This document shows positions 1 through 64,000 of a DNA stretch of 64,000 bases, one piece after another; the stretch's first letter is position 1, and each line of letters opens with the position of its first letter. The DNA is from Marsupella aquatica (lineage: Eukaryota > Plantae > Marchantiophyta). The translations under genes and the position numbers were made by a program. The notes beneath the pieces were generated by a model. It searched no databases. It was given only the letters and a program-made list of their open reading frames with translations, and was not told the DNA's origin. The DNA lies in NCBI GenBank assembly GCA_973895155.1, contig OZ316891.1, forward strand, positions 11,342,671 to 11,406,670. The letters are read 5' to 3'.

Positions 1-59
1 CTGTCTTAATCATAGTCTTTTTTTGATATTGGGTGTCTATTGCTTTGTAAAGGGCACAG

Positions 60-500
60 GCATTTGTTAGATATTGCTCTAGTCTTGTGACTCATGAGCT
101 AACCACAGTTAGTCTAACTCGGGTTAGAACTTAGCTAATGTTAGCGGTAATGTTGTTGTGCATATAGTCAGGGCTGATGCCAGACCCTGGGTGGAACTTA
201 GGCTCGTTGTTACGGAACTAGTTGAGAGAGGGAGAGCTTGTGCTGTGGATGCTTGGTATGGTCGGTCGGCCTAGAGTGGAGTAAAGCTCTTGTGTGTTCC
301 CGTGGATGTAGCCTCATGTGGAGGTGAACCACGTATCTCTCTGTGTCGACTATTGTGCGTTGGATGGTTCATGGGCTTGTTATTACGAATGTCATCTATG
401 CTCAATAGCATTCACTATTCTTTAGAGGAGAGGCTGTTTGTTTCTAGGCCTCTAGTAGGATTCCCTTGCTTGACCCTCCAATGCAGTTTACACACTCATG
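60..500 (+). mobile_element. Degenerate LTR-retrotransposon LTR fragment
   Basis: Contains CGTGGATGTAGCC...GAACCACGTAT (~301-336), a motif typical of plant LTRs; the same motif occurs inverted at ~41863-41897. No coding capacity; boundaries approximate. Confidence 0.4.
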
Positions 501-1920
501 AGGTATACTAGGTAGGGTGTAGGAGTATTTTAGTTTTTTGGTTCCTTAGCTTTTCTTGCCTTGGGCTTTTGCCATGGTACTTTTGGCTTTTTATTCCTCT
601 GCTTTTTCTCCCTTGATTGGGTTTCTTGCCTGAGGGATTTTGTATCCAGGTTGGGCGCTCTATATTTTTTGGGGAGTTTGAAAGTTTGAAATATATCTTT
701 TTGATGGGGAAACTCTTGCGTGTCGAAGTTTTGTATATCATATCAGTTGGGTATACTGAGGGTCATGAAATAATCAACAGAGCGATCGAATAATTGACTG
801 AGCATAATTGTAGTAGTTCGTCGTGCAGCTTGCGTATATGCAGACCAGACAGGCAACCATTGATGCTCACACCACAGCTAGATTATTTGCGATCTACAAG
901 GACTATCAATATGACATGTCTGAGGGGACAGGACGCTGTGATCGAGACTTCACACAAGCATTCGCGCGACGAGAGTGTCCAGCTGGTTTGTTCTTATGTA
1001 CTTAGTTATTGTGAACTACAGTACAACGAAGTTGGGGCAAATTCACAGCCAGATTTTTTCGTACCTCTATTTACGCTTTTGCAACTGAATTGTACTTCCT
1101 ACGTATTTGCTATATACTTCTCTAACAGCCTACTAGAATCTGGTGCGAGCCTGGAAGAGTGCGGAGCTTGCATTTGCCCACATTTCGAGGTGCTGTAAAC
1201 TCAGTCTTGGCTCTTGCTCCCTCGCGGAGTATATTAAACAGAACCTCGAGTGATTATGATTCCACGGATGTACGCTGAAGATGATGAGGATATGGCTTGC
1301 AGATCGACTAATATCTACTGTGTTTATGGGAGTCGAGAAAATCGAGGTCTATTCCTGAAAGCCGAAAGCTCACAGATCATACTCTATACTAGAGCCAAAC
1401 TCTTGACGATGATTGGTGACCAATCGCTCAGAAGAAGAAAATTCAGATTTAATAGAGAAGATTGACACCGAACAGCAAATAAGAAGAACAGCAAGAAACA
1501 CAACAATTAAGACTGAGAGTTGTCTGCAGGATGCTTAAAATTGTTCAATTCTCAGAGCTGGCACCTGAAGGTTAGCGCATAAATTAAGGACGAAGATGGA
1601 CTCTGGGAGAATTAGAAGCAAGTAATTACTATCTCTCTGAAACATACTTACATAAATGTCTAAGAGACAGTAACAGTCACAAAGTATTCTGGCGTTGATC
1701 AATCGACCAGCCTTTAGCTCCAAACGGACCAAGAATCTAGTTCTTCCGAATGAGGAAATTAAGGCTGCATTTTGTTACTGCGTAATTTATCTCCAGCTCA
1801 GATCGTACTTGAACTCCCTTCGGCTATTTCCTACCTAAAGAAGAAGCTGGCACACTCAGTTATTAGTCACTTGCAAGACCTTGGTTTCCGCGTAATTGGT
1901 CTCTTGCATTCCTGCATTGT

Positions 1921-3152
1921 TGCAACACCTCTGGCAACTGGGAGTTTAGGTGGACTGAGAGCACCCCTGTTCTTGACATTCAAGCAGTGATGCATGTGGA
2001 AGAGGAAATCATGAACACAGCAAGACCGATTGGACGTTCGACTAGCACAGAAACAACGAAGTGGGATGAGACTGCAAGTCTTCTTCCTCCTAAGTTAAGG
2101 GGGAGGACATGTATTGGACTGCCGGGTTAGAAAGCACGTAGGCTACAAATGCAGGAATTTGTTTCTCAAGACTGTTGAACGTTCAAAAATGTTCAAACGA
2201 AATCAAACGGGCTCCTCACGACTACACCAATTCTTCAACTCTTGAAGAAACGTGAAGAAGGTTTGAATCATGGTCGGATTTTCAATTCCGCTTGAACACA
2301 GTTCCAAATCAGAAGCTGTAAACACTAATGACCCCAAGCTATTGACAGCCACCAGTGAGCAACTCAGGAGGCCAATTCAGCTCAGACAATGCGAACGACT
2401 CGGACAGTATGAAAAAGCTCCACACTGTGACAGTACCTCTGGGACAGTATGAAGAGCTCTCCTATCTGGTCTGGATCCAGGTATTGGCCTGATCTCAAAA
2501 ATGGTGATGATATATATGGCCGACCTAGCTTTCGGCTCGCTGTGGAGTTGAAACTCGAGGTCAGACACGAAATCATCGAGGGGACTAGTTCATACACAAA
2601 GCTACTGTCTGTCCTAAAGAATTCTGTGGTAGAAAACACTGCTTTGATGACACAAACAACGGCCGGTGATTACCTGCATGATGTTTGGATCGGCTACGAA
2701 GGAGACTACACCTAGAGTCATATTTCTGGCATGGGTGCAGAATCAAATGACTCCTGTTTTGAGAAACGCCGTCTTTGACATAAATACCTTAGCAATTCGG
2801 TCCACAGAGGTTCGGTCCGGCAAGAGGTACCTGCCAGATGCTGGCACACCATGCAATGAAGCCCCTTGAGGACCTGATTCGTGAGCGTCTGAGTAGAAGT
2901 ATGGATCTCCAGATCCGGGCTTCCTTTGAAAAGCTAAGAGCTCGATTTGCTGAGAGATTTCAGAAGGCACTTGTGGAAGTTAATCAACTCGTCAAGAAAG
3001 ATATCCAATTGTTAGGGGTATATGAAGGGCTGACGATTAGCTGTGATGTTGGAAAGTACTTGCAGTGCAATAATCTTCTTGAACGAGGTAAACGTTTCTG
3101 GACGAAGATGCTGCCATTCTTAGACATTGCATTTCCAGACTGGTATACATAG
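1921..3152 (+). pseudogene. Frameshifted paralog of the adjacent Myb/SANT (trihelix-like) gene
   Basis: Frame from 1921 reads EFRWTESTPVLDIQAVMHVEEEIM...KWDETASLLPPKL, then after shifts GYKCRNLFLKTVERSK, LTTTPILQLLKKREEGL and AWVQNQM. These parallel YRWSEDARLQVIEAVKTMEDKL, KWEEVASRLPPVF, LTKKVIQALAAYEEGCL and WWVQHQL in the 4584-7250 protein. ORFs 2449, 2666 and 2838 overlap in successive frames. Confidence 0.6.
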
Positions 3153-4583
3153 AAGTTAATCCATTTCGACGTGCGTCATCAAATTCAACGCACACCTTGA
3201 TATTCTAATTAATAGATGCATGCGAAAGTCAATTATGTAATAAACTAAGCCCAATAATTTTTTCCGAAATGTCGAAAGCTATCTGGGATTGATGGGCATT
3301 ATTTACACGAAAGGAACTTTACTAGTACATTGATTTTGTACTAGTGAGTACTCAGATCTAGACTGAACTAAGGAAGATCTTGTTGTGGGCGGTCGACTTC
3401 TAAATTTTCAGCTGGTGTCTGTACGTTGAATAGAAGTGGGGCTCTGTATTTGTATCCGTTGTTTGTAGATTGAGCTCCAAATATCCATCGATCCGTTTTT
3501 AGATATCAAGCACAACATGTCGAGCTCTGGAAGCTAGACTCTGTACTCTTGCCTGACCTGCCTGAGTACATGATATTTAGGACTGTTAATCGATCCACTG
3601 ACCATGATCATCCATAAGCATCGGCAATATATTGATCAATGTATGAATTCGATATATTTGAAGCTATGAAAACTCAATACGTCGGTGGCAGCAGGGAAAT
3701 TCTCTGTGCTCTCGCTGGAACTTGGTATTCGGGTCGATCACACAAAGTGGCTTGGTAATTTTGATTGGGTTATTTGGGGGTATTTGCAGCTAACACGTCG
3801 AGACATGCATTCTCCCAATTTGCGGTAATTAATTTATATGAATTTATGTCCTAACTGGTCTAGACAGTACAAACTTCGGTACCTCTGGGTAGAAAAGTAT
3901 ATGTGGTGTCACGAGATTGAAATGACTCCGCGTGAGGTGCATGTGTAAGGACTACCCGTATACAGTAATGCGTCTCAAGGTACAGGACGGTGTAATCGAG
4001 AATTTCGAACCATAGCGAAAGCCTAAAAAGGCTGCATACCCGATCAAAACCGGACAGGCCTGCACCATTTCTTTCGACATCTCAAGATTGTATATGTAAA
4101 TTGTCATTCAAGTTAGTTCGTCCTAATTTTTCCATCGGCACCAGTTATGGAGCTATGATATGGATTGGAAAAGCCGAGGTGTAGCTAACTGCTTGCGATG
4201 TAGCTAGGATGTGTATTTGTTAGATATTTCACGCGGCTCAATCAAAATTCTTTCTGCAGGTTTTGAACAGGCCTCGGACCGAGCTGTTGATCATTCTGAT
4301 ACGTCTGTAATTAATCCAGGTGTCCTGATCAGTATACAGTGTCCTGGTCATCGTCCCACACAGATTGAGGTCGCTAAATTAGACATATTATCTCGAGGTG
4401 GACTCAACGTATATGGCAATGGACCTTACATGCATCTGGTTGCTAAGTCTTATCCGAGGTGATTGAAGGTTCAAAGAGTTGAACCATAGTCGTGACATCT
4501 AGTTCATGCAACAAGAATTTGGAGCCTGGTTGAGTGACTAGCTTCAAGCCATCGATCTAAGTTCATCGATCTTGAGATTCACA

Positions 4584-7250
4584 ATGAAAGGTCGCTCCGG
4601 TGGATCCAAACATTTCAGATGGGGTCTAGAGACCAGACTCTTGCTCGTAGAAATTTTGACGATGGTGGACAAAGATCAAGCGGCCAAACGCTGGACCCGG
4701 CGCTTGATTAATGCAACTCCTGCAGCTGAACTTTCAGTTGCACAAACAGGAAAGTGGGAGGAAGTGGCATCCAGGCTACCACCAGTCTTCAACGCTATCG
4801 ATCCCTCACGGCGCGGTACAACTTGCTACTCCCAATACAATCAGCTCCGCCAAAGATTTAAGTTCATGAGGCTTGACCATCGTAGCCGCTACAGGAGAGC
4901 TAGTACTGGGAAGCGAGATCCTATCATGACCACTGAACTATGCTGGAAGATAGCAGAATATCTGGATAGTCGTCGTCCTCGCAGACGCCCTGGACATCAA
5001 GTTGCTATGAGCATTCTTGACAATGAGCTCTGCACAGCCTCAAACCAAGTAGTAGCCTCACTCGACGATGGGCTTCCTCTCCTTGAGCAGAGCCACGGAA
5101 AACACCTTCCAGCAAGCAATGACAAGCAGCTGATCTACAGTACAGTTCATTCTAAGCTGGACCATGAAAGTCAAGCAGTAGCACTCAAGCGTGGGGACCA
5201 TCTGCAGTATCGACACGGCCAGGCCAAGTTTATCAGGAAAAACGATGTTCCAGAGATGAGGCTGAACAAGGTCCCAAGAAGCGGTACATACAGGTGGAGC
5301 GAGGATGCTCGCTTGCAGGTAATAGAGGCTGTGAAGACGATGGAGGACAAGCTGAGCCAAGATGGGCTAATCAAGAACTGGAGAGAGATAGCGGCAAATC
5401 TGCCAAAGCATTTGTTCTGGGACATTGATTTGGACCGGTTGGCCAGCATTGCGAAGAAACAGTTTGCTGAACTGAGGAGGAGATATCGAATCATAATGTC
5501 CGACGGCCACGACACATCAGGCACTGCGCTACCAGTCAAATTTAAGACCTTGACAAAGAAAGTGATTCAAGCGCTGGCAGCGTATGAAGAAGGTTGCCTT
5601 CAGCGCACTCCATCACGAGCTCCTCTACGAACCGTTCGTAAGCTCTGCAACAGAAAGGAGAACGCTCTCTGGGTCACAGTTACACCGTCAGACGCTCTGA
5701 ATGCAGAATATCTGGGAGCGGACTTGGGAGCAAATGGACCTGTTCGAGTGGAAACTTTATCTAGATCAGGACTGGGCATTGATCATGAGAATGATTCGTT
5801 CGGAGGGGCCTTCGTAGAATATGATCCAGTTTGTGATGACTATGGTCGCGACGAGGAGCACAGCATCGTCCCCAACGATTGTAGCTGGTCTTCGGGTTAT
5901 GACGAGAGAAAAAGTGCTGACAGGCAAACTTCTCCACGGGAATGCAAGAATAGCGAGAGTAGCTATTCCAAACTCCTTGAGAGTGAAGATCATGCTTATG
6001 CTGATGCGTGGGAAGCCGAAGAAGTCACCAACAGGGAGCGGAATGAAGGCCACTTTTGGTTCGACAATCGGCAGTCCGAGTACCTAGACCTTCAAAGTAG
6101 ACAGACAGTGTCATCACATGCTTATTCAATTCAACCACATCACACTACAGATCATAGCGAGCGACGAATGTTAGAGAAGTGTCTCCACAGACAGAGTGGC
6201 TGCTCATCAGCTATTTCTATCAGCTCAAGCGACAGTGATCCAGAATCTGACTGCCACGAGGACGGCGCTCATCTGAGAAATCAAGACGGCCGCAGTGAGA
6301 AAGGTCGACACAGCCAATCATCGGCTAACAGCGATTCGGAAGAGAGCTTGAAGCAGGGCCGGCATCCCAATTCGGACGGGAATAAGAAGGGTGGCTTGCG
6401 GCAGCGACAGACTCATTGGCAGAGAGGGAGACCATCAGCTGTTGATGAAAGAGATTCACACTCTGGAAAAGATAAGAACCCTGAGAATGGCTCCGAGAGC
6501 AGTGGGTACCAGTCCGAAAGCGATCACAGTCCAAACAGTGATCAAGAAGAGTATGATTCTGTATCTGAAAGTGATAATGAATCAATGAGCCACGGTGATG
6601 CACACTCTCCATCGCATTCTTGGTTAAGGCTCAATAATAACTCTGAGAGTGGAAACTTTGAGCAAAGTGAGCCCACAGAGTTTCTGAACATTGGCGAAAG
6701 GCCGGAAATCTTAAGCTCGAAGACTAGGTGTGCTAATAGTCAGTGGGGTGAGACTGCTCGACGGGGCCACGGGACTTCTCGAAGTAGTCATCCTCAGCCG
6801 AGGGGCCCACTGATTAATGAGCCAGCAAAAATGAAAGGAGAATTCAAGCATGGCGAGGCAATTCCCTCCGGCACCGTGGAGAAGATGACGGGTAGTACTT
6901 CAGGGCCAGAGCATGATCAGACACTTGAAGGAACTCCAGTGGTGGCGAAAATGCTGAGGGGGGTGGATCTGGAATTCTCCAAATTGAACTGGTGGGTTCA
7001 GCATCAGCTTCCCCTGGAGAGAGAGAAGATCAAAGATGTCATAAGGTCAGTAAGCATCCCAAATTCTCCGAACAAAGCGGTGGGATCAGAAGGAATATGT
7101 GCTGGGGCCGTCAAGGTTTCTAGGCTGCAGCATCAAATCAGATGGGTCCTCAAGGCCGAGCTACAGCGAGTCCGCCTAAAGGTTTTTGAGGAGGTGGATA
7201 AGAGCAGCCAGGTTGTGATCCAAGAAATCCTCCAGTCTTTGGAGATGTAG
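4584..7250 (+). CDS. Intronless protein with two N-terminal Myb/SANT-like (trihelix/MADF-type) domains, an acidic Ser-rich disordered middle and a helical C-terminus
   Basis: 892-aa ORF from 4572, first ATG at 4584. Two repeats of RW..E.RL.....-W.E.A..LP-..Q...LR.R[FY][KR], the W/W/helix-3 pattern of trihelix/Myb-SANT domains. Confidence 0.75.
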   Translation: MKGRSGGSKHFRWGLETRLLLVEILTMVDKDQAAKRWTRRLINATPAAELSVAQTGKWEEVASRLPPVFNAIDPSRRGTTCYSQYNQLRQRFKFMRLDHRSRYRRASTGKRDPIMTTELCWKIAEYLDSRRPRRRPGHQVAMSILDNELCTASNQVVASLDDGLPLLEQSHGKHLPASNDKQLIYSTVHSKLDHESQAVALKRGDHLQYRHGQAKFIRKNDVPEMRLNKVPRSGTYRWSEDARLQVIEAVKTMEDKLSQDGLIKNWREIAANLPKHLFWDIDLDRLASIAKKQFAELRRRYRIIMSDGHDTSGTALPVKFKTLTKKVIQALAAYEEGCLQRTPSRAPLRTVRKLCNRKENALWVTVTPSDALNAEYLGADLGANGPVRVETLSRSGLGIDHENDSFGGAFVEYDPVCDDYGRDEEHSIVPNDCSWSSGYDERKSADRQTSPRECKNSESSYSKLLESEDHAYADAWEAEEVTNRERNEGHFWFDNRQSEYLDLQSRQTVSSHAYSIQPHHTTDHSERRMLEKCLHRQSGCSSAISISSSDSDPESDCHEDGAHLRNQDGRSEKGRHSQSSANSDSEESLKQGRHPNSDGNKKGGLRQRQTHWQRGRPSAVDERDSHSGKDKNPENGSESSGYQSESDHSPNSDQEEYDSVSESDNESMSHGDAHSPSHSWLRLNNNSESGNFEQSEPTEFLNIGERPEILSSKTRCANSQWGETARRGHGTSRSSHPQPRGPLINEPAKMKGEFKHGEAIPSGTVEKMTGSTSGPEHDQTLEGTPVVAKMLRGVDLEFSKLNWWVQHQLPLEREKIKDVIRSVSIPNSPNKAVGSEGICAGAVKVSRLQHQIRWVLKAELQRVRLKVFEEVDKSSQVVIQEILQSLEM

Positions 7251-10200
7251 AAAGTAATCGTCTGCTGAGCTCATTGAGCCGGTGAGTATAGAAAGTAGCA
7301 TAAATAACAAGCAGCTAACTGTGCTCAATTAATCCAAGTTCAATCACCGGATTTTTACTAGGTATGATATATTGTGTTGCCGATCCTTCGAACATGTCGG
7401 ATCGATCCTTCTCAGATGATCAGCGCGTCATCAAACGGAGAAGGAATTAAACCTTTCTGTGACATTTTTCATGTGGTCTTTGCGTATAAATTGAACTTAA
7501 GAAACGTCATTCTCCTTCACCCCTGCTTTCTTTCAGGTGCATGCCTTTTATCCTCGAACCACCTTCGCCCTCCCGAGCAATGAACGGTCTCTCATACCCG
7601 TCTTCTCGATCAGCCTGAGCCCCTACTCGTGAAACAGGCCTCGCCTTGAGCAAACCGTTTTATGTGGGCTACATAAGAATCTGTCGAGACGATACCCTCG
7701 ATTGGGAATTGAGTGAAACTTTGGAGTAGTCCTCTGGGTGCATGTAATGACTCGAACGAATCCAATCTCTTGATATATCCTTTAATGCGTTCACGCAGAG
7801 GGATCCACTTTCTCAATTGACGATTATGTTGTTTGCGTGCATTCACACAGTGAAATAATTCGCTGAAAGCATTGAAAGATATACATTACCGGTACGGATA
7901 CACTCACCGAATGCCTCCTGTGCTGCATGCGGATAACCCTACCGAGCATCATGGACAGTTTCAACTTCTAAATCCCTCACTTGCATTCATGCAAATCAAT
8001 CAGAAAACCGCTGCATCAAACTTCCCTGGTTAGGGACTGCACAGTCTGGGAATTTGCGGAATTGTTACGAAGGCACATACATGTATGTACGTATACACGA
8101 CCTTTCACTCCCCAACCTTTCGTTTCGAGAAATCATCGTCTTTGGAAGTGCAAAACGGAATAAAAGAGCGTAGCGTGAAATCCTCTGTTCTGTAAAAGTT
8201 CTTTCACGTTCGAAAACTTAAGTCGAACATTTTTAGTGCTGACTTGTAAACCAAAATGCAACTCCCTTTCCGTTATGACCGTCAAAGTTTTAAAGCCGAA
8301 AAGTCAAATCGCTCCATTCCTACCGGCTTTGCATGTGAGCGAGCGAGGAAAGCTGTAGATTAACCCCCTGGTTATCCTGCATGATTGTGTAATGTCACAT
8401 GTGGACCTGCGAGAGATTCCTCATATGCATTCTGCTTATCCTGATTTTGGTATTGATCGGGCTGTACATCCGGGAGAGGACATCGAATATAAATATTTGC
8501 GTGGGTTTTGATCTTTAGTGTGGATCGATCGCTTATTCTTCTAAACATACATGGCGTGTAAATAATTATATGATTGAGCATGTGGGTCCAGCAGATGTGC
8601 TAGCTAGTGTCCTGCAGATTCCACTCGATCAGCCCCGAATTCAATCATGCACCGAGATGAAAATTCCAGACTGGGCAATCCACTCGATTCAAATTTTCAT
8701 TTTATGTAGTGGACAGGTGGGGAAGAATTTTTTCTGGGATCGTACCAAGTCTTAAAGGAGATCGCTGCAAGGGTGAACGATTCAACCGGATGATAAGTAA
8801 ACGTTTGCTCAATGCGATATAGGTGCGCAATAGACAAGAACTATTCCAGCAGAAGTTCCTATTTTGGCAATTTTAGATTCGGGAACCGAGAAGGGTGTGA
8901 GGGGCAGCCCTAGAGACGAGGGCCCTCATGATACCAAGAAGTCATCGGTAGGAGAGTCCTATGTGACTGGAATTGATGCGGCCTTGAAGGAACTTGTGAA
9001 AACAGCGAGAGAACGGGTCAAGTTCGTCACACCAGGGAGCCTGCAGATTCGATGTTTCCCTTGCAAGCAATACCACCTTTACTGCACCGGGAGGATACTT
9101 ACACCCCTGATCATTCCAAGGAGGCTCCCTTGAGAAAAGCTTCGCTAACCATGGCTTGAACATTTGACGCCATTTCATCTTGATTTGTGCCGAACTGTAC
9201 TTATCGTTTCAAAATCCAAACTATTGTAACAAACGCAGGAGTTTGTGGATTTGAAACTTGAAGTGGATGCCAAGGATTAGAAAGGATGGCAAGTTTAAGA
9301 GGCTTCTTGGAATTTCGAGATAAATGTAACGCTGATTGACATCCTCAAAAAGCAAAATGGATATCCCAGAGCTGTGGAGCAGATGAATTCACCAATATGA
9401 GCAGCTATTGAACTGAAGCGTCGTAAATATGGAGCCCCGCCACCGGTCGGCTACGGAATTACGCTGTAAGGAACGTGCATATCTACATCGATTAAATCCA
9501 GAAGTCATTCAAGTTCATAGTATTCCTACTTGTCAGTCCGAACTCAGTTTCTTCTTCGAACGTGTATGGTGATCCTAGATTGAAAAGATTAAATTCCTCA
9601 AAGTGGCAGTCTTAAGCTGGACAATGCAGGAAAATCTAAAATTATAATTGCCAATCTTTTCTAGTCGTCAATTGACTTTGTCTTCTTCTTCGACCAAAGG
9701 GCCTCCTCAAACTGAATCCCAATTACCGCGGCACCAGGGCAGGCAATGCATCGACCAGGATGCTAATTTAGACTCAGCACGCTGCCTCACAATTTCAAGG
9801 GCGATGCTTAGTTTATATCTTCTTCTATCGTCAATTCGAAAATTTTATTGCTCTGGCCTCTCCTCTGTTTGGGACCGTTAAGACAGTTGATGGGAAGCGT
9901 TAGTTGAAATTTCCAAGGCGTCTGGGATTTCTCCTTGTATCGTGTGCCGCTGTGTTGGGTTTCAAAATATAGAAAAGGGCCGAGTATTTTGCGTTACAAC
10001 TCAATCCGCTGTTACTTCAATTGAGGGCTCTTGTTAGTGAAGTCCTTCATACATGTACGTGGAATCCATCTGTGAACACACGACAACAAACGTGAGAAAA
10101 GCAATAATTCTGATGCTGTTCACATCTTAACAGAGATTTGTTTCCCCAACTTCTGACGAAGGACGAGAAGAATCCGCATCTTCAATCTGTTCGATCATCA

Positions 10201-10901
10201 CTTGCACTCTTCAAAGTGTATGAATTAAAGCCAAGTCAGGGCAGCCATGAACCTGTCATCACTAGCGGATGCTCCACCGCTTGTCCCTCCGCCCAGAATC
10301 AAATCTCCCCCAAAAGGTTGGTTCTCATTCTGCCTGTTTGTCCCTCCAATGTGGTAGGAAATGTGGTAGACTACATCGGACCTTGAACGATATTTTACTC
10401 CGAAGAAAAGTGTGGGTATTTGAAGTCTGCGACGTGCCTGAAAGGGGTCTTCAGACTAATCGTTGCAATGACACAGGTATCCGGAGACCAACTCAAGCCT
10501 CATCAAAGAGGACCCAACGCGTGAGTAAGAGTCAAACGTCCATCGATGCCCTCTTCAGTGATGGTAAGAACCATTCAACGAAATCTGTGGTTCAATTTAA
10601 TTCTGAAGCCCTCATGTATGGCCTGGTTGCCGGTATCTCCACATTTGACTTTTATCTTTCGTATAAAAACTCTTTCTGATCGACTCCAAAGTGAGGACTT
10701 GGTTAGGTTGCTCAAACCTCAAAATGAGACGTGTGCAGGTCAAGAAAGATGGAACAACAATTTTGTTAGCGGAAGCAAAAGTGTTTTAGATTTTCATATT
10801 TAAGAGACTTGAGTTATATTTCCTTTCAGCTCGAGTGGCACTGGTCTAAAGTAGACTTCACAGGTGCTGCAGGAACAGCCAAGGCCTCCCCAACATTGCC
10901 A

Positions 10902-13900
10902 ATGGAAGCACAGCAGGCAAAGGGGGAACCTGGTGAGGATCCCATTGCAGATTTGTTTGCAGACGAAGATCTGCACATACCTGGCATTAGAGCCCTAACT
11001 GGAGATTCGGGGAGGAAAAAGGAAGAGCCTCCCCAAAAACCCTCAGCCTTTTGCCTGGGGAATGAGATGCTTGAAGCGGATCTGAGATCACTATCTCACC
11101 CTCCCCCCGAGTTGGAAAGAAGATCACCACGGACTCCAAGGTTCCTAGCTTTACGTCCTTTCTCGTAGTTCTTGTGTTGCTGCTGCTACTCTTACTCCAT
11201 TGCTAATTGCGAGATAATTCCTTTCTACCACCTTCGCCTCCAGCAGGCTTCTCAGATTCTATTCCAGAAGTTTATTCATTCACAGAACTGCCACGTCTAT
11301 CACAAACAAGAAAAAACTGAAATAGAATGCAATTTATTTCCATAACGAGCTCCCTTGAAAATACCCAATCCTGAATTAAAAATGTCTGTATGGTCGTCTC
11401 ATTGGACCAGTTGCTCCATTATTCTAGCAAGCACCTCTCTTTTGATGAACAAGGAGCTCTACATTTTAACATCAAGTCTTGACCAGTTATCCTTTCTACT
11501 ACTTTTATACAACATTATTTGACGTTACGCCATTTTTCATGGAAGCACATGATGTATGCAATCAACAAACCCAGTCGTTCATGCTGTGTTTCCAGAGAGG
11601 AGTTCCTTCTCGACCGCCAGAAACGGGTGACACTTGTGCAACAGGTCGGGTCTCTCGCAGATGTGATGAATCCCTCCTATGTTCCTGCCGGAAGTCCACC
11701 ACCAACCAGCAAGAGTAGATCGAAGAAGTTGGAAAATCGGGCTCCAGATAAGGCATGCTTTTAAGTGAGTCTACAGTAGTTAGAACTTCAAGTGCCTACA
11801 AATGCATGTATAATCCAGATCCAAAAAAGAGACAGCAAGATAAGTGACTGAATTATTCTATTGAGCATCTGTTTAGCAGCAGTTTGAGAATTTCAACGAG
11901 ACGGGGTGTCTGGAAGAGAACCTTCCAGATTTGGACCAGTTAGAGGTCCACAACCCGGGAATGGCGGAGGAACCCCAGGAGGAGGGAGGGATGGAGTTCC
12001 TTCAATCGGTGGTGAATGTGGCTCTGGAGGAAGAAGTGGTGGAGTTCTACTCTCTGATGCTGGCAGAAAACTTATTGGGGGAGACAGAGACGGAGTTCCT
12101 TGAAATGGTGGTGGGGGATTTTCCACCACCTTCCTAGCTGATATCCTTAATCTGCAGAATCCTGCGTAGCCCTGAAAGAATCAATGCCCCTGCTACCTTT
12201 TCCTAAGCTCGATTGAAAATTATGAGAGAAGTTTTTAGAGTTTTACCATGGCATGTGTACGCCGATTTATACCCCTTACATGAGAGCAGCGAGTCGAATT
12301 ACCAAGACTAATCTATGCTCTTCTGCTGTGATGAAGGATGATCAATGGGGAGAGACTGACGTGTTGATGATGTTACCCGATAGCTCTGAAATTGAAACCA
12401 GAGACGTCACTGCAAATCACAGCTCCACTTTTCTTCAGAAGACACCAATCCTTTATAACAAAGTTGAGGCTATTCCTGAGTTCGGGGAATATCAACCCTC
12501 AATCCTCTCAGGATCAGGGCCAAAAAAGTCCCCAATTGCCGGAAGAAGAAGCAGTCCAGAAAAGGGCAACATACAGCGACAGCCAGCACCAGCAGCAGTA
12601 AAGACAACATATATCAAACTGAAAAGGGAAATTGACAATTTGGAGAAAACTTTAGGGCCTGACATTAAATACGAAAAACCACCATCCGCTGAGGAATTTT
12701 CCGGTCTGAGGGAAACGCAGTCAACAAATAAAACTAAGAATGATGAAAAGCCTCTCTTGTCACAACGGATGGAGTCAGCACCTGTTTTTGACAGATGTAC
12801 GTCTGATGGAGCTCAATCACCTACGGCCCACCTCCAAACATATGATCAAGACATATTGGGTAGGTGACACGTAACTAAAGTACGCGGACAATTAAATCAG
12901 TTTTTGGTGGGCCTGCTCATTGCAATTCAAAATAGAAATCATAATGGATACAGCTGATACTGTGTACAGATGACCATCAAGATCAGACGAATGGAGAGAC
13001 TTCTTCTCAGTTTGTTAATGCAAGGCAGTTCTCGACAATACCAAGGATTCTTCATCAGGTCTTGTTATGCACAATCCACCCAATATACATCTTTGTGTTT
13101 TCCTGAAAGGCACGTCTCAGATAGTTCTAGATTGATAAACAGCCTAGCTGATTATTTCGTATTTCAATTACCTTTCGAAAGGATACAACTGTGTAAGGTG
13201 TCTCTAGCAAAAGCGCTTTCACAACATAATCTCGTAGCAGCATTTGGGAGATGCAGGAAAAGATGCCATGCACTGAGTAGCAGTATTCAATTGCACATCC
13301 CTGGGTCCCCTGTCTAATATCCATCTCCAAATACAGTCGCGCCAATTCAATCAGTCCCTCTGAAATTCTCTGGATATGGCTGAAGGGTCCCGAGAGTCCG
13401 CCGCATGATCGAAGGCCAAGAAATCCACAAAAGGATGAAAATGAATTGATTAGAAGGGAGAAAGCTCTTTGTGACCACCTCTTGGAAGAGCGAAATCTGC
13501 TTCAAGCCAAGCTTGATGCTGAGAGACAAAGTTTCAGGAAGGAAAGGGAGACTCTTCAAGCGAAGCTTGCTGCGGAGAGGGATGAGTTTAGGAAAGAAAG
13601 GGAGACGTTGCTGGTGAGATTGGAGCTAGAGAAAGAAAAATTTCTTAAAGAGCACGAAGCATTGCAGTTGACAGCAAGAGGTTCCGAAGATAGCCTGCGA
13701 AGAGATTTTGAACGAGTGCTTTATGCTAAGGAGAAGATTGAGAAGGAGAGAGATGCCCTGCTACCCGAGGTGACGACCCTTCGAAAAGAAAATCTGATGA
13801 TGAAGGAGGAGGTTCTCAAGGTTGAGAACGAAAGGCTTGCTTTTGAAAAGCAGGTTGCTGAGACTGAGCAAAGCCTTGAGGACACACTGATGAAGAAACT

Positions 13901-16900
13901 TGAAGAAGAGCGTATAGAGGCTCAACGAATTGCATCTCAACTCTCGTCTGAGGTCCAGCTGCTTAAGAGCACGTCCATCATGACCGAGGAGAAAATGACC
14001 TCTACTCAAAAGCTGCATGAACAAGAGGTGTGCAAAAGTTTCAAATGATGTACGGTGTATCAAAAATAAACTTGGATGTCATGAAGATGTCAGTACAATT
14101 TAGACTCAGCTGGCCTTAGATCGTACTTCGTAACTCTGATAAATCTGAAAAGCAACCTGTTACTTAAGCGCCATGTAACGGTCTGGGCTAACCACTTTAC
14201 AGCACTCCATTAAAGTTTGTCTCACGTCCAGGAAGATCTAGGCAACCAAAGAGTTTAGAGTCAGTGTCGGTCTAACCGAAAATTGTACCGGAAAACTGGC
14301 AGCTCCAAATGTTGAAAACCGTTCACTCTCAAGAACTGCAAACCAAGGATAAGCAACTTGAAATAGAGGTAAGACTCCTATGGAGATGCAGTGCATACGA
14401 ACAATTTAGTAGATGAACTTGTGAAGCCCACCGACATGTTTTTCAAATTCCCCAAACAAAATCAAGGTTCAGGCAAAAAAACCAGTTTGAAACATTAGTA
14501 CCAGGTCCATTTCATTTAAAGATGCAAGGTCCCTAAAATTCTAGAGAAGGTGGGGAGGTTGGGCATGTTACACGTCTAGAGGAATAATCTATCTTTCAGA
14601 AAATGTAACTTCCCCTAGATGTTAGCTTGTAAAGGATGAAGCTCAATACATTTGCTGAGTTATGTGAGAACTCTTCAACAGAGGAAGTTCTTGTCTGATC
14701 ACAAGATCACAATGGACAAGCTTTCACAACTTTTCAAGAAAGGAGATGAATGGGCAGTCAGAGTTGATGTGCTGCAAGGGGCTCTTACAGTTGACAGAGA
14801 ACTTTGCAACAACGACAGGAAAAAATGGCTTGGAGTACTGGATCAGACTGTTACGCAAAGTCAGGCTGCAGTACAAAAATGGGAAAATCACTGTAATGGT
14901 GTACGAAAACAGGTTTGCTAGCTTGTTTCAAAGCTTCTGTTTCTTTTTAGATACGATTACTTAGCGCATTCACCCTCTGCACAACATTGTCAGCATTGAC
15001 TCAGGACAGTATTATCTTTCAAACGTAGCCTAGCTTCTGCAATGAAGTAATTTACTATTGCAGCACCTTTGGTAATGTAAGTAACAGCCTTGGGAGCTAG
15101 GAAAGGACCTTTAATAAGGTCTACTTCAGCTCTGGCTTCAAAGGTTTCTATCCGGTACCATTCATTACAGAAAATTTCCTTTGCGACTTCTATAGCATAG
15201 CAAGATGATCAGAGAGCATCAACGCAAGTGGAGCTCATGACTTCTTGTCTTCCTTGTACACAAAGCGAACCCCTATTCAACAACAACACAACCATCAATC
15301 CTTGAAACACGGGTCAGTCCGAAAGGTTAGGTTACTGCGTTACGTTATCTACGCTACAAGAGATTACAAGCTACACCCTTGCACAAACTACACTTGGCGC
15401 TACTTGAATTGGTTTCATTTATAGACCGTGATTTGATCCAATCCGAAAACCTTCAACTCCTCTTTAGGAAACAAAGTTGCACTTTGACAGGACTTGCAAC
15501 AGGATGTGTAATCTCATACTTGAAAAGTTTCCTGGCTAATTTTCCAAATATATGCAGTTGGACCAGCTTCTCGCAGTGCTGGAACTTGGTGTAAAGGAAG
15601 TTAGCACCTTGAGGTTGGATGAAAAGGATCGTCTTGACAAAGAACATGCTCATCTGAAATCCCTTCAGGTGATAGTTCCTCCCAAGACCATAAATAGAGC
15701 AAAACAATTGAGAATCTGCGGAAGCTTTACCATCTGATATTTGAGATGAAAGGCCATCAACTAAATAACAGGAACCTACTAGGATTATGATAAGGGCAAC
15801 AAATGTGCCTTCTTGTTTGCTTGGAAGTACACCAATAAAAACATGCGTCAATGACTTCCGATATCCTGAAGTGAATCATATTTATAGAAGTGGGCGATGA
15901 TGTTTTCATGGTTACCCTCAACAGAAGGCCATGCAAGGAGAGCGGGCCCAATCACTAGCAGATCTCGCTGCAGCACGTGAAAAATTGGAAGCAATGAACC
16001 TGAAATGTGTGTCCAAGAAGGAAGAATTTATACAAAGCTGCGCAGAGGTAGAACTCTTGTCTGTGGAGTCTCTAAAACAACTTATTTATTCCTTATATTC
16101 CTCTGCAGTTGTCAGAGTAAGAGAAAACTTTTGCTCACGAATAAAGAGTCTGTAGAACTGAGTATCCTCATAGACTTCTCTAAGATGGGGTGCTAAAAAC
16201 CCAAAAGACGATAATACCGGCTTCATCCTCGAATGCACCAAGTCCCAACGGTCTAGAATCCATTTCCTTTGCAAGGCTCCTTGGAATACCTTCGTGCTTC
16301 GATTCAAGAACATCATAAATAGAGAGAGATTGATGACCAACTGCTCTGTAAATGATTGCCTTACAGAATTGCTGGGAGTCCATTCCTCACCTTCTATATC
16401 TGATATTTACCACTTGTTTAGTAGGCCTGATCCAATACTTGAACCTTTCTCATAATTTCTGTGGGTCTCTCGCACTCGTTGATGAGTCCCTCTATCCTTC
16501 ATTTCTTCACTGGGTTTACCTTCCTTCTCTTATTCAGATAATTATGCTGTTTTCGCTCTTTTCCGTAGGAGAGAAAGGAAATAGCTGCTGAAAGAGAAAT
16601 GGTTGTTCAAATGCGCGAGCAACTAGTGCATGCAGAGGTAGCCTTTGAAAAGCAAGTTATGGAGCATGCAATTCACATGCAATCCGGTATATTTCTTTCA
16701 AACCTTGATCTGCTGCATGATTTTTCATCAATGTTTTAGCAAACGATCTTGCAATGAAGTAATTTCTGATTATGATTTCAATTAATCTGATTGAAAAAAA
16801 GAGTCAAAATATCACTTCTCTTGAAAGTTTCCTCCGGATTCTGCTCAGTAATCTAACATTACCCCGACCGTTCTGTCTTTAGAGATTGAGGAGTCAACGA

Positions 16901-18825
16901 AACAACGCAAAGAGCTTGAACGTGCCAAAGAGATGGCAACTGAGCTTGCCGAGGATGTCGAGGAAGGTCGAGTCGAACTTGAACGACAACGTCATGCTTT
17001 TGAACAAGAGATCGCAAGTGTGCAGGCCCTCAGTGCACAGGTCTTTCTCAACTTGATACCCAAAAAGCTTAAAAATCACATCAATGGCATGGCCTTGGAT
17101 CAGGAAACGTCCGACTAACGGCCTTCAGGAACGATGTTTAATCTAGATATCAACCCATTCTCTTGATCTAGGAATGCACCTGCACCTCAATGTATACTAC
17201 TTTTCAACTCGCTCCTAGCTTCAGTCTACTCAGAATCGAGCTACTGGTACTCCATGATGTCACTCTGCATAACCCGTAATCTCTCTGTTTCCTATCCATC
17301 GTCCAGTCGTGCTTCCCTTTCGGCACGCAGGTAATCTGACACTGCATCCCTTAACAGAATTCTATCAACGAGAAAACACATTTTGTTTGCCCACTGTGAT
17401 GACACCCGCGAATCTCGTCCAGCAAATTATCCGTCACTAAATGCAATTCGTCATTCACTTTGTCAACTCCATGTTAACTTTCTTCCTTGAATTCGAGTGC
17501 CGTCCTGGAACTTGTAAACATCTTGGCATCGTGGACAGCAATGATTCTCCATGTAAGATTTGTAACTATGTTAATAATTTTCTCATTTCCTGAAAGACTT
17601 CGGCTGAGTGTAGAGCATGAATATAAGCAGGCACAGCAAAAGGTCGAGACTGCCATGGAAATGAAAAAAGTAGCCGCACAACTGAAGTTGGAGGCTCAAA
17701 CACTGCAACAAGAAATTGCACTGCAAGCGAGTGAAGTTGAGAATCAAAGACGGCAGGTTTGTCTTGTATAGCCTTGTCACTGTACATTACTGTCGATTCT
17801 CATATTCACAGACTTCGACTTACTTTGATTCCCTTAAATGGTCCTAAGTTACTCCGTGACAGATGTATGAGAAGAATGAAAGGCTGTCTTATCCACCAGT
17901 GCTGCTGACTGACTGAAAGCCACAACCTCTTTTCTTGCCAGAACTAGGGAAACTGAAAGGCTGAGTCACGAGTATGCATGTGGTTTCCAAATACACTGAA
18001 GCAAAATCTGGTCTTAAACTCAGGCAGCAATGGCACAAAACGAGTTACTTGAACTAAAGCGGAGGCATGATGAGGAGCGAATGAGGTTAGCAATTGAAAG
18101 GCAGCAGCTGTACGACCAAAGGGATGGTTCTCGCACCTTGGGAGAGACCATAACATCACAGAGTTCTGTGCTTCCATTTTATGACAAGTCACAAGTGTTT
18201 GAATTCCCCCGTTGGAATTCTCTGGCAAAGGAGAGGCAATCGCAACAAGTTTCACTGATACCAACACACGCTTCGATGTTGTCCAATACTAAAAGCTCAG
18301 TTGGACAATCTTCGTGGATTGTGGAAAATATTGAGGTTATCCCTCCACTATTCAATCAAAGAATCAATGGAGTAACTACCAGAATTTCAACCACCACCGA
18401 GAGCCAACCGCAGTTTGTTTAAGAAATCACTTCAAAGTGCTCCATGAACATTTTATTTACGAATTCTTCAAATACACCCATATTTCTAATTAACGACACA
18501 TGCCACAGAACGACGTTCCAAGGGGCCAGGCTTGGTTACACATGATTTTCAAAATGATGGTCTCGGTGACTTCCTCCGGCCAGACCATCCTGAGCTTTAG
18601 GTTCGTGGGTCACCTTGCAAACACAACAAACGCCTAAAACAGTAAAACAATGACCGGAAGGACTCAAAAAGAAGAACAGCAGCTTATTGATTGCTTGTAT
18701 ACATTGGCCAATTGCAGGTTTCACTTTGTTTGCAGGCACAGGAAGACTTCCTCGCAGAGGCTAAGAGAGCACTGCAAAACACAACAAAGAGCAACAGTAA
18801 TCTACTGACCAAATCCACCGACTGA
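10902..18825 (+). CDS. Multi-exon long coiled-coil protein (possibly FBF1-like centriolar protein)
   Basis: AG/GT-bounded exons, mostly phase-compatible: 10902-11140, ~11596-11750, ~12330-12860, 12970-13058, ~13386-14027, 14682-14912, 15558-15668, 15925-16047, 16569-16686, 16883-17040, 17597-17756, 18024-18335, 18736-18825 (ends AQEDFLAEAKRALQ...STD*). E/K/R/Q/L heptad-rich. One small exon near 17100-17330 is unresolved; FBF1 identity is tentative. Confidence 0.7.
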
Positions 18826-19701
18826 AATATCTGTCATAGTTGGGGACGTTTTGCGTGATGCTAAGGTTGGCTGCATACGTCTGAACCCAAGAATTCAAAC
18901 CTTCTCAGTCATTCGCTGAGTATGGATGATATACAGAGGTACGGTTTATTGGAAAAGAAAGGCATTGACGCAACAACTTTAATACACGGAAATACATAGC
19001 AACATGATTACTGGAATTGAGAAAGAAAGCTTCCCATTGTACCATGCACGGCATTTTAAGACTACAGGAGAGTTGGCCGTATTTGGAATCTCCAAAAAAA
19101 ATTGTAGGAAAGGCAAGCTATGTGTTGGTGAAACGGTTTGTTTCTGGTCTAAGAAATGAAATGTTTTCCTGTGCCCACTTGATTGTAATATGGACAAGAA
19201 AAGCTGGCCTGCATTCACTAATGCAATTCATTCCAACTCTCATGCTCTTTTGTGTATTTTCTGTAAAAGAAAATATGACTGGCGATTCACCCTTCAACCG
19301 ACTACGAAGTTCGTTCGTTTGTCGCCCCAGTCACCACGGAAGGTAAACAAGCAGAGAGAGAGACACCTGGACAACAGAGAGCTCGCAATTTCTTGGCTGA
19401 ATCCAGCGATCAAAGGCCGAATAGGGTGTGAGTAGCGGGCACCGTCAATCAGAACAGGAACAAACCGTGTACGAACTGTAATCTTCTGGCCTTAATACCG
19501 GTGGGACTTGAGACGTCGAAAAACCAAGATCAGCATTACCGAAAGAAAACAGTAATCTTATCCCAGTGGATATCCGTCAAAGACATCACGTATGCACAGA
19601 CATAGAATGCGGCAGCTAGCGTAGCCAATACCATAGAAGACAGAAAGTTTCTCTCCTACTATCAAACAATGGAAAATCATAAAAGGAATTCACCAAAGCC
19701 T

Positions 19702-22700
19702 CTAGCGGAAGTGATTAGGGAGGACTTGTTTGCTAGGGGACAGTCTGCCGGTCCTGCACATCCCATGCACTTTCTCCACATTCACCGGTTGTCGTCTTTT
19801 ATTGCATAGCTTTCCAATTTTTTTCCCCTCATCCATATTATGACTGTTGACTCTCCTCCAGTAATCCCTCCTCTGCCCTTCTAGATCGTTCACAAGGTCA
19901 TACAGGGACATGTCAAACATCTCTGTAATCTCCTTGGCGGTATCATCCTCTTCCATTTCCAGTAAAGGCGTAGATCGCCGAGAATTTACAGATACTCCAG
20001 TGATTATTGGCATTCGGTGGCCTTCACCAGACAGATGAGGATGGTCATGGAGTGCGTCTTCGGCCCAGTCTCCAGAATTCTTCACATCACAAATCAGTAT
20101 TTCAGGTGTGCCGGTTTGGTATACTGACTTCTGCTTCCTCCCAGAATCATGGAGTTTAAGCGTATCATCCAAGTTTAGCCGTGGTAAAACAATCGGAGGA
20201 GGAACACTAGCTGATTGTCTATGTACTTCAGTCCCGAAATCTGCACACCTTTTCTCTACATTTTTCCCAGGACCTACAGATACTGAACATGCGTCACACA
20301 AATGTCTAAGTTCTTTTGACTCAACCGTCTCAATGGCAGCAGCTGGAGGCAGCGCAGTTCCAGGTTTAATACACTCTCCGCATTCACTGCATCGTACAGA
20401 TTTCTCTGGGCAAGCTTGGGGGGAATTAAATTCATTATGATCTCCATTAAAGAACTCTCTCTTTGGCTGCCCTCTCGCAGAAGAAACAATGTGGCCTCCT
20501 ATACCCTGTTTAGCTGCCATGGAATTTCGGAAGGGAGGGTTTGATAGGATACAATCTTCCGATGCCTCTTCGCTCAGGATGTTGCTCTGAGATGAAGGCC
20601 TTGACGAAGTAGTGTCAATATAGACAGAACACTTTATGAGCTCGGCAGCATATTCTGCATTTGACTGAATAAACCTATCTAATAAATCATCGACGTCGAA
20701 ACTTTTCCATGCTTCTGAGCTCTGCGTCCTTCCTCGCACATGGTGGTGCTGTCTAGCCCTTCGACGGCCATCGCAGGCCAGTGCCACCCCTCTCTTTAGA
20801 TCCAAATCTGCATCCCGTTCTCCATGCAGAGCAAAGCTTCCAGAGCTGGCCTTTGATGTCTCCTCGTCTGTCTCCTCGTTGCAAGAACTCTTGTGAGGTT
20901 TCCCAAACCTCCAAGTTTCAATCCAGCATTCTTTCGAATCTGCAACTGGACCCGTCACCTGCCCTTTCTGCTTACCATCCGATTGTCGCAACATATCCAG
21001 TATCGCACGATTGACATCGAAGACCTCTTGCGTTAGCTCTGAGCTGTGACCACTATGCAGTTTGACCGACTTCACCTCTCGTCTACTTCCACGTTTCTTC
21101 TTAACCTTCCTCGTGTGAATTCTGCACACTTTAATAGGAAAGCTAGGAACATTCCTTCTTGTCTGACTCGAATAATCTGTATTAGAAAGGGTAGACAAAT
21201 ACATATCCTCACTTGCAACACAGTAGACTAAACTTGCTGGGCTTGACCCTTCCTCGTCACCTGTAGTTCCAACGTGCCCTCTCCTCTGCTTCTGTTCGAC
21301 AGGCTTAAATAACCTGGATTTTGGCCGAGTGGTACATGTACCACACCTTGCCATGAGTCCGGACCTTGAAGGAGTGGATGGGTCTGAAACACTAAAATCT
21401 TCTCCACTTGCACGAACGCATGTTTCATTCACACTCCCACATTCTTTACTATTTGGCTTGCCTTTGGAGTAGCAATTCTCTCTTGTCAGTCTTCCTCTAC
21501 ACCTTTCATTCTCTTGATACCTATGTATTGATGAAGTGGATTCAACCATTGAGGAACATTTCGAGCATCTTTGCGGGTGCTTTGCCAATCGTTTGGATGA
21601 CTGCGATACCTTTCTGCACCGGAGGGGAACCATAGAACAGCAATTGATGCATTTCGATGTCCTTTGTGATGAAGGTCCGAACTTGTGGAAGTACGGTTTC
21701 TCACTTCTTAGGGAAAAATCTTCACTTTCTGATGTAGGTAGCTGCAGTTGTTCTTCACTGCCGGAAACTCCTCTTCCAACTTGAGTTTCCGTGATTGTAG
21801 CGCTCGTGGAATCAGAAAATAACCTTGTTTGTTTATCAGGTTGCCTGTCATTGCCATTGATGGCTCTCGGAGACACGACAGGAATCCTATGGAATGAATT
21901 TCTTCTCTCTATCGCTTCAGGTGTCCAATGGCTTTCAAGAGGATCCCTGTCCAGCCTTTGTCCTTCCATTGAGGACATACTAGAAGACATCCGTTCTGTT
22001 TTTCCTCCCACCTGAATTCCTTGCCTCTCTCCTGGAACATTGGGCTGAAGCGACCTTATTTGTTGGTTTTGCTTCACATTTTGTTCAACATCTGATACAT
22101 AGTAAAAACTTCCTTCCTCTCCAGCAGTCGGATCAAATTTCAACTTCTTTATCTTGGGTTGTATGCGATCCTCGTGGTTAGACGTTTCGTTGTGTTCCTT
22201 CTCAGATCCTTCTAGCTGTTCTGGACATAGTACGTTGGTGAGATTTGAAGACAGGCGCTGCAAAGAGTTTGGAAGACTTTGGTGACAAGCAGTGCACTTA
22301 CAATGTGGGCTGACCACACAATTTGAAGCTTCGGGTTGTCCACTTCTTTCGAAGTCCTTACAGCACAATACATCGTTCCCTCCAGCCTCGGATCTTATCA
22401 TATGACCATCTAAGTCCACGCGGGTCTTAGCTCGACATTGCTGCACGGCAGCAAGATGAGTCCTCATCGTTTGCGAACAAGGAACATGGAAGGTACAACC
22501 AACCTGGTCTCCACATAAGCCGGTGGACAAGTCGTGCAGATTTTGGCTACCAGGGGCAGCAACAACATTTGGTTCTTCGGCAGAATTCACGCCCAGTGAG
22601 AAGCCACTCCAAAGGGCTTGGGCTGCTTGTGGGGGAGCTTGGGGAACTGTTGACGTCGCCATTCCCTGCAAGATGGGGACAGATCCAATCAAAGAATCTC

Positions 22701-25370
22701 CTTCGGAAACGGATTTGACTGAAGATTCAGATTGATCTGCAGAAGGAGCACACTCAACATCCTTACACCGGTGCAATATATTGCTCAGTAGATCTGGAAG
22801 AGGCCGAGGAGGAGGCCTTTTCCGTAGTGCTCCAGCATCTTCCTCGCTTGCCATGTGAGGAGCACCTGTCAATTCTGAAAGGAGCTCCGGATCCTTGTTC
22901 TCTTTCCCTCTGGACTTGGAGATGTTCGCCTGAGAATTCGAAGTGTGAAATTCCCCCGCCTGTGCATTTCCAACAATTTGTTCTGTCCCCTGGGACTTCT
23001 CGAAGATGCCTTTGTCCTTCATTTCTGCTGTCGTTGTAAAATCGCTGCTGTGGTTCTCTCTTTCCCTGAAGATAGCCAGTGTTTCTTCAATACCTTCCGG
23101 TACAAACCCTCGAGTTTCTTCGCTCTCAGCTTCTTTAATTGGTGAGAGATTTGGACGTTTACCCGAATGAAGGTACACCTTTCATCACCACACGTCGTGA
23201 GTAACACAAGATTGACGCAAGCAGATGAGCCAATAAATTCCCTCTGCACTGTTAGCGGATTAAACACTAGTGTAACACACGTTTCCGCTCGAACACCTGC
23301 AAACTATCACTCCTCTAAAATTTCTACCTTTCAAAGATTTGGAAGCCGGTTTCAATTTGTAGGAAAACCTTCAAAGAATAAACTCATTCGTTTTCTTTCG
23401 CATCTGCTTAAGATCACGATAGACAGAAATGTATATTCTTCATAACTAGATCCTAAAGATTAGTCATAGTGGGTTGTAATCCAAATAAACCTTCGTATGG
23501 ACACCTCCGGAAGATCAGACCTATCTCTGGCCCGAATATTCCGCGGCATAGGAGTAGTCCACTTCCATTACTTGTAGATTAGTTAAATTGTCCTAACAGT
23601 GCAACAAGATGAAAGGTAACCAGATGCTGCCGTTTTCCAGGACTGGAGATATACCTTTTGGGATGGCAATGGAGACATTAACTGCAGAGAGGCAAGCTTC
23701 AGTCGAAGCTGTGCATAAAATTGTGATTAAGGATAACTGACGACATGTAGCAGCAAGTCACTCTCTCAGGACACGAACATAGCACAACAGAATGCAGTCT
23801 CGAAGATTTTGTTGACTGTTGAATGTAAACGTTTTTCATAAAGCAACAACGTCCTTCACCAATTCATAGCACGAAATTGAACCAAACTGGTAACAGGTCA
23901 AAATAGACAAAGTATCCAAGGATCGGCCATTTAACAAGGATATGAGACACCTCAGTAGCCACCTCGTGGTTCTGCTGCTGAAGCTTGGCTACAAGTGCCT
24001 CTTGAGTACTGCGTTCTAGCTCCAATAGCGCCTTCAAGCGTTGAATTTCTTTAAAGGCCACCATAACCTGATTAAGATCCACCCCGAAAAAGCATGCACA
24101 TAGGTCAAACTGTATGTACTATTGCGTGGCACATGGGAACAGCAATCCTGAGCTTTCCGCAAAGTCCTAACACTACCGCGGTCAAGGCCAACTATGATGC
24201 ACGTTTACTTAGGCCACCTTCTTCGATGAGAAACCCCCAATTTGGGGTCTCACCCCAAACAAGATTTGCTTGGCAATCAAGTCAAGATTACAGAGTATGA
24301 AACGACCGAAGAGTACATAATATGAAAGAATTGCTCGAACTGTAGCCCTACTTATTCATGGTCTACTAGCGTACCAAGAACCCAGTCATTGTTCTGAGCA
24401 AGAGCAACAACTATACTACGCTCCTCGACTGTCCCATCTCTTCAGAATATTTCCTTACTTACGATTTAATAAGCAATGGAGTTGGAAAGGAAAGAACGCA
24501 ACACTTAGGCAGAACTCCTCTGCCTCATTTCCCAATCCAGTTGTTCTGTTAAACATATTTCAGCTTCGTCTGGCACGGCTCCAATTGCGGGTAGAGCCTT
24601 CAGAAATTTGAAATAAGCTGAACAACCTTTTCAGCTGGTCGCTTCGAATTCAAATGACCCGTGACCTAGTTAGTTTCCCCTCAACCATATCTCGGTATCA
24701 GAGGCAGGTGGATTTTATTTGCATGCTATCGTCCTCAGTTAGAACTTGCAGACTTAATTTGCTGAGATGTATGCGTGGTTGCACATTTGCTTTGCGACGC
24801 CTAAGAAAGAAAAAAGAGTGGGGATGTTAAATTCGAATTCCAGCTAAGAGCGAGTGGAAGAGAAATAATTTTGCGGACAGAGATCGGGCTTGAGAAATTG
24901 ACCAGCTCAAAATTCTGTTTAGCTTATTCGAGCTCCAATGGTGGCAATTCTCCGAGTGTGCAGATCCTTGAGGAAGTTAAATAAGATGATCAAATCTTTG
25001 AGCTGGTCAATTCTCAACCCAAACTGCCCGGCTACCCAATCAACACTCCATCAACCTCAAGTCAACAGCAATAATTTGACGATACTCCGGTGCGAAAGGA
25101 AGCGAATAGTTAATTTGAATCCCGACTGACCAGCAATTAATGTAAGAACGATTTTTATGCATATTGAGTTCAATTACTGCTCACGTGGTTGATGAGTCGG
25201 GCCACCTTCGCCTTATCTATGTCACGCAGGTCTGCAAGTCCAACTCCCTCTTTCTTCTTGGTGGGATTGACAACCTTCCTCGTCACGGGGAGGGATTTGG
25301 GATTGGAAGCTAGGTCAAGAGGAGGAGCAGTACTGTCACGTCGCTTCTGGGGCACGACATTCCCAACCAT
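19702..25370 (-). CDS. KIAA1328/hinderin-domain protein with a very large low-complexity last exon (~1277 aa)
   Basis: Four phase-0 exons with canonical GT/AG: 25370-25185, 24067-23951, 23708-23655, 23178-19702. Spliced N-terminus GLADLRDIDKAKVARLINHVMVAFKEIQRLKALLELERSTQEALVAKLQQQNHEV matches the recalled KIAA1328 motif (L.DL..EDK.RIANLI.EL followed by coiled coil). Confidence 0.7.
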
Positions 25371-28300
25371 CTTGACAAGAAACTTTTGTCAGCATCGCTC
25401 GCACTGCATGACCTCCAGAGTCGAGACCTCGGAGCTGAGCAAAGGATAGCAGGGATCAAATTCTGTCTACCACACTCTAAACCTAAACTGCATCCACTGA
25501 CAAGTGACTGCAAAGAACAACCTCGAAGAAAGGAGGTGAGCAAGGTAGGCTTAATTAAGAAAACCAACAATGCCACAGCGGTAGTTCTGTCACCCGAACA
25601 ATCCAAGCATCGTTCGTCCCATCATTTGAATCCATAAAACTCTGCCAAGATTCCGTCGTCGAAACCCTTTCCTGCGCGTCGAAAGGCCACAGCACAATTT
25701 TCCTCGAAAGGATCGAAGACGCTCGAACTCAGCAATAAACTGGAAGGACCTCACGCATTTCGAAGGTCGAGACCGGTACCTCGAAGGAGAGAATGGAAGA
25801 GCCTCGAGGAGAAGGTCTGAAGTTCTCCTTCGGCGCCATCCCAAATGCAATTTGTGTCACCAGGAAAAATGTCACCCACTAAACAGCAAAATGGAGAGAA
25901 AATTTGGGTAATAATTTGGCAAAATCCAACCCAGATCTCTAAATATTCATCTCTACAAACCCGGATCTGTATGAATATTTAGAGAAGTCTCAAAATGTGC
26001 ATCTCCAGATACCCGGATCTCAGAATATTTAGAAGTCACCTTCCAATTCCATAATGATAACACCCACTTTCAACATTCAAGTAAGGTGCCAGTTTGAACA
26101 AGTAAGGGGGTCACCAAAAGTGAGGCGCCAGTTTTAACAAGTAAGGCAGTCGCCAAAAGAGTCTGCTATTTAGACTTCCATTCTCATTTAACTTCCGATA
26201 GCCACATATAAGGGGGAAAGTGTCCAAGACCTCCCCCTTTTCCACATTCCATTCACTTTTTCTTCTAAGGTTCGCTTTCTTTTCTAAGGTGTCACTTTGC
26301 TTCACAATTTTAGGAAAAAGTTATTTGTAATGGTAGCTATGGTAACCTCTAGCTTTTGAAAGACAGATTTGGTTAAACAGCAAAAAGACACATCCAATCC
26401 GTTTATATAGTACATTTGAAGGTTAGTACATACAATTTGAAGAATTGAAGTCAGTTTAGGGGCTCTTATTAGGTGGGTTTTGGAAAGATGGTAGCAAAAC
26501 TGTCATCTTGATGTATGTAAATGCACCTATTTCTATTGTTTGGGGAGCATTGGCCACTAAACCTATGTATGCTCTTTAGAGTGCATCCATGTTGCACTCG
26601 TAGACTTAGCTAGGACACTCATGCGGTGGTAGATTTTATTTTATTTTTTCTTTCCTTCCTATGATTTAGGGGTTTATCAAAAATTGCAGCGCATCTCATT
26701 GAGCTTATTGCTAAGACCACTATACTGGATTTCAGCTACATCCTCTGTTGTCTTTGCTCTACAGCCAACGGACACATCAATTTCCTTGCAGCTGCATTGA
26801 TTGACCAAAGCATGTCTCTTGTTATGCGACCTCAGGGGTTTCACTTCCACAAACACGCCCGCAAAATTGGCACATCACTTGCGATGAAGGATAAGGTCAT
26901 TTTATTGGTTCAAAATAGAGACTTAAAAAATGAAGAAGAATATTAAGGTTATTTATCCAATTTTGAGACTTATAAGAGCATTCAAGTCTTTTAATCAAAG
27001 TTTTCATCTATTCCAAGAATATTTTAACTTTATAGGCACGTTTATAGGGGTTAAAAAAAAATTTAATCTTACATTTTAGGGGGTCCATAGTTGAAAAAAG
27101 CCGCAGGTGATTGGGAGGCCTCCATGTAGTGAGACCCCCAAGTAAATGCTATTTTCTATCAGGGAGGCAAAGGGCCTTTGCCTTGTTGTTGCCCATAGGC
27201 CTCTGCCTTTCACGAGTATCCTAACCTCATCAACTGCTTCCATCTTAGGTTTTGCTTCATTTCTATGAGTGCCCCTCTTTGCTTTTGCCATTATCTTTAT
27301 CAATTGCCCCCACCCTTGGTAAATGATCCATGCAAAGAAATCTTCCATCTGGGATTATGATCAAAATTCTCCTTGGCAAGTTTGTAGGTGACATCCTTGT
27401 ATTGTATTTCTCAAGCTGTTTCTAGAACACTTGGCTTTCAACTCCCAATAACGTTCATAAAGTCAACTCTAGTTCAGTGTCACATGCCTCATTGCTCCAA
27501 AAAATGTAATACAGTTGTAGTTGATTAGTTTCATCCTGTCAATAGGGATTCCTGATCCATATCACATAATTGGGTAGTACATCCATTTGAGATCCAATTG
27601 GTTAGGAGATAGAAATACATATAAACTTGATGATTATTTTAGATATTTTTCTATATAATTAGATGTATTTATGTATTTTTAATGTCAATATGATCGTAAT
27701 CCAATCATTCAGGTCAGAACCTGGTGCTATGGAAAAACATCAAACAGATGTAAAATTTATACTAATTTATTGTGCATCCAATAATGAGAAAAATGACCCA
27801 AAATGATTTCTGTGAGAAAATATTAACAACAATTAAAGTTGGATGAGTATGTACTGCCCACCATGGGTGTGCAATTTCCTTAATTTGCATGCTCCTTTGG
27901 AAACACCACCCTCAATTGTCAGGGTCTCGATGTCTATGACTTACATATTAGTTTGGGGATTTCATGATGCTAAACTTGTTGGACTTGCTACCCAGGAATT
28001 GGCTTTAGTCTATCCCCCACGGCCTCATGCCAAGAGTGACAAATGAGGAAATTTCTTTGCTAGCACTATTCAGGCCATTGGAGGCAACAGATTATGGGCT
28101 TCGGTGCAACACATATACACAGGAAGTTGTGGCCAGGGATAAGGTCACTAACCAAAGAGAAAAAGGATAAAAATCTAGTCTTAGCTGCCAACGACAAAAG
28201 TGGACCCATCACTTTCAACTCTTTCTGTGGGTTTTTTTAATTGGAAACATTGGAGGCATTGTAGACCTCTGAAGTCCCCCCTCTCCTTCCCCTCCTACCA

Positions 28301-28662
28301 TTTTCTCATGGGGTTTGGTTGGGTACAAATCAAACACTCTAATAAGCCATCCCGCCCATTTCTGGGCATGTCCGCTTACAAAAAGTAAAATTGGCAGGAT
28401 TCAATTTCAGCAGTTTGCTTTAAATGACAATGTTTCCTGGCCTTAGATCTTCCAAAATTCATGCTCTCTACCCTCCACACTATGCTTTGCAGTCAACCTG
28501 TGTTTGCCAGTGAGCTCCTGCCCAGCAACCTGCTCCTCACAAGGATTCAAGGACACTTTATATTGGAAAGTCCTTAACCAACATACTCTGCCCACCTGCT
28601 GCCTACAAAAATCCAAAATTTGGTATTTTTTCTAAGTGTCACACAAAGCTTTGTCTGAACCC

Positions 28663-28947
28663 TCGGGGGGTTAGCTTAGTGTATATTTTGGGGTACCACG
28701 TGCGATCCTAGCCTAATATAAACACATCTATTTTATAATGGGAATATTCCAAAAACATTATCTATTTTTAATATTAATAACCTATTTTACTTTATAAAAA
28801 GTATATGTTAGAGAATATTCTATAAATATTGGTCTATAATACCTTCTTTTGCTTCCTACGCTTTTTAAAAATTTAGCTAATTTCTATGAAAAATACCTAT
28901 TTTGGATCGCACGTGGTTCCTAAGATTTTTTATAGTCAACCCCCCAA
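28663..28947. mobile_element. MITE (Mutator-like) with 10-bp TSD
   Basis: Direct repeat GTCTGAACCC at 28653-28662 and 28948-28957; imperfect TIRs (TYGGGGGGTT...ACCACGTGCGATCC versus its reverse complement at ~28903-28947); AT-rich core. Confidence 0.7.
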
Positions 28948-29890
28948 GTCTGAACCCCACGTTTGGGTTTGCGTAAAAAGTTGTGCACGCAAGGGGATTT
29001 AAACCCGAAACCTCTGCCTCCCCACCTACATGGCTTACCTCTATCCCAGAGCCTACTGCATGGAAGTATGGAAGCATTTTTGGTACTTAACAACTTTTTG
29101 CCCTTGATATTTTGGGTAGCAGCCAGTGGGCAATGGGTACGAAGAATCATTAGTGACTTTCCAGGGACCCGTAACCCTGAATTGACAAGGAAAATACTGT
29201 CATCATGCACGGTGGGCACCGCTGTACCTCATCATCAATAGTCCAAATGCAGTGTGGTTGAGGAGGAGTACTCCTCACCTCTGCTTAGGGTCACTCCCCA
29301 CTAGTGACTACTGTTGGGCAACACATTGTGTTCATTATTTCTTCAGGTTAATTTCTCCCCACTTTGTCATTATTTTAAATCTCTCTTTTTGTTTTGTTAA
29401 GAAGAGTTCATTAATTTTTCACCATTTGTCACACTCCTCAACTCTCCTTCACTCTAAACTCCTAGCCCATATGCCAAAGTTCTAATAGAGCATTTGCACC
29501 GGCGCCTGCCAAAAGGCGTCGGGCTTGCAAAAGAATGATTTTCCCCAGCCGTTGTCATTTTCCCTGTTGCACCTGTCCCTGTTATCACCAAATGTTTTTC
29601 AGGCCATAGGCTATACTCCTTTGTTGACCGCTATATTCGCCTCCTTTGGCAGTCTGAAAACGTGGTTTGGCAGTCCTTGGAAACCTCATCCACGACCGGA
29701 AACTAGCCACTTGTCCACATCCTAGGTGCAAGCAACCTTCCCCCGTGAATATAAATTTTGGCACGCGTACTTGCAGGCCGCAGCAGAGCGTGTCGATGCA
29801 CATGTTTTTCCTGTAGCTTTGACAGAGCTCGTGGTCCCATTAAGAGGTCGTGGTACCATCGAGAGCTCTGCACTCCAATCTTGTGTAGAA

Positions 29891-31322
29891 ATGGCCCAAT
29901 GGGGAAAGAACTTCAGTCTAGCAAATTAAAACAACTTTGCTATTCCTACTTGGAGATATCCCAAGACCCTTGCGTCGGCAGTGGGCAAAAGAGAGAGAAT
30001 TTTTGGGAGAGTTTCTGAGCACTACGATGGAAATCGACCGATAGGCCATGAGAGCAGATCAGAAAAATCACTTGAGGCCAAATAGGGTGATGTTCGAAAA
30101 GCTACCACTCGATTCATTGGTTGCTATCAATCGGTAGAAGACCTAGATATTTTAGGCACAAATAGTGATGACACCTTCATCAAGGCCAAGGAACTCTACA
30201 AGACACGACACTCAAATAGGAAGGAATTATCGTTCTCAGTTTGTTACAAAATTCTTAGGGACTGCCCAAGGTGGATGATGCCGGAGGAGGCCAAATGGCA
30301 AAGGGGAAAGGCAAACGGAAGTCTGCTGAACAAGCACCGAGTGGGGACTTCGTTGGGTTCACAAAGAATTTTCCCAATTCAGATGGCCCGATTAATCTTG
30401 ATTCAGAAACATATAATGATCCTAGCGACCAACAGAAGTCGAATGGAAATAGGTTGAAGAGGCCACTGGGTACAAAGCTGGCCAAGGATTATGCCAAAAA
30501 GGGGAAAGGACATGAAGATTCTTTCAAGGTTGCAACCCAAGCACAGAAGGTCATAGCACAAACAGGGGTGGAGCGCTTGAAAATATTGGAGAAACAAACT
30601 TTCATGAATATGCTCTATCACACCATTCTAGGTAGTGTTAGAGTGTATCATACTATCTAGATCCGTATGTTTGGTATGTGTGCTATATGAGCCGATAAGG
30701 TTCCATTTAGGTTTGTGTGAGAGGTAGTTCTCTCTTGTGAGGCATTGAAAGGTTATCTTTCAATGTTGAGCCTTGGAGAGGGGAGCTTGTGTGGTGGCTA
30801 TGGTGGCTGAGAGCTATCTCTATGTAGCGTGGATTCCTTGAGTGCAAGGTGCGTTGGCTCGACATACGTGTGTGATCGGATCAGATGGGATTGAGTGCGT
30901 ATTGTTGGCGTCGATTGTTGTTCGGATTCTATTGAAGATTATTGTGGGTTTTGAACATGTGTGGACATGAGTTCCACTTGTATTCCATTCTCTTGTGTTT
31001 GTGATGTGGCAATGTGACTATGTCTGGATATATGTGACAGACGATGTATGTTGTGTAGCGATGTGTATGCGCACGATAGCTCACTCTCCCAACAGAGGGT
31101 CTGGACACTAAGACATTAGAATTCTTGAATTTGTGGAAGCAGGATGAAATGGCAAAGTTGAAAGATAGAATCTCAGCTAGGAAGTCTCAGGCATTCTCCC
31201 CATTGCCAACCAGGGCAACAAGGACTTCCTTGCCAACCCCTACTCCAAGCAACGATGAGGACTCCCCGACTCCTCATGAAGCCCCAATTCCTCATGAAGT
31301 TGAGGAAATATTTTTCCAGTAG
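29891..31322 (+). pseudogene. Harbinger Myb/SANT-like (NAM-associated type) accessory protein, disrupted
   Basis: Fragments GKNFS..KQLCYSYLEISQDPCVGSGQKRENFW, CYKILRDCPRW and KRPLGTKLAK are typical of PIF/Pong DNA-binding ORFs. Stops, frameshifts and a 463-bp insertion at 30616-31078. Confidence 0.8.
30616..31078. mobile_element. 463-bp insertion (solo-LTR-like) nested in the Harbinger Myb ORF
   Basis: Flanked by GCTC (30612-30615, 31079-31082); ends TATCA...CGATA resemble a mutated TG...CA. Removing it restores FMNML-TLPTEGLDTKTLEFLNLWKQDEM in frame. Confidence 0.65.
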
Positions 31323-32496
31323 TTCAATTGTATGCATGCAGTGGAAAATTGTTTGATGTATTGGTTTTCATAAACCAAAACTTAATCAAATGCCTGTGCC
31401 TTTTGTCCATCCTATATTAATTGTGTACATTGTAGTGTCCATGTCAATTGCTCCACAAGGTACACAGACAGTACTCGCTACTCTCATGCTCAGTATGTCA
31501 TGCTCTTTAGTATGCTCATTATGTACTACACATGTGAAGCCTCGTGTCGAGGTCAGTCTTCTTTTGACTTCCTTTCTTGATTGCATCAAGGGTTGAGTAC
31601 GCAGTTGTGTCCCTACTTGCGCCCTGCTAATTCCATCTCTTTGCTTTTACTCACATTGCTTCTGTGGCTCTTGCAGGCTCCAATAGTCAATAGTTCCATT
31701 TTTTTACCAGCAAGGAATCAGGTAGTTTGCATCCAAGGATACCATGTCTCACTCAGATACAATCTCTCACTCGGATTCTAAGAGCAGCACTGCTCGCTCT
31801 CGACCATGCCCATCAATTTTGAAGCCTGATGGTGGCAAACCCAAGGTGGAATTATTTCCAAAAATTGTGCCAAAGAATGAGAGCTTTGTTCCATGTGCAT
31901 AGCATCGAGGCCCAAATACGGGGCAATCAAAATGTGTCAAGGATGGGCCCGGTGTGGTCCATTGTTTTGTCTTGAATGAATGGGCGGAGTCTTCTTCAGA
32001 ACGAGCCCTACTGAAGTCGATGGAGGATGTTGGTGACAACAAAGAGGAGGATCGATGGCCTACTGCATGACAACAACAACGATATGTGTTTTAGAGATTT
32101 CTCAATTCATTCCACCTTTCCTGTTTTCGTATTATTGAGTGTTTCCTGTTTTTGTATAGTTCATGATTGCTTTCCTCCTTGTGGAACTCACTTGCTGAAC
32201 ATATGCTTTCACCTATTATAATTGCAGGTCACCATTTGCTCTTGGATTAGTTTGCAGTGTGGTGGTGAACCTGGAATTACAAAGTCCATGGAGCAGCCTT
32301 AGACTAGATAGAGATTACATCGATGAGAGCAATTAGTCTTGAGTGCTCTCGACTAGTGGATAACAATTGTACATGAGGCCATGGGTCTCCTCGAATCCAA
32401 TCTCTTGTGCAATAAAGATCCCAGTTGTTTTTATAAAATGCAAATTGAGTACACTCTGTTCTATAATGAACATTTTCTACCTAATCGTTCATGGAA

Positions 32497-33816
32497 CTAA
32501 TCTTCTCCACCTATTTCGCCTTTCCTCTGCCAAAGGTGCTCCATTAAGTTATTTCTTAAACCAGACCAACTGGTTCTATTTTCCAAGTCCTTGTTGCAGC
32601 CAAGTAATCTCTCCGCAACATGCTCCCCCTATGCACAGTCAACAATGGACCTGCTTCAGCAAGGAAATCCTCGTGCTCTTCGCCCCTTTCGTCCTCAATT
32701 ATCATATTACATGTAGCACAATGTAGGCCATGAGGATAGTATGGACTCGCTCCATATGCCATGACCTAGCAGGTTGCTTGATAATGCCCCATCTATCTTG
32801 CAATATGCCAAAGGCCCTCTCCACATCCTTGCAAGCACCTTCCTGACACTTGGCAAAATAACTTTTCTGATTGAGGTTTGTGAAAGGTAGTCACAAAGCA
32901 AGACCACTTGGGATAAATCCCATCAACCAACAGGTAAGCTTTCTTGTACTTTGTTCCATTGATGGTGAAGTTCACCTGGTCATAGTGTTGATGCAGCATG
33001 TCATTGACCAGAGGAGACTATCTAGTACATTCAGATCATTATTCCCACCTGGAAATCCAAAAAAGGCGTGCCAAAACCAGAGTTCCTGGTCGGCAATTGC
33101 TTCAAGAACTATGGATTTATTCCCGTCTTTGTTAGTGAATTGTCCCTGCCATGCCATTGGGCAGTTCTTCCATTCATAGTGCATGCAGTCAAGGCTAGCA
33201 AACATGCCTGGGAACCCTCGTTTTTCATTGAAATCCAATAGCCTCAAGAAATCACTCTTGTCTAGCTTCCGCAAATACTTCTCTTCATATAGTTCTCTAA
33301 TGGCCAAGCAAAATCGGTAGAGAGACTTTCGGGTTGTTGATTCTACAAGCCTGCAGTATTCATCAGTGGCATCTGCCCCTATCCCAAATGCTAATTGGCG
33401 CAAAGCAGCTGTGACTTTTTGCAACCCAAATAGACCAAATTTTTTGTAGCTTCTCTCTTCTGTTGGAAAAATTGATCGTGTTCAGAAATTGCAAGCAAAA
33501 TTCTATCAAACAAACGTTGGGTCATCCTAAATCGTCTGCAAAAATCCTTACTATCATATGTACATGGCTCAGTGAAGTAATCATCAAGAATGGTTTGATG
33601 TCCTCGCTCACTCTTCCTATCTTTGTTGGGCTTCTTGCCAGGCATCAAACCTCCTCCTTGCTTGTGCTCCTTCCATTGCAACAATTGGACTCCTTGTAGA
33701 GAGAGTGGTCCAGTGCAAATGGCCGTCTCCCAAAATTTGTCCTTCTCCTCCATGGCCGCCATCTCAGCCACCATTTGTTGTTGCAATTTCTGTCTCCAAG
33801 CAGTCATGCGATCCAT
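32497..33816 (-). pseudogene. PIF/Harbinger DDE transposase, frameshifted
   Basis: Motifs DYF...FCRRFRM, QKVTAALRQLAFG, GFPGMFASLDCMHYEWKNCPMAWQGQF, LEAIADQELWFWHAFFGFPGGNNDLNVLD, YLLVDGIYPKW, KDVERAFGILQ, LMEHLW spread over several frames. Confidence 0.92.
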
Positions 33817-34371
33817 GGTCCAAGCTTCGCTTGTTGGAAAATTGAGTCAAGCTCTCTTGCGCGGATGAGCTATGTCGTTTTTGAAATGTTTGGGAGTTTG
33901 TTTTGTATGGACATTGAGAAATCTGCACAAAAATGCTCCTGTTTGGTGGGTTCAAACCTAGGTGCTACGGTTCGAACGCACAGTTGAACTTTCCAGGCCA
34001 CCTTTAGTGGGCATCGGTGCGACGTGCGTTGCGTGTGGGGCCAAAACCCAGATGCAAGCCCACAAACTTCCGGGGTAATTTGCCCTTTGGTAGAGCCGCA
34101 CCTGGAAACCGGTGCGGATGCTCTTAGTAGACATCCATATAAGTTTTTGCTTTATCTTTTGGGGGGCACAAGTTTTTAAAAATATTTCAGTGCTTTTCTT
34201 TGTTCTTTTTGGTATGATGAAAATTTTGAACTAGAATTTAGATAGAATACCATACTAAACCTTTTGTTTGCATAAGTTTGTTAGTGGACCCTTGGATTTT
34301 TGGTGACAACCTGGGAGGAGAGATCATTCTCAAGATTCTTTTGCTCAATGTCATTGTTCACACTGTAACAA

Positions 34372-34585
34372 TATATTTTGCACAATGATGTCTTTTACAA
34401 TTCACATCTTTTGCGCAACTCCTTTCCCACAAACTACATCTTTTGTGCACCAACGTCTTTTGTACAATAACATTTTTCCACAGTGAGACATCATTGTTGC
34501 AATAACATCTTTTGCGCAATGTCATCTTCTACCAACATCTTTTGTGCAACACCTCTTGCACAACAACTTTTCCGCACACAATGTT
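34372..34585. repeat. Degenerate minisatellite, ~20-bp units
   Basis: Repeated CAACATCTTTTG(T/C)GCA-like units. Confidence 0.55.
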
Positions 34586-37364
34586 GTTTCTGTATCAAAA
34601 TTGTTGTGTAACGCACAGGTATTGAGCTAATCTAACTAATAATTTACAATAGAAAGTGACACTTTGGAACCTATGGTCTAGAGTGGAGCCTCTCAACCGT
34701 GACTCTACCCATGACTCTAGGGTGCCAGCAAGTTTTTGGGTGGAGCAACCGGCGGAGAAGGCAACCATGGGCCTAAGCAAAGCTAGGGCATTCATGGTAG
34801 AAAGCCCTAAGTAATTTTGGTGTGCTTTGAGGATTTGGGTTCCCCTCCATCACTCATTACACCCACCTCCTTGTCCACTGGCAAGAATTAGCAAGAAATT
34901 GCAAGGTAGCCTTGTTGCCCTCGTGGCCTCATTTGTCTGAAAGGCTAGCTCTTTCTTATTTTCTCTCCTTTCTTTTATAGGGGTGGCTAGCTGCACATTC
35001 TAGGAAAATTTGGTGTACAGCAAGCATTAGTGTTTGTAAGGCTTTCCCTTTGCCACCCAAAGCTTCCACCTCCTTATCCACAGGTAAAAGAGAAATTTGC
35101 TTGTTAAACTCAAGCAAATTGTCTGTCCCTGGTGAGACCCCAATCACCCGTATTAGGGCAGATTCTCTACTACAATGAATTGAGGGCCGGCCAGTTGAGG
35201 GAAGCTGAGGAAACCTGGATGGGGACAGCATTGGCTTGGTTGCCTTCATTGATTCCAGAAGCTGGATGGCAAGTTCAGCACTTCGTTCAATTGTACTCGG
35301 CTGGCACAACTCCTCATTTTGCACCTGAGTTGGCCTTCTTCCATTCTCTGTGTCCCTTCCCTGTCCTTACCTAGCCCAACATTTCATGTTGAGTTGGGCT
35401 TTGAGGCACCCTAAATGTTGACCCTTTCTCGCCCTCTCTTCTCACTTGGGTCAGCCAGCTGCTAACAGGGCTGCTGAGCCTGGAGACCAGGCACTCACAT
35501 CTACACCCCTCTCCAATGTCTATGTTCAGTATGGGACCAATCTGTATGGGACCAAACCCTACTTGTCAACTCACAATAGTAGAACAACTCACAATAGTAG
35601 AACAACTCCCTCAAATGGTCAAGTGGAATATATCTCAACAATCCCTTGCAGGCAAAGATGGCCCATGCATGGAATTGGGCCCTCTGTTCTGCCTAGCAGG
35701 GAAAGGAATTTGAAAATTTGTCAGTGCATTAAATGGTACCTTGTGTCTTGAAGCAGATAGTAGATTTATTTCTGGCCATTGGATCATGGGTCAATTTGCA
35801 TCTATTTTCTTCCAACGTACCCATCTGGTGTAAATAAGTATATAGTGGCTTTCAATTGAATTTACTGGAAGATTTGTGGATTTTTGTGGAAGAACATTAG
35901 TGGTTACTTTTTAATTTCATCTTAAGCATTATAAGCAAAGATATGGTTTTCAAAAAAATTTTGAGAAATATTTCAAACATAGTTATAAAAGAAACTAGGA
36001 TGTTTATTAACCAAAAACACTGCAAGTAACATGGGACTTTTGCCATTAAAAGAAAACCTTCTGCTCAGGGCTTCCACCTCCTTTACTGTTGGTCCAAGCG
36101 AAAGAAAACTCTTGAGGGTGGCCCCATCGTGCCCTGGCCCCAACAACCCCTTGGCCCCATGCATAGAGTTGGGCCAATCTGCCCGGCCCACCCAGCCCTT
36201 ATCCTCATACTACCCTTCATTTCTCAAAATGCACCAACCTCCTTGTGCCAAACAAAAATGGCACCTGTACAGTATAGTGCTCACCTGATGACCCCTCACA
36301 TGAAACCTGGCCTCGTCTGGCCTACCACTATGCCCCATTCAGAAAGTACAGTACAAGTATTATTTGGAAAATCCTCATAAGAAGTACTACTAGCTGTTGC
36401 TTTAGAGGCGGAATTTTCCCAATTCCACCTCCATGTCATTCCTATCACTTTTGGCCCATAAAAGTCATATATACTAGCTAGCTCCCCTTACATCTAAGGA
36501 ACTTTAACAGCCAGAAACTTACTTAGAAAATGTTCTTAGGTAACTTTGGCCACCCTAATGAATTTGAATTAGCCATTTTCACTTGATCCCCAAAATTGAA
36601 CAAATTAATAATTTCCCCCTCAAAGCTATCTAATTACTCAAATTCCCCTTACAAGGAATCCGAAAGACTGCCATAAATAACTCAAAACAATCTGAATATA
36701 GGGCTAAGATGAATTCATGGGGGTAGAGTACTACTTGATTCGATTTTCATGCCAACCTAGTAAAATGCACATAAAAAATAGTCTGATTACTACCTTCCTC
36801 TACACCGACCTCCTGGTTTTTGCAAGGGCAGGGGTTCCGGACATGGAACAGGACCCTATCTGCTCCGCCCCACCCCTCCCCTCCCCTCCCCTCCCCTTGT
36901 GGCCCCACCCTCCTCCAGGAAGAACCCTAAGAAAGTAGCCCTCTGAGCCAAACCCGAACCTGATAGAGAGCAGTGGAGTTCCACCCGAAGCCAATTGGGA
37001 GGACCGGGCTGGCGTCGTCATGCAAAACCTTCCGAAGCACCAAAAGAAACCGAAAAAAGCAAAAAGCAGTGCTGCGGTTTCCACGTACAAGACTCTACTA
37101 CTCTACCCTAAACTGCAATCGACTCCAGAGTTGGATGTGCACGACGAATGATCAATCAATCGATCTCCGAGAGGCGGTAGTGTGAGCATGGCATCCCGGC
37201 CTCCCGGGACATCCAGCAGAATCAAGCGCTTTTCTCGGTTTCTGTACCTGAATTGATAGAGCACTTTTCTTTGCTTCTGTACCTGGATTGAGAGGATCGC
37301 TAGTATAGTAGTGTGACTCCTACGGTACTTCGGAGGGACAGGACTGTACTTGTGCGCTGCTCTT

Positions 37365-38647
37365 CAACAAAATACTTGATGAGGCCCCTCTAGCTAAAGA
37401 TATTCCTGACAAGCACCTAACTTTTCAAATATACTTAATGGGGCCCCTTGTTTTTTTTGTCTTGAACGGAAATTGGGGGGGGGGGGGGGGGGGAATACAA
37501 TTAGACTCCCCCCACCCCAATGTGATAGTTTTTCTGTAGGGAACCCAGACCAGGGTGAGCCCCAACTGATCCGATAGGGACCCACGCTAGGAAGGAGAGA
37601 GGATTACATCAGGGCCACAAAGTGGACAACCAGGGGCCGAGTAGATAATCAGAACTCCAATCCACTACCCACAAAACCCATCCCACCCACACACATATAC
37701 CCTCCACACCCCAATGTGCGGAGGGGGGATTGAACGTGGGACCTCTCAATTCCAGGAAAATCCCCTAGCCAATTGACCTAAGCCAATTGGTTAATGGGGC
37801 CCCTTGTCCCTGTAACACTTTCTCACTACCTGTCATATTTGTTTTTTCCATTTTTTAATTGTAACATGACTAGGTCAGTCCATCAGATATACTGTCTAGA
37901 ATAATTTTCAGTGTAGTCTTGTTTTAAAATACTTTAACATTTGTTCCTATGTGCATCATATATGCTCAGTTTTATGAATTCAATTGATGCCTTGTGAATT
38001 CAATTAGTGCCTTGTGTACTAAGCTAAAGAATAAAAATTGTTGTTTAAGTGAAATTGAGTAAATTCCCTGAAATACTCTACCTAGGTGCTCACATCTAAA
38101 AACAATATCACAAAAATGACACCAAGGAGTGCTCACGTCTAAGGTGAATAGTTCCAAAAATGTTTTTGGAAAAATAGTATCAAAGAATTGTTTTAAGTCC
38201 CACATGATTTATTTGCAAAAACCAACTTTTAAAACATGTATAGCACCCAAATAGCACCCGGATAGCACCCAAAACCATTGGTTCACCTTCCTAAAGTTCA
38301 GGTAAGACTATGCTTTGGAGAAATACTTTAAGGTATGTGTAATTCCAAAACATTGAGAGAAAATAACTAAAAAGAGCAAAAATTATGTACCCTTAACACT
38401 ACTTCACTTGTATAAGTATTTCAAAACATGAAACAAATGAATATGGGAGTGAGGATTGCTTCTAGAGAGTACATCTGGTGGATAGATAGTTGTACAATAA
38501 GTTATAATTAAAAAATGGAAAAAATAATATGACAGGTCCTGAGAAAGGGTTACAGGGACAAGGGGCCCCATTAAGTATATTTGAAAAGTTAGCCAGGGGC
38601 TCATCACTAATATCTTTAGCTAGAGGGGCCCATCAAGTATTTTGCTC
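37365..38647. mobile_element. Non-autonomous Mutator-like element (MULE)
   Basis: 9-bp TSD GCTGCTCTT (37356-37364, 38648-38656); ~90-100-bp TIRs (CAAAATACTTGATG.GGCCCCTCTAGCTAAAGATATT...AACTTTTCAAATATACTTAATGGGGCCCCTTGT); AT-rich non-coding interior. Confidence 0.88.
37451..37790 (-). mobile_element. tRNA-derived SINE inserted in the MULE left TIR
   Basis: 16-bp TSD TTAATGGGGCCCCTTG (37435-37450, 37791-37806). Minus strand has A-box-like TAGGTCAATTGG and B-box GTTCAATCC near its 5' end and an A-rich tail (T-run at 37451). Confidence 0.82.
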
Positions 38648-41251
38648 GCTGCTCTTGGATCAAGGGGAATGGATAAACTTTGGAGGTTGGTAGTGGGTAC
38701 AATTGCCTTTTGAGGAGGCCCTCTTGCATGGAGAATGTTGTAAAAAAATAGGCACTTAAGTTAGCTGATGGTACTCTATGAGTGAAGGAGACATTCTTGC
38801 TTCAACCTCCTCCCTCCGGAGATAGGCCTGACTGCAGCATTTCAGCACGCAAGGGTCAAAAAGTTTCCTGCCCTTCACATCCCTACTTTTACGGCTCTCT
38901 TGCATGTGAGGGCCGTGAAAAACCCTGGCCCTTTAAATGATCAGGTGACAACTTTGGATTGACTGAATGTTTTGTGCCATTCACCCCTCGAGAGCTAATC
39001 TTAACGGCTATATTTGAGGAGTCTCAAGGGAAAGGGCTGGAAAGTTTCCGGCTTTGCCTTCCCTACCTTTGAAAGACAGAAAAAGACAAAAAGGCAGGAC
39101 AAACTAAGAATCGCGATGGAGTGTGGGCACATTTGAGATCTCACTTTTTTGGGCTGGTAAGTGCAGCTTTTTTGAGGACTCTTGCACATGCAAGACAGTC
39201 CCAGATTTCTTGTAAAACAAGTGAACCATGCCTTTTCTTGCATTTCTTGTAAAACAAGTGAACCAGATTTTGCCCTTGGGCAGTGTGATAGTGAACCATG
39301 CCTTAGCTGATTCTTTGGAGATTTACAATGCACTTTTAACTTGCAAGGTAGGAGTGGAAAGGGCCTATTTTCTGACGACCTTCTACATACAAGACTGCCC
39401 CTCTGGAGATCAGTGGAGTGGTGGGCCCCTAGGAGTGATGGGAGACTGGGAAGACTCATTTACTGGGAGTATGATGGGAGAGTTGGGACTTGGGAGACGT
39501 TGGATTGATTGTTGACCCTTTTTAATGGGCATGGTTGTGTAGTCCATCTTTTATACTGGGTGAATTCTTTATCTTTCCTTTATTTCCTGAGTATCTTCCT
39601 TAGATTGCGAGTGTTTAATGCGTCAATGAGGGCCCAAGCATTCATTGTTGTTCATAAGACACGATACTATTAATTGTAGGGTTTCAAGACAAATTATTTT
39701 TCATTCTCCCATATGGTATTTACTCCAGAATTTTACCAGACTTCCATTTTGCTTCACAGTCGAGTTTTAGTTTGTCGGCTAGTAGGCTTTTTGTTCTCTG
39801 CAATTGCTGGGACTTGTTTGGATTTTTGTCCTAGGGTTTTCCCACGAAGGTTCCCTTCTATTGGGTCTCTTGCTTTATGGGCATGTGTAGTCTTTTGTTT
39901 AGATCTTTGTACAATGGAGATTGGTAGTTTTAGGGTCTCTAGACAAATTACTCTTCATGACCTGCTTATGGTGTTTGCAAGTAGCATATAGTTTGTTGCC
40001 TAGTAGGGATTTTGTTCCTTTTGCTGTCATTGGGACTCTCATGCATATTTGGCTCTTTGGTCTCTTTATTGGGTGTTTATCTCCTCTTTTGACTTCCTAA
40101 TGATTTTCTCATGTTTTTCTCCCCTTCATTGAGTCTCCCTGTCTTCCCTTTTGTCTTGTTGCAATGTATATTCTGTGTTTCTTCTATTGCCTGCCTGGAA
40201 ACACACTAATCAGAACTAGTGGTGATTTGGTGAGAAGAGAGTGTGCTCTTAGAAAAAAATGATTCTGTTGATCTGGGCAGGTTCGTAAAACATGAATACA
40301 GGTTTGGATTTGGTAGCAACAAGCCTCAATGCCCATTCTTTATATCTTAATAGAAATGATGACAAAAAATCATCATGCATGATCATCAATTTGATATATA
40401 GTTCTTTCCATCCACAATTTTTTTGTTGGGGCCCTAGAGTCAAGGTCTAGAGGCTTCAACCTAGAAGCCTCGACCCCAACCCTAGCTTCTCATCGATTTA
40501 TGGGTAAGAATAGCCTGATTACCCGTTCCTTGAATGAAAACAGAGATAATACCAAAAAAAAAACTTGCAAAGGAATCTATGTTGTTTCCCTTCATCCTTG
40601 CCCCCATCCTAAAGTAAATAGAAATAAGACCAAAAAAAGCCTTGTAAAGAATCATTCTTTGCTGTTTCCCTTAGTGATGCCTGTTTTTGGTATGCACTTC
40701 CTTTTTAGTTTTGCCTATATTAGTTTTGCTTTTATCTAGAGTTAAGAACTAGAGGTTGGACTGTAGAAGTCTTGACCCCAACTCGAGCTTAGGTTCGCAA
40801 TTAATTACATACATTTTACGGCACTTTGGAGATGTGAGGAGGTGACTCCGGGAGGAAAGAAATGAGGCCACCCTTGTCAAGAAAAGACAGAGGAGAGAGG
40901 AACCTCAAAGAGGAAATTGAAAACAAGAAACTGAGAGTCTCTCAGGTATGATGTCATTCCAGAACTACATATGTATATCACAGTTCAAAAGGTCAAAAAC
41001 ACCAAACCTGGAGATAGGGTCTCAAAGGCTAAGCAACCCAATAAGGGGAGGGGGGGGGGGAAGAAAGTGAAAAGGCCCCAAGAAGATCAAAGAAGTCCAA
41101 CAAGCCAAGGAGTCCCACTAAGAAAAGGAACAACAAACCAGAGGTCCCACTAAGTGACCTGGAAGGCTAACACCCTATTGGGCAGAGAACCAAAAAGCCT
41201 AGTAAAACTCAGGAGTGAATGGCATAGAAATTTCACGAAATGGAACTTGCC

Positions 41252-41426
41252 TAAAACTGCCACTAGCCCATATAAAAGGGAGAAGTATTCAAGGTTTCTC
41301 CTTTTTTCACTTTCCTGTCATCCTTCTTCTCTCCCTTTCCATATTGCTCCACGAATTCAGGAAATGATACTATCTATGGTGAAAATTGGTGTAGCCAGGT
41401 TTTTGTCATGGCTAGCGGCGGTTAAA
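41252..41426 (+). mobile_element. MITE family copy (TIR ~TAAACCRCCACTAGCC)
   Basis: TIRs AAACTGCCACTAGCC / GGCTAGCGGCGGTT; interior is the reverse complement of 49690-49815. Confidence 0.7.
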
Positions 41427-41659
41427 GGTCCTAAAGATAATGAATGCCAGAGCCCTTTGAAGTGTCAAGTGAGGACGTCAAGTGAGTACGTCAAATGAGT
41501 ATGTCAAGTGAGGACATAGAGAGGGGGATAAGGGCTAGGTTCCACGGGCCAGGGGCAGGAAGTACCATCACTCCCTCTGACACCCCTGGGCCCAATGATA
41601 TGCCCAGGTGTACATAGTATTTTATATGTATGAGCTCTGACTTTAGAGCCAATGAGAAT

Positions 41660-42340
41660 GCCAGTACCCCTTGAGTTTCACAGGCACTATTTACATACAC
41701 GGGTACCCCTTGAGTTTGACAGGGAGAGTGAGTACTCCCTACTACATTATTTGTACAATCCTAACTCCCTGGAAAAGTTGTACCACATGTTGGGATATGA
41801 TCTAGATCGAAAGAGACAACATCAACATGTGTGAACATTCATCCATAAACTCCAACGTTGAAAGTACGTGGTTCATCCCGTCTAGGCTACGTCCACGACC
41901 GTGAGAGAAATCCAGTAATGCAAAATGATTACACTCGCCATGCCAACGCTCTAGAGCTCTCACTCTCTTTCCTCAAGAGTGAACCTTCCAGTGTGAGCAC
42001 AAATTTGTGTTCACCTCGGGTATACCCCGTCCCATGGTTTATGGGAACCTGGAACTCAAACTAGTGTTATCCTAGTCTACTGAAGTCTAGCTAGTACAGT
42101 GGAAATATTTAGGTTATACTAGCTCAGACATAACCTAACACTACATTATTTGTAGATCACTCACTCCTTGGAAAAGGAGTCCCCCAAAAAAACTCTAAAA
42201 TGCCCCATGAAATCCTAAACTAGTTACAAAGGTACCCCTTGAGTTTAATAGGGAGTGTGAGTACTCCCTTGAAAAGCTGTACTGCATTATTTGTACACCC
42301 CTCACTCCCTGGAAAAGCACTCCCTGGAAAAGCTGTAATA
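41660..42340. repeat. Repeat cluster (GTACCCCTTGAGTTT, CACTCCCTGGAAAAG units) interrupted by an inverted LTR-like fragment
   Basis: Units recur at 41660-41780 and 42140-42340; LTR motif reverse complement at ~41863-41897. Confidence 0.5.
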
Positions 42341-43115
42341 TGCCCAATGAAACCTTGCCTGGAACCTTGCCATAAGGCCCTCCTCTCACAGCTAGAGTGT
42401 TTATCTTTTAGATGACAATGCAGGGAAGGGCGATAGCTTCAAGACCAGGAGGAAGACCAGGAGGAGGGCACAAGGGATTAGATTTGTGATATAGATAGAT
42501 TTGTCTTGTGATTGATTCGTAACGAGGTCGGGGGTTGGTGACAGACCTACTACTGTTCTTGCAGGTGGCTCCGTTGGGCGTTGGCAGACATTGCCACGCA
42601 CCTGCATCGTTTTATCCGCATAGACAACCGATTCTGAGTTACCGATTCTGAGTTGAGGTGTCGCAAGTTGGCAAGTGGTTAGGGCCGGCGAAGATGCCGG
42701 TGGAGATGCTGGGACTGTCATGTCACAGTGCCAAAACTCCAGAAGGCAAAAAAATGGCCGAGCCGGGAGAGATGGTCCCAATTGCAAAGCAGCCCAATGA
42801 AGGGAACCAAGGGGAAAGGGCCCCAAGATGACCAGAGGGTCCAACTGAGTGTTGGATTTGAGTCCTTCGGTGGAACTTTGAACCTCTAATTTGCTTTGGT
42901 GTTACTTGTCATAACTCATAACCACTCTGGCCTGACTTGCCTTTTTGCCAAGTGGACAGTAGTAGAGATCCTCTGCTGTTCCCTGTCTTCCTTTTTAGCG
43001 CACTGTTGCATCAAGCAGCGGTCCAGCTATTCGCCTGGTATTTCTCCACATACTCCTCCTTGGCAACATTCTCCAATAATTTAATTGTAAAGGAGGAGTA
43101 GCGGACGAGCAGAAT

Positions 43116-43227
43116 TTTCCTTTCCTTTCCTTTGCTCTGCTTCTCTTCTCTTCTCTTCTCTTCTCTTCTGTGTGACTCATACATTTCCTTTGCACTGCTG
43201 TTCTTCTCTTCTCTTCTCTTCTCTTCT
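43116..43227. repeat. (TTTCC)n/(CTTCT)n microsatellites with a short local duplication
   Basis: Pentanucleotide runs; CTTCTCTTCTGTG.GACTCATA occurs twice. Confidence 0.8.
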
Positions 43228-44863
43228 GTGCGACTCATATGTATGAGGAAGGTTGGAGTCACAATTGCAAAACGTGACACTAGTACATAGCTGCGGATGC
43301 GGATAAGCTGGCCAGCTGTGAACAATGGACCATTTTCAGATCTTAACTCTGTTGTGACTTTCTCTGTAGTCTCCAGTCAACCTCTTGTTTTCTCAGAGTG
43401 ACCGTAAAGTGAGGGCGAAGTGGACACGCCTCTTCCGATTCTACTGAAATTCCTCTGGGCATTGGAGGATGAGGTCGTCTAGGGCTTGAACTTCTCCTGT
43501 GGCTGCGTTGCTTTCCGTAGGTTGGGGGATCGGTCGAAAGAGTACAGTAGTTGGAGCAGTTGGTCAAGAGAAAGGAGGCAGGAGAATTTTGTTTTGGAAT
43601 TTGGAAAGCCATGACAAAAACATTGTTACACAGATTTCATCAGTTTTAGTATATTTCCCTGAAATTGTGGAGCAAAGGCTAACTGTAGAGGAGAGAGGAA
43701 TGTGAAAAAGCGAAAGGTCTTAGATACTTCTCGTTTTACATGGTCAGTGGTGGTTTAAAAAGCAGTAGCACTCAACGATTTCCGGGAAAAGGTTGGGGGT
43801 CAGTTGACAGCGGCGTCGATGAGAAAGAGACGAGGGTTTCTGGGGATGTGACCAGGTGGAGACAACAGAGGCGATAGAGGCGATCAAGGTTGGACAGATT
43901 GTATTGCTCGAGGTTATCCACAACAGGCAAGGAGGAGACCAGGAGACTGGAGGTCTGGAGGAGGTTTGTGCACAGAGAGGAGTAAAGGCGAGTGAGTTTT
44001 ATGTACGGGGAAGGGCAAGGGACAAAGATGGAGGTAGAGTGAATGAGTGAAGGAATGAATGTTGGGTTAGGCGAGGACCCTCAGGAGGTTGATTGAGAGA
44101 CAGAGGAGATGAAGCTCGGGTGGCCTCTCATGCTGGAGTTTGTGGTCGCTGTATTCAGGCGTCTCTCGCTCTGGGTGCGTACTTGTGTCGCAGTAGCTGC
44201 CATCATTGCAGAGGCGCTTCATAGCGCTGAATTGGAGTCTTTTCACGTCGCGTGATTCAATTGCAGTGCCCTCAGCTCATCAGTCTATCAATTCTGCAAT
44301 ACGCATCACTTTACACCAAGGAATTCGTCGGGACCAAATTAGTGATTTCAAAGCGGTGATCTCTTTGCAAATTTATAAGTTGCTTTAGTGATAGTTTGAA
44401 GTATTCGGAGAAGTCTAAGGTTTTCGTCGCCAGCAACAACTCACTGAAGACTGCATTTTATTCTTGACGGTTGATCAAATGAGATCTCTCCAGGCACCAG
44501 AAAGCTCGTCATAGGGGATTGGCCGCAGACCACCGTGGTGAGTAAGTAACGGTAGACTTCATCTAGCTAGACCGGTTCCTTGTACAAGCAGTGAGCCCTT
44601 TCGCAAAGTTTCAACACACCACACCACACCACACCACAGCCCTTGAAGAGTGAATCCAATCGTGCACTTTAAGGTTGTAATCGTTCTCGCTTATGCTATT
44701 CCAAAGAGAATCTAAACTATCTCAATGTCTGGTTCTCTGTGTGCACTGGTCCAATCATTTCCTCTCTGCACTTTTTTGAGTATACTGTAAGGCACGGATT
44801 AACGATTAAGAGAGATTTCTGACTCTATGTTGTTGTTTCTAGTGCAGCGGTTCCGCTGTGGTT

Positions 44864-45847
44864 ATGTATCCGGAAAATGGTAGAGAACCCACTCAGATGC
44901 GCAATTTGAAACGGCGTCCTAAAATGGATACTGGAGGGGAAAAGGAGACGCATGAGGATGAAGTTGCCAAGAAACGGAAAAAGCTTCGACGGAGACGACG
45001 GCATAGTATTCAGTCCGACGACATTAGTGCGGCACCGGAAGGTGGCGGAATCAATGCAGGCTTCACGATGTTGAAGGGCAAGAGAGAAAGACCGGAGTTT
45101 GGTGTCGTGGACGATGACGTCCTGTCTAGTGAGCGATCTACTTCTGCGACTCTCTTGAGGCCGTCGACGTTTCTCGATAACATGCGTGCGAGATTGTCTG
45201 GAGGCAGGTTCCGCATGCTCAACGAAACGCTGTATACGTGCAGGGGTGAGGATGCATTCCAGCTCTTTAAGAAGGATCCTGCGTCGTTTACTCTCTATCA
45301 CACAGGGTACCAGGAGCAGATGTCACGGTGGCCTGTTCTGCCAGTTGAGGTTGTGATCAGCTGGCTGAAGGCACGGAGCCCTAAGCTTGTTGTTGCTGAC
45401 TTTGGTTGCGGTGATGCGAGACTAGCAAAGAGTGTCAAGAATAAAGTGTTTTCGCTGGATCTGATCTCAGCGGACCCGGCAGTTATTGCTTGCAACATGG
45501 CGCAGACACCATTGGCCACTGCTTCCGTTGATGTTGCGGTTTTTTGCCTTTCGTTGATGGGAACAGATTACCCTAGTTTCTTAGAAGAGGCACATCGCGT
45601 TCTGAAGTCTGGTGGATTTCTTCTCATTGCTGAAGTTAGAAGCCGCTTCGACATCGAGAACGGTGGTGCTAGCCCTAAACAGTTTGTTCTAGCTCTTCAG
45701 GCACTTGGTTTTTCTCTCGTCTCTCAGGATGTTACAAATAAGATGTTCATCATGTTTTACATGCAAAAGCAGAGGGGTTCCAGGGACTTGCTCAAGCGGA
45801 CCAAGCATTGGCCCGAATTGAAGGCGTGCATGTACAAACGAAGATAG
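44864..45847 (+). CDS. RRP8: Ribosomal RNA-processing protein 8, 25S rRNA (adenine-N1) methyltransferase
   Basis: RLSGGRFRMLNETLYT, YHTGYQEQMSRWP, VVADFGCGDARLA (SAM motif I), VDVAVFCLSLMGTD, LLIAEVRSRF, LKACMYKRR. Intronless CDS; probable 5'-UTR intron ending at TGCAG ~44847. Confidence 0.95.
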   Translation: MYPENGREPTQMRNLKRRPKMDTGGEKETHEDEVAKKRKKLRRRRRHSIQSDDISAAPEGGGINAGFTMLKGKRERPEFGVVDDDVLSSERSTSATLLRPSTFLDNMRARLSGGRFRMLNETLYTCRGEDAFQLFKKDPASFTLYHTGYQEQMSRWPVLPVEVVISWLKARSPKLVVADFGCGDARLAKSVKNKVFSLDLISADPAVIACNMAQTPLATASVDVAVFCLSLMGTDYPSFLEEAHRVLKSGGFLLIAEVRSRFDIENGGASPKQFVLALQALGFSLVSQDVTNKMFIMFYMQKQRGSRDLLKRTKHWPELKACMYKRR

Positions 45848-47739
45848 CCAGCTGCCTTTAGGATGTTCTCCAGTTCCTAAATCTCAAGACTGAATATGAT
45901 TGAAAAACTGCTCCTTGGAAATTGCAGCCTGCCGTGCCCCCAAATCAACCCACCCCCACACATTCTTCAGATCGTTCGGAGTGTATTTGAATGTGGGAAC
46001 GGAAGGAGGTATCTTGCAACTTAACTGTGGTGCAGTGATACTGGAGTCTAGTTCCACACATAACACTGAAAAGTTCCTGGCAAAGATTTGGAGTGTATTT
46101 CCCTCTACGGACTTTGTGAAAAGTCTTCCGTTAAGTGTAACTGCCCTTTTGCTACGTGCTTGGCTAGGCATTGAACGCGAGCTTCATGGTACAGTGCCTT
46201 TCCCCTTACTGATCTTGCGGCTTGAAACTGGGTCGAAACGTTGGGAAACATTTCCACACCATTCTTACGAACGGCACTCCTGCATACAGTAGCGGACAGA
46301 TTCTCCTGTTATTGATACTGCAGGTGTTGTCTGGAGCTGTGTACTCCAACGCCTGACTTAGTCCTGCTAAAGTGGTTTTGGTTGTGAGCAAGGTCCGGCG
46401 GATTGGAGATGTTGTTGGAGAGGGCAGATGATTAGAGGCAGTAAGCATCAGGTTGCTCAAGCTTCCAACGAACCTGGATTTGTCTCCAAACTGTACTTCA
46501 AGAGTTGCTTTGCTTACAAAATGTAGTCTTGAAATGAGTTATCTATTCGGGATAAAAGGCATTTAGTCCGGTGTTGGCTTTCGAACTGCCCGCACAATTT
46601 TGCTTGTACATAGTCTGCAAATAAAAGGACATGTTTTCTGTGAGAGATGCGAGTGCCAATGGTAGTATGGATGGTAATTTCACTTTTTTGGATGATTTGG
46701 ATGTCGAAAAAGTTCTGTTCTAGTGCAGGTCCCTTGACACAATCATGGTCTTCTTATGAAGAATGAGTAATCAGAGAGGGTGGTCATCGCCTAGTTGGCT
46801 TCTGAGTCGATGAGTAGGCTGTGACCGGCACCGACACCCAATTTATGGAATGCTGATTGCTCGCGCCGTGTTTCTTCGTTTGGGAATATCATTATTTGCC
46901 CCATGGAGAAACTAGATATGATTCCATTTCCCTTGTAAGCCATCTCTCGCTTTGCAATTTGAGTTACTGCATCAGGTAGATACCGGAAATTAACACTAGG
47001 GGAAGGACAAGTGAACACTCTTGAAGTGTTACCATGGGTACGTCAACGAAAAACAAGAGTCAGCAATTGCATAGCCTTATCCACGGTTCAAGATAGGTTC
47101 TGTAGCTTTGGGAAGAATTATGACTGCTCTACGGAGAGATTGACGGCGTACCGTGGATATGATGTATGTTAGCAGCAGTACCTTGGATTACGCATGCTGG
47201 TATCCCTTCAGAAGGCTGATGCTTAGTCGACCACAGTACTCCTTCAGTAGCTTGTGGTAGTGTCGGTTGGTTCAGTGGTACTGTATGTGGCAGTGAGCGC
47301 ATGGGTTCTGGCTTCCAAGAGTCGGAGCCCTTCTCGAATAATGACCATCACCCTTTAGACTTAACACCACCCACAGTGTTTGCACAAGAGAATGCCAGTC
47401 TGAAAACAAGCCCGGCTAGACAGCTGTCACTTGAGACATACAATCAAACAATAAAAGGTCGTGGATTGATTCAAAAGTTGCTGTCATCTGAGGAAACACC
47501 TCCTAGCAAAAGAACAACCCACTGGAGAAATCTCACTCAAAAACAGCTGAAAACATGACACCACAGACGGCACCTCATAAGAGTGACCATAATCTTCTCA
47601 GTGAACCATCGAGCAGAGTGTTAAATGAGAAGTCGCTCTGGCATATGTTCTCCGACTCTGCGTTTCACTTCGAATTGTTGTCCAAGTTTTGACGACTGAT
47701 GGAAGCGCTTCTAATCTTGGTGGCATTTTGGTCTTGCAC

Positions 47740-47775
47740 TTCATGTTCATGTTCATGTTCATGTTCATGTTCATG
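47740..47775. repeat. (TTCATG)6 microsatellite
   Basis: Perfect hexamer run. Confidence 0.9.
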
Positions 47776-49674
47776 TCTGACTCATTGGACCAACTGTGAC
47801 TTTCATATTGAATAAGGAGAGTTGTGACTGGACTAAAGAGAAAGGAAAGTCTGGGACTTCTTGTTCAAGGTTGCTTCTTATCACATCTTGGGTATTTGAG
47901 TCGCATCTCATTCTATAGTTTTATCCATAGTGACAAACGACTCGGTTTATTGAAAAACGACTCAGTTCAGTGAAAGATAGCTCAATTTTATTGTATACGA
48001 AGAATAAAGTGTGCAACATTTGACCTCAAGATTGATTGTTTTGAGCTTCTTGACTGCATCATTTTACCCAATTCGATTTTGTGTCTGATTTAACTTCTAA
48101 TTACACAGCCGATCGATTCTCCTGTCTGGCTTTCCGAGTAGATTTTATAGAGTTGGAACTTCGCTAAATAATTTTGTTGTGCTTGAGGCAGAATGCGTGA
48201 CATTGTCACGCTGTGTAACCGAAGTTGAAACGATATTCTTTAAGAGCATGCCCCACAAAATCACCCCAAAGTAAAGCTTGCAGGACACTCTTCGGCAGAA
48301 CAATGAATTGGAACGAATCAAATCATAGATCTCTACAAGTGGGTTCTAGTGTGCCTCAATAAGGGATTGCTTGCTTAGCAGGCATCCATGTCCCCCTTCC
48401 AAATTTAGTAAGACTTTGCAATTCAGCATGTGTTCCATGTGCTTGTTGCTACTTGGCCCAAAGAGGCATGTGTGATAGTTCAGTTGAGTTGAGACTCATA
48501 GGACTAGAGTTAAAATGTTGTGAGTGACTATTATCCCACAGATTTCCCCTTTAAAAAAAAGTTGATACTTGAATAGACTACAAAGTTTGCCAGAAACCAA
48601 CTGACCATTTCTTGACACCCAATAGGTGAGCATTGATACAGATGAAAGTTGCTCTTTGTATGTAGAATTGCAAAGGAATAAAAACTCCTAATCATGAGAC
48701 ATGATCCCAATAGCCAAAAATCCAATGAAGCAGGGAAACCAACGATAAACTGAGGAAAACCAAGTCAGAGCCAAAAGCCCAATACCCGATAGCCAAAAAT
48801 CCAATCAAGGGGCAAAACAAAGAAGAACCTGAGGGGGGCTTTACAAGAAGTTGGGGGCAGTTTCCACATTTTGTTTGTCTCCAAGATCTGATCAGAGCCA
48901 CCCATTTGGGAGAAACTGCTGCTGTTCACTTTACAAATCGTTGGGGGCACTTTCAACCTAACCTGTTACCAATCCTACATGGAATGTAGTGGGGCCCAAT
49001 TTTTGCTTATGTGGAGCACTCTTTTGTCCTGGATTAGACCACCGCTCTTGGTGGTCTCTTCTTCTGGCCTCTTGGTCCATTCCTCTTGGTCCATTTCTAT
49101 TTTAAGTCATTTGTGTTAAGAAGGGACCCACAAGTCCTTTCACTCAGTCCTTCATAAGATCTTCTCTTCTCTTTGGAAAGACTTTAGCCAAAGAATACGT
49201 GACATTCAGGTGGAGTGGGTCCTCAATCTGTCTTTTAGTAAATTAAGCTGGCACCATTGGCTGCACTTGGCTTTGCATGACCTTGGAGGCAATAAAAGGA
49301 TTCAAAAAATGCTTTTAGCCCCAGGACAGGATATTTAGTGTGCAATGGCCCTCCAGTTTGCTTTGGTGAAAAAAACTCTCAAGTGCCCCCAGGGTCTTGT
49401 AAAGTCCTCCTTAAGTGACTGTGAGGAAACCCAAGAGTCAAAAAGCCCAAAAGCACTAATGGCAAAGAAAAAAAAACCCTACTGAGCTACAGTCACTGAA
49501 AAGCTTGGTAGAGCTCCCAGTAGAGCTCAGGGTGAACAACATAGGGGGTCCCAAATAGGGTTCTTTGAGTAAGTAAGTAATGTTTCAAGATGGTCCTGGG
49601 AAATTGGGTTGCTCATCTTAGCACCTTGTCAAACAACATGGTCTAAGGGAGCTTTGAAAGCTTGCAAGAGTACT

Positions 49675-49824
49675 TTACACCACCACTAGCCCTACACCAT
49701 AAATAGGTATCCTTTCCTGAATTTGTGGGGCAATATGGAAAGGGAGAGCAGAAGAATGACAGGAAAGTGATAAAAGGAGAAGTCTTGGACACTTCCCCCC
49801 TTTTATATGGCTAGTGACGGATTA
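49675..49824 (-). mobile_element. MITE family copy
   Basis: TIRs ACACCACCACTAGCC / GGCTAGTGACGGATTA; inverted homolog of 41252-41426. Confidence 0.7.
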
Positions 49825-50669
49825 TTGGACTGACTTGAATCCTTCCAAAGATTTGTTTATTGTATATTTCTGTACTTTATGGAAGAGAAAACCCATCACG
49901 TGCTGTGCAAGGGCATCTTGAGATTTGTCCTCTATTTCTCCCTTGATAAAATGAAGTCAAATCTCAACGGGAACAAAATGTGGGGGAAAGTTATCCCTGA
50001 AAGATAAGTTACCATTGCCTTTTTGCCTTGGGCCTGCTGTTGCCCTCTTCCATAGGGTTCACACCGAATAAACACAAATTTAAAATTAAGAAAAAAACCC
50101 TGTTACCAGGGTATTATGAACAATACTATACTATATTCTCTCAAAATTGGGCTAAACCACTGGTAGTTGGGGACATTATAGCTCACAATGCCCTAGACAC
50201 AAACAGGACATTACTGGAATCAGGAATTGCAGTTGACAAACTGGGCTGGTGGGGAAAGAAGACTGAACAATTCCTGCCTGAGCTTGATAAAAGTGTGTTT
50301 CTCAGATCTCAGTGTTGCTAGCTGGATACAGTAAGTTAGCTTAGATCAATTGACCTCCTTGGTTGAGGGCCCAAGGCGGCTAGCAAGTTCAATTGAACCT
50401 AGTGCAATTTTGTCAGAACAGGTGGATCAATTTTTTCAAAGAATTTCTCTTCGTCAAAGCCTTACGGGATGGACATTGCGGGTCTGGAGGATTGTAAATT
50501 CCTTCAATGCTCCAATTTATGGTGAGAAAGTAAACTATTTTCACCCTAAAATAATTTTTTTGTTCTCAAAAAAACCAAATGAATTCCACTCAAATAGCCA
50601 GCATACAAAACAGGGGGCCCAAAAAGTGACACCATCCCAAAGGGACCAAAGGTGATGTGCCAAAAAACT

Positions 50670-50897
50670 GGGTAGGCTGGTACCAGGAAAGAAGTTGGGC
50701 CTCTCTAAACAAGTAATTTAGAAACTACAGGCAAAGCAGGTAGGCTGGTACCAGGAAAGAAGTTGGGCCTCTGAAGATCTAAACAAGTAATTTAGAAACC
50801 ACAGGCAGAGCAGGACACTCCTACCCCTAACAGGAAAGAAGCTGGGCCTCAGATGGAGGCATCTAAACAAGTAATTTAGAAACTATAGGCAGAGAAA
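50670..50897. repeat. Three tandem ~70-80-bp repeats
   Basis: CAGGAAAGAAGYTGGGCCTC...TCTAAACAAGTAATTTAGAAACYAYAGGCA three times. Confidence 0.85.
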
Positions 50898-52591
50898 CAC
50901 TCCTAAAGATCGGCCAGTGATCAGGTTTAGGCAAAGTTCTTTTCAGTGGGTGTGCGAGAGAGCAATGACTCAATCAGTCAGTCTGCAGTGGAGCTTCAAA
51001 ACCTGAGCTGTTAAACATTGACCTGAGTCATGATGAGTAGATAGACGAAAGCATTTGGCGATTACAAAAGTTGTCGGCGGTTTCAGTAGAACACTGTCAG
51101 GTCCGAGCTGAAGAAAGCCTCGGACTTTGATTTCGCTCTTTATCAAAGTGTTTTCTGTTCTTGATCCTCCACGGTTTCCTGATTCCAAGTCATATTTCAG
51201 ACCCACGGTTTCAACAGAAGAAGGAGAGCAGGTTCTCAGTTCATTAGCTCTAAGCAGACCATGAACTCCAGGTTCTCAAAGGTATTTACATTATTCAAGT
51301 CAGGAGTCCCCTCAAGTCACAAACTAACATAAGCTCTCACAAAATTTTGAGCGCTCATGAAGTCCATGGAGTCCTCAGAACTTGACAACTTGATGTGGAC
51401 TTATTGAGCTGATCCCCCTAAATGTCTTGGTACTTTGTAATGTTTATTGATACTTCAGCTTGAGGAAGTCAGACTTGGGCATAGGAATATTCATGCTCGT
51501 CATCCTATTGAAGACGTACAGATGAACCTTTCGCTTTCGGCACCTCTTGGGGATATTGCTGTTTGGTTTGGGCTTGTTACAGTTTGTGCTTTGGAAAATA
51601 TAAACAAGAAGTTCGGTTTGAAAGGTGACAACCATTTTACAAATTCCCAGGGGCCCATGTTGGAATTATGCAGGGCTTGGTGTCTTGGCGTTTAGGTCCT
51701 TTTGCTGACCAATGAAGAGCGGATGCAGATTTTGTACTGAGGGGGAAAGGAATGTGAAATAGACAGGCCCAATGCACGAAAATCACTTGGCAGTGAGTGA
51801 CAGAACTCACCGCCAATAAGAGCCAATTACTCTCGTACGTTACACAGACCATGGACGAAGACACTCATCAAAGGATCACCTTGAATGAAATCATTTAACG
51901 GCTGTCATTCCCCACATGTGCTACAGTCCCATTTTGAGAAAGCGTACTGCTCAAGAGGAGCCAGCGGTGGGTACCTCTTTCACTGTCAAGCAGACTAGTC
52001 TTCATCTGAATCCTACTAGAATGTTTTCTTTTGAAATGAAGTGACATAGAGTCTAATCTAATGTGTACACATGTACGATTAATAATTATCCAGTGCCCCT
52101 AAATACACTTGCCCATTTCCATCGCCAAGGTGAGAGATAGGCTTGACAAATACCTTCCAAATCTTTCCCAGAAACTCTTGTGTTGCCCCCTTGTTTGTCA
52201 GTAGTAAACTTAGGGTCAATACAATGATCAACTCATAACTCGTGGGAAAGAATTTATAGAAATGGATGACTACAAGCAAGATTTCCTCATCTCATTCCTA
52301 TTGGAGAGGACAAAACTCAAATCCTGTCTCGGTGATCCACACGACCATTGTGCTGGGGACAGAAGCTTCTGAATTTCTGACAATCTGCAAATTTGAGTTT
52401 CACGCGTGGACTTCTTAGATTTAGAGCGAAACTCTTGTCTGAAAGTATCGATCCCTGTGTACAAAATTTACACGGTAGTCGACAGGGAAAGCACTCATCA
52501 ACCACTGACTAAAGAAGCTCATACTTCCACACCAGACTGCTGCCATTGAGGCAAGAACCTTCAAAATTCCAAAAATCAGCCATCTTTCTTG

Positions 52592-53389
52592 TCAACCGCC
52601 ACGGCCCCCTACAGCGGCATCAGCCTGGGGTACAGCAGTAGTGACCTCAGCAGCGAGCTTGGCTTGGGCCAGGTCTTTGATATTCGTAACCTCATCCTGC
52701 ACAACTCGTTGATGAGGATGACAAAGCAGAAAGCATATGTGCTTGAACAGAGTCCGTGCACTACCACTACTGCTCTCGAAGATGTAGCCTTCGTGTTGGC
52801 TCACATGCTCCAGGGCATCCACCAATGCATCATACACCCTCTGGGGGCAGTTGTTGGGTGCCGGCTTGTCATGCATGTAGAGAGCATCCAGAGTAAAGCT
52901 GTTCTGCCGTTCCAGCCATTGCTCCGAATATTCTGGCACCACAGATGAGCGGCAATAAATGAGAACGAGTCTCAGAGTCCTGCCCTGAGAGATGGAAGCT
53001 CTGGCTTCTGTGGTGGCCACTTGAAACAGAGCTGAGAGGTCAAACTGGTCATACGCCACTGCGTCGGTGTTGATAGTCCTCACAGACGTGCTGATCACGT
53101 CCAGGTTGCTGCTGAACTCTTTCTGATGCCACGAGGGGAATCTGCCCAGAGTCAGAAAGGCAAATTGGTGGAGTGGGTTCATTGTCAGCTTGGAATGGAT
53201 GAACAGCAGTAAGGCCTGTTTCACAGCATCCATCCTCCGCAACGCCGGACCCTTGCTTCCCCCACTGGAAACGGCCTTCATTTCAGCGTCGGCATCCTTG
53301 TCTATATCCACCGCAATCAGAATGTTCTCCAGCGTGTAGCTTCCGGATTTCGCGTCGTGACGCCCATGCTCCATCCCATGGCGATGCAT
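52592..53389 (-). CDS. BABAM1: BRISC and BRCA1-A complex member 1 (MERIT40/NBA1), vWA-like domain
   Basis: ENILIAVDID...MDAVKQALLLFIHSKLTMNPLHQFAF, FDLSALF, LRLVLIYCRSSVVP, FTLDALYMHDKP..NCPQRVYDAL, LLCHPHQR; matches plant MERIT40 homologs as recalled. Intronless. Confidence 0.9.
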   Translation of the reverse strand: MHRHGMEHGRHDAKSGSYTLENILIAVDIDKDADAEMKAVSSGGSKGPALRRMDAVKQALLLFIHSKLTMNPLHQFAFLTLGRFPSWHQKEFSSNLDVISTSVRTINTDAVAYDQFDLSALFQVATTEARASISQGRTLRLVLIYCRSSVVPEYSEQWLERQNSFTLDALYMHDKPAPNNCPQRVYDALVDALEHVSQHEGYIFESSSGSARTLFKHICFLLCHPHQRVVQDEVTNIKDLAQAKLAAEVTTAVPQADAAVGGRGG

Positions 53390-54720
53390 TTTTATATATT
53401 GGCCACCGTTCTCAGACGACCTTGAAACCCTGTTTTCCTCTTCCGAGCCTACAGTAAACTTGCTTCAACCTAAAAGCAGAACTTGAATGGAAACGACGGG
53501 GACGAGAAGAGAAAAGAAAACATGTGAGTCCTCTATTCTCCCTCCAAATTATGGGAACTAGCCAGAACGAAAATTCTTTTTGGAACCCAGCCTCTGCCGA
53601 AACTCCTTCAACCTTCTTCCAACAATTCAAGACCCGATCGAACTCTTCAACCCGAAGAAGCCACTCACCAAGACTCGCACAAATTCATTCCTTTTAGGGC
53701 TGAACTCTGAAGAGACAATGGAGGAATACTCAATTTCCCATTCAGAAAGTGCACATTCTCTAGACGTTCCCACATGTATGAAAAGCTCCGCCAACTCAGA
53801 TAATGTTCTCGTCCAGCTGGATCAAGGATTCGCCCTCGTGATTGACTGCAGCTTTCTCTACATTGTCGAACCAAAGCTCATCAGTGGCACAAGTTGAACA
53901 TGCGAGCTGCTCCTGAGACGAGCAATCGCTACAACAGCTCCATTCTTTCGCATCACGCAGGTCAAATCCCCAGTGGTGAAGCAGAAATGCCTCCTTTACG
54001 CTCCGTCTGAGTCCTTCGTCACTATTGCACTGCAAATTCTGCAAACAGAGAACGAAAAACATTTATCCCCTTCCACTCTGTCTATCATCCTCTCCATTTC
54101 CATGGAACACTAATGGCAGCACAAAGAAATTGGAATGGGCACTGACATTGCTATTGGGATACAAACAGGACCTTTATACTGGCACAAACTACTTTTTTTT
54201 TCTTTTCTTTCCCCTTTGGAGAAAAGAGGGCAAGCCCCCCCAAAATTTATACCTTAAAACCGCAAAACAATGGGTCCTTGCCTGGGGGAAGACTCTTAGA
54301 ACCTCAGAGTGTCATTCTATGGAAATAAGAGATTATATGCAGAGTGACCATGATAACCAAGAGAACCCAACTCCTGCACTTGAATTCCAGAATACCAGAG
54401 AAATCCACTGAACACCTTCTACTATAAGGCAAATGCTTACATGTCAGCAATGTTGGAATTTTGTCTTGTAGTGATGCGTAAATGACTATTGCATAGTATT
54501 TGATAGGATTTAGTGGGAAAATTCAACACATGCCAAATAAAAGTACATGTTACATAATGACCAGTAAAAGTTTAAGTGCACAAGTCTTGAAAAGTAGTGC
54601 ACATAAGGTACAAATTTTCACTTGCTTTAATGACACTCAAAATCAAAACTCAAAATCCTCCCTTGCATTAGGTAATGACAGTAAAAACCATAAACTTAGC
54701 AAATAAAAGTTTGAGGAGTA

Positions 54721-54890
54721 CTTAAACCACAACTGCCCTTCAAAAGCTACGGGTTACCCGTAGTTACCATTAAAAGGAGAATTTTCCTGAAATTGTTAGT
54801 TACCATTAAAAAGAGATTTTTCCTGAAATTGTGGAGCAAACTGACATGCTAGAGGAGAACAATGATGAAATGTGGAAGTTGTGGTTTAAG
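54721..54890. mobile_element. MITE family copy with perfect 14-bp inverted ends
   Basis: CTTAAACCACAACT (54721) / AGTTGTGGTTTAAG (ends 54890); internal TTCCTGAAATTGTGGAGCAA shared with 43655 and 49713. Confidence 0.7.
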
Positions 54891-55408
54891 GCAGGAGGCC
54901 AGAGTCCACACCTCAAAGTATGAATTCTCTCTCTCATTCACTAGAATTGGCAGAAATTCCCATAAAATCTTTAGAGGGGTTGAATTCACTATATTGAAAG
55001 CTAAACTTAGTGGGGAATGGAAGCTCTAGCATCCTAAACTATAATACACAGTTGCGCCAAAAAATGGCGTGGTCGTCATTCAAATTTGGAGTGTCCTTTT
55101 GGGTGAGAATAATTAAAACCTGTAAATATGGAACCAATAAGGGAAAGGAAAAAAAAGGAACGTGAAAAAACTTGGTACAGGGCCAGGTGTACACAGGGTG
55201 TGCACAAACCAGGTACACAAAGATGCACAAGACAAGTACTATTGTACCTTCAGGTACAGACATATGAGCTCATTACTCTTGGGAGCCCAGGTACAAGGTA
55301 CAAAGGGGATAGACCCGGTTTGAGTTGTCGGACAACTTGTCGTGTTGTCGGACACGACAACTTGTCATTTGTCGCCCGAAAATGACCTTATTTGTCGCAT
55401 ATTCCCTC

Positions 55409-55858
55409 TTATGCCCCGGTCCGGACCCGGCCCCGGCCCGGCCCAATCCCTTCCCGGCCCGGCCCATTCCCTCCCCGACTCTTCCCGGCCCCTTCCATTC
55501 CCGGCTCGGTCCGGCACCCGGCTCGGCCCCGCACCCGGCCCGGCCTCACAAACACTAGGTGAGGGCGGGCCGAGTGCGGGGCCGGGCGGGATGCGGGACC
55601 CGGCCGGGAAGGGGCAGGGCCGGGAATGGGAGAGGCCGGGCCGGGAAGGGAAGGGGCCGGGAAGGGAAGGGGCCGGGCCGGGAATGGGAAGGGCAGGGCC
55701 GGGAATGGGAGAGGCCGGGCCGGGAAGGGAAGGGGCCGGGAAGGGAAGGGAAGGGGCCGGGCCGGGAATGGGAGGGGCAGGGCCGGGAAGGGAAGAGGCC
55801 GGGCCGGGAATGGGAGTGACCGGGAAGGGAAGGGGCCGGGCCGGGCCGGGCCGGGAAT
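55409..55858. repeat. GC-rich subterminal array (CCCGG / GGGCCGGGAAGGGAAG units), partly palindromic
   Basis: C-rich arm 55409-55545 is the inverse of the G-rich arm 55560-55858; many GGG tracts with short loops. Confidence 0.9.
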
Positions 55859-55859
55859 G

Positions 55860-56190
55860 ACTTTTGTACGCACATGTTTGGAGCTTCGGCTCGACGTGTG
55901 GCATTTCATGCAGAAATTTTTGAATCTCCCTTAACAATTTAGTGATATTTGTGAGTTTTGTGATACAATTACATCGATAGACGTATTCATGTACGCATGT
56001 TTGGAGCTTCGGCTCGACGTGTGATATTTTGCATGGTTATCGCAATTCATCGGAAATGTTTTCACTCAATTAGCAAATTATTGTTAAATTATAGATATCA
56101 CATACGTCGGATAGGAAAGTGAATGACTTAAAACAAAAGTAAACATTTGTGCTCATGCTTGGAGTTTAGACTCGGCATGGGATATTTCAC
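55860..56190 (+). repeat. Left long subterminal inverted-repeat block (3 x ~37-bp unit)
   Basis: CATGYTTGGAGCTTCGGCTCGACGTGTGRYATTT at 55873 and 55996, with a more diverged copy at 56154. Confidence 0.9.
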
Positions 56191-56296
56191 TAATGTTTTA
56201 TCTTCCTGTTTCCAAGTCGTTACTTTCAAAACAAAAATAAAACTATTTTTTGGTTGAGTGAAGGCATTTCACACTTATTTGTGAGTTAGTACTTCA

Positions 56297-59188
56297 TTGT
56301 TTTCGACCATGTCTTCAGATGAAGATGAGTCAGGTGACTTATCAGCCCATTCAACTCCTGTTAGACAAGGTCGAAATCCGGCGCGAGAATGTACTGCAAA
56401 ATTTTCCCCGGTATGGAAATATTTTGATCGATGTGACTCTCCGTCAGGCTGTCATGACATCAATCGTATGTATCGAAAATGCCGGTTTTGCAAAAAATAT
56501 ACTACATTCCATGCAACACGAGCAAGGGCACATTTGATGGGAAATATATACAAAGGGGATGCACCACCTTGCCTAGGACTCTATGGTGTCATTGAATTGG
56601 ATGACATCAATAGAATGTACAATGTGATCAAAGTGGACTCTTCTATTAGGTACAAACGAAGCGATGGAAGTCATATACTATTGTCTGCCAGAGGTCGGAG
56701 ATCGTTTATCCAAACGACAAATTCGCAAGCTTCAACTCGAGGCTCCAATCATGTTGACGTGGAGGAGAATCCAAACATGAGAAATGCGGCTAGGGCATCA
56801 AGTCTTTCAAACCCTATTATAGATGCTTATCAAATTCCAAATAGATCACATTTGGATAAGCTATGGGCAAAAGCTTTTTACTTAAGTGGTATTCCGTTCA
56901 ATGTCTCAGAGAATCCATTATTTCAAGAAGCAGTTGCAGAGACTTCTAAAGGAATTGTTAATGGGTATTCCCTTCCTAGTATGCGAAACCTCAAATTCAA
57001 ATTGTTGGAGGAGGTCAAAGCTGATGTCGCAAAAGACATGACAAAAACCATGAAGGAGGCCAAACCTTTTGGATATACCCTTTCATCAGATGGATGGGAA
57101 AATATCCGAAGAGAACCCTTGATGAATGTCATGTTGTTGACTTGTAGAGGAGATATTTTCTTGGATAGTTGGAATGCTGCACAAGCTGATAAGAAAGATC
57201 GAAGATACCTTGGAGAGATGTGGCTGAAATATATAGACGAAATTGGCGCGGATCACATCATACAAATTGTAACCAACGGTGCGCCAGCTAATCGAGTTGG
57301 AGGTGAAGATATAGTGATGCAAAAATATCCGCATGTTACTTGGAGCTGGTGCGCTGCCCACGTGTTTAATTTGTTGCTAGAAGACATGTGTGGCCATAAG
57401 AAAATTGTGGTAGATGAAAGTGGACGAAATCCATTCAAATTCATTTTCAAATGTTTGAGGTGGATAGTAAAAGCAGTTTCATCATCCCAAAAACTCTCCG
57501 CAATTTTTGTTCGAAAATCTGCCTACAGAAAACTGTTGAATCCAAATGCAACAAGATTTGCGACCAATTTCTTAATGGCGCAAAGAGCATTGGAGCTAAG
57601 AGGTCCCTTGCAAGAAATGGTCATTGATGATAAATGGCATCTTTATCGTGATAGGCTTCCAGGTCACTCAAGGTCGAATGGGCACATGACGAGAGCAAAG
57701 GCAGATGAACTGAAGCAATGGATTCAACAAGATGCATTTTGGGCTCAAGTGAGTTCTACAGTGACTTTTTTCACACCGTTGGTGAAGATGCTACGTGAAT
57801 TTGATGGGGACTTGCCGCAGTCAACTTGGTTGTATTGGAGCTTGAAAAAGGGGATTGCTGATCTGGAGGCGAGCATGGAAGAATGTTCCTTAGTAATTGA
57901 GTACCTGAAACCAAGGATAAGGAAAGTGTATATGGATCGAAGGAAATCGCTTACTAACGATTTCATGCTAGCTGCAGCATATTTGAATCCTCATTATTTC
58001 TTTGATGAAGACGAAGATGTGGGCGGAGATGCTGAGCTATGTAGAGGCTTCAATGATTATGTTGCAAGATACGCAGAACACAGTGTGAAGCCAGGGATCA
58101 ACCATGATCATGATGTCACTAAACTTATTTCTGCCATCCAAAAGCAGGCATTCGAGGCTCAAAAGAAATTGCCAAACACATCTGTTGGCATAAGAGGAGC
58201 CCAAGCAAATATTGAAAATTTCAGTCCGGGAGAGTGGTGGCATGCATATGGAGCTGATTACAAGGATCTAAGGATCATGGCTAGGAAAATCACTCACCAA
58301 CAAATGTGCGCATCATCGTGCGAACGGAATTGGAGTTCGTATGGATTTATACATTCAAAAATTCGTAACAGGTTGACCAATGATCGGGCAAAAGATTTAG
58401 TCTTTGTATTCACAAATACGCGAGTGGAAAAAGGACTTACAAAGGTCCGAAACCCCCAAACGTTCATCTACAAACGTTATGATGAAAGAAGAGCAAGAAA
58501 TGATGCACCTAGATCATCCTCCACTGAAGCCTTCCAGAATGAGGAGCATGATGCAAGAAGTGCGGGTCAGGGGGAGGAAGATGTCAATGATTTTGATACA
58601 ATTGATGACGCCGATGAGGCGTTGCAAGGATTGTCATTGCAATGTGATAGTGAGGTATTGACTCGTATTCCACCGGATACTGAGGATAGTAATGCGGGTG
58701 AATGGGAGGATGATACTGACTACTTCATGTTTCCTACCATTGACGAGTCTCAAGTCCAAGATGATGAGGAGTACTCATTGCATACAGGCTTTGATATGCA
58801 TTCCCAACCAAACCCATTTTTCACTTTTCCAGGATTGAATGTCCACCGTGATCACCTAGCAAGTACTTCATATGCATTTCATAAAGGAAGTGACATACCA
58901 GAGCATCATTTGGAGGGAACTACTTCTGCCTTTTATGCACAACATGATCAACTACAACGCCGAACACTACATAATGATGCACAGTGGGGACAAACAGTTA
59001 CTCCAGCAGTCAATATCACGAACCCATACCCATCATACACGCATGCTCGTGTCATTCAACAATCTCATGACAATGACGATTCGCATAATCGTTACCCATT
59101 TCCATGGGCCAATCGACATCATAAATTTGATGGACTCATGCAACAAAATCAGAACAATATGACGAGGGATTACTCCTCACAGCCTTGA
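56297..59188 (+). CDS. hAT-family transposase (BED zinc finger, DUF659/RNase H-like core, hAT dimerisation domain)
   Basis: PVWKYF..KCRFCKK..ARAHL (BED); SGIPFNV, YTLSSDGW, IIQIVTNGA, WCAAHVFNLLLEDM, TRFATNFL, AAAYLNP, EWWHAYG, ASSCERNWS..FIHSKIRNRL. No internal stops; first ATG at 56309. Confidence 0.95.
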   Translation: MFSTMSSDEDESGDLSAHSTPVRQGRNPARECTAKFSPVWKYFDRCDSPSGCHDINRMYRKCRFCKKYTTFHATRARAHLMGNIYKGDAPPCLGLYGVIELDDINRMYNVIKVDSSIRYKRSDGSHILLSARGRRSFIQTTNSQASTRGSNHVDVEENPNMRNAARASSLSNPIIDAYQIPNRSHLDKLWAKAFYLSGIPFNVSENPLFQEAVAETSKGIVNGYSLPSMRNLKFKLLEEVKADVAKDMTKTMKEAKPFGYTLSSDGWENIRREPLMNVMLLTCRGDIFLDSWNAAQADKKDRRYLGEMWLKYIDEIGADHIIQIVTNGAPANRVGGEDIVMQKYPHVTWSWCAAHVFNLLLEDMCGHKKIVVDESGRNPFKFIFKCLRWIVKAVSSSQKLSAIFVRKSAYRKLLNPNATRFATNFLMAQRALELRGPLQEMVIDDKWHLYRDRLPGHSRSNGHMTRAKADELKQWIQQDAFWAQVSSTVTFFTPLVKMLREFDGDLPQSTWLYWSLKKGIADLEASMEECSLVIEYLKPRIRKVYMDRRKSLTNDFMLAAAYLNPHYFFDEDEDVGGDAELCRGFNDYVARYAEHSVKPGINHDHDVTKLISAIQKQAFEAQKKLPNTSVGIRGAQANIENFSPGEWWHAYGADYKDLRIMARKITHQQMCASSCERNWSSYGFIHSKIRNRLTNDRAKDLVFVFTNTRVEKGLTKVRNPQTFIYKRYDERRARNDAPRSSSTEAFQNEEHDARSAGQGEEDVNDFDTIDDADEALQGLSLQCDSEVLTRIPPDTEDSNAGEWEDDTDYFMFPTIDESQVQDDEEYSLHTGFDMHSQPNPFFTFPGLNVHRDHLASTSYAFHKGSDIPEHHLEGTTSAFYAQHDQLQRRTLHNDAQWGQTVTPAVNITNPYPSYTHARVIQQSHDNDDSHNRYPFPWANRHHKFDGLMQQNQNNMTRDYSSQP

Positions 59189-59649
59189 TATGTTTTGTGA
59201 TTACTATAGGATGATATCTGTCAATTGTAATTTTTGAAGTATAATACATATTTTTTTCCCACTTTGAATGGCTTTGGTGCTTGATTTTACTCTTGCTTGC
59301 GATTGTATTGTCGATTACAATTTTTAGAGTGTTCTATATTTGAACGTATTTTTGTGAAATAATCACCATATTACAGCAGCAATCGCTGAATTCATATCTC
59401 CACGCAAAAGATTCACCGAGTGTAAAAATGAAGTTTAATAAATATATGTTTTCAACTTTGAAGGACATGCCCATGAAAATCTTTGTGGTGCAGCCGGTAC
59501 TATATATGAATAATATGATCTAATGTCTAGAAACTATCCTATGCGGCCGATACTATAGAAAATGTGTATAGTACAACTAGGTAAGCGTACACTACACGAT
59601 CAAAAATGTATGAATATGCAAATAGTAAATGTTTTGGTATCTTCCTCTC

Positions 59650-61511
59650 TCAATGCATGGTCATTTCCGCTTTCACTTCTGCTTGTTGTTGACGTCGCCG
59701 ATGACGACGAATAGATCGTTGCATGTTTTGCTCGTTGGTAGTTGGTTGATTGGACTGAGCATACTCTTTCCATTCATTGAAACGACCACTGAATAATAAC
59801 TTGTCAAAGTCACCATCTGACAGATTGTACTCATTGATTGTAAAGTTTTCAATGGGTGTGGAATCTATTTCCGTCATCGCCACACCGTCCTGAGTCATGT
59901 CTTCATCGTCTTGTTGTGTCTCCATTGGTGGGATTTGATTCAACAATCCTCGTTGCTCATACTCCTGTTCATGAAATGGTTTCCTACACCAACATTTTCG
60001 ACTCTTCTTCATCCACCTGAATAAGCAAGCATGATGTCATAAATATCCGCAAGTTCCCATAATGGAAACTTATTCTGGGCCCCATGGATATAAACACCAA
60101 GGACACCTTGCACCCATTTGTCGAACAAATTCAGCCATACTTTCATCTTTCTTCCACTTATCAAAATACTCCTCAACTGCTACCGAATCGACCTCCACAT
60201 CAGGAAAAAGGTTAGATTCTAATGTAGGATCAATCATTTGAAAATTCATAAAATTGACATTGTTCAATTTTGATTTTCCTTTGTTCGATTCATTGTCCAT
60301 ATCAGAATTGTTCATTTGGTCTATCTCTTCTTGGAGATTTGTGATGATGAGCTTTTGTGATGCAACTTCATCCTTCAGATTCTTTATGACTCTATTTTCT
60401 TGAAGTTGCGCTTGTTCATTGGATTGCCTTTCATTTTTAGCAACTTGCCTTCGAAGCCTCTCAATTTCTTCCATCTTGTCAAACAATTGGGCCTTGTATC
60501 GGTACATGTCTTGGACCTCACAATTGGTACCCGATGAAATAGACATCTTCTCTAGTGATTTCATCTTCAAATCACTCTCTTTTAGTTTTGACGTGTAGTA
60601 GTCAATGCTACCAGCGTCACAAAGTTTGAGACGGTAATTGATGCGGAGAATGTTCTCAATAAAATCACCAATCTCACATCCCAACCCCTTGCAGACACTT
60701 TGCATGCAAGGAGTTCCCTTGTTGGCATCCAAAACACCCGTGTTGTTTGTTGGTAAGGTGCTACTTGGACCAATAGAAACGTTGTCGTAGTGCTTTTTCC
60801 TTCTTTGATACAAGCGGCACTGCTTTCAGATTTTGTAAAGAACTGTGGGATTGCAGTCATTTTTTGGCTCTCATTTGTATGCACCTTGTGCACTTCATCT
60901 ATTTTTCGCTTGGAGCCTTTGTTGGTAGTCACAGGCATTTTATTCCTGTTACTTGTGGTGGAAAAGACTTTCGAGTGAACATTATGCACAAACTTGCCTT
61001 CGTCCGTCTCCCATCGGTAATCCACTTTCCACCTTAGGATGAATTCAACAATCAGTAGTCGGATAAAAGGAGTATATACTGAACTCGTTTTCCCTTGCGC
61101 TTTTCTTGGAGCAAATTCCCTGTAATGTTGTGCCCAGTGCTGCTTCACCTCTTCATGTGTCACCTTCGACATAGTAAACTTATCTTGCAACCAAGACTTT
61201 GTGCCCCACATTTTCTCATCGCGAAAAATCATTTTGGCAAATTTTTGAAAAGCCTCCTTAGGCATCAATATTTCCAATTCTTTGGCGTTGATTGGCCATT
61301 CCGTGTGAGGAGGTTTCACATCGGGTGTGAGTATATTCCATTGCACATTGGGTTTGGACTCGTCCTCCGTCTAAGTTGCTGGAAGTTTGTGGACGTTGTC
61401 AAAACTGTAATTTTCGTGGTCCAAGTAAGACCCTTGACCATCTTGCATTTTAGGATCATATACACGATTGGGCTCATCATCCTCATCTGAACTCAACTCC
61501 CATTTTCCCAT
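59650..61511 (-). pseudogene. Coiled-coil + RING-H2 (E3 ligase-like) cargo gene, disrupted
   Basis: ATG 61511 (MGKWELSSDEDD); in-frame TAG 61371-61373; frameshift ~60780-60810; coiled coil (MEEIERLRRQV...LQEEIDQM); read-through gives CPWC...PE*VSIMGTCGYL*HHACLFRWMKKSRKCWCRKPF. Confidence 0.75.
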
Positions 61512-61670
61512 CCTTGCAAAATTTCCAATAAAAACAAATATTTAGCATTCATTGCAACATTCACCAAAAAAAAAGTTTTATGAGATGATATAAAAATTTC
61601 AATTTATACCACATGATGAACATGTGATTGTTCATGTGGTAATTAAGAGAAGATAATGGTGAAAACTAAT

Positions 61671-63332
61671 TTAATCTCTCAAATAAACACTATTTTGTGT
61701 CAACAATCTACACTCTTGAAATGTGCGAACCATCCTCAAACTCCAATGGGCACAATCCATTCTTTTGGTAGGATCAGTGGCCATCATGTCACGAATGATA
61801 TTCTCTAATTTTGGACCATACATTCTAGTATTCCAACCCGCCATCAAAAATCGTGTGCTTGGCCCCATTCCATCCCAATTTTCTGTGAGTAAAGTCTCGA
61901 ACAAATTGCCTAGAGCATAGATATCAGTTGCTTCACTATACTCTGTTGGGTCAGGTCCAACAAGCTCTGGTGCCAATTGAGGGTATTGTCTTCGATAGGC
62001 AATAACTTTCTCACTTGGGGTGGACCACATTCGATTCTCTGGTAATGTACATTGTGTTTTGTGCCTGGATAACCCAAAATCACAAATTCCTACATACACT
62101 CTGATAGCAACATCATCCTCGTGATCAAAGTGAAGTAAAATATTTCCAAAGTGAAGATCACAATGTAGTTGATCGTGCTTGTGGAGAAACTGTAAGGTCT
62201 CCAACAAAGCCAAAGCAATCCCCAAGCGATGCTCCAAAAATATTTTCTTCTCGGATATGAATCTCACATCAACCTGCACATTCCCTTGTGACTTCCCCTT
62301 GCTTTTACCCCATTTTCCACACTTATCCATGAAGCTTCCCAAGTCACCTCCATTGTAAAAATCATAGATAAGTTTGGGTGGAAATTCGATGGTCATTGCC
62401 AAGGCCCCAATAACTCCCTTATGATTCAAACCCCCCATTAGCACTTCTTGTAACGCATCTTTTATCCTCTTGTGCCGATCTCCATCTTTGAATCTTTTTG
62501 CCACTAGCTTCACATTTCGAGGAATGAGTGGGCAATCCAAGATATGGCACAAGAACACCTGCCCTTGGCTGCCACTCCCAATGCGATGTAAATTCTTCAC
62601 TTGTTCCATCCTCAAAAAGTGAATACTCCTTACTGCTGGAACAACACGTGATGGTCTTGTACCTCTTTGGTGCCCTTCAACACTAAGCTCCCCAAATTGC
62701 ACGACCTTATTCGCATATTTGACATTACTTTCTGTTCTGGCCATTCCTAACTCATTGCTCCATTTTAGACACAATTCTCTTTTGTGTCTATGGAGGGCAG
62801 GATTTCCAAGGAATATGGACTCAGCCCCCCCCAAATTGGCTACCAACTTGTCCCACAGGTTCACAGCCAAGTTCAGTGCCAATTGCTCAACAAATCCTTG
62901 AGGCTTCTCAGCCTCGCGTTGAAATTGCTGAATTTGTTCTCGTGTCATGTCCTCTTCCTTCTCTACGGTTTGGCGCATGCAACGCACCATGTCATTTTGA
63001 AAGTTTTTGTATCCCTGTTCTCCATGTAAGGTATACTTCCTTTCAAACCTATCATGCTCATACTGTTCCGGTTGGGTGTAGGGATATACTATATCCTTCC
63101 AAATGGCCAGTAACACATTTTGTCGATGGATGATGTCGATGGTTGTTTGAGCAGCCCCTCCTCTTTGTTTTTGCTTCCCTACTATTTTGGCTTTTCTACT
63201 AAACCCTAAGATTTTGTGCGCATTCCTCAAGGCATTCAGGGCATTCGCATCTGGTTCCAATCCATCGCTCAACATGGTACTCATCACCTCCATCAACTGC
63301 CTATATTCTACACCTACATCCGGGTTGGCCAT
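61671..63332 (-). CDS. Protein kinase (ePK fold, TKL-like) with ~250-aa unknown N-terminal region
   Basis: IGSGSQGQVF (Gly loop), VAKRF (Lys), LQEVL (alphaC Glu), YNGGDL, HCDLHFGNILL, ICDFGLSR, LAPELV, TDIYALG, DPTKR. Uninterrupted and intronless; ATG at 63332. Confidence 0.92.
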   Translation of the reverse strand: MANPDVGVEYRQLMEVMSTMLSDGLEPDANALNALRNAHKILGFSRKAKIVGKQKQRGGAAQTTIDIIHRQNVLLAIWKDIVYPYTQPEQYEHDRFERKYTLHGEQGYKNFQNDMVRCMRQTVEKEEDMTREQIQQFQREAEKPQGFVEQLALNLAVNLWDKLVANLGGAESIFLGNPALHRHKRELCLKWSNELGMARTESNVKYANKVVQFGELSVEGHQRGTRPSRVVPAVRSIHFLRMEQVKNLHRIGSGSQGQVFLCHILDCPLIPRNVKLVAKRFKDGDRHKRIKDALQEVLMGGLNHKGVIGALAMTIEFPPKLIYDFYNGGDLGSFMDKCGKWGKSKGKSQGNVQVDVRFISEKKIFLEHRLGIALALLETLQFLHKHDQLHCDLHFGNILLHFDHEDDVAIRVYVGICDFGLSRHKTQCTLPENRMWSTPSEKVIAYRRQYPQLAPELVGPDPTEYSEATDIYALGNLFETLLTENWDGMGPSTRFLMAGWNTRMYGPKLENIIRDMMATDPTKRMDCAHWSLRMVRTFQECRLLTQNSVYLRD

Positions 63333-63572
63333 GTTCGCGCGACACCAGAACAAAGAGTATCAAAAGGAGTAGAAACTTACGATGCGTATTGGCTGGGAGG
63401 CGAGGTACTGATGCAGTGTGTACAACCAAGCTGCAATAGGAACTCCTGGAAAATCATGCGTGGTACACCTTGTCACGGGAGGGTCACGGGATAGTCACGA
63501 GATATATTTGTTTTTTTTCATTCATTATTATTATTGTGAATGTAACAACTGCAAAGGGGAAAGATAACTCTT

Positions 63573-63900
63573 GTGAAATACCCCACGCCGAGCCGAGGCT
63601 CCAAGCATGGGCACAAATGATATCCTATCCTTTCAATTATTAACATTCCTGCTTCAAATCTATGTGATAACTATAGTTTAGATACCATTTGTGAGGGAAG
63701 TGAAATCGTTCACGAGGAGTCGTAATATCCATGCAAAATATCACACGCCGAGCCGAAGCTCCAGGCAAGCGTACATGAATGTCTCTATCCTCGTAAACTT
63801 TCCACTAATCCCACAAATGATACTAAACTATTAAGGCGGTATTAGATTTTCCCATACGAAATACCACACACCGAGCCGGGGCTCCAAGCATGCGCGCATG
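63573..63900 (-). repeat. Right long subterminal inverted-repeat block
   Basis: AAATAYCMCACRCCGAGCCGRRGCTCCARGCA units at 63573, ~63733, ~63857; reverse complement of 55860-56190 with the same spacing. Confidence 0.9.
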
Positions 63901-64000
63901 AGAAACTCATAATACCCCTCCAAATTAAACTAAACACTAACTTATAATGACCATACATAAAGCAAAGACACAAAGCAAAAAATAAGTAAACCATGCAAAG

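What the first reader, a model, noticed from the sequence alone, without database searches (positions are those of the whole stretch)
55310..64000. Three-gene hAT transposon carrying a protein kinase and a RING E3-ligase-like gene
Seen: an hAT transposase (+) faces two intronless minus-strand genes (kinase 61671-63332; coiled-coil/RING-H2 59650-61511), and all three lie between mirrored ~330-bp inverted blocks, so the cargo is inside the element. Established: autonomous hAT elements (Ac, Tam3, hobo) normally encode only the transposase, whereas other DNA transposons carry accessory host-manipulating genes (e.g. VANC anti-silencing in VANDAL MULEs, Ulp1-type proteases in Kaonashi MULEs). Inference: a kinase + ubiquitin ligase pair looks like a self-contained phospho/ubiquitin module that could counter silencing, regulate the transposase, or act as a toxin/antidote-type selfish system. 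I know of no described hAT family with this architecture.
Basis: partly seen in the sequence, partly recalled or inferred. Interest (0 to 1): 0.9.

Follow-up and report, generated by a model that had tools for sequence, protein, structure and literature searches.

The report
Liverwort-type transposon with its own kinase
This is a damaged copy of a repeated plant jumping gene that likely carries, besides its transposase, its own conserved protein kinase and a RING-finger gene, extras that such elements are not known to have and that may help it against host silencing.

Summary
Largely real, with corrections. A hAT (DUF659) transposase (56309-59188, +) faces a RING-like gene and an intact 553-aa kinase between mirrored 377-bp blocks (72%). 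The left end is 55314, not 55310: contigs join it to unrelated flanks, and empty sites exist. This copy is damaged. The RING gene has three stops and a frameshift, and the transposase has N323 where two close relatives have D. Intact RING relatives exist (596-643 aa). In run X4, transposase and kinase contigs both stand about 7-15 times deeper than the flank; in X1 and X2 the kinase does not keep pace. The kinase is a conserved family (synonymous sites saturated) with dispersed copies in Calypogeia fissa. In one related locus it keeps the same terminal block, but a MULE-like transposase gene follows instead of RING. The right end and target duplication lie beyond the window and were not seen. 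Ten paper searches found no description. Verdict: likely a new multi-gene variant of hAT elements; the function of the extras is inferred only.

The parts
55306..55313 (+). 8 bases before the insertion point (GGGATAGA), the left target-site duplication if the element makes an 8-bp one; they belong to the host repeat
   Evidence: Empty-site contigs match through 55313 and then go on differently in 4 of 4 runs laid. The partner copy lies beyond the window and is untested.
55314..55374 (+). Left terminus, about 60 bp, starting CCCGGTTTGAG, with TTGTCG/CGACAA repeats; candidate terminal inverted repeat
   Evidence: Contigs with unrelated flanks end exactly before 55314 (X1 7, X2 4, X3 11; agreement 0.48, 0.57, 0.42, as expected for random flanks). 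A 53-bp X4 contig at depth 1678 starts at 55314. No partner inside the window.
55410..55860 (.). GC-rich subterminal array of CCCGG/CCGGG repeats, inverted about 55555
   Evidence: A CCGG-rich end is also seen in a Petunia hAT row of Table S2 of PMC12973397.
55869..56240 (+). Left inner block with three roughly 35-bp units, spaced 123 and 158 bp
56309..59188 (+). hAT (DUF659-type) transposase, 959 aa, open frame. D261, CxxH 348-351 and E672 are present; N323 stands where relatives have D, so this copy is likely inactive.
59650..61511 (-). Broken RING-H2-like gene: unknown N-terminal domain, coiled coil, RING with a C-x-C end. Three stops and one frameshift.
   Evidence: Intact relatives P0161 (643 aa) and P0012 (596 aa), and partial P0011. 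zf-RING_2 E 1.4e-5 on P0011, below Pfam's cut-off.
61671..63332 (-). Intact protein kinase, 553 aa: helical N-terminal region (about residues 60-200) plus a kinase domain with GxGxxG 252, K279, E296, HCD 390-392 (non-RD), N397 and DFG 418
   Evidence: Fold matches are tyrosine and TKL-type kinases, from a low-confidence model.
63525..63896 (-). Right inner block, mirror of 55869-56240, three units spaced 160 and 123 bp
   Evidence: Homologous block upstream of the L001 kinase: score 201.5 against a shuffle maximum of 88.5.

Best explanation
This is a damaged copy of a multi-copy DNA transposon with a hAT-type transposase that likely carries a conserved kinase and a RING-finger gene as its own accessory genes, which would act on host proteins to help the element escape silencing. 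Shown: a mobile left end at 55314, the three genes between mirrored blocks, raised depth of all three genes, purifying selection on the kinase family, and lesions in this copy. Inferred: the right end lies some hundreds of bases past 64000 (element about 9.5 kb); intact copies transpose by ordinary hAT cut-and-paste, with the BED finger binding subterminal repeats; the kinase is the long-term passenger and the slot behind it is exchangeable. Least supported and by analogy only: the kinase phosphorylates, and the RING protein ubiquitylates, host silencing or chromatin factors in trans. About 0.85 for the architecture and about 0.5 for this function given the architecture.
For: Left end with many flanks and with empty sites. 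No second terminus between it and 64000. In X4, single-contig depth over flank depth is 7.4-11.4 for transposase and 9.9-14.5 for kinase; both gene spacers are also deep (bins near 1165; a contig at 61565 at 686, flank 58). An X1 contig spans the RING start, the kinase and the right block in one piece (61113-64000). 8 kinase relatives at 45-67% identity, 3 of them over 99% of the length. Nine C. fissa proteins on 8 different contigs. Window vs L001 kinase pS 0.80, pN 0.35; vs L002 dS 2.48, dN 0.34. L001 keeps the block with the same unit spacing. L002's spacer behind the kinase matches the window's kinase-RING spacer (0 of 500 shuffles reach the score) and ends in an ORF start weakly like the RING N-termini (15 and 5 of 2000 shuffles). 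Transposase, RING and kinase relatives show similar divergence: 60-67%, 46-60% and 45-67%. Analogies: VANDAL accessory proteins (passage in PMC12973397) and AACRNL (PMC12957317).
Against: The right end and TSD were not seen. In X1 and X2 the near-identical kinase contig is at 0.7 times flank depth while transposase contigs are at 1.6-3.2 times, so some transposase copies lack this kinase or carry a more diverged one. None of the 3 related loci holds a hAT transposase; L001 has a DUF6729/MULE-like gene after the kinase. The terminus starts CCC, not the CA/TA recalled for most hATs. This copy's RING gene is broken and its transposase likely dead; whether sibling copies are intact was not tested. 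Nothing here shows expression, activity or a target.
Confidence: 0.45

Rival explanations
1. One element, but the extras regulate the element's own transposase: phosphorylation switches it on or localises it, and the RING protein limits it by degradation.
For: The same architecture evidence. MURB binds MURA in MuDR (passages of PMC12973397). The transposase and its relatives have long acidic tails that could take modifications (inference).
Against: In L001 the kinase's neighbour is a different transposase-like gene. Some transposase copies seem to lack the kinase. No binding or modification data.
Confidence: 0.2
2. The kinase, with or without RING, belongs to a separate or composite mobile unit that shares these end blocks and pairs with different transposases (hAT here, MULE-like DUF6729 in L001); the three genes are not one stable family.
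For: L001 layout: block, kinase, DUF6729 gene. Uneven depths in X1 and X2. Atypical CCC start. Terminus depth far exceeds gene depth.
Against: No second pair of ends inside 55314-64000. The two window blocks are closer to each other (364.5) than either is to L001's (about 202), as expected for co-evolving ends of one element. Even depth across genes and spacers in X4. The DUF6729 gene may be a nested insertion: L001's spacer is unrelated to the window's (91 of 500 shuffles).
Confidence: 0.15
3. A toxin-antidote selfish system: one gene harms haploid spores or gametes that lack the element and the other protects carriers. The pattern here would fit RING as poison and kinase as antidote.
For: Dead RING beside an intact kinase in this copy and a kinase without RING in L001 fit retention of an antidote. 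Liverworts are haploid-dominant (general knowledge).
Against: L002's kinase has two stops, so kinases decay too. Neither protein matches a known toxin. No segregation data.
Confidence: 0.1
4. Neutral capture of host genes (Pack-type cargo) that ride along without helping the element.
For: The RING gene is decayed here. Single hAT clusters with Pkinase or zf-RING accessory hits exist (1 of 337 each, Table S6 of PMC12973397).
Against: Whole intronless genes with conserved catalytic motifs, saturated synonymous sites and a block-kinase layout kept at 46% protein identity. No named host kinase among the close relatives looked up.
Confidence: 0.1

Closest known systems
hAT superfamily, plant DUF659-type transposases; Hermes as the studied model (PMC10368747, passages read)
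   Same: BED finger, DUF659 core, CxxH, hAT dimerisation domain, subterminal repeats near the ends, a sharp mobile end, many more ends than genes.
   Different: Two extra full genes on the opposite strand; about 9.5 kb predicted; 377-bp mirrored inner blocks; CCC start; TIR pair and 8-bp TSD unverified.
VANDAL/VANC and MuDR/MURB accessory genes of MULEs (passages of PMC12973397)
   Same: A DNA transposon with conserved accessory genes beside the transposase.
   Different: A different superfamily; no Pfam match links the cargo to those proteins; the cargo here are predicted protein-modifying enzymes; function untested.
AACRNL, an ADP-ribosyltransferase gene flanked by hAT or mariner ends in fish (PMC12957317, abstract and section 8 read)
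   Same: A protein-modifying enzyme spread with DNA-transposon ends, reported to relieve silencing; associated with more than one superfamily, as L001 hints here.
   Different: There the hAT elements are non-autonomous and the enzyme is a Crinkler-like ADP-ribosyltransferase; here a transposase gene, a kinase and a RING gene share the ends in a plant.
RING-H2 (C3H2C3) E3 ligases such as HRD1, RNF165 and AMFR
   Same: C-x2-C ... C-x-H-x2-H-x2-C in intact relatives; best PDB sequence hits are these E3s (E 8e-4 to 3e-3).
   Different: The last pair is C-x-C; scores are under Pfam's cut-off; the N-terminal domain has no match; broken in this copy; activity untested.

Membership tests
hAT superfamily | hAT-type transposase (BED, DDE core, C-terminal dimerisation domain) | tested here: met
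   DUF659 and Dimer_Tnp_hAT above cut-off; zf-BED below cut-off; alignment with 6 relatives
hAT superfamily | Short terminal inverted repeats at both ends | tested here: inconclusive
   Left end fixed at 55314. A second end variant about 86% alike over 60 bp exists in the runs, but it may be the right end or another subfamily. The right end is outside the window.
hAT superfamily | 8-bp target-site duplication | not testable with these tools
   Window ends at 64000, no genome held, and letters past the end are not printed
hAT superfamily | Subterminal repeats within a few hundred bp of the ends | tested here: met
   TTGTCG, CCCGG and 35-bp units at the left end; mirrored units at the right. Feature described in PMC10368747 passages.
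hAT superfamily | Dispersed copies and empty sites | tested here: met
   Unrelated flanks before 55314 in 3 of 4 runs among the rows shown; empty sites in 4 of 4
Autonomous active hAT copy | Complete D-D-E catalytic triad in this copy | tested here: not met
   N323 against D in P0166 and P0167 and in P0172 and P0173; its catalytic role is recalled, not tested
Catalytically competent protein kinase | G-loop, beta-3 Lys, alpha-C Glu, HxD...N, DFG | tested here: met
   All present and conserved; activity not assayed
RING-H2 E3 ligase | Eight zinc ligands C3H2C3 in an intact frame | tested here: inconclusive
   Not met in this copy (stops, His lost). Relatives have eight ligands with atypical C-x-C spacing and sub-threshold Pfam scores.
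Pack-type element with host gene fragments | Cargo are fragments of recognisable host genes, evolving neutrally | tested here: not met
   The kinase is full length, under purifying selection, with no named host parent among relatives looked up. The host genome itself could not be searched.
MULE (long-TIR) element | Mutator-type transposase inside the ends | tested here: not met
   Only a hAT transposase lies in 55314-64000. A MULE-like gene occurs only in L001.

The most novel reading that the evidence does not exclude
Liverworts harbour an old, still spreading lineage of multi-gene hAT transposons that encode their own kinase family and an exchangeable second effector (here a RING ligase): a transposon-borne phosphorylation and ubiquitylation kit aimed at host silencing, with the kinase-plus-end module able to pair with transposases of other superfamilies.
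Probability: 0.35. Interest if true: 0.85.

Novelty: new variant of a known kind. Interest (0 to 1): 0.62.

Why it matters
hAT elements are recalled as single-gene parasites. A lineage that has kept a dedicated kinase over saturating synonymous divergence would add a new class of transposon accessory protein, signalling enzymes, to the few described (VANC, MURB, AACRNL). It would also explain a block of unnamed kinases in liverwort annotations as transposon genes. Because depth differs about tenfold between two runs with the same species label, the family may be recently active, and it could be tested in Marchantia.

Tried and rejected
No whole genome held. Kinase profile in viral contigs: 116 pattern matches, 0 relatives. 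In bacterial and archaeal genomes: 61 matches, 0 relatives; transposase relative P0167: 14 matches, 0. L003 (21% identity) showed no tblastx or blastn match to the element and was set aside. No RNA holder was listed among 6 runs, so expression is untested. A start at 55310 was rejected. A MITE ending near 55860 was rejected: no partner terminus in the window. An apparent likeness of L001's spacer to the window's was rejected (91 of 500 shuffles). Atlas search of the RING N-terminal domain gave no usable hit. The RING model was folded from one sequence and is unusable (pLDDT 40.6). The kinase model is weak (pLDDT 51), and fold searches were filled by the kinase domain, so the helical N-terminal region is untested. 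The kinase tree is the quick one; the careful search did not finish. The L002 dN/dS was misaligned by stop codons and redone. Rfam: 0 matches. Earlier findings: nothing by place or sequence. No complex prediction was run.
Full report
OBSERVATION. The transposase ORF (56309-59188, +, 959 aa) and the kinase ORF (61671-63332, -, 553 aa) are as described. Pfam gives DUF659 and Dimer_Tnp_hAT above cut-off, zf-BED below it, and Pkinase for the kinase. The mirrored blocks are real: 55869-56240 against 63525-63896, 72% over 377 bp, score 364.5 against at most 88 in 200 shuffles. The middle gene is not intact. It has stops at 61371-61373, 60070-60072 and 60037-60039 and a frameshift near 60790-60825. 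Read with X at the stops, its halves align to intact proteins: P0012 (596 aa, 46%), the partial P0011 (60%) and P0161 (643 aa). These carry C-x2-C, C-x-H-x2-H-x2-C and C-x-C; zf-RING_2 scores E 1.4e-5 but under the cut-off, and the best PDB sequence hits are RING E3s. The transposase has D261, CxxH and E672 but N323 where P0166 (67%) and P0167 (60%) have D. That this is the second catalytic Asp is recalled from hAT biology. So this copy is likely dead for transposition.

THE LEFT END. Laying contigs of four runs on 55262-55480 puts the end at 55314. Contigs with other flanks stop before 55314 (7 in X1, 4 in X2, 11 in X3; no such row was shown for X4, and 83 rows were not shown). Their agreement (0.48, 0.57, 0.42) is what unrelated flanks give (0.46, 0.53, 0.42 simulated); for X1 and X3 it lies below the range for four shared bases. 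A 53-bp X4 contig at depth 1678 begins at 55314. Empty-site contigs match the flank through 55313 and go on otherwise in all 4 runs. The element therefore sits in another high-copy repeat (about 54459-55313). The terminus has no partner inside the window, so the right end lies past 64000. Contigs in X1 and X2 run about 240-250 bases past 64000 and stop; by symmetry I infer an element of about 9.5 kb. A second end variant, about 86% alike over 60 bp, may be that right end or a sister family. No genome was held, so TIR pairing and TSD are untested.

DO THE GENES TRAVEL TOGETHER? I used depths of single contigs against the flank contig; the tool warns that depth is not a copy number, so these are rough. 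X4 (57% of the run read): transposase 7.4-11.4 times, kinase 9.9-14.5 times; both spacers deep (bins near 1165, and a contig at 61565 at 686, flank 58); RING bins 1000-2500. X4 has little or no cover at 62827-63628, which the partial reading may explain. X1: transposase 1.6-2.5, RING 1.4, kinase 0.7. X2: 2.6-3.2, 1.1-1.9, 0.7. So one run shows about ten near-identical three-gene copies, while two show more transposase than kinase. X2 and X4 bear the same species label, which hints at recent spread or local amplification. One X1 contig joins RING start, kinase and right block. X5, another organism label, covers all three genes thinly. Terminus depth is far above gene depth (up to 6300 in X4), as expected with many non-autonomous relatives.

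THE KINASE FAMILY. A word search found 8 relatives at 45-67% identity, sharing the helical N-terminal region; a profile search found 18 at E up to 1e-30. All catalytic motifs are kept; it is a non-RD kinase (HCD). Named relatives among the 30 clusters looked up (some RING or transposase): nine Calypogeia fissa proteins on 8 contigs, and a distant Riccia fluitans protein. The nearest row in a quick tree is C. fissa P0013 at 70%, and the family forms a supported group of 10-11 of 32 rows. The host is therefore likely a liverwort (inference). Against L001, pS is 0.80 (saturated) and pN 0.35; against L002, dS 2.48 and dN 0.34: long purifying selection. The structure model is weak (pLDDT 51) and only confirms a kinase fold nearest tyrosine and TKL-type kinases.

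RELATED LOCI. Of 211 metagenome matches, 3 encoded a relative; L003 was too distant to use. In L001 (46%) the kinase is preceded by the same three-unit block with the same spacing; it scores about 202 against either window block, with shuffles at most 91. The two window blocks are closer to each other than to L001's, as co-evolving ends would be. But L001's next gene is DUF6729 (E 2e-11) followed by a MULE-like domain (Atlas score 0.92, a lead only), with an unrelated spacer: a nested insertion or a swapped passenger. In L002 (57%, two stops) the spacer matches the window's kinase-RING spacer (0 of 500 shuffles) and leads to an ORF start weakly like the RING N-termini (15 and 5 of 2000). Neither locus shows a hAT transposase; L002 is only 1561 bp. 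Linkage of transposase and kinase outside this species group was thus not shown by me.

MECHANISM. Shown: mobility of the end, the layout, selection on the kinase, decay of this copy. Inferred: intact copies move by hAT cut-and-paste, with BED binding to subterminal repeats as in Hermes (passages of PMC10368747). A gene kept intact this long inside a mobile element should benefit the element. I favour action on host silencing or chromatin factors (0.45 overall), by analogy with VANDAL accessory proteins (passage, PMC12973397) and AACRNL (abstract and section 8, PMC12957317). Rivals: control of the transposase (0.2), a composite or separate unit (0.15), toxin-antidote (0.1), neutral capture (0.1).

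WHAT IS KNOWN. Ten full-text searches showed no paper on a hAT family with a kinase and a RING gene; apart from the three papers named, I saw only listings and abstract starts. The library lacks most subscription journals, and Repbase and Dfam could not be searched. In the 1007-genome survey (PMC12973397; passages and supplement rows seen), 1 of 337 active hAT clusters has a Pkinase accessory hit and 1 of 337 a zf-RING_2 hit, with no cluster named. 'Kinase' and 'RING' do not occur as whole words in its main text. Its species table has three rows labelled liverworts and no Calypogeia. Three of four end motifs that I searched are absent from the file, and the fourth hits a Petunia hAT with CCGG-rich ends. 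bioRxiv supplements were closed and may bear on novelty.

VERDICT. A real element, misread in detail: a damaged copy of what is likely a multi-gene hAT lineage of liverworts with its own kinase family. It works like a hAT; membership awaits the TIR pair and TSD. New variant of a known kind, interest 0.62.

Noticed in passing
window 54459-55313: A separate high-copy repeat (summed depth up to 4955 against about 60 in X1) with a sharp left edge near 54459 and many flanks; the transposon inserted into it. Weak likenesses at 26277-26377, 43654-43694 and 49713-49759.
   Followed up: partly
L001 2527-5521: A DUF6729 plus MULE-like DDE gene in two open frames directly behind the kinase, then the start of another ORF at 5522; a little-described transposase type in a plant-like contig.
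   Followed up: partly
window 55314-55480: At least two or three variants of the terminus exist in the runs, at depths far above the genes: likely many non-autonomous relatives or sister families.
   Followed up: partly
window 62766-63617 and 56105: One X1 contig (depth 329) matches the kinase, skips its N-terminal part, then matches the right block and the left block in reverse: likely a sister subfamily with a kinase next to its end block.
   Followed up: no
proteins P0036, P0045, P0048, P0050 and P0056, P0058 group: Two further unnamed kinase groups with helical N-termini and similar motifs, plus a Riccia protein (P0041); they may be other transposon-borne kinase families.
   Followed up: no
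window 32972-33846 (-): A broken Harbinger-like gene (Pfam Plant_tran, E 9e-35) in two frames.
   Followed up: no
window 44843-45847 (+) and 52592-53389 (-): Two apparently intronless host genes: a Methyltransf_8 (RRP8-like) gene and a 265-aa gene recalled as BABAM1/MERIT40-like (no Pfam hit). Their GC3 (0.53, 0.61) is above the element's genes (0.36, 0.43).
   Followed up: no
window 4542-7250 (+) and 19702-23181 (-): Long ORFs (902 and 1159 aa) with no convincing Pfam match; the first has two Myb/trihelix-like stretches by eye.
   Followed up: no
window 50671-50898: Short tandem repeats of 34-37 bp, three copies each.
   Followed up: no
proteins P0012, P0162, P0006, P0163, P0195: RING and kinase relatives carry the same run label in the collection, so they co-occur in one data set; linkage is unknown.
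   Followed up: no
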